Of a stretch of 64,000 nucleotides of DNA, positions 1 through 64,000 are shown piece by piece. The DNA is from Heteronotia binoei (lineage: Eukaryota). The DNA is taken from positions 89,962,001-90,026,000 of the forward strand of contig NC_083223.1 in assembly GCF_032191835.1 (NCBI RefSeq), given 5' to 3'. Numbering within the stretch: position 1 is the stretch's first letter; every line of letters begins with the position of its first letter. The notes beneath the pieces are model-generated. The model searched no databases. It was not told where the DNA came from and saw only the letters and a list, made by a program, of their open reading frames with translations. The translations under genes and the position numbers were made by a program.

Positions 1-1366
1 CATCTGGAAATGAGAGTTCAGCACCAATCTCCAATCCTTAACAAAGATGCTATAACCACTTGGCCTCAAGATATTGTTTTCTCTCTTTTTTTCCAAAATT
101 AATCTGTCAGAAGGCCATTTACTATCTTAGTGCAATACATTTAATGTATATTTTTAGTTCTTTTGTAGTCCACCTTTCTCATTGAAATTCTATGTGGAAA
201 GCACAGCAAAAGTTTGCAGTATAAAACTGTTTACTCTGTAACCCTCAGTGTTGCCACATCACAGTCTCCTAAATCTTTCTCCTAAGGGACACACACCTGA
301 TGTGATAAAGATTTTGGAACTCCCAAGTGTGTAAAAAGTAAACTGTATGCCCATGCAGTTTTAATTTGGATTAGGACTGCATCAAAACTGGGTTCCCCAC
401 ATTTACTTTTAAGGGCACTTTCACAATGCTATTTTACCCTGATTTTTCTTCATTGCTCTCTTGTTTTTCTCTGAATGAGGTTGGAACAGAGGTTTCTCTA
501 AAGGAGAAGGGAAAGAATGAATCATGCACTGTGCTGCAAAAGCTCCAGTTTAGCCTGCAGAAGCAAAGCAGAGGTCTGCAAGGACAGCTCAGTTTTATAG
601 AGGCAATGCCATATAAAAGAACCATTTTGGCAGTCAGTCAACTGATATATCACATCAAAGAGATACACTGCATCAAAGATAGTTTGGAAAACTGGGTGTA
701 TGGGGGGGAGTGGAGAATTCACAGAAGAATTAGGCAATTTGTGTAAGAAAGATGCCATAAAAACCACTTGCTGTACTTTGAGTGAAACTAAAGGGAAAGT
801 CTTGTTTCAAAGGGACCTTTGTATTTTATGGGGGGGAGGGGTTAAAGGATATATCTGTAGTACTAGGACCCCCAAAACAAACACAGGAAACAACAATATA
901 TGGATTAAACTAGGTTGTATTAAAACTAGTCATTCAATTTTTAAGTGCAGGTTGCAACTAGGTCAGCCAGTAACTTAGAGCTACCAGCATTTGGAGAAGC
1001 TTCACCCTGCCTCTAAACATGGCTAGATTACTGTGGCCATTGTTTTTCCCAGCCTGCACATTAAGCGTGCTGAGAGCTGGCAAACCTCATCCTCCCCCTC
1101 CACCTGCCCCAGTACCACATGATTAGAAAGCAAGATTCTGTCCTCACAGCCAACAGAAGTACAATTCAGGCCGCTATTTTATGCACACTTTGCTTTTTGT
1201 CAATAGGATTTCATTGGTTTCAATGGAACTCCAAAGTAAATGCATACAAAATTCCTCCCCAGAGACATTTGCTTAGCATCTTTCTCCCCACTCCTTTTCA
1301 GTGCTGTTAAATGCTGTTTTGTTTGCATGAGGTTTTGGTGGGAGGTATTTTTAGAATTGTTTTCCC

Positions 1367-1786
1367 CAGGGGTCATTTCGTAGAAAAAGCTTTCCAGGAA
1401 CTCATTAGTATAACTTATTTGCATAAGTTATTTGCAAATGCCACATCCCCTAACATCACCGGAAATGTGTCAGAAGGCAAAGCCCACCGCTCAAGCTCCA
1501 ACCCAAAATCTCCAGGTATTTCCCAACTCAGAGCTAGCAATCTGGAGAAAAATTAGTTCAAAAGCACAAAGAAAACAGCCAAGGTGTCAAGTGATTTCAA
1601 TATCACAAACATTTATCCAGGCCTCAGATTCAGTGGGACCTCTCAGGAGCACAGCTCCTGAACCTTTCTGAGAGTTCCTCCTCCTCCTCTGAGAGTTCCA
1701 CCTCATTGTCCATTGAATAGTATGTGCAGCTGCATAACAATCCCTGGATGAACTCAACCACCTATTTTTCAACAAAATGACCCCTG
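1367..1786. mobile_element. Non-autonomous DNA-transposon (MITE) pieces, family with CAGGGGTCAT / CAGGCCTCA termini
   Basis: CAGGGGTCATTT at 1367 and AAATGACCCCTG ending at 1786. Segment 1618-1786 recurs as its reverse complement at 15545-15678, and related ends occur at 4905-5363. Confidence 0.6.
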
Positions 1787-2071
1787 CATTTATCAGAGGG
1801 CATGCATGGCCTGTCAAGTTACTTTTGGGGGAAAGAAAGATGGGGGACAGATGACAGGGAGAGATAGAGAAAGGAAGGAGAGGGGAGGGGGGAGTGAGAG
1901 AGAGAGAAAGAAGGAGAGAGGCTTCTCAGTCTGCACTTCACACACAGGGAAATTATCTGGCTGGTAAGTTTGCAACAGCTCTTGAAACCAAAACTTTTCT
2001 GGATAGTTTTTTTAGTAGTGGCTGGGACTTGCCACTTCTTTCTGGCTTACACCATGACCGATTTTCCACTA

Positions 2072-2965
2072 AACCAGTTTGTTGTAGTGGTTAAGTGAGA
2101 GCCAGTTTGATGTAGTGGTTAAGTATGTGGAGTCTTCTCTGGGGTCCTGTTCACACAGCATGTTGAGTCCATGTTAAACTGACCTGGTTCTGTCCCGAAT
2201 ATCTTTGTTCCGGATATTATTGATCAGATTGCCATACTGCAATTCTAATCACTCCATGGTGAAACCGTCTTCTGCCGTCCATACAACGGCACCATGCAGT
2301 TCTTTTTTTGTTTTCCCCATGATTATGTGCATGTGCATCACACTCATGTGCACATGCACACATTATGCACACATGCACATATGTGCATGCGCATAGGTCA
2401 GAAAACATGGTTATGCGCATATTGCTAAGTAGTAAAAAAATGGCGACTGTAAACTGGATGTCTGAGGCTCCTTTTGCTCTGGGACAGTCTTCAGACATCC
2501 GGAAGCTGGTTAATATCACAGCAGAACTATCCAGATGGAGAAAACTATGTGAAACCGGACAACTCAAAAAACACTGCAAAGGAGGAGGTAACAAAATAAT
2601 CCAGTCCTAAAAAGGGGGGTGGCTACCATGATTGACTACCGGAAGGCCTATGTTGCTGTCTGATCAGCCACTTTTAATCTGGTAGGAAACAGCAGCGACA
2701 TCTGATTATACTGTCTGTCTGAACAGGACCTGGGAGAACAGGGTTTGATTCCCCATTCCTTCACTTGCACATGCTGGAATGGCCTTGGATTAGCATAGTT
2801 ATTGCATGAGTTGTCCTTGAAAGGGCAGCTGCTGTGAGAGCCCTCTCAGCTCCACCCACCTCACAGGGTGACTGTTGTGGTGGGAGAAGATATAGGAGAT
2901 TGTAAACCACTCTGAGTTTCTGATTCAGAGAGAAGGGTGTGGTATAAATCTGCAGTCAGTCTTCT
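2072..2965 (+). mobile_element. tRNA-derived MIR/L2-tail SINE (Squam3-like), split by a MITE, with a duplicated head
   Basis: The head CCAGTTTG.TGTAGTGGTTAAGT occurs twice (2074, 2102). The body resumes at 2731 (GGTTTGATTCCCC B-box) and matches the young copy at 26512-26798. Confidence 0.85.
2143..2730. mobile_element. Non-autonomous PIF/Harbinger-like MITE inserted in a SINE
   Basis: TIRs GGTCCTGTTCACACAG / CTGTCTGAACAGGACC and a 3-bp TSD TGG (2140-2142, 2731-2733). Removing it restores the SINE sequence CTCTGGGAGAAC. Confidence 0.75.
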
Positions 2966-3322
2966 AAACTTAAGCAGCTCTCATTCTCCTCTTCTCCGTG
3001 GGACTGCTGCTGGATTTCGCACAAACTGCCCCGAACCAGTGAGTTGCTTCTTTCATGGTTAATTTTATTTTGCACTAATTTGATTGGTCCAGTAAATGCC
3101 TTACATTGATTTTGTTTTAAACCCACTATATTATAGGTTTTATTCTTGTTTCTGTAATTTTATTTTTCCAGTAACAAGACAGGGCTTTTTTAGTCTGCCT
3201 TTTTTCATACTGATCATCACAGTGTTTTTTTCCCTGCTCCTTTTATTGTTTCTGCTTTCCCATTTCACATTGCTTCAACAGCTCTCTTGCAAACTCTGGG
3301 TACACTATGCTGAAGGGGAGAC

Positions 3323-3568
3323 AGGGCAGCCCACTTCCTCCATAAAGGGAGGGAAAGCCCTCCATCCTCTCTCCTGGGGAACTGAACCTGATTTGTAAGG
3401 AAATCTCCAGGAAAGTCCTGGAGACTGCCTCCTAGGGTGCAGGGGAAAGAGACCTATCTCTTGGAAGAGAAAGGGCAGCCCACTTCCTCCAAAAAGTGTG
3501 TGAGAGGAAAGCCCTCATTCCTCTCCGCTGGGGAACTGACCTGATTTGTGGGGAAATCTCCAGGAAAG
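3323..3568. repeat. ~95-bp direct duplication (3323-3415 and 3472-3568)
   Basis: Both copies read AGGGCAGCCCACTTCCTCCA...GGAAAGCCCTC...GGGGAACTGA.CCTGATTTGT..GGAAATCTCCAGGAAAG. Confidence 0.85.
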
Positions 3569-3892
3569 ACCCAGAGGCTGGCTCCTTTGCTAAGAGAGAG
3601 AGGTGAGAAAAGAAGATATAGAATCCCCCCACCCCCTCCAACAGAAGACTCCCACTCACCCAGTAGCCCAGGATGACTGGGCAGTCTTGCATGGCTGGGG
3701 AACTCTTCTGCACTCCCCCCCCCCCCGAAAGATGTAAGACTTCCCCCTGACATATCTGCTCGCTTGGCAAGGTGTAGGCTGAAGGCACCCCCCCACACAC
3801 ATGCTGCCTCCACCAATGCCCACTTGACAAGGCAGGCCCCAGCCTTGTCCTGCTGTGGTGGCACAATGCACTTGCCTTCAGCAGAGGAGTGC

Positions 3893-4320
3893 TCCTCCCC
3901 CAAGGGCAAGTGCACCCAGCCAAGCCAAGCAACGCAAGGAAGGCCAGGCCTGCAATGGAGGCCAGAGATCATCTCCCCACCACCACCACCGCCCTTCCCT
4001 TGAGGGCAAGTGCACCCAGCTGAGCAAGGCAAGGAAGGCTGGGCCTGCAATGGAGGCCAGAGATCACCCTCTTCCCGCCACCACCCTTCACTCAAGGACA
4101 AGTGGGTCCAGCCAAGGAAAGCCAGGCCTGCAATGTAAGCCAGAGATCACCCTCCCCCCCACCACTGCTGCCCTTCCCTTGAGGGCCAGTGTGCCCAGCA
4201 GAGCAAGGCAAGGAAGGTTGGGCCTGCAATGGAGGCCAGAGATCCCCCCCACCTGCCACCACCACCCTTCCCTCAAGGGCAAGTGCGTCTAGCCAAGCAG
4301 GGCAAGCAAGGCCAAGGCTT
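3893..4320. repeat. GC-rich minisatellite, ~4.5 units of 88-100 bp
   Basis: Unit anchors AGGGCAAGTGCACCCAGC-like at about 3903, 4003, 4094, 4182 and 4275. GGCCTGCAATGGAGGCCAGAGATC-like core in each full unit. Confidence 0.9.
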
Positions 4321-4904
4321 GCCCTTTAGTGTGGGCTGAAGACCACACTCCCCCAGCCAAAGAAATCCATCCCCCCCCCTCCTCACAACTTACCGAGCAG
4401 TACCCAGTCCAGCAGGATCACGAGATAGGCAGTAACTGCAAGCAAGGCCTCAACCTCTCCCTTTGCAGGGCTGAGGGGGTGGAGCCAGAATTTCAAAGAG
4501 CCTATACTGCCTTTGAAGAGCGATACTGTAGCCTTTGAAGCTCCAGCTGACTGCAAGAGAAGCAGAGCTGAAGCAGAGATAGGCACAGCGAACTTCAACA
4601 TGTGCTACTGCCTTATAAGGTAATAAATAAATAAATACTTTGTTTCTTCTCTCCTAGAATGTGGTTCCTGCGGGTTTTTGCTGGAAATTAGCCCTGGTTT
4701 CCCCCCTATCTTTATTTTCTATTTAATTTTGCTACTCTATCTGTTTTTGCTTATTATGCTTTGTGTTTGTATTTTATAGTTGTGTCTTATTTCAAAGCCT
4801 GTTGGTTGCCTTGAAGACTGTATTGTTAAAAGTGGGGGATAAAAAGTACCTTGAATAAAAGAATAAAAAGATGGTTGTGTAGAGTCAGTTCAGTAATGTA
4901 GTTC

Positions 4905-5363
4905 CAGGCCTCATCTGGGGCAGGAGCTCACAGGAGCAGAGCTCTGGAACCTCTAAATTTTACTGTGCTCTTTCTTTCATTACCCCCCTCCCCAATACTT
5001 GCTTCTGGGCTCCATTGCTCAACCCCCCTGTGAGAATTTTGCTGAGCTCTAAGATTTGACAAACTTTCTAATATTCCCCCACACAAAAAATGGGGAAATA
5101 AGCAAAACATATAAAACAGACAGATGGAAATCTTCATCATGCCACTGTGACCAAATAGGAGAAAGTAATTTAAAAAGTATGATTGGGGATAAGGTTTTAT
5201 TATGACAATTATAATTCAAGAATCATTCCAAGGGAGATGCTGAGCTGATATAATTCAGTACACCTTCCAGTGATGTCAGGGGTGTGTGGCATATGCAAAT
5301 TAGTTATGCAAAAGATTTGTGCTAATGAGCTTCGGCACCTCTTTTTCCATGAAATGACCCCTG
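4905..5363. mobile_element. MITE (CAGGCCTCA...ATGACCCCTG family)
   Basis: Termini shared with the 1367-1786 and 15545-15678 pieces. Confidence 0.55.
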
Positions 5364-5717
5364 TATAGTTTTAAATTACTCCATGCTTAAAGTGCAATTG
5401 TGAACAGAGTTAGACCATTCTGAGTCCATTTCAGTCAACTCTGCTTAAGGCTGCAGTGTTCAGCCCCTGTGTTATGGAATATTGGACCAAGATGTAAATA
5501 AATGAACATGTCAGTCTAAAACAAGCTAGTCAGTTCCATAGCAAGCAGTTCTATCACAGTATTTATGAACAGTTTGGGGTTAGACAGACAGGGCAAGACC
5601 AAGCAAGTTGTAAACTAGTCCTTGTTGATAGCAAGTTAAGGGGCATATGGAATTTGCCTTTATCCTTCCTTACAGTAAAGCTAAATCTGGAACAGCAAAA
5701 TGTCCTTCCACCTAAGC

Positions 5718-5913
5718 AGGGCCTTTTTTGGTAGAAAAAGCCCAGCAGGAACTGGTAGAAAAAGCCCAGCAGGCATATTAGGCCACACCCCATTGTTCCA
5801 CATAGGGCTTTTTTGTAGGAAAAGCCTATCAGAAATTCATTTACATATTAGGTCACACCCCCTGACACCAAACCAGCCGGAACTGCATTCCTGTGCGTTC
5901 CTGCACCAAAGCC
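5718..5913. mobile_element. MITE of the CAGGGCTTTTTTGTAG family
   Basis: Motifs GAAAAAGCCCAGCAGGAACT, CATATTAGGCCACACCC and CCAGCCGGAACTGCATTCCTG recur at 9.65-9.86, 10.5-10.7 and 39.8-39.96 kb. Confidence 0.7.
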
Positions 5914-8900
5914 ATAGGTTACCTTAGTCTTCACATTTTTGAAAAGCAGCTGCATTAGAAATACATCATTTTCAGATTCACAATGTTTAAGAATGATTTT
6001 TTTAAAAAAAGTTTTTTGTTTCCATGGTTATAAGAAATAGAGTTCCATGGTTTAAACCCCCACCCACCCTTTTGATGTTTTTGCAGCAGCAACAATTCCT
6101 AAAATGTAAACAGAATTTAATGTAGGTTTCCAAATGCATATTTTACATATTTTTATGACTAAACAGCTTGTTTACCTATGGTATAGAAATTACAGAGGTA
6201 CACAACAGCAGTTTGATGTCTATTGCATACACTGCTGGTTGTATCAAATATTTAATACCAGCTATTCTTTGGGATTTGTTAGCATCTCCTTTAAAACTTG
6301 CCTGCGGCTGTTACAAGATGGAATGTAAAAAGTGGTTTTGATTATCGTTTTGGATTGTCACCTTGACAGTTTGGGTTAGATTTTATAGGCAGAAAAAGAG
6401 AACACACACACATGCTTGTTTCCACTTTGCATCTACAGACAATTCTCTACAGAAGTGGTTAGGACCTGAGCAGACATGAAAAGATTACCAAGTGGAGTTA
6501 TTTGAGGGGAACTGGTTTGTTATCATTAGGACACAGAGATACTAGTTTCCATCTACTCCAAACTGTTAGGAAAGCACTTAAGATCTGGAGTTGACATCAG
6601 GAATGGTGCTGCTGCAAGACAGGAACAAGAAGTGAGGAGAAAGCCAGGGAAACAATGTCCCGTATTAACAAAAGTCTGAATAAATTTTAAAAATTAATTG
6701 AGCATCGTGGATTTTAGGTTAAGGGTATTTATTTTCATCTTTCTCCTTTTCTTTTTTCGCTTTGCTAATCAGTGTAATAACCTTAAGAAACCTGTAGTCA
6801 GCCATAACGAATAAAGTGTATATTATTAAATCAAGGACTCACTACCACAGGAAACAAGGATTCTGGTTTGCTACTTTTGAAAACATAATGCAGGCTTGAG
6901 ATCCTGCTAGGCTACACACTCAAATATACTATTCATACAGTCTGGTTGTGATCACTTGTTTAGTTTACTAACTGAGTATAACTTACAGACTTCCATATGT
7001 CAGTGCCTTAGGCAGTGAATCAGTATTCCATTAAGGTAAGGAAAATCATGGAGTGGGGGAAAAAACCCTGTAGCCTCCTGACATAGTACAAGGACAGAAG
7101 TCATAAGTTAAAGTATAATTACTGGAATTTTTGGTTTTGTTTATGACACTAGTGATTACATGAATGAAGCTGGAATAATGAATAAGCAGTAAACATTTAT
7201 TGATAGAAGTGGCATTTCAATGCACTATGGGTGTAATCCAGCTAAAGTTATGTACTGTTATCCTATTGATTTCAATTGAGGTGTTGAATACATTCTTAAA
7301 TTTCTTCCATTCAGATCAATGAGACTTAAAAATGTTTCACTTTGGCTAGATTGCATCCTCTGTATTTCCCCTTTAAATTCATTTCCACTTGTCTGAAACA
7401 CTTAGCTACTAGATTTTTTTGTAACTGCCACTCACTGCATCATAATAACTCAGAGACATTATCATCTTGTGTCTTTACATTGATTTTGCATATAGCTTTA
7501 CCCTGAAATCCACATGCTTTAGTGAAGCGTACTTTCTTTTCACATAAGATCTTTTATTACAGCAGTGCCTATTTCTGCCTTCGTTAAATGTCTGTCAGCA
7601 TTTCTTTTCTAAACCTTATTTTCAGGGGATTTATTGCCTAGACATTCTAAAGCAAGTTCTTGATTTGATAGAATTTCACAATATAAAGTAGGTGTCAATT
7701 TTATTTTACCTCCCCGCCCCCCCCCCCCCCCGCCAATGTTCATTCTGTCCTAGTATGGCCACACAAAACCATAAGGCAGCATTCATAGAGGGGTTTCCCC
7801 CCGCCCTTTCGCCTCTGGGGTTTTTTTTTATGGATACATCCTACCCACAGGATGATTATAAATCTGTATCATAGGGGGAAGAAAACCCTTGAATTATATG
7901 TCAACATTTAACTATTTAACTGTTTTGTTTTAATGATTCATACTATTTGAGAACATAATGGGACAAGGCAAAAAACAAACATGGTGAGTGCCAGCATTGT
8001 CAGTGTGTTTAGGCTATAGCTTTTCATTCTGGTAAAATGACTTGGATTGTACTGCTAGCTGAGTCTTTCCTTATTTTGTCATTCAAGGCCCAGAAAGGAA
8101 GAAAAAGAGTTGATAAGGGGTCACATTCCTCCTTCCCCATTCCTCTGAAACTTCTTCTGAGGTTACCTTCTTCTATCTCTGATAGGTAGCTCTTCATGCC
8201 ACAGCTACATACTGTTACCTTCTCTCCCTATTTGTTTGCAACTTTGTACTACAAGAAAATATCATTGAGCAGTCCATAAAACATCTGAGGAGCTTACTCC
8301 ATTTATAGCATGGCCATAGCCAGTGGTGGGGCTTTAGGGGCTCTGCCCGCTATTGATTAGGAATGAGCCCCAGCTCTAGCAAGTCCCCTGAGCCCCAGTG
8401 AGTCCCCAGCAAACTCCACTACTAGCTAGTGAGTCGGCTCTTGGAGAGCTTTCCAAGACCTGGCTATGCAGCTGGCTGGCTATTCCAGAGCAACCTGATT
8501 GAGCTGCATAGGGCATTGCTGAGGGCAGCCAGGATAAAATCCATCCTGATCACACAGGTCTGGAAAAGACAGGAAGCATTTTCCTTCCCTTTTAAAAAAG
8601 TTACACATAATTTATTAAAAAGAAAATCATGCTGGGTCAGGAGTTCTGGCCAGGCATGGCTGCTGGGGCATGAGAAGTAAAGCTGAGCAGAAGATAAGAC
8701 ACCAGCTCCTGGATGGGATTCTGCAAAGGAAAGAACGGCACTTATCGATTCCATCCAGGTTCAGAAGAACTACTTGTGGGTGGCTTTTTAAAGGGGAAGA
8801 GGACTGGGCTGGCCTCTCTTTAGTAACTGTTGGAAGGGGAGCAGAGCAGAGGCAGAGAAAGTTTGTAATTGTCTGCACAGCCAGCTTGAGGAAGGGGATG

Positions 8901-9645
8901 GCGGTGGCAGATAAGAAGTGGGCAGCTCCTACCCTCCCTCAAAGCAACAGTGAGGAGCAAGAGAGGGCTGGTATGAGTCTTACTGTGAGTTAATTTAATT
9001 AGTGCTCCAGAGCCCCCCCCCCCCTCAAAAAAAGAATCCTGGCTATGGGGCTGATTCATAGCGAGTCTTCTGACAGCCACTTTCAAGGGACAGGGCTTTT
9101 TGCCTCATAAGGTCCCATTTCCAGAGATGGACAAATGCCAAGCAAGTAGGTTTTCTCCCTTTTGATAAGGGGGGGGAAAACCTTGAACATATCCAGGAAG
9201 AAGTTTGTAGAACTGCTTTGCATCTGTAGATAATACATCACCAAATGCCAAAAAGCACCATAGAACCTGAGTCATTTCATATTTTTTTTTCTATGTACAA
9301 AATGGAAGGTCAATATTTTTGGACAGGAAAGCATTATCATTCAACCCTCCCCTGGTAGCCTGAAGTAGTACAGTTCAGGAACTCTTATCTAATGTTTGTG
9401 AAGTCTATAAGTTCCATCAATGACATATACAATTATTTTTAATGAGCAGGAGATTGACTTAGAATTGAGATGCAAGAAAGAGGGAAGACCATTTAGGATG
9501 GGGAAGTTATTCTTCCCTGTTGTTCCAGGGCAACTGTTTGGCCAGTGTGACCTCTTGTGCTCTTACATATGTATGTATGTATCTCTTCTGTATAAGTTAT
9601 ATTGCATCTTTTTATCTTCCCCATATCATGCAATATATTTAAACA

Positions 9646-9862
9646 GGAGGGTTTTTTTGTTTAAAGAGCCCAGCAGGAATTCATTTGCATATTAGGCCAC
9701 ACTTCCTGATATCACCATTGTGATCATCATTGACATTACCTCCCGACACAAGGCTTTTTTGTAGAAAAAGTGCATAAGGAACTCATTTGCATATTAGGCC
9801 ACACCCCTGACACCAACCCAGCTGTGTTGTGTTCCTGTGTATTCCTGTTTTTAAAAAGCCCT
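9646..9862. mobile_element. MITE of the CAGGGCTTTTTTGTAG family (two tandem modules)
   Basis: AGGAA(T/C)TCATTTGCATATTAGGCCACAC occurs twice. Confidence 0.7.
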
Positions 9863-10511
9863 TATGTTTTTGAGCTTCATTTGATATTGTGGTGAAAAGT
9901 TGATTTTGCATTCACAGAATCTTCTTTGCATCTCCGCTCTCAGTACTAATTGTCTTCCTAATGTGAAGATGTAAGGAATGTTAACCATCATCACCTATGC
10001 TTGTTTTTAATATGTACAGCGGGATCAGTATCATGAAGAAGTATTTCAGCTGTACTCTTTATATCTGGTATTTGTTTAAATTTGTATAATAGATCACAAT
10101 GTTTAGCAGGATGGGGGAAAGAAGTTAGTATTTTCATTTGAAGTTAGAGGCTCCAAAAGTTTTTTTTTTAATTGTCTACATTATTTATACTTTCCTGATT
10201 CAAACCATTTTAAATAAAAGAGAAAAGTCAATACATGTCTTAGTACCATACAGATTTAAAGAATGAGTTCATTTTTATGCTGTATGCCCTAAGTTGTTCC
10301 GTGTCCAATAATACTTGAAAATTATGTACAACAGAGGTTGGTGGTTGCAATATAGCATTATGATAAATAGATTATATAATAATCTGTTTGATGACATCAT
10401 CCAACAGAAATTGTTCATGAACTGAGAGTAGCACAGTCAATTTCTGGAATTTGTTTTGCCCCATCCCAGATCTTTCAATATGTGATTTGAGTGAGGATCT
10501 TTAAAATGAGT

Positions 10512-10693
10512 CAGGGCTTTTTTTGTAGCAGGAACTCCTTTGCCTATTAGGCCACACCCCTCTGATGTAGCCAATCCTCCAAAAGTTTACAGGGCTCTTA
10601 GTACAGGGCCTACTGTAAACTCTTGGAGGATTGGCTACATCAGAGCCATGTGGCCTAATATGCAAAGGAGTTCCTGCTACAAAAAAAGCCCTG
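10512..10693. mobile_element. Palindromic MITE (182 bp)
   Basis: The left arm CAGGGCTTTTTTTGTAGCAGGAACTCCTTTGC..TAGGCCACA is mirrored by TGTGGCCTAATATGCAAAGGAGTTCCTGCTACAAAAAAAGCCCTG. AGT flanks both sides. Confidence 0.8.
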
Positions 10694-11294
10694 AGTGTGA
10701 TCTAATACTGAGGATATTTATTTATTTATTTGGTTCCATTTATATCCTGCCCTCCCCACCAAAGTGGCTCAGAGATGTTACTGAGTTTTATGAGCACAGC
10801 ATATCAGTTCCTAAGTCCCAGATTTTGACATCGGTAACCCCACTTGAAAAAAATGGAAGTAATTTTTTCCTGGACATTCTAATGAAATAAAAATGAACTG
10901 TAATCTTTAAAATCAATCCCTCTTTCTATGCCACTTGTGATAAATGTCATATAGTGAATAATGGCATGAAATGTCATAAAAGAATGAAACAAACAGGGAA
11001 TACAAGTTAAAAAGTGAACGGAAAAGGAAGAAAATGACAATATGTAACCACAACAAAACAAAACAAAGAAAAGAAGGCATATTCATACATTCTTGAGAGA
11101 ACCACATAGTCCTGCACAGAGAAAACTAGCATGTCAAAGAAAGGGTGGAGTTTAGCCTTCTTCTTGCTGTGCTAGAAATTTTTTGAACAATTAAATGTAA
11201 ATCTCTCATGCACTGTGTGATGACTGATCATAGGGAAAAAGGATTTTAAAGTTGATTTTACTGATTACATAAACAGGAGGTAAAACAGCATGGT

Positions 11295-11453
11295 ATCAGA
11301 TCTCAGAAGTTAAGCATGGTCAGTACTTGAAAGAGAGGCCCCCAAGGAAGATTTTGCAGAGGAAGGCAAACCACCTCAGCTTCTTACTTGCCTTGAAAAC
11401 ACCTTGCAAGGTCTCCATTAGCCTTGACTTGACAGTGCTCTACATACACACAC
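11295..11453 (+). mobile_element. Decayed 5S-rRNA-derived SINE fragment
   Basis: GATCTCAGAAGTTAAGCATGGTC..AGTACTTG resembles the 5S internal promoter region (GATCTCGGAAGCTAAGCAGGGTC...AGTACTTGG). It is followed by a non-5S body and an (AC)n end. Confidence 0.55.
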
Positions 11454-11761
11454 AAACTCAATCAACAGTCTTTAGAGAGCCAAACTAGATGTGATGGCTA
11501 GGCTGTTCTCTTCTGTTTCACCTTCTGTGTCTACTAACAGCGTAGAGAAATATATATTAATCTTGGTGGGCAAAAACATCTTATACAGTTCTCTTAAATT
11601 CCCTCTCTGCTTTCCAGTACCATGTTCCCAATCTCAATAGATTCTCCATATGACTGATTTTCTCAGTTATATAGAAGTCTGATCTCTCACAGTTCTATCT
11701 ACTTTGGCCCTGATAGCTGAAGGAAAAATGCAAAGACTTGCTGTTTCAGCTTGTCCTTTGG

Positions 11762-12271
11762 TAGGGTTGCCAATCCCCAGGTGGGGGCAGGGGATCCCCC
11801 AGTTTGGAGGCCCTCCCTCCACTTTAGGGTCGTCAGAAAGTGGGGGGAGGGGAGGGAAATGTCTGCTGGGAACTCTGTTATTCCCTATGGAGATTTATTC
11901 CCATAGAAAATCATGGAGAATTGATCCGCGGGTATCTGGGGCTCTGGGGGGGGGCCTGTTTTTCGGGGTAGAGGCACCAAATTTTTAGTATAGTATCTAG
12001 TGCCTCTCCCCAAGATACCCCCCAAGTTTCAAAAAGATTGGACTAGGGGGTCCAATTCTATAAGCCCCAAAAGAAGGTGCCCCATCCTTCATGATTTCCT
12101 ATGGAAGGAAGGAAATGAAAAGGTGTGCTGTCCTTTTAAATGTGATGGCCAGAACTCCCTATGGAGTTCAATAATGCTTGTCACAGCCTTGATCTTGGCT
12201 CCACCCCTAATGTCTCCTGGCCCCACCCCCAAAGTCCCCAGATATTTCTTTAATTGGACTTGGCAACCCTA
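11762..12271. mobile_element. hAT-type MITE (510 bp)
   Basis: TIRs TAGGGTTGCCAA / TTGGCAACCCTA and a perfect 8-bp TSD TCCTTTGG (11754-11761, 12272-12279). Confidence 0.9.
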
Positions 12272-12529
12272 TCCTTTGGTCACTTCACCATTTTCTGTCA
12301 GCCATCTTATAGGACACAGTAGTGGCCTTAGGTCACTGGGCATTTTAAAATATGTTTGAAGTGCCATTTTTGCCTTTGACATGACATCAGTTTTATCACA
12401 AATGAAGAGAGAGCCTTACAGATTCAATAACCTCTTCAGAAATGAAAGCAGCCCCTCTCCCTCTTTATAGGGTGAGGCTGACAAGCCAACAGGGGGACTT
12501 ACCAGGAGGCTCCTGGAGAGGGAAGGGAA

Positions 12530-12795
12530 GAAGCACAATTGAACTCTGAAGCAAGTTCTGGCCATTGCATTTAAAGGGATCAAGTTCCTTTTAAATACCT
12601 TCCCTCCATTGGAAATAATTGAGGATGGGGGCACCTTCTTTTGGGGCTCATAGAATTGACCCCCTAGTCCAATCATTTTAAAGCTGGGGGGGGGGGGTTA
12701 AAGAAGCATCAGCAGCTATTCTGCAAATTTGGTGCCTCTACCTAAAAAAGCACCCCCCCCAAGCCCCTGATGTCCATGGATCAATTCTCCATTAT
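12530..12795. mobile_element. Internal fragment of the same hAT MITE family in inverted orientation
   Basis: Reverse-complement similarity to 11910-12180 (GGATGGGGGCACCTTCTTTTGGGGCT, TTTGGTGCCTCTAC, GGATCAATTCTCCAT). Confidence 0.75.
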
Positions 12796-13100
12796 TGTAC
12801 TGGTGCAGCTTTCCCAGGAGGCATGGGCTGGAGGCATGGGCTGGAATTCAGCAGGGCAGGTCAGAGGCAAGGTTACAGAGAGTAACCAAAGTCCAGTCCA
12901 AAAATCAGTCTAGGGTCATGGAGTTCCAGGCAGCAAGTCCAAGTCCAGTCCAATATTCCAGAAAAAATGGTTGTCAGATCCAGTTCAAGGTTGCAGATGT
13001 CCATTAACAATAATGTTGGTGGCTCAGTAGAAAAACATACTTGTTGCATCAACAAGCTGCTGCTTCTCCCAGCTGAATATATAGTCAGGTCTTAATGAGC
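12795..13100 (-). mobile_element. Possible decayed LTR fragment (Gypsy-like)
   Basis: Short internal repeats (GGAGGCATGGGCT x2, AAGTCCAGTCCA x2) and a TATATA box on the minus strand near 13080. No coding evidence. Confidence 0.3.
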
Positions 13101-13101
13101 T

Positions 13102-13399
13102 AAGGAAAGTAAAGGTCCCCTGTGCAAGCATCAGTCGTTTCTGACTCTGGGGTGACATTGCTTTCACAACATTTTCATGGCAGACTTATTACGGTGTGGA
13201 TTGCCATTGCCTTCCCCAGTCATCTACGCTTCCCCCCCCCCCCCGCAAGCTGAGTACTCATTTTACCAATCTCGGAAGGCTGAGTCAACCTTGAGCCGAC
13301 TACCTGAAAACCCAGCTTCCAGCAGGGATCGAACTCAGGTTGTGAGCAGAGCTTAGGACTGCAGTACTGCAGCTTTAACACACTGCGCCACGGGGCTCT
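13102..13399 (-). mobile_element. Sauria SINE (tRNA-related head, BovB/RTE-like tail)
   Basis: The minus strand reads AGAGCCCCGTGGCGCAGTGTGTTAAAGC...GAGTTCGATCCC...CCCCAGAGTCAGAAACGACTG...GGGGACCTTTAC. Confidence 0.85.
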
Positions 13400-15353
13400 T
13401 CTCCCAGCCAATTCCTTGACAGTCATCTCCAAACCACTCATTCATCTCTGCAATTGACAGCTGATGGTGAGCCATGAATCTTGTACTTCTTCTCTTTGCA
13501 ACTCTAAGCATCTCTGACAACATCAGTACTGCAAGGGTGAGCTAGGTGGGCTGGGAGTGACCTCTAAAGACTTATTTACTGTGTCAGAACTACAAGGCAT
13601 TGGCTCAGTTTCAGCTGTAGGCTGTGACTTCTGATTAGCCTGTAACTTTATCTCTTGTTCTCCTGGCTCAAAACCAGCTACTGCTGGCTGTTCAATTACT
13701 GGCTGATAGCTAACTGCAGATAGTTTTGCAAAAATCTGAGAAATCCTAACCCTCACTCAGCACAGACTGACTTATGAGAATTACACCCTATGGGGAACGG
13801 TGTCCATAGGATATAATGGAGCATGCAGTAGGGATGCAGCTGGCAGCATAGATTCAATGTGAGGCATTGCCCATAGAATGAGTAGGACTGGGTCCCCAGT
13901 AGCAAATGAACGTCTATGAAATTGGAGAAGAAATACGCAGTGATGTGCGGTGCAACTCATGACTGAGGAAGGCATGGCCAAAACCGGTCTCCTATTATTC
14001 TTTCTCCAAGGATTTATTTCCATGAAAAAGAGTATTCTAAGTACTGGAGTCTGGACTGTATCAGAGAATTTTGTATACTGGGACTTTTTGCATTTTTTAT
14101 GTAATTTTGTTGCATTGTGTCTTTAAATAATATTTCTTTAAGAATCTTGTATGTGCTACTCGGATACATTGTAATTTTTTGCCAAATACTTACTGGGTAT
14201 CTTTTGTATTTACCAAACCCAACTAGGGATTGTCAACCCTACTTCCCTAGCACATTGGTGGGAGGCTGGAGTATTTCCATGACTATAGCTTTTCCATGTA
14301 ATATGTGTGAGTAGCCTGTGTCGAGACATTATAAAAGTTTGTGACTAAATGACTGCTGATCATCTTAAAACATAATTCATCTGAATAATCCAATGGGTAC
14401 GCTACTATTCAAAGCTGACAAAAGTTTTTTTCTTTTTCTTTTCCAGTATAAATTTATTTATAACCAGGTGCCTACTCTTGTATTCCATCAGAATACACTA
14501 ACTTTGCATATGTGGATGAACGGATAACTTGATTTTTAGTCTGATAAACCTGCCTATTTGTGGATTCAAAGTGATTAATTGACTGACTGGATTATGGAGA
14601 GTGTATTAGACAAAGGAGATAGAATATAAAGATTATATCTATTGTTAGAACAATACAAATTGATTAAAAAGTTCTGTGAGCCCTTGAAACATGAAGAATA
14701 CTTCTTTTATCATATAGATGTTAAGAAGCCAAAACAAAATTACATTGTATTAAATGTTCAGAATTGGTCATTGCTTGTTCCATTGCTCTGTGAGCAAATG
14801 AAGTCTCAGTACATGCTGTGTTAATTGAATCACTGTTCACTTGGACTTGCCCTGAAAAGAAAGAGGTTTTGGCTAAGGGTTTAATTAGTTTAGCAATTAA
14901 AACCTAAAATAGCAATAATAGTTTTGACTATATATGCATTTTCTGGCAAGGAACCATGCAACCAATTGCAATGGTTGCCAATGCACTTCACGTCCTTCTG
15001 GCTCCACTAGTTTGCTATAAGGAACATCCACTAGTTTCTTAGGGCTGTGAAAAGATTATCCCAAGATTTTTTTTTGCTTGGTTTATTGAAATTTGCTCTG
15101 AATAATGCAGGAATTTCTCATATATGCTGAGGAAAAATCCCAAATGCACTTTGAATTTCACATTAGGTGAAATTTCAGTGGCAAGTTATTTCAATTTTAA
15201 TTTTTTTTCTACTCATTTCCCAGTCTTTCTTTGGCACATCCATAAAATGTATAGTATTTTTTATATCCAACAGTCTATTGATGCAAAAATAGTCCTTCAC
15301 ATTGAAAACAGCTCATTTATATACTGAATCAAGAGATTACTTGAGTTATAAAC

Positions 15354-15544
15354 NNNNNNNNNNNNNNNNNNNNNNNNNNNNNNNNNNNNNNNNNNNNNNN
15401 NNNNNNNNNNNNNNNNNNNNNNNNNNNNNNNNNNNNNNNNNNNNNNNNNNNNNNNNNNNNNNNNNNNNNNNNNNNNNNNNNNNNNNNNNNNNNNNNNNNN
15501 NNNNNNNNNNNNNNNNNNNNNNNNNNNNNNNNNNNNNNNNNNNN
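15354..15544. other. Assembly gap (N run)
   Basis: Run of N. Confidence 1.
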
Positions 15545-15690
15545 TAGAAAAATAGGTGGTGGAGCTCATCCAGAGACTGTTATGCAGCTGCACATACTAT
15601 TCTATGAACAAGGAGGTGGAACTCTCAGAAGGATGCAGGAGCTGTGCTCCTGTGAGCTCTCACTGAATCTGAGGCCTGATCATCATCACT

Positions 15691-17240
15691 ATCTGTCTGT
15701 CTGTCTGTCTCTTTTATTTTATTTTAATTATTTTATTGCATTTATATCCTGTCCTCCCCTAACGGGCTCAGGAAGGCTAACAACAGTTAAGACAACATAA
15801 TGTTAAGATCAAGGTACAATAAAATCATTAAACATTTCGGCAGTTCATGCAATTTAAAATATGTAGTACAGTTTCAGGCTCACTCACTGGGATCCAGATG
15901 TCGGGTTTTAATTCTTATTGAGAGCTGCATATAATGATGTTATAAGATAGGGGTGGCCAACGGTAGCTCTCCAGATGTTTTTTGCCTACAACTCCCATCA
16001 GCCCCAGCCATTGGCCATGCTGGTTGGGGCTGATGGGAGTTGTAGGCAAAAAACATCTGGAGAGCTACTGTTGGCCACCCCTGTTATAAGATGTTATTTG
16101 GCACTCTGGATTTGTACTGGGATGGTTCAGGTGTCAATGCTGTGGGATGGTGGAATAGTTTAAACAATTCTGTCTTACAGGCCCTGTGGAATAGTGGCAA
16201 GTTCTGTAGGGCCCTGATGTTTTTGAGGAGGGTGTTCCACATGGCAGGGACTGTCACTAAAAAGGCTCTTGCTCAAGTGGTGGCCAGCCATGCTTCTTTT
16301 GGCCTGGGGATCATGATTGGAGTGCTCTCTGAGACTCATATGGGGAGAGGCAGTCCCAGAGGTAGACTGGATCCAGGCCATATAGGGCTTTAAAGGTCAT
16401 AACCAGCACCTTGAAGCGAATTCGAATGCCACAGGCAACAATTCAGGTGTAGGTTGAATGTGCTCCCATAAAGGTAGCTCCATTAGCAACCTAGCTGCTG
16501 CATTTTGCACCAGTTGCAGCTTCTGAATCTGCATCATGGGCAGCCCCATGTAGGGGGTGTTACATTAGTCTATTCTCGAGGTGACCATTGCATGGATCAC
16601 TGTTGCCAAGTCGCTGCGTTCTGTGTATGGGGTCAACTGCCTTATCCATCTAAGATGATAAAATGCAGATTTGGCAGTGGCTGCTACCTGGGGCTCCATA
16701 GTTAATGAAGGCTCCGGGAGCACCCCTAGGCTCTTGACCCTAGAAGCTGGCGCTAAAGGCACCCCATCAAAAGTCAGTAGAGGGATCTCCCTTTCCAGAC
16801 CGCTGCGGCTTAAGCATAGGACCTCCATCTTTGTTGGATTCAATTTCAGTTGACTCTGCCTGAGCCATTTCACTATGGCTTGTAATGCCAGGTCCATATT
16901 TTCTGGGGCATAACCAGCCCGCCCCCCCCCCCATCAATAGATACAGCTGGGTGCATTTGCATACTGATGGCATCCCAGCCTGAATCTCCAGACAAGGGGG
17001 CAAGGAAGTGCATGGAAATGTTAAATAACATTTGGGAGAGAACTGCCGCTTGGGGCACACCACATACAAGTGGGTACCTTCGGGACGACTGATCCCCTAT
17101 AGCCACCCTTTGTCCCCAGCCATGGAGAAAAGAGGTAATCCATTGAAGGGCAGACCCCTGTATCCCCATGTTTGTGAGGTGGTGAGATAGTAGCTGGTGG
17201 TTAACTGTATCTAATGTAGCCAACAGATCTAATAGCAACA
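15691..17240 (-). mobile_element. Decayed L2 LINE 3' portion (RT plus 3'UTR)
   Basis: ORF pieces 16873-17250 (LLLDLLATLDTVNH, CGVPQAAVLSQMLFNI) and 16565-16897 (LKLNPTKMEVL...VKSLGV) are homologous to the 868-aa L2 ORF2. L2-type tail TTTATATCCTGTCCTCCCC..GGCTCAGG next to (TCTG)n. Confidence 0.85.
15948..16083. mobile_element. Hairpin hAT MITE (136 bp) inserted in the L2 3'UTR
   Basis: Near-perfect ~55-bp arms (AGGGGTGGCCAAC.GTAGCTCTCCAGATGTTTTTTGCCTACAACTCCCATCAGCCCC and its reverse complement). Perfect 8-bp TSD TTATAAGA (15940-15947, 16084-16091). Confidence 0.92.
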
Positions 17241-17330
17241 ACACTGCCAAACTGCCTCAGTCCCAGATGTCCATTAGTGTGACCAGTACCATCTCCGTCC
17301 CATGTCCCAGGTGGAAGCTGGGATGAAATG

Positions 17331-17513
17331 NNNNNNNNNNNNNNNNNNNNNNNNNNNNNNNNNNNNNNNNNNNNNNNNNNNNNNNNNNNNNNNNNNNNNN
17401 NNNNNNNNNNNNNNNNNNNNNNNNNNNNNNNNNNNNNNNNNNNNNNNNNNNNNNNNNNNNNNNNNNNNNNNNNNNNNNNNNNNNNNNNNNNNNNNNNNNN
17501 NNNNNNNNNNNNN
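17331..17513. other. Assembly gap (N run)
   Basis: Run of N. Confidence 1.
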
Positions 17514-18282
17514 GGGGACAGGCTGGAAAACTGGGCTAAAACCAATAAAATGAATTTTAACGGGGATAAATGTAAAGTTCTGCATTTAGGTAGGAAAAAT
17601 CCAATGCATAGTTATAGGATGGGGGAGACTTGTCTTAGCAGTAGTATGTGTGGAAAGGATCTAGGGGTCTTAGTGGATCATATGCTGAACGTAAGTCAAC
17701 AGTGTGATGCGGTGGCTAAAAAGGCAAATGCAATTTTGGACTATATCAACAGAAGTATAGTGTCCAGATCACAGGATGTGATAGTATCGCTTTACTTTGC
17801 TCTGGTAAGATCTCACCTGGAGTATTGTGCTGAGTTTTGGGCACCACATTTTAAGAAGGATATAGACAAGCTGGAACAGGTCCAGAGAAGGATGACAAAG
17901 ATGGCGAGGGGTCTGGAGACCAAGTCCTATGAGGAAGGTTGAAAGTACTTGAAGAGCTGTCATCTAGAAGACGGTGTGGAATTGTTTTCTGTGGCCCCAG
18001 AAGGTAGGACCAGAACCAATGGGTTGAAATTAAATCAAAAGAGTTTCCAGCTCAACATTAGGAAGAATTTCCTGACCGTTAGTGCAATTCCTCAGTAGAA
18101 CAGGCTTCCTCAAGAGGTGGTGGGTTCTCCTTCCTTGGAGGTTTTTAAACAGAGGCTAAATGGCCATCTGGCAGTGATGAAGATCCTGTGAATTTGGGGT
18201 AGGTATTTGTGGGTTTCCTGTATTGTGCAGGGGGTTGGACTGGATGACCCTGGAGGTCCCTTCCAAGTCTATGATTCTATGA
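17514..18282 (+). mobile_element. CR1 LINE 3' part (ORF2 C-terminus plus 3' tail)
   Basis: Translation DRLENWAKTNKMNFNGDKCKVLHLG...KDLGVLVD...LYFALVRSHLEYC..WAPHFKKDIDKLEQVQRR is typical of CR1 ORF2. It ends in GTCCCTTCCAAGTCTATGATTCTATGA. Confidence 0.92.
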
Positions 18283-18470
18283 CTCAAGGCAGCTTACGTG
18301 ATTCTTTTCTCCTCCATTTTATCCTCACAATAACCCTGTGAAGTAGGGCAGGCTGAGAATGTGTGACTGGTCCAAGGTCACCTAGCAAACTCCCATGGTA
18401 GCAGCAGGGGTTAAGACCTGGATCTCTCAGATGCTAGTCGAACACTCTTAACCACTATACCATACTGGCT
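18283..18470 (-). mobile_element. Old MIR-like SINE
   Basis: TTTATCCTCACAATAACCCTGTGAAGTAGG...CCAAGGTCAC...CTCTTAACCACTATACC. Similar copies lie at ~43150-43350 and ~62020-62210. Confidence 0.75.
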
Positions 18471-18843
18471 CCTGGTGTGCAGTAAGAATGCATATGCGTT
18501 TAAACATGTACAGTAAAAAAATAACCATTAGAACAAATTAAAAGAACCAGAAGACTCACTTGCCAAATGCTGGAAGAATAGAAATCTGATAATTTTTCCA
18601 GAAAGTCAAAAGGAAAGTGGCCTTTTTTGCTTGTTCCCAAAAGAAATTCTATAACACTGGAGCTATTGCAGGCCCACATTCTCATTGCCATATCTCTCCC
18701 CTGTCAGGTAGATGGAGCCACTGAAAGGCACTGTTGTTCTGACCTAAGCATTGGAGAGTGTAACCATTGTAGTTACTTTCTGCATGCTAAGCAGATGCTC
18801 TACCACAGAGCAATGACCCTTCCCACAAAGGAGTAGTAAGGAA

Positions 18844-19011
18844 TAGGGTTGCCAATTCCATCTTGGGAAATTTCTAAAGGAGAGGGGATGGGAGGGCAGT
18901 TTTGGAAGGGAGATCAACAGCAATGGGATACCATGGAGTCTGTCCTCTAAAGCTGCCATTCCCTCCAGAAGAACTTACCTTTGTAAACAGGAGATCGGTA
19001 GTAATTCTGGG
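18844..19011. mobile_element. Partial TAGGGTTGCCA-type hAT MITE
   Basis: Starts TAGGGTTGCCAA. The body matches the reverse complement of 41532-41729. Confidence 0.55.
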
Positions 19012-19078
19012 CTGAGGATGAGACTAGTTACTTTTGTCAGAAGAGGGATGAGACAGCCTGAGTTGTTGGAATGCTGAT

Positions 19079-19372
19079 TAGAGATGGTCATGATCTGGCT
19101 CATGATCCGTTGTTCATGACTAATTTTTGGTTCATTGGTTCATTGTTCATGAACTGAAGTTTGGGGTTCGGAACATTGCTCAGCTGTTTGGTTTAAATGA
19201 GGCTATTTAACCTCCTGCTTTCTGCTCCCCATGAAAAACAGCAGGGATCAGAAAGCAGGGTTCATGAACTCATATGAACTAATTCAGTTCATGAACCAGC
19301 CTCCTAGTTCATATAGGTTCATGGTTTGGTTCATGAACATAACTGCAAAAATGTGGTTCATGCCCATCCCTA
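19079..19372. mobile_element. hAT MITE (294 bp) rich in GTTCATGAAC palindromes
   Basis: TIRs TAGAGATGGTCATGA / TCATGCCCATCCCTA and a perfect 8-bp TSD ATGCTGAT (19071-19078, 19373-19380). Confidence 0.9.
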
Positions 19373-22300
19373 ATGCTGATAACATTCATTCTAGTGGATC
19401 TGATGCCACAATGTTAGACGGTGAGTGGACACATATGGGAAGAAATATATGGCCCCCAGGTTGTGAAGACTTTAAAAGTTAAAATCAGCATCCTGAGTTG
19501 AACCCACAACCAGTAATGTTGTGTGTGTTGTGCGTGTCACCCAACAACAAAATTTTGGGTGTTCGATAATAGCTTGTTAGTTGTCTTCAAGAATAGATTA
19601 ATCCATTTTCATTGTCTTTATACTTCGAATGAATTACTTATTAAACATATTAAATGTGATGTTCTTTGCATCACATTTTGTTAACTCTGTTTTATGCCAT
19701 TTCTACAGAAAAATCAGCAAAGTAAACAAACTATGTTTCTGTTACCTATATAGATTCTGTCAAACAATCCAATTGGTCTGAAGATTGGATATAACTTGCA
19801 AAATGGCTACAATGTCATGAACTAATGATGATGTTGTTTCTGAAATTTTCTGTTTACAGATTATTAATTTACCATTCACACAAGAACTTAATTATATGTG
19901 CACCAAAAAATTACTTAAAAGTGCCTAGGTTCTCAAGCTATGTGGAAAATTGCCTCTGCGAGAGTGTAGGTCTCCAGAAAGGAATTTAAAGTCCAGAGAA
20001 GAAGACCTTAAGGCCAGTCAAGTGTTCCTCCCTGCCTCTCTTCTAAGAACTGAGTTGTTTGAATTACCTCAGACAGAAGACTGTTGTTAATTTCTGTTGG
20101 ATTTGTGAATGTTAATTGCTCCATCCTGATCTGAAAAGAACATAAGCAGAGCTTCTGCTTTACTATAACGAAGTTTCCCTTTACACTGTTTTAGAATATG
20201 TTCAGAGATATCATGTTCTGTTCCTCTTCTAAAGTCAGATTTAGATCACAGCACCAATGGACAGAAGCATGAGGCTGTGTGCATACAAGTGCATGAACAA
20301 TCTCCATATGCTAACCTTTAGAAACAATAAGAAAAGAAGACAGATTAAGGGGTGTGTGTGTGTGGAGTTCAGAACGTTAGCGAGACGGCATGTATATGGG
20401 TGTGCATTTCTGTTTGTGCTGTAAATAGTGTCACCTAATCCTTTGACCTGAAAGACTTGTAAAACATATGCAGAAAAGAGGTGTTTTGGTAATCACAATT
20501 GACATTGAGGTTACATTTCCAGATGTACAGCTAATGAACTAAGAAGTCAGCAAAGATGTGTGAAGTGATTATTGTGTGGAATAGTGTACATCATTTAAAA
20601 TACTGCTGTGGCTTGCAGAGAACCAAGGAAAAGGGGCATTAGGAAATAGTGCTTAATTTTCACGATAAAAGTATCGGAACTGAAGCTTGACTCAAATCGC
20701 TGACACTAGCCTGGCCTGGCAAACCTTTCACCTCATTCTAGGTATATATGGCATGGCTGGTACAAATGCCACTACAACAGTGTATTCCTCCTTTTTTCTA
20801 ACTCCTAATACTACAATTGAAAATGTTCCATGTGTAAGTGCAAACAGGTGACCAGACAAACTGTGGTCTGTTTCGCTTAGATGCTGCTATTATAGCACTA
20901 GATGCAGAAGGAAGGAAAGGAGAGAAAACAAAGAAGAGAGAGACCTCCAGAGAGGGGTGGCACTGTCATTATTGCTATGCTCCTGCCACCATTAGGTAAA
21001 ACAGGAGGGGAAGAATGTGGTGGGGAGGAAAAGGTTCTGGAACTTTTGTGTTGGGGGCGGGACTAATCTACTGTTGTTGTGGTCCTGATGAAATCAGAAA
21101 TATAATGGGAACCAAATTTTGGAATCTTGCTTCAAACAAATGTGTTCACTATATGCCAAGGGGCAAAGTGAGACTTATATTGAGCAGAGCAAGAAGCCTC
21201 GTTTCCTATTCAAGGCTACTTCTCTGACTAGGAGGAGATGGGAAATACTGTTGTTTTGACTGACACATTGCAAAACCAGAGTGAAAGGAAAGTATTGCTC
21301 TTCTTGCTGTTCTATCCAACCCTCTTGCAGCAAAGAATTGCACCAATTAAAAAAAATTAATACCTTCAGGAACTTGAGTTACAATTATATTAAAGCAATA
21401 TTGATTATTTAAATATGTTTTCCTCTGTGGGAAGATTTAGAATCAGCCACACAATCCTATTAAAATAAATTCTTGTTTCTTAATTATATCCATGCTAGTA
21501 AATTATGTAATTTCCTATGGGAATACAATTAAGGAACTCACTGTTGACACTTCAGTTTGCTACTCATTGGCTGAACCTTTCCAGTGCCCAGTCCTGAATG
21601 CAATGTGAAGATAGCCCCACTGAAATAATCAGGCCATGCTTCATGCTGTATATTTATGATGAAGGCACACATTTACTTGCAGTACATTTGCAAGCTACCT
21701 TCATGTGTTCACATAAGGATGTGCATAGTTCACCCAGGAATCCTTTGGTTCAACTGTATCTGGTCCTGGTGTGAGAGAAAGTCTCAGGTGTAAAGGAGTC
21801 ATAACAGAATGGCCAGGGTAAAACTGAAGCAGCTGGAAGTGATCCAGCGGGGTTGGTCACATATTGGGGTGGGTGGATTTCTCATTTCTGGGCAGAGCAA
21901 GAAGACAGGCACTGAATCACAATCTTTCACAACTAGCGTAAGGCAGAAGGCAAAGTGCTTCTTAATGTGCCATTTCTTAATAAAAAGAGGTACTCAACAA
22001 GGGTCAAAAATTGAATGTCAGTGGTCTGTGTTGTGCAAGAGACCCAGAAATTGCTCCTTAACAGAGAAATCATTGGCAGAAATGCTGTGTGCAGAAACGA
22101 AGCCTATTGGTGCAATCCTCTTTGACAGTAAGATCAGTGCTGGTTTGTCAACTCATGTGCTTGCTACTTCCATTTTTTATTCATTCCCTTTGTTTCCTAC
22201 TTCTGCCCCCCCCCCCAAAAAAAACATGCTATGCCACATTCCTCAGGCGACAGGCACCACAATACAGAGGATTAAGAATCTTCCCTTATTATATTCTAAC

Positions 22301-24490
22301 ACAGTAAATTTTCCAATTTTTTTTAACTACAATAATGATATTGAAGAATGCCATTTCAATTACTTTATCCAAATGCATACTGATAGTTCTTTCCTTGTTT
22401 GCTTCTCTACATACAGACTAAGCCAGGGTAATCATGCTGTGGCTCTAAGGCAAGGAATGGTCAGCTTTGCTTCTGTCCTGAACATCACAATCTCCTGCTT
22501 TTGTCCTGCCATTCTTATGTAGACCCCATGAAACTGTAGTTACACTGAAGATAAAATGCTGGATGACTGTGTGAGGAGTGAATGCAACTTTCTGATCTTT
22601 AGTTGAGGACAGAATTCTGGCACAATGAACAGTGATCGCAGCAGTGGAGGTATTACAGCTCATTGCAATCATGGGGAGTTCAATTGGGGATCAAGCTGGA
22701 ATTTAACAAGCTTCACATTGCTACTATTAGCATCCATTTTTGGCAGTAACTTGCAAGCTTTTCTATAGTGTTCTGTTTTCACTCCCCTGCATATTTATCC
22801 ATTTTCCCATGCATCTATTGAAGAATTTTTTTAGATATAATTTTCCCTTCTTGAACTACCTTTCTTACACTTTTGCAAGAGGCACCAGTGCTCTCCAGGC
22901 ATTCTACATAACTGTCATGCAAACATAGTTTCAGGATGAGCTGTGTACAAGAGTAGAATCAAAGTACAGATTTGTAATCTTTTCTTGGATTACAGGAAGA
23001 TGTGTGGTCTACATACATATATCCATGATACAGTAAAATGTTGCTTAAAAACCAAGCCACAAAGCATTTCTTTTTCTAATTTTATTACTCTAAACTAAGC
23101 TAGCATGAGAACCTGAAAATCTGCAAAATCCCTCCATTAATTGTGTTTCTAAAATATTTTCTCTTCCCAATACACACACAAACACACCCAACAGTACTAT
23201 GAGAGCATGATTGCTTATCTCTATTATTACATTTATCTTCACTTGTGAGAAGAGATATAATAATTCACTTGTGGCTACGGCACTTGTGAATTATCTGTCT
23301 TCACAAGAGGAGATATATGTCATAAGAGAGATCAGTTTCTATGTGTTTTTTCCCTTGCATTCAGGGGATTTATTACAGGGTTATTGGTATTTATCTTGAT
23401 GAGATACAGATTACTTCCTCATGGGTAATGAGGGGATCCTGTTGTGTGCAGATAAATTCCATGTTGTTAGAACAGCTTGGAAATTTCTTATATGTTTTCT
23501 CTGTAAAATCAATTTTTGATTTTAAATCAAAACATGGGCTGTAATTCTAAACAGGTTCTACTAAAAAAAAGTCCCATGTTGTTCAACAGGGCTTACTCAA
23601 AGGAAATTGTCCTTAGGATGGCACAGACAGACTCCTAGACAATGACCATGGGTCACACAGAATTGAAGCAAAATACATGTTGTAGTTGTCATGGACATAC
23701 ACCTAAATGAGAATATTTTGAATAGCTTATTTTCCGCTCCCACTGTGGCCCACTGACCTGTCCCCCATTTATTTCCTAGGTGTCAGTAGTCAGCACAAGG
23801 AGCAAGGGGAGATCTACTTTAGAAGTGGAATTCAGTAGAGTTTTGCTGCCCCTTCTTCAAAAGTGCCAGTTCAGAACTGTATGGCTGAAAACATGATAAG
23901 GCCAGTGTTACTATTATGGAAGAGGGGCTGCCTAATGCATTTGTCGGAGAATGTGGAAGAAAAGTACCTACTTGGTGCAACTGTAAATACAGTCCCCAGC
24001 TTTCAGGGTCAAATCTGGAGCCTAATGGCCTGAGTCTGGAAACTGGCCAAATAACTGGGATTGTCTTCAGACACAGATGGGAACAGAAACATGTGACTTC
24101 AGTCTCTCTTATTGGCAGGCAGTATGAAGACTGGATGTAGATACTAGGAGCCTGATCTTCTTTCTTTAATTGGTCAACAGAGCAGCACATTCTTTTTGCC
24201 AGATGCATATCTATCTCTAACTCTTCCATCTTCAACTTCCCATGGCTTAAACCTCTCTGATGAATAATTTAATGAATGAGAGCATGGTGTAGTGGTTACA
24301 GAGTGTCAGACTAACTTCTGGGACATGAAGGTTTGAATCTTCACTCTGCCACAGGATTTGGGAATATCAGGAAATAGCAATATTTTTTGTGTTCAATATA
24401 CCTGAACCTGAAAAATATCAATTTCATTATGCACAGGCCTTTTGGCCACTACACTACTAATCTCTAGTTCCAGAACATGCACATGACACG

Positions 24491-25035
24491 TGTAGAGTAG
24501 TAACCTGGGACTCTAACCCAGACCTGGGACTTTAACCCAGAAAGAACTGTCCCTCTGACAGAAAATACTCACACGTTTGGGTCCAGCAAGGATCGTTTAT
24601 TGAAAAAGCATGGATTGCAATGCATGGAGAGTTGAGAGCAGTAAGATCCACCCAGCAACTCTAACTCTGTGTCGCAGCACAGCTTAATATATAGTCTATG
24701 CAAAAAAACCCTAAAACCTGTGAGATCCTCCAATAAGAAGATCCCCTCCCATTCTAAACTAAACAGCACCGCGCATGTCTAAGCTAGGAGTACATTTCCC
24801 CCCCTCCCAAGTTTCCCCTTTATCTTATCTCTTCGCATACCGACCTAGGTAGTGACCTGGTACAAGACTCTTTGCACAGTTTTTCTACAGCTTCAGCACA
24901 TTCCTTTCCTCAGACTAGAGAGAAACAAAGGGGCCCTCTCTCACACACAGATAGATTAAATAGTACCAGCCCCATACTGATCCTTGCGGGACCCCACTGG
25001 CTTACTTCCATTGTGAGAATTTATGTACTACCATA
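24491..25035 (-). mobile_element. Solo LTR (ERV-like), boundaries approximate
   Basis: The minus strand has TATATATTAAGCTGTGCTGCGACACAG (24667-24693), then AATAAA (~24596-24601). The motif is shared with the LTRs at 45.4 kb and 61.1 kb. Confidence 0.6.
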
Positions 25036-26511
25036 TAAAGAAATGCAATATTGGTAGCCATGGCAGGTGGGCCATCCTTTCCTTTGGCATCTAAACTTGT
25101 AAACTGTGTGACAGCTAGGGATGTATGAATTTTAATGTCTTTTTGATCTTATATGCTGTCATTATCATAGGTTTTAGAATACCTTATTTTGTTGCTATTT
25201 TTGATTATTTTGGGTTTTTAACTCTGTTCCAATGCCATTTACACAATACTTATGTAGCATTTATAGTCAAATGACACCCAAATTATCGTGGAGAAACATT
25301 TTTACATGAAAAACTGCTGCAAGGAAAACAGAAGATAGTATGAAAATAAAGATGCTCAGGTTCATTTCTCACAAGACAGAAGCAAAATTGAGGTATTCAA
25401 ATTAAATGGTGTAGATATAACATTTGGAGCACAATCCGGGGGGGGGGGGGGCGGAAAGTCTTTTGGGAGCAGACGAACCTCTATGTGGCCGCAGGAAGAG
25501 TTTGCGCGACATACAACCAGTGCTGCCACAGTGGAGGGGAGTTCTGTGGGCAGGGGGCCACCTGAGCGCCGCTCCATCCGAGGGCAGCGGCGTCTGAGGG
25601 CTTTGCCCAAGCTTGGGCAAAAGTGAGGCGGAGCGCAGAGTTAAGGCAGAGGAGGGGGTGGAGTTGGGGGCACGGCCAGGCTTAGGCAGCTTCCTGAGCA
25701 GTTTGGCCCATGACACCCCCCCAAGAGGCGCAACTTTATGCCTGCAAAAATGGTGGCGTGCCCCATAGGCAGTCGCTGAAACCAAAAACAAAGGTCACCT
25801 CCACCACTGCAGAAGCTTGAAAACCCCTTAGGGAGCAGCGTGATTACCTTGCCAATCCCCTCGCGCCTTGGGCTGACGAGCCCTCTCCCCAGCACTCAAT
25901 CGCGGTCCACCTCCTCCTAGAAATACTTCTTCTCTGGCCTCGCACAACTCAGTTGTTAAGGAGAGGAGTGCGTGGCGGGAAGCTCTGCTGGCGAGCTCCC
26001 GGCCATACAGCCTTAGAGTGAGGGACAGGCAGGCACGTTGGTGACGGTTTTGCACTTCGCGGTTGCTTTGACAGTATCTGTGACTTGCAACGGGGAGAGA
26101 GAGGTCTCTCCTCTGGGGCTAACTGCTCTTGTTTCCAGGTCTCCACAGGTTCCGGGGTCCCAGAATCTCTGCATGCAAGGACTGTCCCCATGGCTGGGTA
26201 AGTTCCACTGTCCCCAACCGCCTCCCCCTCCCCTCATTCTCGACCGCTCAGTGTGCGAGCGTCTCTGGCACTTGAACCAGGCAGTGGGCTCTGGCAGGGG
26301 GCATCTGCTGACCTTGCTCCCCTGTGCTGTTGCCTGCTCCCTTCCCTTGGTCTGCCCTCTGCTGCGTTCCCAACCCCTGGCCAGGCACAGAGCATGTGTG
26401 TGTGGCAGCTGCCCCATTGTGGGGAGGTGAGTCAGAGACTGTCCCTTTAAGAGAGCGTCTGGCTGAAACACAGCCTGCTCTTCCAGCCACCACCCCTGCA
26501 GGTGCTCTGGA

Positions 26512-26798
26512 GAGCCAGTTTGGTGTAGTGGTTAAGTGTGCAGACTCTTATCTGGGAGAACCGGGTTTGATTCCCCACTTCTCCACTTGCACCTGCTGGA
26601 ATGGCCTTGGGTCAGCCGTAGCTCTGGCAGAGGTTGTCCTTGAAAGGGCAGCTGCTGTGAGAGCCCTCTCCAGCCCCACCCACCTCACAGGGTGTCTGTT
26701 GTGGGGGAGGAAGGTAAAGGAGATTGTGAGCCGCTCTGAGACTCTTCGGAGTGGAGGGCGGGATATAAATCCAATATCGTCTTCTTCTTCTTCTTCTT
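26512..26798 (+). mobile_element. Young, full-length tRNA-derived SINE with an L2-like 3' tail (Squam3-like)
   Basis: A-box TGGTGTAGTGG, B-box GGTTTGATTCC, a 3' end GTGAGCCGCTCTGAG...GAGGGCGGGATATAAAT and a (TTC)n tail. Confidence 0.9.
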
Positions 26799-27459
26799 GA
26801 TCTCTGTCTTCATTTTGCAGGTGGGACTCCAACACAGAGGCTTCCGCGTGTGCCACTCCACCCCCACCCCCACTCCCTCAGCTGCTTCTGCTGCTGCTTG
26901 GGGCAGAGCCCCACCCATGGTGAGACTGCCCAGCGCACATCAGGGAAACTACTGCACTCTGTTCCAGAAAAATAAAGTCTGAGCTGTGCCCTCTGTTGTC
27001 TCTCCTGCTTGGCATATGCTGCTTGTTCCCGGGGCTACCCCTCCCCTCTGTCACTGGCCTCTCCGAGGGAGGGTGGGCAGACTTGGTTCTTGGGGAATGG
27101 GCTATGAGCTGCCATGCTGTCCCTCCGCATGACTGGACAGGGGAGGAGGGTGCCGCCCCTCAGCCTGCTTGGGCTGACAGCCTACCCAACTGCACAGGGC
27201 TGCTGTGCGCTGGGCACTTTGGGGGGGGGTTGAAGTGGATGCATGCCCAGCGGCTCACACTCTGAGTTCTGCGGCCCCCAGGGGAGGTGTTCCTTGCACA
27301 TAGCAGTGGGTGGCAGCAGGGCAACACTGGGGGGAGGCTCCAGGTGGTGGTGTCTTTTGGACTTGGTCTGGCCTCTACCAGACACATTCCAGCTGATGTC
27401 TAGGACAGGGAACTCCTGCACTTGGCACTTCCAGCTTGTCCGCATATGTCCCTGGCCGC

Positions 27460-27800
27460 TAGCCTGCCATTGGCAGAGTCTTTGACAGCGGGAGGTAGTG
27501 GGGGGATTGACGACCTCTCAGGCGCAAGCTTTCTGCTCCCTCGCCCGGTCATGTGCAATGGGCTGGCCAATCCCGTGGTCCCATGCGAGCCTGCGCCTCC
27601 CCCACCCCCGCCTCGGCAGCGGGCCAATGGCGTGTGCCTGGGCAGAATCACCATGGCAACAGGTTCTCGATCATTGGGCCCCTCTTCCCTTTCCCAGCAT
27701 GGTGTACCATCTCCCCTTTGGAAGCCAATGAGCGGTGCCGTAGATCCACCCACGCCCGAGCGGCCGCCCACCATGTATGTATGGATTGGGCTGCCCGTCT
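27460..27800. promoter_or_regulatory. CpG-rich promoter-like element with an RFX X-box and six CCAAT boxes
   Basis: ATCACCATGGCAAC at 27647-27660. CCAAT/ATTGG at 27469, 27567, 27624, 27673, 27725 and 27785. Locally high CpG. Confidence 0.5.
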
Positions 27801-29234
27801 CCTTCCAAGTACTTACATTTCAGTGGCATTATATAGGGGCATCTGTGATGCAGACTATGCCATATCTCTAAGCTTCTGCACCATCCTCCACCCTTGAGTA
27901 ATACTAACATTTTCATAGTTCCTGCTGGGGAGCTTCAGCAGCAGAAACAAAGGAAGAAATGGATGTTCACATGGGTGAAGCATGCATAGATGGGCAGATT
28001 TGGAGGTTGTGGCCACTGACACTTTCTGAATTTCCTTTGCTTAATCAGGCCCCAGTGTCATGTTCCTTTTTTTCTTTTTTGGTTTGCATAAATTTTATTC
28101 TACAGATAGCTAGTTATATTATCAGATAGCTGTAGTATATTGATGCTCCTGATTTTATCAATTTGCTTTCTCATTATTTCTGTTGTGTTCAACCGGGAGA
28201 TCCCAACAGTCTAATGTAATAACACAGACAAAAGCAGGAAAGCTAATTAATTTGCATACAGAAATATTCAGTAGCGCAGAAGCCACCATAACAGGGCATA
28301 AGTGAAAAACGATAAACCATAATATTTTGCTCTTAGTGTTGGTAGAAGCATTCCTGTGGATTTTTAATCTAGCAGAAAAGAGTCTGGGCTGATGTACAGC
28401 CAAAACAAGTTTTAAAAAATCCTATTACAGATTCTTTAGGTATCAGCATTGCATAATGCTGTAATGTATCATGCTTCATTGTGGCACATTCTCCCATTTG
28501 TCACTTTGCGTCACATTGCTATATCTCAAAAATCACAGCATCTCCTCTTTTCTTCCCCCTCTTTAGGAAGGCAAATGGACACAAAAGATCTGGCATAGAA
28601 AACAAGGATATTTCAAGGATCAGGATCTCAGAATAAGAAGTAATTTAATATTTCAAGGATCTGCTATCTGTGAAAGAGGATTATTATTTAAACTGATGTT
28701 CCCAACACTTTTATATTCAAAATAAAGTGTTTTTGATATTCAGTTTGTTTATTCTTTATCTGTAATTTTTTTTACTGGTTTCAGTGGGATTATTCTAAAA
28801 CATTTGTTTTCAATCCTAACAGGATTTATTTTGGAAAATTATATATTTATGGCACTTAGTTCTAAATAAAAGTTTTAAGTAAGTATACCTACATTACTTG
28901 GAAACAAATGTCACCTAAGTGAATGGGACTAATTTCCAAATTCATGCAGTAAGAACTGAATTTTTATTAGGAGTTGCGGAAGAAACTAGATGACTGAGCA
29001 GTAGTGTCAATGAACAAGCCAAGAAGGTGGCCCTTTCAGATCACATAGAACTAATACTCTGGATTATTTTTCTTTCTGACTTACTCAATGATTCTGACTA
29101 CTATTATAAACAATTAAATGGACATATTCAAAAGATATGAATAAAAGGCACAGCAAAAAAAAAGATTATTCTACCTCTGTTAAGATTGTTGCAGTTCCTT
29201 TGAGGCATAAGAAATATAATATTAACAACTGTAT

Positions 29235-29604
29235 TTGTTAATGCATGGAATGGAGAAAGTAGAGAAAGAAGTACTTTTCTCCCTTTCTCACAATACAAGA
29301 ACTCGTGGGCATTCGATGAAATTGCTGAGCAGACAGGTTAAGACGGATAAAAGGAAGTACTTCTTCACCCAAAGGGTGATTAACATGTGGAATTCACTGC
29401 CACAGGAGGTGGTGGCGGCCACAAGTATAGCCACCTTCAAGAGGGGTTTAGATAAAAATATGGAGCACAGGTCCATCAGTGGCTATTAGCCACAGTGTAT
29501 GTGTGTATATAACATTTTTTGCCACTGTGTGACACAGAGTGTTGGACTTGATGGGCCGTTGGCCTGATCCAACATGGCTTCTCTTATGTTCTTATGTTCT
29601 TATG
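29235..29604 (+). mobile_element. CR1 LINE 3' end
   Basis: ORF HGMEKVEKEVLFSLSHNTRTRGHSMKL...KYFFTQRVINMWNSLPQEVV with a (TTCTTATG)n tail. Confidence 0.92.
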
Positions 29605-32165
29605 TATTTCTAACTATCCTGAGCATCCCAAGAAATGATCCCAAGAGTAACATTTTTTAAAAAGCGATGTGATTCACCACCTAATTGAGCCCAAATATTT
29701 GAGACTGAAATTCACATCTTTATCTATATAAACACTTTTTTGATACTTAGAAGTTTGCATTCGGGTTCGGATTAATAAACTGCAACCTTGAGCACAGTGG
29801 GAGCAACAAGAATCATGGGAGTCATCAACCATCCAGATTAGACTACCCACTGAATATAAGTGATATCAAAACAAGCTGGCTTTGGCCAACATGGAGGTGT
29901 GGTGTGGGTAGATGTCGCTATATGATGCAGAATGAGTTGTTTGGTGGCATTTGTAAAATAATGTTGATGCAGAAAAAGACCAATCTCCCTGGAACACAGT
30001 CCTGGATGATCAGTGGGCCTCCTGAGAACAGAAGGGAGGGAAGGAGTTCACAGCCTACAGAATCAAAAGCTTATATCAAAGACTTTATTGTACGCACGTT
30101 TATGGAGACATTTATCTGTATATAATCTGTTCTATAACCCCAGGGACCCTTGTCAAGAAGACTGCAGTATGAAAAGAAATTGTTGTGATTTTGGGATGAC
30201 ATCCAATTCCAAATTTGAAATTACATGGACAATATTCAAAAGCATTATAAGAGTTTCTTTAGCAAGATGATATATAACCAATGTCTGACATGATTATTTT
30301 GGAAAGAAAAAAAATATGAAAAGTGAATCCAATTTTTCAATACTGTATCCATTAGTAAGTTGCCCTGTCTGCTCATATTAAGTGAAGTGAATGCAAACTG
30401 CAGCAAACATGCTGGATTACCCAATCCAGTCTTTTTGTCATGCAGAATTAGTTTATTCTGCATCTGGTTAACATTGCTTTGTGCTGCTTGTATTGATAAG
30501 TAAGCCATGTTCTCTTGCTAAGGCTAATATTTTTCTGGTGTTACATCATGACTGGAGACTGATTTAGTTGGAAGCATATCCTCTAACACTGTATATCTAT
30601 GTGGCAAAGCAAGGACTGGGGGGAGAGCAGTTATCCTGGGTTCTCAATTGGGAATGGATTCTGTTGGGAATGTTTTAACTTCCTCCAACTCTTTGGTTGG
30701 TATAATGTTATTTATTGGGTTAAATAAAAAAAAATCGATTTGACTTGTAAGCAGTTTATGCAGTATCCCCAGTCCTCCGTGTTTCCTGGTTAAGGGGAAA
30801 AGGCTGTTTAAACAAATTACAAAGATGATCTGACTCCAATGGTAACAAGAAAAAGAAATTCTACTTACAAAAAGAGAAGCAAATTTTACATGACACATTC
30901 ATGCAGGTACATTTAACTGACTGTGAACATATTAACTTCAAGAAGTCTATCCTGGGTAAGAAATAGATGAGAGGTCTTATATAAATGGAACAGAAGGCGA
31001 GCAATGGCCAAAGAGGTTCTAACCAATAAGAGGGTACGATCAACTGCCAAGTGTACCTGAGTGAGAGAATTCTCTTAACCTTTTCCCTCCCAGTTCCTCT
31101 TGCATGAAGAATTAATATATCCAACAGTTATTTTGTCATCTGGGGTCACTCACTTGTGATCAAGCACAGGATTATGACAAAGCTCTGCTCCTTTCTAATG
31201 CCCCAACTAGTTCTGTCTGGCTTTGTCCCTTGTACTGACAGTGTATCATCAACATAGCAATTATACTGGTATTGCATGACACTGGCAGTAGCAATGCAAC
31301 TGTAGCCAAGAGGTGCTGCCTAGCTCGTGGGATCATCCCAAAAGCAGGGGTCCCCACCCACTCTTGGCCTGAACCAGAGATCCCAAAAAGACAGGCCAAG
31401 CAAGAACATTCTAAGCCTGTACCAAAGAGCCAGCTAAGGCTGCACACGAAGGATTTCTATCTAAGGTTGTAAAATGCATCCTTGAGGACAATTTCCAGTT
31501 GCTTCCCCCCACCTAGCAATGGAATGACAGTGACAATGAGTTCCATCAGGTAATGTATCTGCATGCTCAAAACTGGATGGCAACATCTGGCTAATCTTCT
31601 CCTGCCTCCAGAACCCTACTTAATCCCTTTTGCATGATACCTATGTTAATATACAAATCCATTGTACACCAAACCCACCCTTCCTGTCCCCTTCCTCAGA
31701 GTACCAAGGTAAAATTAATCTAAACGTTAAACCATTAATGATCCTTCCTGACACCCTTCTTTTTGTCTAAGCCTGGGAACCTATTCAATTTGCTCTGGAA
31801 AGCCATCAACAATTGTTAAATTCATTACATTCAAGAAGGGCCCTCAAAATCCTATAAAAAATAAGAGCAAACCACACCCCAGTGTGCAATCTGAGGGCAT
31901 CAACATAGATTACACCCCCAAAGCCTCTCCTTTGGGCCTCCTTTTTTGCAAGACATGCTGGCTGTTCACATTCCCCTCTACGCGAACATCTGCACATCTG
32001 GAAAACCCATATAAAGGTAAAGGTAGTCCCCTGTACAACCCATATAACTGCTCCTAAACATCTTATTTCACCTCTTATTTTCTTAATGCTGGATTGTGTG
32101 TATACTTTGATTGCTTAAATTTGGTTGTAAACCAGCATATTTTCCAAGTAAAATTCTTTAAACCT

Positions 32166-35100
32166 TTATTTATTTATTTATTCATTCATTCCCCACCTTC
32201 ACCACCAAAGCAGGCTCAGGGCGGCTTACTGCATAAAATCCCAGAAACAATAAAATTAGTAAGTATTAAAAATACACACTCGGTAATAAAATAACAATAA
32301 TTAAAACAGTTAAAACAATTAAAACAGAAAACCAGACTATTAAATTGGTGCTATTCTGATGGCAACGACCTTCTTCCACAGCTCTTAAATACCGGTGCCA
32401 ATCAATTGTATGCCAGTCAGAAGAGGACAGTCTTGCAGGCCTTGCGGAACTGCACCAGGTTCTGTAAGGCCCTCACTTCATCTGGAAGTTTGTTCCAACA
32501 GCAGGGGGCTATGATTGAGAAGGCCCTGTCTCTAATTGATTTCAATCGGGCCTCCTTCAGCCCGGGGATTACTAGCAGATTAAGTGATCCCTATCTAAGT
32601 ACTCTCTGGGGAACATGTGGGGAGAGACAGTTCCTAAAGTAGGCAGGTCCTAGGCCATATAGGGTTTTAAAGGTAATAACCAGCACCTTGTAACGAACCT
32701 GGTAGACTATTGGCAGCCAGTGCAGTTCCTGGAGTCCCTGGTGAATGTGCTCCTGCCTGGGAAGCCCCAATAACAGCCGGGCGACCGCGTTCTGCACTAG
32801 CTGCAACTTCCGGGTTTGGCACAAGGGCAGTTCCATGTAGAGGATATTACAGTAGTCCAACCTCTAGGTGACCATTGCGCAGATCACTGTTGCCAGGTCA
32901 CCATGCTCCAGGAAGATGGAAAAACGTGGATTTAGCAGTGGCTGCTATCTGGGCCTCCAGTAGTACCCCAAGCTCTTGACCTTGTGCGCTATTGCTAGTG
33001 GTGCACCAACAAAGGGCGGTAGGGGGATTTTCCTTTCAGGACCACCACGACTCAAGCAGAGGACCACTGGATTAAGCTTCAATCTACTCAACCTAAGCCA
33101 TCCAGCCACGGCTTGTAGCACCAGGTCCAAATTTTCTGGGACACAGTCAGGCCGGCCGTCCATCAGTAGATAGAGCTGGGTGTTATCAGCGTACTGGTGA
33201 CAACCCAACCTATACCTCCAGGAAATCTGGGCAAGGGGGTGCATGTAGATGTTGAACAACTTCGGGGAAAGCACCACCCCCTGAGGCACCCCGCAATCAA
33301 GCACGTGTCTCCGGGACAGTTCACCCCCAATCACCACCCTTTGTCCCTGACCATTGAGGAAAGTCATTGCAAGGCCAGCCCCTGAATCCCTGTGTCGGCG
33401 AGACAGTGGGTCAGCAACCAATGGTCAACTGTATCAAATGCTGCCGATAGGTCCAACAACATCAGTACCACCGAACCGCCTTGATCCAGATGCCGCTGGA
33501 GGTCACCAGGGCGACCAGCACTGTCTCCATCCCATGGCCTGGGCAAAAGCTGGACTGGTGGGGTCTAGAACGGAAGCGTCATCCAGAAAGTTCTGTAACT
33601 ACAGCACCACTGCCTTCTCAATAATTTTACCCAAAAAGGGTAAATTCGAGACCGGCCGGTAATGTGCCAATTCGGCCAGGTCTAGTGTCGATTTTTTCAG
33701 GAGAGGGCGGACAACAGCCTCTTTAAGAGGTGTTGAAAAATGGCCTTCCATAAGGGATCTATTCACAATATCCCATATAGGATATCTGAGCTCCCTCTGG
33801 CAAGCTTTAATAAGCCAGGAGGGGCAAGGGTCCAGATAACAAGTTGTAGGTCATGCAGTAGAGAGTATCCTGTCAACTTCCTCTAGGCTGAGTGTATTGA
33901 AGCAATTCAGAACAAAACCAGAAGACAGGCATGGGGCCTCGAGTTCACATACTGTCTCCAATGCAGCGGGGAGGTCGTGGTAGAGCGACGAGATCTTGTC
34001 TGCAAAAAAGTTCACAAAAACCTCACAGCCAATCTCCAATTCCTTAGAATTTGGCCTGCCTTGTAGCAGTGTTGTAAGGGTCTGAATTGTGTTGAACAAT
34101 TGTGCCAGGCGCGAAATTGCAGACGCAATCTTGGCCGCAAAGTAAGTTTTCTTTGTGGCTTTGACTGCCATCTCGTAGGACCTCATAAACTCTCTATAAG
34201 GTATTCTAGTTGCTTCATCTCAAGAACACCACCATTGCCTCTCTAGCTGTCTGAGTCCTTGTTTCATCTGCCGCAACTTCAGGTTATACTATAGCACTAG
34301 CTTAGAGCGAGGGTGCAGAGGACGCTGAGGTGGTGAAGTGCATGGACTCTTATCTGGGAGAACCAGGTTTGATTCCCCACTCCTCCACTCGCACCTGCTA
34401 GCATGGCCTTGGGTCAGTCATAGCTCTGGCAGAGGTTGTCCTTGAAAGTGCAGCTGCTATAAGAGCCCTCTCCAGCGCCACCCACCTCACAGGGTGTCTG
34501 TTGTGGGGGAGGAAGGTAAAGGAGATTGTGAGCTGCTCTGAGACACTTCGGAGTGGTGGGTGGGATATAAATCCAATATCTTCTTCTCATCGATGGCTCT
34601 GGAGAGTCTGTCATACCAAGACACCGTCAGGTCATCCAGGGAAGCCAGGAATCTCATAGAGCCATTTGGAATCCCATAGAGCCATTTGGAACCGTTCCGG
34701 GTCCATCTGGCTCTGCGGGCAAGCTAAAATATGCTCACCGCCTAAACGGGCTTGAGGTGGGACATCCACATGAGCCTTGAGGGCATAGTGGTCCGACCAT
34801 GGCACTGCTTCATCATTAATACAGTCCACTAAAACTCCCGCCACAAATATCAAGCCTAGTATGTGCCCCGCCTGGTGAGTAGGCATTGTAATAATTTGAG
34901 AGAGTCCCAGTGTCACCATGGATGACACTAGGTCCATCGCCTGACTGGAGGTTGCATCATCGGCATGAACATTGAAGTCACCCAGGATCAAAAGCCTTGG
35001 GTACTCCAATGCTCAGCCTGTTACAGCCTCCATCAGGGATGGTAAGGCGCTGGCTGGTGCATTAGGCGGACGGTACACCAGCCAGATTGCCAACCCCTCT

Positions 35101-36150
35101 CCAACGTCTCACGCCAGACCAGCACATTTAATGCCCTTAATCTCTGGGGCTGGAAGAGCCCGGAAGGAGTAAGCCTGTCATATGAATAGAGCTACCCCTC
35201 CCCCCCCCGCTTGTCTATGATTGGTGAAAGACTGAGTATCCTGGGGGAGCCATCTGGGAGAGAGCTACAGTCTCACCATCACGCACCCAGGTCTCAGTCA
35301 CGCAAGCCAGGTCCACATCCTGTTCAAGCAAGAACTCCCAAAGGATTGAGGTCTTATTATTTATGGACCTGGCATGACATAACACCAATGAGGGAGGTGA
35401 GTAATTCAGCCTGACCCCTCTACCTGCCATTGTCGGGATGGGTCGCAGACTGAAAGGGGGCTGAGCACTATCATGCCTCAGCCTCCTTCCCTTATAATTC
35501 TGTCTATTCCCACCATCATACCTTCCCCTCCCCAGGAGTACTGGAATTCCCAGGCTGGTCATCCCCTGCTGGTCTCCATCACAGCCTCAGACCAGGTGTA
35601 AATAGGCCGGGCTTGTCACCCTACTCTGGGTGTTAAACAGCTCCCCAACCCTCTCTTCTCACACCAATCAATCAATTTCCTAATTTAAACTAACCTGCTA
35701 ATAATTTAATCTAATAGTTAATTTAATCTAAAACCCCACCCCACAATCTCCCCTTTAATTAATTAGCTAAAAATAATTTAATTAGTTCTAATGGCTCCTT
35801 AATTGTAAAAAACCCTCCCAGCCAGTTACCTTCCCTAATTAATTTGCCAGAAATATAAAATTCATCAAATAGCCAATCAATTAACCAATAATCCAAAATT
35901 AATTAACCAATAAAATTACATTAACAATCAATTTAGCAGTCAGCAATTCCCTTTGTGCATTGGCAGTTAAGATCAGGTTAGAGTTAAAATGATGCTGGAT
36001 AAAAACACTGCAATGCTGAAAGTGCAAGGTGTTCTTAAAGTGCAGAGTGTTCTTAAAGTGTGGTTGTTCTTAAAGTGCGGTAATGCTGTCCGAACCCCTT
36101 TCAAGTCTGGAGTCTTCTTACTGAGGTAGACCTCGGTATACAAAGGTGTG
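32166..36150 (-). mobile_element. Near full-length but decayed L2 LINE (same family as the 55.4-58.2 kb copy)
   Basis: Frameshifted ORF2 pieces: EN N-terminus LCHARSINNK...CVTETW (35215-35562), GDFNVH/THQAGH/SDH (34632-35009) and RT CHQYADNTQLYL (32945-33421). L2 3' tail at ~32170-32230. Confidence 0.9.
34330..34587 (+). mobile_element. SINE (Squam3-like) nested in the L2
   Basis: Matches 26512-26798 apart from the first ~15 nt. The L2 sequence resumes on both sides. Confidence 0.9.
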
Positions 36151-36479
36151 CAATCCTTGTACCCTTCTGATCATGCTTGTGTCATAGCTAATTTTCCCAA
36201 CATCAAGACAGGGCCATTTGTGGTAACACCATGACTAAACATGAGGTTATAAAATGATGCATGGAGTAAACAAAGTGGAGAGTGAGAACCTTTTCTTCAT
36301 CCCTCCACAGTAGTATATGGCTGGGGTTTTTTTTGTCAAATAAGTGGAAGGAGAATGACTGATATATGGGATTTGCTGCCATAGAATGAGGTGATTTTGT
36401 TGCCTTTAAAAGAAGCTTAGATGCAAGAGCATTATGACTAAATAGACGCTCCATGTTCAGTGGCAGTAAACTAATAATA

Positions 36480-36888
36480 ATAGTAATAAATAATAACTTT
36501 ATTTTTGTATCCCGCCCTCCCCCGCCAAAGGCGGGCTCAGGGCGGCTCACAGACATGGAATTCCATTATTCAAATAAAACAATATAAACAACAATTTTAA
36601 ATACAATCGATTACATAAATAAATTAGTTAAAAATAGATAAAATAGGTGCTATAAAATACTATACGTCATAATCATACATAAGATGGCTAGATGGCTACA
36701 AATCAGTTTAGCCAGGTTCTGTCTTAAAAGCAAGCTGAAAAAGAAATGTTTTGCAAGCCCTGCAGAATTGGTTCAGGTCCCGCAGGGCTCGCACCATCTC
36801 TGGAAGTTGATTTCACCATCGAGGGGCCATTGCTGAGAAGGCTTGCTCCCTGGTTGTCTTCAATCTAGCCTCTCTTGGCCCAGGGATT
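36480..36888 (-). mobile_element. L2 3' end fragment
   Basis: TATCCCGCCCTCCCCCGCC..GGCTCAGGGCGGCTCAC tail and an ORF2 end homologous to 55600-55760. Confidence 0.85.
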
Positions 36889-36894
36889 GTTAAA

Positions 36895-36990
36895 ACTAGT
36901 GTTGAGGCATCTGGCTGTCCACTGTAAAACAGGATTCTAGATTAGATGGACCAGTAATCTGATCTAGCAGTGCTGCTCTAATGCTCTTAC
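36895..36990 (+). mobile_element. Short CR1 3' tail fragment
   Basis: CTGGCTGTCCACTGT...AGATGGACCA...TCTGATC...CTAATGCTCTTA resembles the CR1 tail at 29.5 kb. Confidence 0.5.
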
Positions 36991-38602
36991 ACTGGTGAAA
37001 TATGGTGTTGCACTGGCAGAAAGAACTTAGTACCAGAGTGGAGGAGAATGGGGCAACTATCCCCTGCAGGGTGAGCTTACTCTGTATCAGCAAACAAATA
37101 AAGGGAAGTTGTTGGCTGCATCCACTCAACTGGTGCATGGTTTAGATAGACTGCTAAGCCTTGCTCACTACCTATTATCAGCTGCCCCGGTCCCTCTCAC
37201 ATAGGTGATATGGAACACCCTGCCAGTCAGAGTAGACTCTAGCAACTCTTGATATGTCCATAATCTTACTCAGTATATGACAGCTTTGTGTGCATAAATA
37301 GTTTTGAAACTTTAAAAATATTATTCATAGCTGCATTTTAATTATTCAGTTTCTACTTTTAAAACTAACATAAAGTTGATTGATCAAAATAATGTCACAA
37401 GTTCTCCCTACCCCTGCCGCCATTCCTAAAATGGTTATCACATTTTCCTATATAAATGTTAGTTCAACAGTGTATGCATACATGGCTAAATGTGACTTGA
37501 TATTGTGAAAAATAAACCTGCTATGATGGATACAGGTATATTTTATGGAATCAAAATGCCGGTGTCCTTTGGTCCAAGTAATAAAATCTGTTCTTACGTA
37601 GAAACAAGCTGTGCTGTTAAGGCTTTAAACATCATCATAAACTATCATGACTCACTCAGTACATCATCTTCAGGTACAAGATCTTTCAGTTCTTTTCCTC
37701 AACAACCATCAATCAAACTTTATAGGCCCACAAATAGCTTGGCCAACACTCGATAGTAATATTTTAGCTGTATTTACACAACAAATAAAGTCTATGTGAA
37801 AGTTATAAGGTGAACACATATGCCACAGCCCATCAAGGGTAATCCATACATAGAAACACATTTCTACACATGTGAATTACCTTTTTGGGTTGACTCACCA
37901 CATGCAAAATACCATAATGTTTCATTAATTTAGGGACAACAAAATTGTTGGTTGTTTGCTTTAGCATTTAACTGACATGTTAATATTTACATCAGCATCA
38001 GGATTTTTCATCTGGAGTTTATCTGATCATGGAAGTGATCGGCATTGTCATACACAAGAGTACTGTGACCAGATTCCTGCCATGTTCCTTTTGTCAGTAT
38101 TGACTTCTTAGGGGATATTACTGATAGTGTAGCATACAGAATAAGTTACAGTGGGTCTATCACACAATTTCCTTGAAAATTAATTGGGCCAAGCAAGAAT
38201 CTATCCCACTTCATTTTTGATGGCACATTAATAAACTAAATAATGGTTTCTATGTCTACATTAAATGTAAGTTTAATTTGGATTGCTGCCTATTGGTGCA
38301 GGAACTGAAACCTACCAAGTGTTTAAAGTTGTGGAAATAAAGTAATTGAACAAATTAAACATACATATATACATATGTGCATAGCTACGTTATAGTAATT
38401 TTTCAAAGTTCAAAACAAGATATAGCTAATTACATAAATGTTGATGATTTGTTTGTCCAAGTCCCAACTGCTGGGATCAGAATAGCTTCTTGCATGAGTA
38501 AAAGGGGCCCCCAATTTCCATCAATTCTGCCATCCAGTTGACGACCCCATGCCACATCCTGTGCTATTTAGGATGGTCCCCCACATCCTGTGCTATTTAG
38601 CC

Positions 38603-39027
38603 CAGTGGCCCCCAACCTTTTTGGCACCAGGGATCAGCCCCAGGGTCGGCCCACTCACCACATCCCCAGGGCAGGCAGGGTGGTGGCAGCAAATTTGAGC
38701 CCCTGCCCTGTCCCCACACCCTCCATGCCCAGGAAGGAAGTGAGGAGGAGGCAAGGACGCCACTGCTCTTTCAGCAGGTCACTCATTGTTGCTGTCATGG
38801 TTTTCCCCGCCAATCAGCTGATTGGCAGGGGGGATCGGCCTTTAAAGAGTCTGGGAGGTGCTTCATTGCCCCTTCCTGGGCCTTGAACTTGTAAAAACAG
38901 AGGGGGGAGGAGACGCTGTGGGGGGGGGCAGCAAGGCTGCAGGGCACTGCAGGGGGGTAGGACGGTGAGGCTGCACAGCCTAGTTGCTAACAGGCATGGT
39001 CCATGGGTCAGGGGATGGTGACCCCTG
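38603..39027. mobile_element. hAT (Charlie-like) MITE
   Basis: Termini CAGTGGCCCCCAACC / GGTGACCCCTG and an imperfect 8-bp TSD ATTTAGCC / CTCTAGCC. Confidence 0.7.
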
Positions 39028-39813
39028 CTCTAGCCCACAGGAGCAGCAGCTTGGACATATGAAGCTGCCTTATACTGAATCAGACCCTTGGTCCATCAAA
39101 GTCAGTATTGTCTTCTCAGACAGGCAGCGGCTCTCCAGGGTCTCAAGCTGAGGTTGGAGGCCAATAGGATTACTGAAAGTGAAAAGTATCTCCCCATCAG
39201 TAGAACTCCAGTTGTGGTTCCAAGCCAATGTAATTTTATTCATCACTTTATGCAGCTAGACAGTGAGCCCAATGATTGGTTAATCCAGCCCAGGATTTTC
39301 TTCTCTGTCTAGAAAGAGCTCTCCACAGCACTTTAGTATTTGAGGCATTTTAACTAGAGGTGCTGGGCCTGGGGATTGAACTTTGACTTAGCTATTGATA
39401 TTGTTTGTGAATTGAAGCAATAGTGGAGAAGCCCTGAATTAAGCTGGCAAAAATAGCCACATCTTTATTCAGAACAAAAACACTTCGTTGCCAGGAAGGC
39501 AGGGACTTAAATAGGGTCTGTTAAAATATTAGGGCAAAGCTGCCAAGATATGCTGGCATTCATCATTCCCCTACAATAGTTAGTGTGAGGTTTCAAGTGA
39601 AGTTGCCTAATATTTCCCTCTACTGTGCCTTGAATATCTCCTCTTTGTAGTGAAACAGGTCCTGTAGGTACCTCTACCACAGGGGATGTGCAATTTTTAC
39701 ACAGCTGGCTCAGCTCTTAGGCTGCTAGTCCTTAATGACTAAACACCTCTCTGACTTTATTCCACCAACACCATTCTGACTTTATTCCACTGCCACCAAT
39801 AGGTTGTTAGCAT

Positions 39814-39956
39814 CAAGGCTTTTTTTGTAGGAAAAGCCCAGCAGGAACTCATTTGCATATTAGAAAAAGCCCAGCAGGAACTCATTTGCCTATTAGGCCA
39901 TATTCCTTGACGCCAAGCCAGTGTTCCTGTGCATTCCTGCTAAAAAAAAAGCCCTT
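39814..39956. mobile_element. MITE of the CAGGGCTTTTTTGTAG family
   Basis: GAAAAGCCCAGCAGGAACTCATTTGC occurs twice, followed by TATTAGGCCA and an AAAAGCCCTTG end. Confidence 0.7.
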
Positions 39957-40243
39957 GTTAGCCTTATGTTTGTCTAATGTAGCCTAGACTCTCTGTTTCC
40001 GTCACTGAAGACTTTTCTGCAGATTAAGAATTCCTCTCCTACTCCAAACTGCTATGTACACAAGAAGCTTTGGAAAACAAACTCATTTAGGACATTCAGA
40101 TCCAGCCAGGAAACTCTTTTCCTTTTCTATACGTGTTTGCCACCTTATCCCACAATTTTATTGGTTTCCTGCCTCCCTGAGGTCTTGCTTCAAAAGAATT
40201 CCCAAATCATCTTCTGTCTTTCTCCTGTCTTCTCCAGCTAGAC

Positions 40244-40861
40244 TAGGGGTGTCAAACTCATGAGGGATGGGTCTGAGATAAATGAGACCTTGTCGGGCTG
40301 GGCCATGTGCATCATAAAATGTAATGTCTGGTAGTGGATAAATAAACTTTATAAAGAACACAGACAAACACTATTAAATTTTTTTTGAACTTAAAATATG
40401 ATTTAAAAAGTGGCACTCTTGAAATATTGTTTATTTAACAGTATTTGATAACTGACACCTCTTGCTCTGAATTATTGCATCAAAATCTGGAGATAATGCC
40501 TGTGCTATGGTAATCTTGAGTATGCTGTTCAGGTGTTGTACAGGTGTGTGTTTATAAGTTGCAAACCTACTTTTGATTTATTGACATTCATTACAGAAAT
40601 CTCATGATCAATGTTTTGAGCCTAAGACCAAGAGGAAAACTTGAAATGGCTGGTTATTGTGAGCTTTTGTAAATAAGCTGCTTCATGTACTGGTTAGCCA
40701 ACGGAGAAAATAGAGGCTTTATTCTGTAGCTCCTGTGCAACTGAGTGAGCCTGGCAAAGCAAGCTGTGATGCAGAAGGAAGCAAAAGAGAGAAAGAAGCA
40801 GATGACAGTGAGTTCTCATGGACCTGATAAGAGCCATATGGCTGCATGTTTGACACCTCTG
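40244..40861. mobile_element. hAT-Charlie non-autonomous element (618 bp)
   Basis: TIRs AGGGGTGTCAAAC / GTTTGACACCTCTG and an 8-bp TSD AGCTAGAC / AACTAGAC (CTAGA core typical of Charlie targets). Confidence 0.85.
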
Positions 40862-41531
40862 AACTAGACCTTTCCAATGTATCTAACAAAAAAAATCACC
40901 AGCTAGCTGTTTATGTGCTGTTCCTGAGCTTTTCAGGCAAGGAATGTTTGTTCTTCTAACTCCCTCTACACATGAATCCTGCTACTTTTGAAGACTAGAA
41001 TACAAAAGGATAAACTTGTTCTGCAAAGATAGTTCTAGTTTATTCTATGAGTATAGTTAGAGAGAAAATTCAATATTTATTTAGAATATTTCTATGCTGC
41101 ATCTTCAGAGACTTGCTCAAATGGTTTCACTGAAAAACCACAGTATTTTCCATCCCAACTTTTGTTTTAAATATATATCTGAGGAGGAATGTCACTTCCT
41201 CATACTCTGTCCTCAGATATCTCAGGGTAATTATCAAATCCTCTTTAGATCACTCAACAGTCCCTAGAACCTGGCCTGTTTAAATGCCCACTCAACCATA
41301 ACAATGTGAAGCAGACCAAAAGGGTCTCTCCCATAGTGAATCTGGGAGAGGCCCTAGGAAAATTACTGCTTAGCCCCACAGCAACCAGCTAATTTTACAC
41401 TGTGTACTAAAGTGTGGATAGGCAGGTAGTTCAACAGGGAAAAACCAGCATTGGGGGATTGTGTAGCTCAAACAACTGTCTACCCAGATTGCTCACTAGA
41501 CACACAGCATGGAGCAGCTGCCTTTCTGGCT

Positions 41532-41729
41532 TACTATTGCCAACCTCCCGATGAGACCTGGAGATCTCCCAGAATTACAACTCAACTCCATATGACAATG
41601 ATCTATCCCCCTGCAGAAAATGGCTGCTTTGGAGGGTAGTCTCTATATTTGGCTGAGGCCTCTTCCCACCCTAAAACTTATCCTCTTCAGACTCTTCAGA
41701 AATTTCCCAACCTGGAGCCAGCAACTTTA
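41532..41729. mobile_element. Decayed TAGGGTTGCCA-type MITE
   Basis: Reverse-complement similarity to 18844-19011 (GAAAATGGCTGCTTTGGAGGG, AAATTTCCCAACCTGGAG). Confidence 0.55.
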
Positions 41730-44700
41730 TTTGCCTGTCTGGTATCTCTATTCCCTATGAAGCATGGGAGAGCAAATACCTTCCACACACCAAGATCTGT
41801 GGGTGGGAAGTGAGATTGCTGCTCTTAGCCACTCCCTTCCTAATGAAAAGATCACTTCGAATGGCCAAAGACTAGGAATCTGCTGTCCAAACAATTTGCC
41901 CTTTTTCATGAAATTAGACTAGAACATCAACTTCAAAGCCCACTCATGTTGAACAGCCACAAATGTCAACAGTACTTATTCTAATATTCTACTTAGTCTA
42001 ATATTCATGCCCAAGTACTTTTGTTAATCATTCTTTATTGCCCTATATTGAAAGTGTTACTTTGCTTTATGGTTAATATTTCTCTCTCACCTCCCTGCCC
42101 CATTCAACATTGGCTCATAAACTTTCAGAGAAATGTCAAACGAACAAATTTAAACTTCTATTCTTTCAACAACAACCACAGCACCCTGTATAAAACCTCT
42201 GGCTCAGTTCTAAGGGACAGTTAAGACACTAAAGTCATATTGGAATTTAACTTTCTCAGGCGAAGCTTATAGGGGGATTTTTATTCTGCAGGAGTCAATA
42301 CATCTTAAATGCTGCAGCTCCTCAACGTTAAGAAGTAAAATTGCTATCTTAAGATTGTGGGTTCATTTCAAACTCTTTTCTTCTCTGCATTATAACTAAA
42401 TATCATTTTATTATTGGCTGTTCTTTCTTCTTATCTTACAGTTGCTTTGAACATGAATATATGCTATGCCATATATTACATTTTATTCCACTCCTTACTA
42501 TGGGAATGGCTTTTCTATTGTACACATTAATATTTGACAAATTCTATGTTTCACTGCAAATGTGGGAAAAGTTTCCTAATAGGTGCTGCTGCATAATGAA
42601 ATGGTAATGGGATCTGGAAACATATATTTTCTTAACAATCTTTAATGATTGGGAAAACAGATGATAATATAGAGAGTATTCATGTTGGTTACAAAGACTG
42701 AAGAAGGGAAAATGGCAGCACAATGAGTCTACAAACCCTAGTGTCTTCTCTAATTTGCAGATCCTCAATTATTCAAAAGAAGGCTTATCTAATACTATCA
42801 CTCACTGTCTGTACGGTTGTCTTTGTAATGTCAGGAATGCAATGGGAACATTTACTGGAAGAGTGTGAATGAAATAATGTGTTTGAAATAAAAAACTTAT
42901 GGAAAGCATAGTGCCCTTTTCGTTATTCTGCTGATATCCTTTGCATGGTGGATGGACTGAAGCCGCTCCTGAAGTTAGAAGCTGGAATATTGCTTTGCCT
43001 CTCGCAAATCTTCAGACACTTCAGTAGCCATGGACTCATTCATTTTTTGTTTGTTATATTAGGGACAGATGTATCCAATACTATTTCCTGTTTTACACCT
43101 CATGTACTACTCCCCTAACCAATTATTTCAGACTTTTAATTTTAAAATTTTCTTTATACTCCATTTTCCCCCAATGGGGACCCAAAGTAGCTTATGACAC
43201 TGTTTTCCTCTAGTTTATCTTCACAACAACCAACCTGTGATGTAGGTTAGATTGGGAGGGACAGGCCCAGGTTATTGAGTTAATTTCCATGGCACAGTAT
43301 GAATTCAAACCTGGTTCTCCCAGATCCTAGACATAATAACCACTATATAACACTGCCTTTCAGAAAGTTCTTACTAAAATTCATTGGACTGAAAAAGTAT
43401 AAGCATATTTGTATGTTATCGCCCACTTTTTTTTAAAAGATCTTTACAGAAGTATATCTTAATGTTAGCATTCATGCTGACTATATGGGGCTTCAAAACA
43501 TATGATTAATTACCTACACAAATGCTGCTTCTGTGTAGAAAATTGCTTGTACGCCCTGTGTACACTATCATGTTGACTTTCTACCAATTTTATGTGCAGT
43601 AAAATAGACGTGTGGCAATGTATATGTGAGGTACCAAACTTTTATATATGGAAATGATTGTATATAAAATGAATCAGGTAATAAACAGTGCTAAATAATA
43701 GTGCCCCAAAATTATTAATGTTACAGAGTTGATATACACTTGTTCTCTATTGGACCCTTTGTATTCTAATAAAAGTCTATGTTTGTGATAATTCCTGTTT
43801 GTTGAAACAATTTGGCATCTTAAAAATTTGATGAGTGCACATTTCCTACTGAAATCAGCAGTGTATGATTAAGTGTGTATGTTTGGCTTGCTTGTACTCT
43901 ATACTAATCCAAAATACGTTTTTGCAGAAAGAAGTTCCACACTGCATTGGAATTTTCTTCCAGATAAAAAGTGCTGAGATTTGTAATTTTAGCATGGCAA
44001 TATACTGCAAATGACAGGTATTTTTAAGAGAGCTGTAATTTAAAATAATACATTGTGAAAATAAAGTCATGTGTGTGTATCTTCTAGTTTGGTTCATTAA
44101 ATGGTTTACAGCAAAATCCTGAGTGCTCGTTTTTATTTTATTTTTTGGCCACAATGAAACTGGAACAAGTAAAAACCTAGAAGTACTCATCACTTATAAT
44201 ACTGTATTGATTTTGTAAAAGCATCTCAAACTATGAGGAATACTTGATCACTCCCCTGTTTAGATTGCAAATGGCCATCACTACCCCCAAACCAGACCCA
44301 TAGCCATGGAGGTACGCAAAATGGTGTGGTTACAGGCCTGGTTTATCATACCCCTCCAATCAGCACTAGAGGTTGTGAAATCTGTCAAAAGTCTTCTGCC
44401 AATGAGAGAGGGCTTTTCCTTCTCTCCTCCCATTTCTTTTCCAGGCTTTGCCAATGAGAAGGTGATTCTCCTCTCCTCTCACCTCCTTCCCAGGTTTTGT
44501 CAATGATGGAGAGCATCTCTTTGTTTTCTCCCACCTTCTTCCCAGGCTTTCCCTTTGCACTTTGCTTCCTGCACAAAGTAGTTGATCCAGCTGTGCTCTG
44601 AATTATATGACATGGTCCTTTTCTCACCATGTGCCAGCCATGGATTCCTCTGTTCCACAGAATTGTAGCACATTTAGGTAGAAGGGCGGCGGGGGGGCGG

Positions 44701-45088
44701 GGGGTTGCACTATTTTCATGCCAGTAGGAAGTGTTCAAATGTGGTTGGAATCAGAGAGGGTGGGTGGCAGCTGCCTCCTCTTTATTCTGCCTTTCACAAG
44801 TGGGCTCATGACCATTTTACACTGTTTGTTGCAGCTGTTTTGACCCTTGAAAACACTTGGGGTTGGAGGAAAGAGTTCTGCACCAGAAGCCCACAGTGGA
44901 TCAGGGCATACCAACATTTTAAAATCACTGTAAAATGTTGGGAATGAATTGGTGCTGTTGACAATTTGCCTTCTTTTTTAACTAGGCTCAGCAAGGGGAG
45001 GGGGAGTCAATATCTGTATCTATAAAAGGGAACCTCCCCAACTTCTTTTCCCATCTGTATGACTGAAAAAAAACCCCATCCTTCCCCA

Positions 45089-46412
45089 TGTTATGTATGT
45101 GAATCCAAGTGTTAAGAAATGGTGTTCCTGCCTGGCTCATTGGAGCCTGAAGGATTGAGTTTGGGGACTTAGGAACAATGGGCGGTAGTGTTGTGGGAAC
45201 AGTTAGGTATTTTGTGCACCGCACCCAAGAGAAAGTGCCTGGCCATAAAAGCGCCATGATAGCTGTATATAGTTTATTTCCTTCTTCCACAGTCATTAGC
45301 CATGTGCAAAGACAGGGTCAAGATATGCCCGTATAAGGATATGGTGAGCAATCGGCTTTGGTGATAGGTAGAATGTGAGCCTTCTGCATCGGCCAGGATA
45401 GGCCGGAGGGACAGAGAGAAGCGTAGCATCGCGAGCCTTAAATTGAGTTGTGCTGCGACACAGACTTCAGAGACCACACCCTAGGTGCCTGTGATGGAAA
45501 GCAATGGGTTAACCATAATCTGAAGATGCACAGGGCTGCGTCAGGTGACCTGAGGGTGGGGGCAAAGTGCTGAGAGCTCTCAGGGAGGGAAAGTAGTTGA
45601 AGGAGAGAAACTGCTGAGGCAGGAGTTCAGTCAGTTGATGTCTGACAGAGTGGAGGCCTGTCAGAGAAGTCTGTCAGTGGGGACCTGACAGAGACTGAGA
45701 GGGTCAGTTAGTGCCGGCCAGAAAAGCTGAGAGGGCAGCTGATCCTGTGAAGAAGCTGGAGACGGAGACGGGGAAGTCTTCCAGAGACTGCCAGCTGGAC
45801 AAAACCAGCCAAGAGGGCTGTGTGTGTGTGAGTCAGTTAAGACCGGAATGGTCACAAACACCTAGGAACCACTCTGAAGATCTAGTGAGGAGGTTGAGGG
45901 AGTGGATGTGGGTCTGAGACACCAAGAAGGGCTGAGAGGAGAGACTTCAGTCGAGGGGTGAGACTAGACACATCAATCCCAAGAGGCCAGACCTTGGCTA
46001 GAGGTGGAGAGTGAGTTGAAGGGAAACTGTGAACCGTGTAACTGTGAAAGACTCGAGAAAGTAAAAGTGATTGTAAAGCCTGAAACAACAGAACAAATGT
46101 ACTAGCCTATGTAAATATCTCCCATATCCCCAGTTTAAGACTTTTTGTTAAAATAAAACTGTGGATTAAGTTAAAGTTCTCGTGAGCCTATATTTTGTGG
46201 GAAGAGCAAACAAAGCTGCTGTGGTCCCATCAAAGAAACAAGTAAAAATACCCCGAAGAGACTAAAATATAGAGATCCAGTGAGGCCGTGAGGCGGGCGC
46301 TGCTATAGTGCCTTCACTCCATTCCTGCAGACATGTATTCTGAGTAAAACTTGCTTGCTGCTGACCTCCATGTCTTGGCGTTTTCTTGGTGAGACGAAAA
46401 CGATCCATAACA
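45089..46412 (+). mobile_element. 5' LTR of an endogenous retrovirus (alternative start 45490)
   Basis: Ends ...ATCCATAACA three bases before the PBS. Its inverted match is TGTTATGTAT at 45089 (9/10) or TGTGATGGAA at 45490 (8/10). TATA-like CTTAAATT at 45437 and AATAAA at 46152. Confidence 0.75.
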
Positions 46413-46415
46413 ACT

Positions 46416-46433
46416 TGGTGTCAGAAGTGGGAT
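46416..46433 (+). promoter_or_regulatory. Primer-binding site complementary to tRNA-Leu(CAA)
   Basis: TGGTGTCAGAAGTGGGAT is the reverse complement of the vertebrate tRNA-Leu(CAA) 3' end ATCCCACTTCTGACACCA (recalled sequence). Confidence 0.85.
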
Positions 46434-46705
46434 AGTGTCCTTTTGGACCAGAGGGGTCCCACTGCAGATCTTCGGCTTTGCCCTCCATTGACCCACTGGT
46501 GGGCGAACGCGCGTTTTTTTGCTTGAAGAGGGCCCCTGGTACCCCCATTGGAACCAGACTCGGTGGTTTGCTTGCCTTCCCTGCCGTGGGGTCAAGAACC
46601 CATATTGCGGCAGCAGCAACCGGGTCGCTGGAGAGGAATCAAGGAGAGGCCTTGATAGATTTCTGGTGAGTACTTTTGGTGAAATTAGAACAGCATAGGC
46701 ATACA

Positions 46706-48402
46706 ATGGGCAACAAGGCTTCAAAGACATCAGGGGGAAAGTGTCTCATGGGGGATGCCCCATCTGGACGGAAATAGAGATTCTAAGAATAGTCCCTTGG
46801 GACAAATCTGTACTCAATGGGAAACCACTGGAGGGGCCAGTGGGATGTCAAAAGAGGAGATGGTGCGTCTTTCTACCCAGGGTTGGCCAAATCTTCCATT
46901 AATTTCAGGGCATAGGTGGCCAAGATTTGGAACTTGTGACTATCATCTGTGCACCGAGGTTCATATATTTTTGTTAGAACAATTACCCAGCCGGGTGGCA
47001 GCCGAATAAATTCCATACATTTTAGAATGGCTGAACTTTGTAGAGACCAAGAGGTGTAAACAACCAGATAAGGAAGAGGTAAAGGTGATGGAGGCAAATA
47101 TAAAGGATGCGGCCGCCTCCCCTTCGGCCCCCACTTCGGCCAAGTGGGACCCGTTGGACCATCTGCCTCCTCCCTATGTTCCGCCTCCAATCCCCGGGCC
47201 AGACCCAGACCCGAGGAGAAGGAGGCCAAGGGAGGGAGAGGAAGAGGGGGCGAGGGGAGGAAAGAAGGAGGATGAGACCCCTGGGACAATGATTCCCGGG
47301 GAACATTGTAATTTGAGAAAAGAACTAAGAGATCTACAGGACAGAGAGAGATGGTGGGGAGTACCCCAACCAGCCTCTGAGAAGGAGGAGGAGGCACGAT
47401 TATGCCCCCTCAGGCAAGTTCCCCAGGGAAATGCTGGCTCAGTTACGTGGAGGTCCCATTGACCTCCACGGAAATCCGAAATATGAGGGGGCAACTCCCT
47501 AAATTGCAGGAAGACCCTGAGGGGTTTGTAAAAGATTTGGATGGACTCCTGGGACCCTCAATTTTTACACCCATGGAGTTAATTCATATTGTAAGGCAAT
47601 TAACCAATAATGAGGTGGTCAACCAAGGGGTGGAACAAGCATGGAAAATTTGGATCGGGCGAGGGGGAGCAGGCACGGCTTGAACTGTGGCAGCCTCAGA
47701 AGCAGAAATTCCATTCCAAACTCCTGGGAATGTGAATGTCCAAACAGAAGGAAGTTTTGTGAGGATTATCGGGAGTTGGTGTTGAAAGGTTTGGTTCAGA
47801 CGGTCCCCAAGGTAGTGAATATGAATAAAGTGTTTGGACAGCCCCAAAAGAAAGAGGAATCCCTGACGAAATGTCTCGAAAGGTTAAAGGAAGGGATGTG
47901 GAAATACACAGGATTAGACCCAGACCTTCCAGAAAATGAGGCAATATTGAAGCTCCAGTTCATTTCAGGGTCGTATTTAGATATCCAGAAAAAGCTGTAG
48001 AAGATAGATGGGTTAGTAAACAAGACGGTTTTAGAATTAGTAAATGAGGCCCAGAAAGTAGTGGTGAGAAGGGAAGAGGAAAAAGAGAAGAAAAAAGTTA
48101 GCCTTATGGTACAGACTGTGAAGGAAGTGGTAGGAGCCGAAGGAAAAAGGCATGGTAGGAACGATGCAAGAAGAGACGGATATAAGGGAAGGGGAAGAAG
48201 CAGAGAGATGGGATTTGGAGAAAACTGACCAAGGGATGGAAGGAACCAGGGGCAGGACCCAAGTAGACCCCCCCCCCTTCCAAGAGATATCTGAGCTCTA
48301 TGTAAACAGACCGGACATTGGAAATGGGAGTGCCCCAACAGAAGAGGAGGAGACCAGCAGGCTGCCTATATCCAGGCACTCCGATATGAAGATTCAGAAT
48401 AG
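46706..48402 (+). pseudogene. gag: ERV gag (class I), disrupted by stops and frameshifts
   Basis: Myristoylation-type start MGNKAS; gamma-type MA (SPLGQI..W..WPRFGT); PPPY late domain; CA (VPLTSTEI..EDPEGF); MHR (QKKEESLTKCLERLKEGMWKYTGLDP); single zinc knuckle *ALCKQTGHWKWECP with the first Cys changed to TGA; TAG at 48400-48402. Confidence 0.9.
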
Positions 48403-51242
48403 GGGTGTCAAGCGCTACTGTTTAATGGTCCAACCTCCGCAGAGCCCATAACAACCTTGGAGGTGGGGCCTGAAAGGGATCTGATAACCTTCTTGCTAGA
48501 TCAGTCAAAATAAAGGGAATGAGGGAAACAAAGGGTAGAGCGAGGGTCATTGGGGTGATGGGCCCTAAACCAGAGGTATCTGTCTTGGCACCCCTAAAAG
48601 TGTCTCTGCCTTGGCAGTCAGGTGATTTATTCCATGATTTTTTATAGATGCCCCAGAGCAAAATTAGCTTACTGGGAAGAGATTTATGGGGAAAACTCAG
48701 AATGTGGACTGGGATGGTAGGGAACAGGTGTGTAGTGTTTCAAGGGATGTTAAGGGAAGAAGACATTCAGGGTATCGACCCTTGTGTCCGGGCAGCTCCA
48801 GGAAATCCTGGACTCCTACATATTGCACCAGTCACTGTGACACTAAAGAACCCTAAGGTAGTGCAAGTTCGGCAGTACCCAATACCATGCGAGGCTGAGG
48901 AAGGGTTAAAACCAATGATTACAGAATTATTACAAGATGGTCTGATTGAGGAATCGGTTTCCTCCTACAGCACTCCCATCCTGCCAGTTAAGAAAGTGGA
49001 TGGGACTTATAGAATGGTCCAGGATTTAAGAGAAATTAATAAGATAGTGGCCCCAAGGCCCCCATTGTCCCTGATCCTTACACCATCCTCAACGGTATTC
49101 CCAAAGACCATAGAGTATATAAAGTAATAGATTTGAAATCGGCTTGTGTTCCCCTAGCAGAAGCTGCCAGGGCCCTGTTTGCCTTCCAATGGCCACACCC
49201 CCATACGGGAATTGTAACCCGCTTTCAATGGTGTGTACTCCCCCAGGGATACACAGAGTCCCCCACAGTATTTGGGGAAATACTAACACAAGTATTGAAA
49301 GAATAATAGCCCCCTTCAAAGGTTGCCCTGACACAATACGTAGACAATCTTTTGATAAGTGGGGAGAAGGAGAAGGTCAGAGAGGGCTCAGTGAGTCTTC
49401 TGAATTTTCTAGCCCAAAAGGGGTTGAGGGTAACGAAGAAGAAAGTGCAGTTCTGCCAGCACCAAGTGAAGTATGTGGGGCATTTATTAAAGGAGGGAAA
49501 GAAACTCCTGAATCCCGAAAGGGTACAGGGTATCCAGGACCTCCCCCTCCCCCTCACCAAAAGGCAGCTACGAGGATTTTTAGGTTCAGTAAATTTTTGT
49601 AGCACCTGAATAGAGGGGTTTGCAGCCATGACCTTCCTCCTTAGCAGCAAATTAAGGGATGAGTGTCCTGACAGACTGGAATGGACCAGGGCTGAGGAGG
49701 GGGCGTTCCAGAAATTGAAATCTAGCCTCCTCTCTGCCCCTGCTTTGGGACTTCCCAGCATGCAAAAGCCTTTTCACTTGCAGATAACGACCCAAAAGGA
49801 GTTTGTGATTGCAGCCATGACCCAGAAAAAGGGGGGAATGGAACAACCTGTGGCCTACTTTTTCCGCATGCTAGATCCCATTGTACAGGGATGGCCCCCA
49901 CTATCTGCAGGCTTGTGCATCCACAGCCCAGGCAGTGAAAATGGCCAGGAAGTTTGTATGGCAAGGGGTCCTAATTGTACATTCTCCCCACCAAATACAA
50001 AGCATTTTAACTCACACCGCCAGGCAATGGATGATGGATGCCTGACTTCTTCAATTAGAGGCGATCTTTTTGGAATGCCCTGATCTGATTCTGGCAACCT
50101 TGGAAACGATCTAGTCCGGTGTTAGGGCTATCCGCAGGAACAAATGAGAGAATGGGGCTGGAACATTGCTGCGATTTTGGATCGCAGACCAAAATCAGGA
50201 AAGACTTGGAGGAGACCCCCATTTTGGGGGCAACAGATGTATTCGTAGATGGATCATCCAGGGTGGTTGACGGAAAACGATACAGAGGATATGCCATAAT
50301 AGAAGGGGGAGGACAAGAAATCGGGATCCTTTCCCCCATCCATGTCAGTCCAAATGGCCGAATTGGTGGCGGTTCAGAGAGCTTTAGAGCTATTCAAAGG
50401 GGAAAGTGTAAACATATATTTAGACTCTAAATATGTTTTTGCATGTATTTGGGAAAATTTGGGAGGAAAGAAGGCTGTTGAGCTCCCGAAGAAAATCTCT
50501 GGCCCACGTAGGCATTATCAAAAGGCTTTAGGAGCCTTGCAGGGACCGGCCGAGGTGGCCATAATTCATGTTAAAGGACACCAGAAAGGATCCAGTCATG
50601 AGGCACAAGGAAATCGATGGGCGGATGAGCATGCCAAGTTGGCCGCCTTAGGGCCACCGGCCACAACAGCCTTTTTGGCCGCCCTCATCCCCCAAGGACT
50701 GGATCCAGAACCCCCTTTTGTGTACACTCAGAGGAAAAGAGAAAAGGCTCATGCCCAGGGGGCTTGGGAGGAAAGAGGAAAACTCACACTCTCCGATGGG
50801 CGCTCCTGGCTCCCAGAGGGAGTGACCCGGGAGGTCTTAAAGACTTTGCATGAAAGTGAGCATTGGGGAACTGAGGCCTTGGTGGGTGCCTATCTTCAGA
50901 GATTTGTAGGATGCCGGGTGTGGACAATAGTCAAGCAACTGACCCAGCATTGCTTAACATGCCAGAAGGTGAATAAAAGGGGAGGGCAAATAGAACATGT
51001 TGGGGGCCAGCCAATTTCAGTAAGGCCTTTTCAGAGCTTACAGATAGATTTTATATATCTGCCCCCAGTTGGTAGGCTCAAACATTGCCTAGTAATACTG
51101 ACTTTCTCACAGGATGGGTCGAAGCTTTTCCAACAGCCCAAGCTACGGCCCTGGTGGAGACAAAGATACTTTTGGAATATGTAGTCCCTAGGTTTGGGGT
51201 CCTGGAAAGGATGGACTCTGATAGGGGCCCCACTTCACTGGC
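48403..51242 (+). pseudogene. pol: ERV pro-pol (protease, RT, RNase H, 5' half of integrase), disrupted and 3'-truncated
   Basis: Protease FLLD(deleted)...LLGRDL; RT QYPI..TPILPVKK.DGTYRMVQDLREIN, LPQG.TESP, QYVDNLL (49334-49354); RNase H FVDGSS, AELVA, IYLDSKY, HVKGHQ; IN H..H..C..C, LQIDF, WVEAFP, SDRG, after which homology stops. Confidence 0.93.
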
Positions 51243-51561
51243 AATGGAAGATGGTGTTGTGAATCATCAGTGGGGCCATCTATCAAAAAATTAACCTTCT
51301 TCTGTGATCTCTGTTAGCAAAGCCTCATTTCATGCTCAAAGGAAGAAACAGACAGTTTATAGAAATACATTGGTATGTGTGGGGGTTCCATTTGGCATAC
51401 TACAACTTAGGAAAGTGGAAATGGGACAATATGGGGGTGGGGATCTTCATGCATTTACAATACTTTCTTTGCAGGATCGGACTGTTCTTTCATCATCAGA
51501 CACATCCACAGCTGATTTTTTTTTTAAAAAACGGATGATTGTTTAACCTCTGTAGAATGAT

Positions 51562-51934
51562 TAGGGTTGCCGTGTCCTCACTGGAGACAGAGAAACCCCA
51601 CATTTGTGGGACTCTTCCCTGCTGCTGGCCAGCTGGCTTGTGGGGAAATCTCACCAACTGGCTTGAAAGGTGATGTGATGACAATCACCTGAATGTGACA
51701 TCATCACATCACCAATGTCACACAGCATCACTCTAGTTTTTGGGCAAAACGCTATGGTAAAATCAGTTTTGCCCTAAACTAGAGTGTCACTCCCCCCCAC
51801 CCCATGTCAGCAACATGATGACATCACTTCTGGGTGACATCATTGTGCCATGTATGCTTTGTTTGCTGGGCAGAAAATCCCAGAAAGGACCCAGGATCCC
51901 CACACCAGCTGCAAGGTAGGACCTGGAAACCCTA
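51562..51934. mobile_element. hAT MITE (373 bp)
   Basis: TIRs TAGGGTTGCC / GGAAACCCTA and a perfect 8-bp TSD AGAATGAT (51554-51561, 51935-51942). Confidence 0.88.
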
Positions 51935-53297
51935 AGAATGATCCCTTGTAGAGACTTTACACTTCATCATTGCTCATTCATAATAAAGTAAATAAACAAT
52001 TACATGCTTACCACCACTGTACTGATTTGCTCCCCCAATAAAAATTTTCTGACAAGACAATTTTCTTGTCTCAAACACTCAAAAATGTTTGCCCTTTGAA
52101 CATTCAAAATTTCTCATAACTGGACGGAATGTTTACGGATATGAACTCTTACCATTCTTTCCCTATTCTCCCATCCCTGGTTCATCATTTTTGTTACATG
52201 ATTTAATAAAAATGTTGTTTAATACTGCTGGGGTTGTAGGAAAGTTGTGTGGTTTGTCTCTTTGTTCTAGCCTTAACCTGCTTGACCCTATGTTAATTGA
52301 TGCGATCCAGATCACAAATGCTTGGTGCATGTGCATTCTTGCATTGCTGTGTCACAGCCTTGTCCTGTAAATCCAAAGCACTTTACAGTGAGGGTAAAAT
52401 GTACTTGGTTTGCATTTCTAATGTTAAAGTATTACTTACTTTACCTGGCCAACTACTACCAATATTCTCAACTGTATAATATTGACTCATTCTCATACTG
52501 CCACCTGGGGACTAATGTTTGATCCTGTACATTATAAGTATACTCATACATGCATAATGTCACCAACTGATAATGCTGTCAGTTGCACAGGTGTAAAAGC
52601 AGTACATGAATTCTAATTATTTTAGATGATGCATGACCTGATAACCCAGGGGTTATTCAGTCAGAGTGTGAACAGGTGTCAATAATTTCTACATAGCTAG
52701 CTGCTATGCCGAATGCCACCACTGTGCAAGTACAAAGGCACTCAGATTTAGAGCCAACAGATATTGTCAGCCAGATAATTTCAATTTTCAAATAGCTGTT
52801 TTCCAAACACTGAATTATAACACCCAATCCTCTTCTCTTTTATCAAAAGACAGCCATTTTACAGCTATTCTAGTAGCCAAGCACCTGGTCAGAAATCTGA
52901 TTTGTAAAAGTTTCTCGTATGTCTATTTGCAGAGTATGTTTTCTAACAAGATACATTAATTATTCACACTAGTCTAGAAAAAGGTGATTTGTTCAATGGC
53001 TGCATCACAAATGTTGCTTTTCTGTTACCTCAGGAAACAAGCACCGCCACCCCTACTGTCTTTCAGCTATCTGAATCTCAAGGCTGGATCTTTGCAACCA
53101 GCATCTGAATACTTGTCAGTGGTCCCCAACACTGGATCGGAAACCACAGATGCAGAACTGAACAGGTAAGTAGATGCTGCCAGCTTTAATAACAAATTGC
53201 TAAATAACAAATTGCTAGAATCCAAACTCTCTCCCTCAAGAATTTAGGCCCCTGATCTCTCCAGCAAGTTATTGATACCTGCAACACTGGCTGTAGT

Positions 53298-53424
53298 TAG
53301 GGTTGCCAAGTCCAATTCAAGAAATATCTGGGGACTTTGGGGGTGGAGCCAGGAGACATTAGGGGTGGAGCCAAGATCAAGGCTGTGACAAGCATAATTA
53401 AACACCTGGGGATTGGCAACCCAA
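53298..53424. mobile_element. 127-bp internal-deletion derivative of the 11762-12271 hAT MITE, inverted
   Basis: Both ends match the ends of the 510-bp element (AAGTCCAATT...GACAAGCAT joined to CACCTGGGGATTGGCAACC). Confidence 0.85.
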
Positions 53425-53439
53425 TCAGCAGTAGCACCT

Positions 53440-54240
53440 CCACGCTCAGGTGTACCGGCTTGGGGCGGGCCGTTGGGGACCCTGAACTCTTCCTACGTGC
53501 TTTTTTCACGCGTCGCCCTCAAGGGCACGGGAGAAGCGCAGCAACATGCACAATCCCCGTTCACCCTCTGGCATTCCCACGCCTCCCTCTCTCTCTCCCC
53601 TTTTGCAACTGGGGGGCGAGATCCAGCCCCACTGCCCCTTCCCTACTGGACGGGGGGGGGGGGTCTCTCTTACCTGCCGTCTCCTCCCAGCTCGCTCGCC
53701 TTCGCCCCCCGCCCTGCATCAGCCGCCCCGCCGCCTGCAGCCATTTTCCGCTTCTCCCTCAGCTGTTCCCCATGTGGGAACGAAGACGACTCACAGAAGC
53801 CCGGGTCCTGCTGCGGGGCATGGCGGGAAGCATAGCTCCCCGTCCGGAGCTCAGCCCCACAAGCCAATGGGAGGCGAGCGGCCCAGAGAACTACAAGCCT
53901 GGAAAGCTGCCGTGCTAGGCATGCTGGGAGTTGTAGTTCTTTCTAAAGGTGGGGAGAAGAATCGCAGAGCGGGGAAGGGAAGGAAGCGCAAAGGCTCAAG
54001 GCTGTTCCAAAAGGGGCGCCAGGCGGGGGTGGGTTGTTCTTCGCAAGGCCTCCCTGGCACTTTTTTTTTTTTGCCATTGCTTTTTGCAAAAGGCCGCCCT
54101 GCCTCCAAATGCCCCAAGAGCGAGTGGCACCAAAATGGCGCCATTTCCCCCCCCGGTTCCGAATTTTGGGAGGGCGGGGGAGGAGGCTTCTATATCTGGG
54201 GGCCCCCGCCAGGGCGGGGGAGTTGGGACCCCTAGCTGTA
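53440..54240. promoter_or_regulatory. CpG-island promoter with ZNF143/THAP11, CCAAT and ETS/YY1-like motifs
   Basis: GCATGCTGGGAGTTGTAGTT (53919-53938) reads AACTACAACTCCCAGCATGC on the minus strand. A degenerate inverted site lies at 53889, CCAAT at 53864, and GCGGAAAATGGC at the candidate start codon. High CpG density. Confidence 0.7.
53674..53744 (-). CDS. Candidate first coding exon of an unidentified host gene (MAAGGGAADAGRGAKASELGGDG, phase-2 end)
   Basis: AAAATGG start context inside the CpG island, followed by a canonical donor CAG|GTAAGA at 53674/53673. The protein was not recognised. Confidence 0.45.
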
Positions 54241-55360
54241 GTCCAACCCATATATATTTCTGCAGAATATTTCTTTGAATAGCTTTGAGGCTGTTTTATG
54301 ACTTTTAATAATGAGATGTTTTCCAGTTACTGAAATAATATTAAAATATATTTTAAGAAGCTATGCTGTTGCAAACTAACTTATCGGATCATAATGCGCC
54401 TCATCCCCATGGACTTTGTTTCTGTACTGTGGCCTTCGAAACAGCAGTCGGTGGCTGGAGTGCGAGTTGTACACTGGTTGAGAAAAACAGTAGGGGACTT
54501 TGTGATTGATGATCTCTGCACTCTCCAGGAGCTATCACTGCATTAATGGAAATGATTGCATAGGATCTGAGAGATAAAAGGATAATCTCAGCAGCACAAA
54601 CAAAAAATACAGCAGAAAAGAAAATCAGAAATAACTTTACAGTTTTCTTTTAGCCATTCTTTAAATAATAATAAAAAAGACTGCTTCTTTTTTTGGCAAA
54701 CAGAACAAATTTACTTACGATTTTGTCTCAGGATACCGGATGGAAGTAAAACAGTTGTGAAGAATTTTATTTCTCTCTGCATATCTGATTTTACTTTAGC
54801 AGCTGTTAAATGGTAAGTAATAATGGCTCATTTTGTTGTGGGTATCTCATGAATGCCATCCTAGGGTCCTGCAATACGTGGATGTCACTGCAGTAAATAT
54901 AAAAGGCATGAAGCAGTTTTGACTTCCATCTGAGAAAACAAACAAACTACAAATATATTCAGATACGTGATTTGGAACAAAGAATCAATAATCACAGAAG
55001 TAGGTAAAGATTCTTGAGATCCCCCAGAGGCTGTCCAGGTGCCTGTAGATTATGGTGTCTAGAGATCTGGCAATTCTGCTTGATCAGAGGGCCAATCACA
55101 TCTTCCAAGGTTTTTGCAAAGGTAACAGATGGCACTGTTGTGAATCAGAAGAACTCACATGATAGCTTTTAAAAACAATTTTTGTTCCAGCTAACTGAAT
55201 GGGTGAAGGGAAGAGACCTAGATGCTAGTCTATAGATCTTCCCCTTGTTATGCAAATAGCTAGTAAGTACTATGCAGGGATGTCATCAACTGGAATATAT
55301 TACACAAGTAACAGTCATATGAAATACTGGCAGATGGTTGTGGACTGCTTGAGATAATTA

Positions 55361-58228
55361 GATAGATAGATAGATAATTTTATTTATATCCCGCCCTCCC
55401 CGCCGGAGCAGGCTCAGGGCGGCTAACAACATCATTCAATTTCCCTTATACAAAAGACAAGGTTACATTAACATTAAACATTAAAAAATTCTGATAAGTT
55501 TAAAATCACTTAATTAAATTGATAAAAGTGCTAATGCTAATTGTGCTTTTATAATGGCGGTAATCATTAGCAATTTCTTTCTTCGTCAGCGAAAGCCAGT
55601 CGGAAGAGGAAGGTTTTGCAGGCCCTGCGGAATTGTTCAAGGTCCCGCAGGGCCCGCATTTCCTCTGGAAGTTGGTTCCATAGGTTCGGGGCTACAGAGG
55701 AGAAGGCCCGGTTACGGGTGCATTGCAGCTTCACCTCTTTTGGTGCGGGGGTGGTCAACAAGTTTTTTCCAGCTGACCTCAGTGCTCTCTGGGGTTCGTA
55801 TGGGGAGAGACGGTCCCTAAGATAGACAGGTCCTCGACCATATAGGGCTTTAAAGGTGATGACCAGCACTTTGTAACGAATCCGGTATGTAACTGGCAGC
55901 CAGTGCAGCTCGCGCAGCCCAGGCTGTATGTGCTCCCATTTAGGGAGCCCCAACAACAGTCTGGCCGCTGCGTTCTGCACCAGCTGCAGCTTCCGGGTTC
56001 GGTACAGAGGCAGCCCCATGTAGAGGGCATTACAGTAGTCCAGTCTCGAGGTGACCGTTGCGTGAAGTACCGTTGCCAGGTCTTGGCGCTCTAGGAAGGG
56101 AGCCAACTGCCTTGCCCGCCTCAGGTGAAAAAAGGCTGACTTGGAAGTGGCTGCAATCTGGGCCTCCATTGATAAAGAAGGCTCCAGTAAGACTCCCAGA
56201 CTCCTAACCTGGTGCGCCGCTTTCAACGGCGCCCCGTCGAAGACCGGAAGAGGTATTTCCCCTTCCCGAGCGCCCCGACCCAGACAAAGGACTTCTGTCT
56301 TCGCTGGATTCAATTTCAGCCGGCTCCCCCTCAACCACATTGCCATATCCTGCAAGGCCCGGTGTAAATTTTCAGGGACGCAGCCAGGCCGGCCGTCCAT
56401 CAGCAGATAGAGTTGGGTGTCATCTGCATATTGGTGGCACCCAAGTCCATATCTCCTGGCAATCTGGGCAAGAGGGCGCATATAGATATTGAATAACATT
56501 GGTGAGAGGACTGCCCCTTGAGGCACTCCACAATCCAGTGTGCGCCTCCGGGACCGCTCGCCACCAATTGCCACCCTTTGTCCCCGATCCTCGAGGAAGG
56601 AGGAGAGCCATTGTAAGGCAGACCCCCTCACCCCTATATCGGCGAGGCGGCGGGTCAGTAGCCGATGGTCGACCGTGTCGAACGCGGCCGACAGATCTAA
56701 CAGCATCAGCACCGCCACACCGCCCCGATCCAGATGCCGTTGGAGATAATCTACCAGGGCGACCAGTACTGTCTCCGTCCCATGACCCGGGCGAAAGCCG
56801 GACTGGCAAGGGTCTAGGATGGAAGCGTCATCCAGAAAGCTCTGCAACTGCGACGCCACTGCCCTCGCTATCATTTTACCTAAAAACGGTAAATTAGAGA
56901 CCGGTCGGTAGTTTGCCAATTCGGCCGGGTCTGCTGTACTTTTTTTCAAGAGGGGTCGGACCAAAGCCTCTTTCAGGGATGATGGAAAGCGCCCCTCCGA
57001 GAGGGATCTATTTATGATGTCCCGTAGAGGACATTCAAGCTCCCTCAGGCAGGATTTAATTAGCCAGGAGGGGCATGGGTCCAAATCACAAGTTGTGGGG
57101 CGCGCAGAGGAGAGAATTCCGTCAACTTCCTCCAGGCTGAGCGGGTCGAAATGATCCAGAGTTAAATCAGAAGACAGGCAAGGGGCCTCGGGCTCATGTG
57201 CTGTATCTAAGGTGATGGGCAGGTCCTGGCGGAACGACATGATTTTGTCTGCAAAAAATTTCGCAAAAGCCTCACAGCCTATTTCTAATTCTCTGACGTT
57301 TGGTCTGCCCTGGGGCAGTGTAGTTAAATGTCCAATTATTTTAAACAATTGTGCCGGGCGCGAATTTGCAGACGCAATCTTGGCCGCGAAGTACTTCTTC
57401 TTCGCGGTCTTGACTGCCATCTCATACGACCTCATAAACGTTCTGTAGGATGTTCTCGCCGCTTCGCCACGAGTGCGCCGCCACTGCCTCTCTAGTCGTC
57501 GGAGTCCTTGTTTCAACCGGCGTAGCTCCAGGGTATACCAGGGAGCCAGCCTTGAACGAGGGCGCAGAGGACGTCGGGGTGCGATCTCGTTGATTGCCTC
57601 AGATAGCCGGTCTTGCCAGGCATCAACCAGGGCATCAAGGGAATCGCAAGGGGGCCAAGGATCCCGAAGAGCTGTTTGGAACCGTTCCGGGTCCATCAGG
57701 CTCCGCGGGCGAGCCAAAATAGGCTCTCCGCCCTTACAGGGTTGTGGTAGCGTCTCCATACGAGCCTTGAGGGCTAAGTGATCCGACCATGGTATCGCCT
57801 CCGTCGCGATTTCGTTCACTTTAATCCCGGCCGCAAAGATCAGATCTAATGTGTGCCCAGCCTGATGTGTGGGAGTTGTAACAAATTGGGAGAGTCCCAG
57901 TGTCGCCATGGAAGACACTAGGTCCATCGCCTGAGTGGATGCCGCGTCATCGGCGTGGACATTGAAGTCACCCAGGACCAGAAGCCCTGGGTACTCCAAC
58001 GCCCAGCCGGACACCGCCTCCATCAGGGATGGTAAGGCGCTGGCCGGTGCGTTAGGCGGACGGTACACCAGCCAGATCGCCAACCTCTCCCCGACATCCA
58101 ACACAAGGCCGACACATTCAACACCATCGATCTTTGGGGCTGGGAGGGCCCGGAAGGAGTAAGCCTCCCGCATGAATACCGCCCCCCCGCCCCCCCGCCC
58201 GCTAATCCGCGACTGGTGGAAGACCGAG
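55361..58228 (-). mobile_element. Young 5'-truncated L2 LINE
   Basis: (ATCT)n tail at 55361-55375, L2 3' end GAGGGCGGGATATAAAT, CpGs retained, and a possible TSD TAATTA (55355-55360, 58229-58234). Confidence 0.95.
55567..58173 (-). CDS. L2 ORF2: APE endonuclease (N-terminus missing) plus reverse transcriptase, 868 aa uninterrupted
   Basis: APE motifs VYRPP, GDFN, TH..GHTLDL and SDH. RT motifs YRPVSNL, QSGFR, LDLSAAFDTVDH, GVPQGAVLSP and YADDTQLY. Confidence 0.95.
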   Translation of the reverse strand: MREAYSFRALPAPKIDGVECVGLVLDVGERLAIWLVYRPPNAPASALPSLMEAVSGWALEYPGLLVLGDFNVHADDAASTQAMDLVSSMATLGLSQFVTTPTHQAGHTLDLIFAAGIKVNEIATEAIPWSDHLALKARMETLPQPCKGGEPILARPRSLMDPERFQTALRDPWPPCDSLDALVDAWQDRLSEAINEIAPRRPLRPRSRLAPWYTLELRRLKQGLRRLERQWRRTRGEAARTSYRTFMRSYEMAVKTAKKKYFAAKIASANSRPAQLFKIIGHLTTLPQGRPNVRELEIGCEAFAKFFADKIMSFRQDLPITLDTAHEPEAPCLSSDLTLDHFDPLSLEEVDGILSSARPTTCDLDPCPSWLIKSCLRELECPLRDIINRSLSEGRFPSSLKEALVRPLLKKSTADPAELANYRPVSNLPFLGKMIARAVASQLQSFLDDASILDPCQSGFRPGHGTETVLVALVDYLQRHLDRGGVAVLMLLDLSAAFDTVDHRLLTRRLADIGVRGSALQWLSSFLEDRGQRVAIGGERSRRRTLDCGVPQGAVLSPMLFNIYMRPLAQIARRYGLGCHQYADDTQLYLLMDGRPGCVPENLHRALQDMAMWLRGSRLKLNPAKTEVLCLGRGAREGEIPLPVFDGAPLKAAHQVRSLGVLLEPSLSMEAQIAATSKSAFFHLRRARQLAPFLERQDLATVLHATVTSRLDYCNALYMGLPLYRTRKLQLVQNAAARLLLGLPKWEHIQPGLRELHWLPVTYRIRYKVLVITFKALYGRGPVYLRDRLSPYEPQRALRSAGKNLLTTPAPKEVKLQCTRNRAFSSVAPNLWNQLPEEMRALRDLEQFRRACKTFLFRLAFADEERNC

Positions 58229-58262
58229 TAATTACTGAGGATTACTGGGTGAATCTCTTCAG

Positions 58263-59123
58263 TTATGCTAGCACTACTGATTGTGCCTCTAACTGTTCCT
58301 CCCTAATTTTTTCTTTTTGCCAATCCACACTGTGTGTTTTGAGGAACTCCTCCGCTTTGACAGGAGAATCTATCCTAAACCTGTTATTGACATACGTAAA
58401 TGTCAAACCCTCTGGAACCAACCACCTATATGTGATTCCTTTTCTCTGAAGAATCGAGGCCAGTTGTCTATAATCTCTTCTCTTCGATCTGATCAGCCAG
58501 GGGATATCCTTCATAACCTTGATCTTAATTCCTTTAATGGTTAACTGTTGGTCTCTAGCCTCCCGCCATACCTTCTCTTTAACCATCCTACGAACAAATC
58601 TCACATGAACCTCTCTGTTGAGACCATTCCTTCTCGCGTGTGTAGTATTGACTCTATATACCCAGTCTATTTCTTTTTCAGAATCAATCTGCTCTATTGA
58701 CAAAAGATCAGCAAATGCCTCCGCCATTAATGTCACTAAGTTTTCATTCCTTTCCTCCGGTATATTTAAAAACCGCAAAACATATTCAGCTTGGCCCATT
58801 TCCATTTGCATACTTTTTGTCTCTAATTTATCCTGATTTCCTTCAAGTTCTTCTATTTTGCCTTCCATTAATTTAAGTTTGCCATCTATAGACTTTGTGA
58901 CTCTAACTACTTCAGTTATATCTTTTCTAGTTTCCCCAAATTTATCATCCAGACTATCCATCTTGACCACCACACCCTCCATTTGTTTTGTCAAGGAATC
59001 TTTCAATTGGTTTAATGCTTCTAAAAAATTCATTTGAATATCTTTTAATGCGTCCTGCGACAAGGCGGCTCCCACTGCCTTAGGTTGGCCTGGCGAAAAT
59101 TTTACCTTCCCTGCCTGTGACAT
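58263..59123 (-). CDS. L1 ORF1p (coiled coil, RRM and CTD), 286 aa from the first ATG
   Basis: Heptad-rich N-half; RRM-like LRFLNIPE..IDWVYRV..REVHVRF..KEKVWREAR; CTD KVMKDIP..RRDY..LQRKGITYRWLVPEGL..DSPVKAEEFL. This is the L1 ORF1/Transposase_22-type architecture. The track ORF starts at a TTG (59144). Confidence 0.85.
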   Translation of the reverse strand: MSQAGKVKFSPGQPKAVGAALSQDALKDIQMNFLEALNQLKDSLTKQMEGVVVKMDSLDDKFGETRKDITEVVRVTKSIDGKLKLMEGKIEELEGNQDKLETKSMQMEMGQAEYVLRFLNIPEERNENLVTLMAEAFADLLSIEQIDSEKEIDWVYRVNTTHARRNGLNREVHVRFVRRMVKEKVWREARDQQLTIKGIKIKVMKDIPWLIRSKRRDYRQLASILQRKGITYRWLVPEGLTFTYVNNRFRIDSPVKAEEFLKTHSVDWQKEKIREEQLEAQSVVLA

Positions 59124-60220
59124 TATCTTAAATTTAGTAACCAATTATTCTTATATTCCTTATTATTGCTTCTACGTTCAGAACCATATATTCAAGAACT
59201 CTACAATGCCCTTCCAGCGTCTTAATACTGTGGTAATTGAATCGCTTATAATGTTAGCTTGCCAACTGATCTAAGATCCACAAGCCCACAAGCCCACTAA
59301 GTACAGTCCTCCCCCTGCGGTTGAGAGCACCACACAGATTAACGTGTTCTTGCACCTTATCACTTATTCAGCCTACTCAAAATGTCACTTCTCAACTGCA
59401 CAAATGGATATAACAACCAGTATTGAGAACAAAACAAACAAACAAAGCGACAGCGTCAGATGAGTCTTCCAGTCTGTCCTGTTTACAGTCTTTCAAATCC
59501 CTTCCATCGTGAAGCTGATCCGCAACTTCCTGGTCTTCCCCGTCTTTCAGCGGACAGCTCCTTGGCCAGCGCAATGCCAGTTCACAGCAGTAAACCAATT
59601 ACCGGCAGCCCCGCACGTCAGTTATAGGAGCTTGCAGCGTCCTGACGTACAACGTACGACGTGAAGCGTTTCCTCCCTGGGCTATTCCGTTTAACCCTTA
59701 CTGGCTTGCTTTGTCAACTCCTCGGGAGGACCTGGAATAAAAGTTGCTTCTCCCGTACTTCTGCCGACCACCTTCCCCTCTTGGGAGCACCTCACACGAT
59801 TCAGGCGTTGCAATATTCCCCCACAGCTTCCTACCGCCCACGCCAGCTGCTTTCGCCGCTTCCGCCTTCGACCGGGCGTTCCTATCGCCACTTCTAGTCT
59901 TAGCTCAGTTTCACTGAATTCAGCGTTTCAGGATTCAACAAGCTCTCCCCGTTCGTCAGCCACAGCTCACCTCCGAAAACCGGTGGCTAGGACTAATTCG
60001 CCGTTACGCGCTTCCAACCTCAGGTGTTTTGAAGAAAGGTAGAACACTTGGAGACTGCTGACTCGAGCCCCCACTATTCTCCACGCTCTTCTTACACACC
60101 CCTCCTTCGACAGGAGGTGATGCAGACCCTAGGGCCCCCCTGAAAGGTAGGAAATTCGGCACGCTTTGAGGAGCTCTCTCAAAACGCTACCGCACCGCCC
60201 TGCCGGAACCGGAAACCCCC
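58276..60220 (-). mobile_element. L1 5'UTR plus ORF1-only insertion (half-L1-like) with a 16-bp TSD
   Basis: Direct repeat CAGTTATGCTAGCACT at 58260-58275 and 60221-60236. The 5' end begins GGGGGTTTCCGGTTCCGG, followed by a ~1.1-kb CpG-containing leader and ORF1. No ORF2 and no poly(A). Confidence 0.85.
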
Positions 60221-60805
60221 CAGTTATGCTAGCACTGAGGAGCAAACTATACATTGGGTTTTCTTATATGTTCGTTTCTTAGATTTTTTTTTTCTTCTTC
60301 AAATATAGTTGCTGGGGCTGCTTTTTAATGGAAGACAATGCTGTGGAAGAGAACAGAGTGTGCGTGTGGAGTGGACTTTTAATCTTTTCACTGTTTTTAT
60401 GCTGAAATAAACCGCTACTGAACTACTTTTACCTTTCTCCAAGGGAGATATGTGGAAATCTGTAAGTTTCCCCAGGTGTGGTAAAAGCAGATTATTTTAA
60501 TTTTTTTCAGAGAGAAACAAGAAGAAAAGAAAGAGTCAAAGAGCCTGTCTCTCTCCACATCAATCTCCTCCTTGAAAAGGCAGTATAGCACCTCAGTTGG
60601 AAAGAAAGCAGAAAAAAACACAAATTTGGGCAAAGAAGATAATGTACAATTCAGTTGACCCTCTATGTCTATCTGTCAGATTGGGATATATTAGACAGAA
60701 AAAATATTAAGTAGTAACTTGATGACTACACCAGTTTGATGTACTGGTTAAGTGTATGGACTCTAATATGTGAGAACTGGGTTTGATTCCTCACTCCTTC
60801 ACATG

Positions 60806-60874
60806 TAAGAACATAAGAACATAAGAGAAGCCATGTTAGATCAGGCCGATGGCCCATCCAGTCCAACACTCTGT
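60806..60874 (-). mobile_element. Very short CR1 3' tail insertion
   Basis: AAGAACATAAGAACATAAGAGAAGCCATGTT.GATCAGGCC..TGGCCCATC.AGTCCAACACTCTGT is the reverse complement of 29535-29604. Confidence 0.9.
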
Positions 60875-60957
60875 ACCTGCTGAGTGACCTTGGGTCAGTC
60901 ACAGTTCTTGAAAGAGCTGCTCTCTAGAGCAGTTCTTGAAAAAGCCCCACCTCACAG

Positions 60958-61483
60958 TGTTATGACCAGAAGGCCAATCTATTTGAAAGAAAGGAGTTCT
61001 GGACGTGGGTCAGAGAAGCAAGCAGTTTTATTGCGTGGTTTGCAAAGCATAGGAAGATCAGGGCAGGTAAACCCACTCAAAAATCTGCAAAGCCTGTGTC
61101 TCAGCACAGCTCAATTTAAGCCTACCTTGTCCCGCCTAGTCTGGCTCTGCTGACCAATCGGTCAACAGGCTCACAATCTAATCATCCTATCGCGTACACT
61201 CTAACACGTGCGCACCCCGTGCTTCCCCCCTCCCCTCGGCGCTTTTACGGCCATTAAACCTTAAGTTTCATTTTCTCACTTTTGGCTCACTTTGTTTCTT
61301 TGTTCTGAAGCAGAGAATGGATAGGAAGCATAAAATGAAAGCCCTTATCTACTTGGCTAAGCGAAGCATCCTGCTGCATAACTGTTTGACCCTGTGGTTT
61401 AGCTACATCCTGTTACACAGCACCACCAGGTGTCTCATAACAAAATGAAACACAATTTTCCCCTGCTTCTTTATACCTTATCA
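60958..61483 (-). mobile_element. Solo LTR (526 bp), ERV class I type
   Basis: TG...CA ends and a 4-bp TSD ACAG (60954-60957, 61484-61487) inside the SINE. The minus strand has CTTAAATTGAGCTGTGCTGAGACACAG, then AATAAA (61027-61032). Confidence 0.88.
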
Positions 61484-62299
61484 ACAGGGTGTCTGTTATG
61501 GAAAGGGAAAGGAGATTGTAAGCCTCCCTGAGACTCCAAGTGAAGGGTGGGGCAACAATCAAATCTCCTCCTCCTTCTATAAAATAACATATGGGGAACT
61601 TACAAGGACATGTGGAGGATTTCATTTTCCACTCCCTCAACCATTTCTTCTTTCCCTTCCTTCAAAGCTTCCATAACCACTCCATATCCATAACCTTTCC
61701 CCACTTCCTTCTCTCCTTCCCACCCCCCTGCCAAAATACCTTTATCTGAACATGTCCAACTTTCCCTTCTTCCCTCCTCCTTGTAGCCTCTCCCCAGGAA
61801 AACTGTGATGCAGATGTATGGTTGGAAACCCACAAGGGCCTGTGAGGGGCATTTCACTTTCTCCTATATTCCCTCCCTAAATTATTTCCTTTCCCTTCTC
61901 CTGGTAGCCCCCATATTCTGTCTCCTTAGTCTGTTTCGTTCTCTCCTTCCCAGACACCAACCACCATCTGCACCACATCTCAGCTATACCTATTATTTAT
62001 TTAGTTCATTGGTACCTTGTCTTTTTCCACAATGCGAACCCAAAGCAGCTTACATATTTTCCCCCTCTATTTTATCTTCCCAACCACCCAGTAAATTAGG
62101 CTATGGGTATGTGGCCATCTCTAAGTCTTCCACTGAGCTTCCATGATGGAATGGGGATTTGACCAAGGTCTCCCAGATACTACTATCAAACTCTAATTAC
62201 TACACTAAGATCTTTCTAGACTTTTCATGGACTCAGGATTTAAGTATCCACAGATGGTGCCATGTTCAGATTTAGTTATCTTGGTAAGTCGGGAAACTG

Positions 62300-63780
62300 C
62301 AAAGACTTGCAGGAAGCACCTCATTTAAACACCCCCACCAAAACCCCTACCTCACAGAAAAGTGGGGGCTCTCTGATCCTAGTCAAGAAGTCTGTGATAG
62401 AACAATGTTTTTGTGTTGTGGCTGCTGTTGAACAGTAGCAAGCAAATGCATGTGGCCATCTCTCCAAAATCTGCCTAATCCTAAAACCCCAGTAGTATCC
62501 TTCAAACCCTCTGCTGAGAATGCCAAAGCTACCAAAAACCCATAATAGTCTTTGGTACTAACACTTTTTCCCTCAGAAATACCAGAAATATCTGGATATG
62601 GGCTACCTGCAAAGGCCAGGCTTGGTCCAAACACTCTTGGTTGTGGAAAATCAAAATTTCCCAATACTGCCTCTCATAAGCAATTCTCATGCATGGTGTC
62701 AATGATGCCATTATTAGATGTTGTGCTTCAACTTCCCAAGGTGCCACAGCTTGACTGGCATTGGCATTGGACTGAGATCCACAGGTTATGAAAATGCTAC
62801 TCCTGAAAATAAAACAGCATGCTGGTAATGCTGTTATCCAAACCAGGATGACCCTTGTATTCCTGGAAAACTGCCCAGTAACTACCTGAATGTTCACTTG
62901 ACTGTTACACCAGAATAGGATTACTGAATTCCTTAGCGATTCTCCCCAAATGTATTCAGTAACCACAATAGGTAACAACTCCAAAAATGTAAAACCCTTG
63001 ACCATTCATTCCTGTTTCCATGTTTCAGGCTATCACTTGGCACACCAATGTCCCTGGAAATAAATCCCAAAGTAATGGAACCCTGCCATGTCAGACAGAA
63101 CCTGGAAATCCTGTCCCAAGAGCCACTACTGTTTCCAGAAAGAAACATCATTAAATTGCATCAGAAATGCTAACCAAGTTTGTGCAGCCACCTTTACTCA
63201 GCAAGAGATCCTAACTGCCATTAGTCATGTCTACCAGGCGTCTGGAAAAAGCCCCACCTGATGCAACAACCTGCATGCAAAATTCATGTACCCGAATATC
63301 ACCCGCATTTGCTTCAGTGTGGATTTTTTTCTAAAACATAGACCCTGTAAACAACTCTTTACATCTAATAATCTTATCCAGAAGCAAACTACAAGCTTCA
63401 GCCACTTTATCAATTTCTTTGTCTACCAATGCTCAACGTTGTGTCAGGCCTTCTGTCTTCTCTTCACCCAATGGTACAGTCTCTAGCTAACTCCTAAAAT
63501 ACTTCCAATTGTCTAGCACATTTCCATGTCCCTGACAAGCCAGTCGAAAGGAAACCATCCCAATAGTGGGGAACCTTGCTAGACCCAGCCTTTTGAGAGA
63601 AGGCCCATTCAAGCATTGTGCTGAAATGTCCAAAGGCTGTGCAGGATATGGAACATCCCACAAGCAGTGCTTTATCAAAATAATACTGGCTTTTCAAATT
63701 CAAAACCCAACAACTCAAAAACTCTAGGATGGACCAGAAGCAAGTGGAAAGTATATTTTATATTATATTATGCTAACATG
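62300..63780 (-). mobile_element. Possible highly decayed LTR-retrotransposon (Gypsy-like) coding remnant
   Basis: Coding-like texture with only faint motifs (NNGIID, GHW). No intact domain motif is visible. Confidence 0.25.
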
Positions 63781-63869
63781 GCATGCCACTCACATGATCA
63801 TACTATATCCACTGCCAAGTTGAATGGCGCCTATCAGACTGGACAAAGGTTTTCTGGGATGCTGTCACT

Positions 63870-64000
63870 TAGGGATAGGCATGAATCAGGAAAATGTGGT
63901 TCAGTTCATGGTTTGCCCAGTTGCTGAACCATGGACACTCACTAAATGCAACAGTTCAGTTTGTGAGGTTCATGGTGCAGTAGAATGCGCCCCCTCCAGC
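63870..64000. mobile_element. Left end of a hAT MITE of the 19079-19372 family, running off the window
   Basis: TAGGGATAGGCATGAA TIR and GTTCATG repeats. Confidence 0.7.

What the first reader, a model, noticed from the sequence alone, without database searches (positions are those of the whole stretch)
58260..60236. Tailless ORF1-only L1 insertion whose stop codon comes from the target site
Seen in sequence: a 1,945-bp insert holds an L1-type 5' end, a ~1.1-kb leader and an intact ORF1p. It is bounded by a perfect 16-bp direct repeat and stops inside the ORF1 C-terminal tail (...GCACAATCAGT). There is no ORF2, 3'UTR or poly(A). The final codons and the TAA come from the duplicated target (AGTGCTAGCATAA). 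Established: target-primed reverse transcription normally leaves 3'-complete, 5'-truncated, poly(A)-tailed L1 copies at TTTT/AA sites, and known half-L1 (HAL1) elements are ORF1-only. This insert is 5'-complete, 3'-truncated, tailless, and its target does not fit TT/AAAA. Inference: it is either a new tailless non-autonomous ORF1 family, internal priming through AGT/TCAGT microhomology (possibly by a non-L1 endonuclease), or a microhomology-mediated deletion after insertion.
Basis: partly seen in the sequence, partly recalled or inferred. Interest (0 to 1): 0.78.

Follow-up and report, generated by a model that had tools for sequence, protein, structure and literature searches.

The report
Tailless front-half L1 retrocopy in a lizard
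This is a young copy of only the front part of an L1 jumping gene (leader plus its RNA-binding gene), inserted without the usual poly(A) tail. It is most likely a one-off product of a known irregular copying route, not a new kind of element.

Summary
A perfect 16-bp direct repeat (58260-58275 and 60221-60236) brackets a 1,945-bp insert whose sense strand is the minus strand.

**What the insert contains**
- A 1,097-nt CpG-rich leader. It starts with five G then TTCCGGT, which resembles published lizard L1 5' ends.
- An intact 286-aa ORF1. Profile, fold and structure searches show it is a true L1 ORF1p (coiled coil, RRM, CTD).
- No ORF2, 3'UTR or A-tail. The last three codons and the TAA lie in the repeat.

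**Most likely origin**
- This is a recent, dead-on-arrival L1 retrocopy.
- Target-primed reverse transcription began inside the L1 mRNA, or at a broken 3' end of it, at a nick that does not fit the L1 consensus.
- That route is the known "internal priming / tailless retropseudogene" route, already reported in anole.

**What was not supported**
- No evidence for a tailless ORF1-only family could be obtained. There is one copy in the window, and no close relative in any collection I could search.
- A later deletion, or a single event shared with the 5'-truncated L2 29 bp downstream, is unlikely.

The scan has noted similar ORF1-only or 3'-truncated L1 copies elsewhere in this genome (for example s1-345459, s1-330227, s1-340804). 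Whether this recurrence is significant is the only open point of interest.

The parts
60221..60236 (-). Upstream copy (in element sense) of the 16-bp target-site duplication
   Evidence: Exact 16-mer that occurs only twice in the window.
60207..60220 (-). 5' terminus of the retrocopy: GGGGG followed by TTTCCGGTT
   Evidence: Read directly. The core TTCCGGT matches the published 5' consensus of lizard clade-1 L1 (GACTTCCGGTG) and zebrafish L1 (GGACTTCCGGTT) in PMC5381506. The extra Gs are typical of full-length L1 5' ends (own knowledge).
59124..60220 (-). Leader (5'UTR): 1,097 nt, 50% GC, 55 CpG, no tandem repeats
   Evidence: This matches lizard clade-1 L1 5'UTRs, which average about 1.3 kb and about 56 CpG with no tandem duplication (PMC5381506).
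58263..59123 (-). ORF1 of 286 aa from the ATG (293 aa from an upstream TTG at 59144), including the stop. An intact L1-type ORF1p
   Evidence: - ORF list.
- Pfam Transposase_22 at E 1.2e-3, 19.6 bits, below the 22.4-bit cutoff.
- 502 HMMER relatives, best 37% identity.
- Profile of 17 relatives hits human L1 ORF1p 2ykp at E 2e-14.
- AF2 model with pLDDT 83.8: helix 23-112, RRM 115-205, CTD 209-265.
- Foldseek top 10 hits are all human L1 ORF1p, E about 1e-11.
58276..58278 (-). 3' breakpoint: the last L1-derived bases (...CAATCAGT) end at 58276, inside the disordered C-terminal tail of ORF1p
   Evidence: Read directly. The tail after the conserved ...EEFLK is 21 L1-coded residues, against 23-75 in relatives. 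Model residues 270-286 have low pLDDT.
58260..58275 (-). Downstream copy of the 16-bp target-site duplication. It supplies one base of a Val codon, then Val-Leu-Ala and the TAA stop
58231..58259 (.). 29-bp spacer of unassigned (presumably target) DNA between the duplication and the neighbouring L2
   Evidence: Homology to a second L2 copy in the window starts exactly at 58230.
55360..58230 (-). Neighbouring GC-rich L2-type LINE, treated as a separate insertion. It is 5'-truncated inside the endonuclease, has an open 868-aa ORF (55567-58173), and ends in an (ATCT)n tail
   Evidence: - Pfam RVT_1 at 1.6e-36.
- Only the C-terminal part of the endonuclease is present (Exo_endo_phos profile positions 136-225 of 225).
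- Tail read.
- Compared with the L2 copy at about 35.9-32.4 kb, which retains the N-terminal endonuclease motifs.

Best explanation
This is a single, recent, dead-on-arrival retrocopy of the 5' part of an ordinary autonomous L1 of the lizard long-5'UTR type.

**Proposed sequence of events**
1. An L1 mRNA was used as template for target-primed reverse transcription at a staggered break 16 bp wide.
2. The inferred first-strand nick is 5'-AGCACT/GAGG-3' on the + strand, which is not the TTTT/AA type.
3. cDNA synthesis did not start on the poly(A) tail. It started inside the RNA, in the region encoding the ORF1p C-terminal tail, or at the 3' end of a broken L1 mRNA.
4. Synthesis ran to the capped 5' end.
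5. Second-strand synthesis and fill-in produced the 16-bp duplication.

By chance the open frame continues for three codons into the target and meets a TAA.

**Shown:** the anatomy, the L1 ORF1p identity, 5' completeness by resemblance to published 5' ends, and the absence of a tail and of ORF2.

**Inferred:** the RNA intermediate, the nick positions, and the internal or irregular start of reverse transcription.
For: - **Unique repeat.** The perfect 16-bp direct repeat is unique in the window and exactly brackets the insert. Its length is in the usual range for L1 target-site duplications.
- **5' boundary at an L1 transcript start.** The insert begins with a G-run plus TTCCGGT, then a 1.1-kb leader with 55 CpG. 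This matches published lizard clade-1 L1 and points to an RNA intermediate, not a DNA-level duplication.
- **True L1 ORF1p.** It is confirmed by sequence profile, model and fold search. The nearest retrievable relative has the normal order of ORF1, a 42-nt spacer and ORF2.
- **No normal 3' end.** There is no A-tail and no polyadenylation signal within 260 nt of the end. Published vertebrate L1s, lizard included, end in AATAAA plus poly(A) (PMC5381506). So this 3' end is neither normal nor prematurely polyadenylated.
- **Signs of youth.** The duplication is perfect, the ORF is intact and the CpGs are undecayed (CpG observed/expected 0.7-1.25 over most of the first 700 nt, 0.45 in one 100-nt bin). 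The open ORF therefore needs no selection to explain it.
- **The route is documented.** L1 internal priming gives 3'-truncated insertions (review PMC4859970). Tailless retropseudogenes with TSDs are primed internally with 2-18 nt of complementarity, and were also found in the green anole (PMC5322556).
- **A precedent in this genome.** An earlier follow-up reached the same reading for another locus (s1-345459). This is a lead, not independent support.
Against: - The parent L1 sequence downstream of the breakpoint is unknown, so complementarity between the primer (...GCTAGCACT-3') and the RNA cannot be shown.
- The visible AGT/TCAGT similarity stands in tandem at the junction rather than merged.
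- The breakpoint is not in an A-rich stretch, and the target is not TT/WAAAA as in mammalian tailless retropseudogenes.
- Copy number in the genome could not be measured, so "one-off" rests on absence of evidence: one copy in 64 kb, and nothing in protein, metagenome or run searches.
- A second young LINE lies 29 bp away in the same orientation. For two independent events this is a coincidence of roughly 1-3% (my rough estimate).
Confidence: 0.7

Rival explanations
1. It is a member of a non-autonomous, ORF1-only L1-derived family (HAL1-like) whose master copy ends here and which is mobilised in trans without a poly(A) tail.
For: - The architecture is ORF1-only, with an intact ORF1p and an intact 5' end.
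- Earlier notes of the scan report several ORF1-only L1 elements with TSDs in this genome. One follow-up claims a family of about 200 copies (s1-340664). I did not check these.
Against: - There is no second copy in the window.
- No protein more than 37% identical exists among 1.84 billion representatives, and there is no hit in metagenomes.
- HAL1 elements carry a poly(A) tail (PMC5322556). This one has none.
- The stop codon comes from the target, so the coding end is not a fixed family feature.
- L1 trans-mobilisation normally needs a 3' poly(A) (own knowledge).
Confidence: 0.08
2. A normal L1 insertion (5'-complete, with ORF2, 3'UTR and poly(A)) later lost everything from the ORF1 tail to the end of the poly(A) through a deletion.
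For: Deletions in L1 are common. Long elements are said to be selected against and prone to recombination in reptiles (PMC5381506).
Against: - The deletion would have to end exactly at the poly(A)/TSD boundary, leaving no A and an untouched 16/16 duplication.
- No microhomology is consumed at the junction (AGT|AGT stands in tandem).
- The target (TC/AGTG) is not the A-rich site expected for a poly(A)-primed canonical insertion.
Confidence: 0.06
3. One complex event made both neighbours. The L2 reverse transcriptase copied L2 RNA, then switched template to an L1 mRNA, giving an L1-ORF1 / L2-ORF2 chimera. This includes the other first reader's "reconstituted chimeric LINE" (s1-322604).
For: - The two young LINE pieces lie 29 bp apart in the same orientation.
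- There is no polyadenylation signal between them, so an L1-promoter transcript could read into the L2 ORF.
- The L2 reading frame is open from within the L1 3' end.
Against: - The 16-bp duplication brackets the L1 part alone, not the composite.
- 29 bp plus one repeat copy of non-LINE DNA separate the two parts.
- The L2 copy lacks the N-terminal two thirds of its endonuclease (compare), so the pair is not an autonomous element.
Confidence: 0.05
4. It is an assembly artefact: a collapsed or chimeric join at the repeat copies.
For: None was found. It is listed only because no reads of this genome could be laid.
Against: - The nearest N runs are more than 40 kb away.
- Both junctions are clean.
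- The structure (TSD, element, TSD) is biologically coherent.
Confidence: 0.03

Closest known systems
Internal-priming L1 insertions and tailless retropseudogenes (Srikanta et al. 2009, cited in PMC4859970; Schmitz et al. 2004 / Noll et al. 2015, PMC5322556)
   Same: It is 3'-truncated relative to the source RNA, has no A-tail, is flanked by a target-site duplication and is made by TPRT. The class has already been detected in the green anole.
   Different: - Here the source RNA is the L1 mRNA itself and the copy is 5'-complete.
- The breakpoint is not A-rich, and the target is TC/AGTG rather than TT/WAAAA.
- Complementarity between primer and RNA could not be checked.
HAL1 (half-L1) elements of mammals (Bao & Jurka 2010, cited in PMC5322556 and PMC4859970)
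   Same: It has a 5' region plus ORF1 only, no ORF2, and is flanked by TSDs.
   Different: - HAL1 is a multi-copy family with its own 3' end and poly(A).
- This copy has no tail.
- Its stop codon comes from the target.
- No family could be shown.
Endonuclease-independent L1 insertions (Morrish et al. 2002; Sen et al. 2007, cited in PMC4859970)
   Same: It has a non-consensus integration site, 3' truncation and no poly(A).
   Different: Those insertions usually lack target-site duplications and are often 5'-truncated as well. This one has a perfect 16-bp duplication and a complete 5' end.
Lizard clade-1 L1 families (L1_AC, Boissinot & Sookdeo 2016, PMC5381506)
   Same: It has a long CpG-rich non-repetitive 5'UTR, a TTCCGGT motif at the 5' end, and an A-rich coding strand.
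   Different: - The published families are full-length, with ORF2, a 3'UTR, AATAAA and poly(A).
- The ORF1p here is at most 37% identical to anything retrievable, so its lineage within lizard L1 is not placed.

Membership tests
L1 (LINE-1) ORF1p | Coiled coil, then RRM, then CTD architecture | tested here: met
   The AF2 model (pLDDT 83.8) has helix 23-112, RRM 115-205 and CTD 209-265. The Foldseek top 10 hits are human L1 ORF1p, E about 1e-11.
L1 (LINE-1) ORF1p | Sequence membership (Pfam Transposase_22 or solved L1 ORF1p) | tested here: met
   - The single sequence scores 19.6 bits, below Pfam's 22.4 cutoff.
- A profile of it with 16 relatives hits 2ykp/2yko/2ldy/2w7a (L1 ORF1p) at E 2e-14 to 7e-10.
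- 10 of the 17 members hit Transposase_22.
- The best ESM Atlas clusters are L1 ORF1 / L1TD1-type, score 0.96.
Canonical L1 TPRT insertion | 3' poly(A) tail after AATAAA | tested here: not met
   There is no A-run at 58276 and no AATAAA or ATTAAA within 260 nt.
Canonical L1 TPRT insertion | Target site of TT/AAAA type | tested here: not met
   The inferred site is ...CTC/AGTGCT in element sense.
Canonical L1 TPRT insertion | Target-site duplication of about 7-20 bp | tested here: met
   A 16/16 bp repeat, unique in the window.
HAL1-like ORF1-only family | ORF1 present, ORF2 absent | tested here: met
HAL1-like ORF1-only family | Own 3' end with a poly(A) tail | tested here: not met
   The HAL1 definition is taken from PMC5322556.
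HAL1-like ORF1-only family | Many copies sharing the same termini with different TSDs | not testable with these tools
   The genome is not searchable here. There is one copy in the window. No relatives were found. The only run served was a foreign metatranscriptome.
Tailless retropseudogene / internal priming | 3'-truncated, tailless and TSD-flanked | tested here: met
Tailless retropseudogene / internal priming | 2-18 nt complementarity between the target site and the source RNA at the breakpoint | not testable with these tools
   The parent L1 sequence 3' of the breakpoint is unavailable. Only AGT (or TCAGT) recurs, and it stands in tandem rather than merged.
Endonuclease-independent L1 insertion | No target-site duplication, often with a target deletion | tested here: not met
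   A perfect 16-bp duplication is present.

The most novel reading that the evidence does not exclude
The recurrent 5'-complete, 3'-truncated ORF1-only L1 copies noted across this squamate genome (this locus plus s1-345459, s1-330227, s1-340804, s1-345600 and others) may not be unrelated accidents. They could reflect a lineage-specific property. One possibility is a preferred internal entry site for reverse transcriptase near the ORF1/ORF2 boundary. Another is use of L1 mRNA by a poly(A)-independent enzyme such as the co-resident L2. Either could seed tailless ORF1-only families.
Probability: 0.12. Interest if true: 0.6.

Novelty: new member of a known kind. Interest (0 to 1): 0.3.

Why it matters
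By itself this is one more example of irregular L1 retrotransposition: a 3'-truncated, tailless copy with a target-site duplication.

Its modest value has two parts:
- It is a clean, very young example in a reptile. The source RNA is the L1 mRNA itself, and the product still encodes a complete ORF1p.
- The scan keeps finding such copies in this genome. If a genome-wide census showed an excess of them, or clustered breakpoints, it would bear on how half-L1 (ORF1-only) families are born. It would also bear on how strictly squamate L1 enzymes need poly(A).

Tried and rejected
**Searches for other copies or the full-length parent**

| Search | Result |
|---|---|
| blastn and tblastn within the window | only the locus itself |
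| word-index protein search | none |
| exact-protein look-up | none |
| exhaustive HMMER search | best hit 37% identity |
| metagenome scan by protein | none |
| metagenome scan by exact 23-mer at the breakpoint | none |
| findings index by sequence and by relatives | blank |

**Reads**
- The only run served was a metatranscriptome of another organism.
- Its contigs match the L2 at 85-95% and match a SINE-like repeat.
- A single 279-nt piece matches ORF1 at 87%.
- This says nothing about copy number, empty alleles or expression.

**Ideas rejected**
- *The upstream 16-mer is a remnant of an older L1.* The 300 nt upstream show no similarity to the ORF1 3' region beyond chance 6-9-mers.
- *The L2 interrupted a full-length L1.* There is no L1 ORF2-like coding downstream of the L2 or anywhere else in the window.
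- *ORF2 starts inside the retained ORF1 tail, as in overlapping lizard L1s.* No ATG-initiated endonuclease-like frame is present.
- *Premature polyadenylation.* There is no signal and no A-tail.
- *Tandem monomers or known RNA families in the leader.* None were found.

Srikanta et al. 2009 (PMC2784234) is not held, so it is cited only through the review.

No contig taken for human was met. No N run was touched. The stretch given to read laying was 3,901 letters.
Full report
**Observation**

The stretch reads as described. The 16-mer CAGTTATGCTAGCACT stands at 58260-58275 and again at 60221-60236, and nowhere else in the window. It cannot be extended by one base on either side.

The whole 64-kb window holds only 12 exact direct repeats of 16 bp or more at a spacing of 100-5000 bp. 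The other 11 belong to repeat arrays at 3.3-4.1 kb and 5.7-10.5 kb. The pair is therefore not a chance match.

Between the two copies lie 1,945 bp (58276-60220). Their sense strand is the minus strand, and they are single-copy in the window.

**Anatomy of the insert, in element sense**

- **5' end.** It begins GGGGG TTTCCGGTT. Boissinot & Sookdeo (PMC5381506) give GACTTCCGGTG as the conserved 5' extremity of lizard clade-1 L1, and GGACTTCCGGTT for zebrafish L1. The TTCCGGT core is shared.
- **Leader.** It is 1,097 nt to the ATG, with 50% GC, 55 CpG and no tandem repeats. The published lizard clade-1 figures are about 1.3 kb, about 56 CpG and no tandem duplication.
- **ORF1.** It runs 59123-58263 and encodes 286 aa. 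An in-frame TTG lies seven codons upstream.
- **Pfam.** The single sequence gives only a sub-threshold Transposase_22 hit of 19.6 bits against a 22.4 cutoff.
- **Relatives.** The exhaustive HMMER search found 502 relatives, the best at 37% identity.
- **Profile.** A profile of the protein with 16 of those relatives hits the solved human L1 ORF1p chains at E 2e-14.
- **Model.** The AlphaFold model has pLDDT 83.8. It shows a long helix (residues 23-112), an RRM (115-205) and a CTD (209-265).
- **Fold search.** Foldseek ranks the human L1 ORF1p trimer first, at E about 1e-11.

So ORF1p is a genuine and structurally complete L1 ORF1p.

**The 3' end**

- L1-derived sequence stops at ...CAATCAGT (58276). 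This is 21 residues after the conserved ...EEFLK, in the low-confidence tail.
- Relatives have tails of 23-75 residues there. Some codons are probably missing, but how many is unknown.
- The frame continues GT|A GTG CTA GCA TAA into the repeat copy.
- There is no A-run. No AATAAA or ATTAAA lies within 260 nt. No ORF2-like start sits in another frame. No L1 ORF2-like coding exists anywhere in the window.
- Published vertebrate L1s, lizard ones included, end in AATAAA plus poly(A).
- The nearest retrievable relative (locus L001) has the ordinary order of ORF1, a 42-nt spacer and the ORF2 endonuclease.

**Surroundings**

- Twenty-nine bp downstream (58231-58259 is unassigned DNA), a GC-rich L2-type LINE begins in the same orientation.
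- Its homology to a second L2 copy in the window starts exactly at 58230.
- It has an open 868-aa ORF with RVT_1 at 1.6e-36. Only the C-terminal third of the endonuclease profile is present. It ends in an (ATCT)n tail near 55360.
- The other L2 copy keeps the N-terminal endonuclease motifs that this one lacks.
- The 16-bp repeat brackets the L1 piece alone.
- The upstream flank (60237-60724) is unique in the window and shows no similarity to the ORF1 3' region.

I therefore read the two LINE pieces as separate insertions. The pair is not a reconstituted autonomous element, contrary to the other first-stage note on this stretch (s1-322604).

Their closeness is a coincidence of roughly 1-3% by my rough estimate. 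I cannot explain it, and a single complex event keeps a small probability.

**Mechanism**

- The left boundary falls at an L1 transcript start with extra Gs, and the duplication is 16 bp. Both point to target-primed reverse transcription of an L1 RNA.
- The cDNA strand is the + strand, so the primer was ...GCTAGCACT-3'. The first nick was 5'-AGCACT/GAGG-3', which is unlike TTTT/AA.
- Synthesis began not on poly(A) but within the ORF1-tail region, or at a broken 3' end there. It then ran to the cap.

This is the known irregular route. Internal priming gives 3'-truncated L1 insertions (review PMC4859970). Tailless retropseudogenes carry TSDs and are thought to be primed internally through 2-18 nt of complementarity. 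Outside mammals they were found only in the green anole (PMC5322556).

Three things differ here:
- The breakpoint is not A-rich.
- The target is not TT/WAAAA.
- The visible AGT/TCAGT similarity stands in tandem at the junction instead of being merged, so it is not evidence of annealing.

The decisive datum is the parent sequence just 3' of the breakpoint, and it could not be obtained.

**Rivals**

- **A tailless ORF1-only family.** This would be the interesting reading. It is not supported, because no second copy or close relative was found in any accessible resource. It is also not refuted, because the genome itself could not be searched. HAL1 elements have poly(A). This element does not, and its stop codon is target-derived.
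- **A later deletion.** It would need an endpoint exactly at the poly(A)/duplication boundary. It would also need an originally canonical insertion at a non-canonical, non-A-rich site.
- **Misassembly.** This could not be tested. The only sequencing run served was a foreign metatranscriptome.

**Age**

The duplication is perfect, the ORF is intact and the CpGs are undecayed. CpG observed/expected is 0.7-1.25 over most of the first 700 nt, with one 100-nt bin at 0.45. All of this fits a very recent insertion, so the open ORF1 needs no selective explanation.

**Context from the scan**

Several first-stage notes in the same genome describe ORF1-only or 5'-intact, 3'-truncated L1 copies with duplications.
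- One follow-up called its locus a one-off tailless retrocopy (s1-345459).
- Another claimed a HAL1-like family of about 200 copies (s1-340664).

I could test neither. They are leads. Together they make a genome-wide census worthwhile.

**Verdict**

- The finding is a new member of a known kind.
- Interest is 0.3.

Noticed in passing
window 55360-58230 (-): A young L2-type LINE copy. It has an open 868-aa ORF (55567-58173), is 5'-truncated inside the endonuclease and ends in an (ATCT)n tail. Its reading frame stays open upstream through the 29-bp spacer and the 16-mer into the L1 3' end, in a different frame from ORF1. No polyadenylation signal separates the two, so an L1-promoter transcript could read through into the L2 ORF.
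   Followed up: partly
window 32408-35900 (-) and 16156-17316 (-): Two further L2-type copies, 50-74% identical at protein level to the 868-aa ORF. The first retains the N-terminal endonuclease motifs but has stops and frameshifts. The second abuts an N run at 17331-17513.
   Followed up: partly
window 60725-60908: A SINE-like short repeat with copies at about 29.5, 26.5, 34.3, 2.1-2.7 and 45.4 kb of the window. Related contigs reach extremely high summed depth (1.5-2 x 10^5) in the one metatranscriptome served, which comes from another organism. There is no Rfam match.
   Followed up: partly
window 50342-51184 (+): A 280-aa ORF with an RNase H domain (5.6e-13) and an integrase zinc-binding domain (6e-07). 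It is a fragment of an LTR retroelement or endogenous retrovirus pol. It was only described, nothing more.
   Followed up: no
window 3323-4101 and 5773-10560: A tandem array with a period of about 150-270 bp at 3.3-4.1 kb. Also a dispersed short repeat containing GCATATTAGGCCACACCCC at 5.77, 9.69, 9.79 and 10.5 kb.
   Followed up: no
window 53200-54250 (+): A GC-rich island (up to 64% GC) with overlapping ORFs of 193 and 229 aa that have no Pfam match. It could be a CpG island, an exon or a GC-rich repeat.
   Followed up: no
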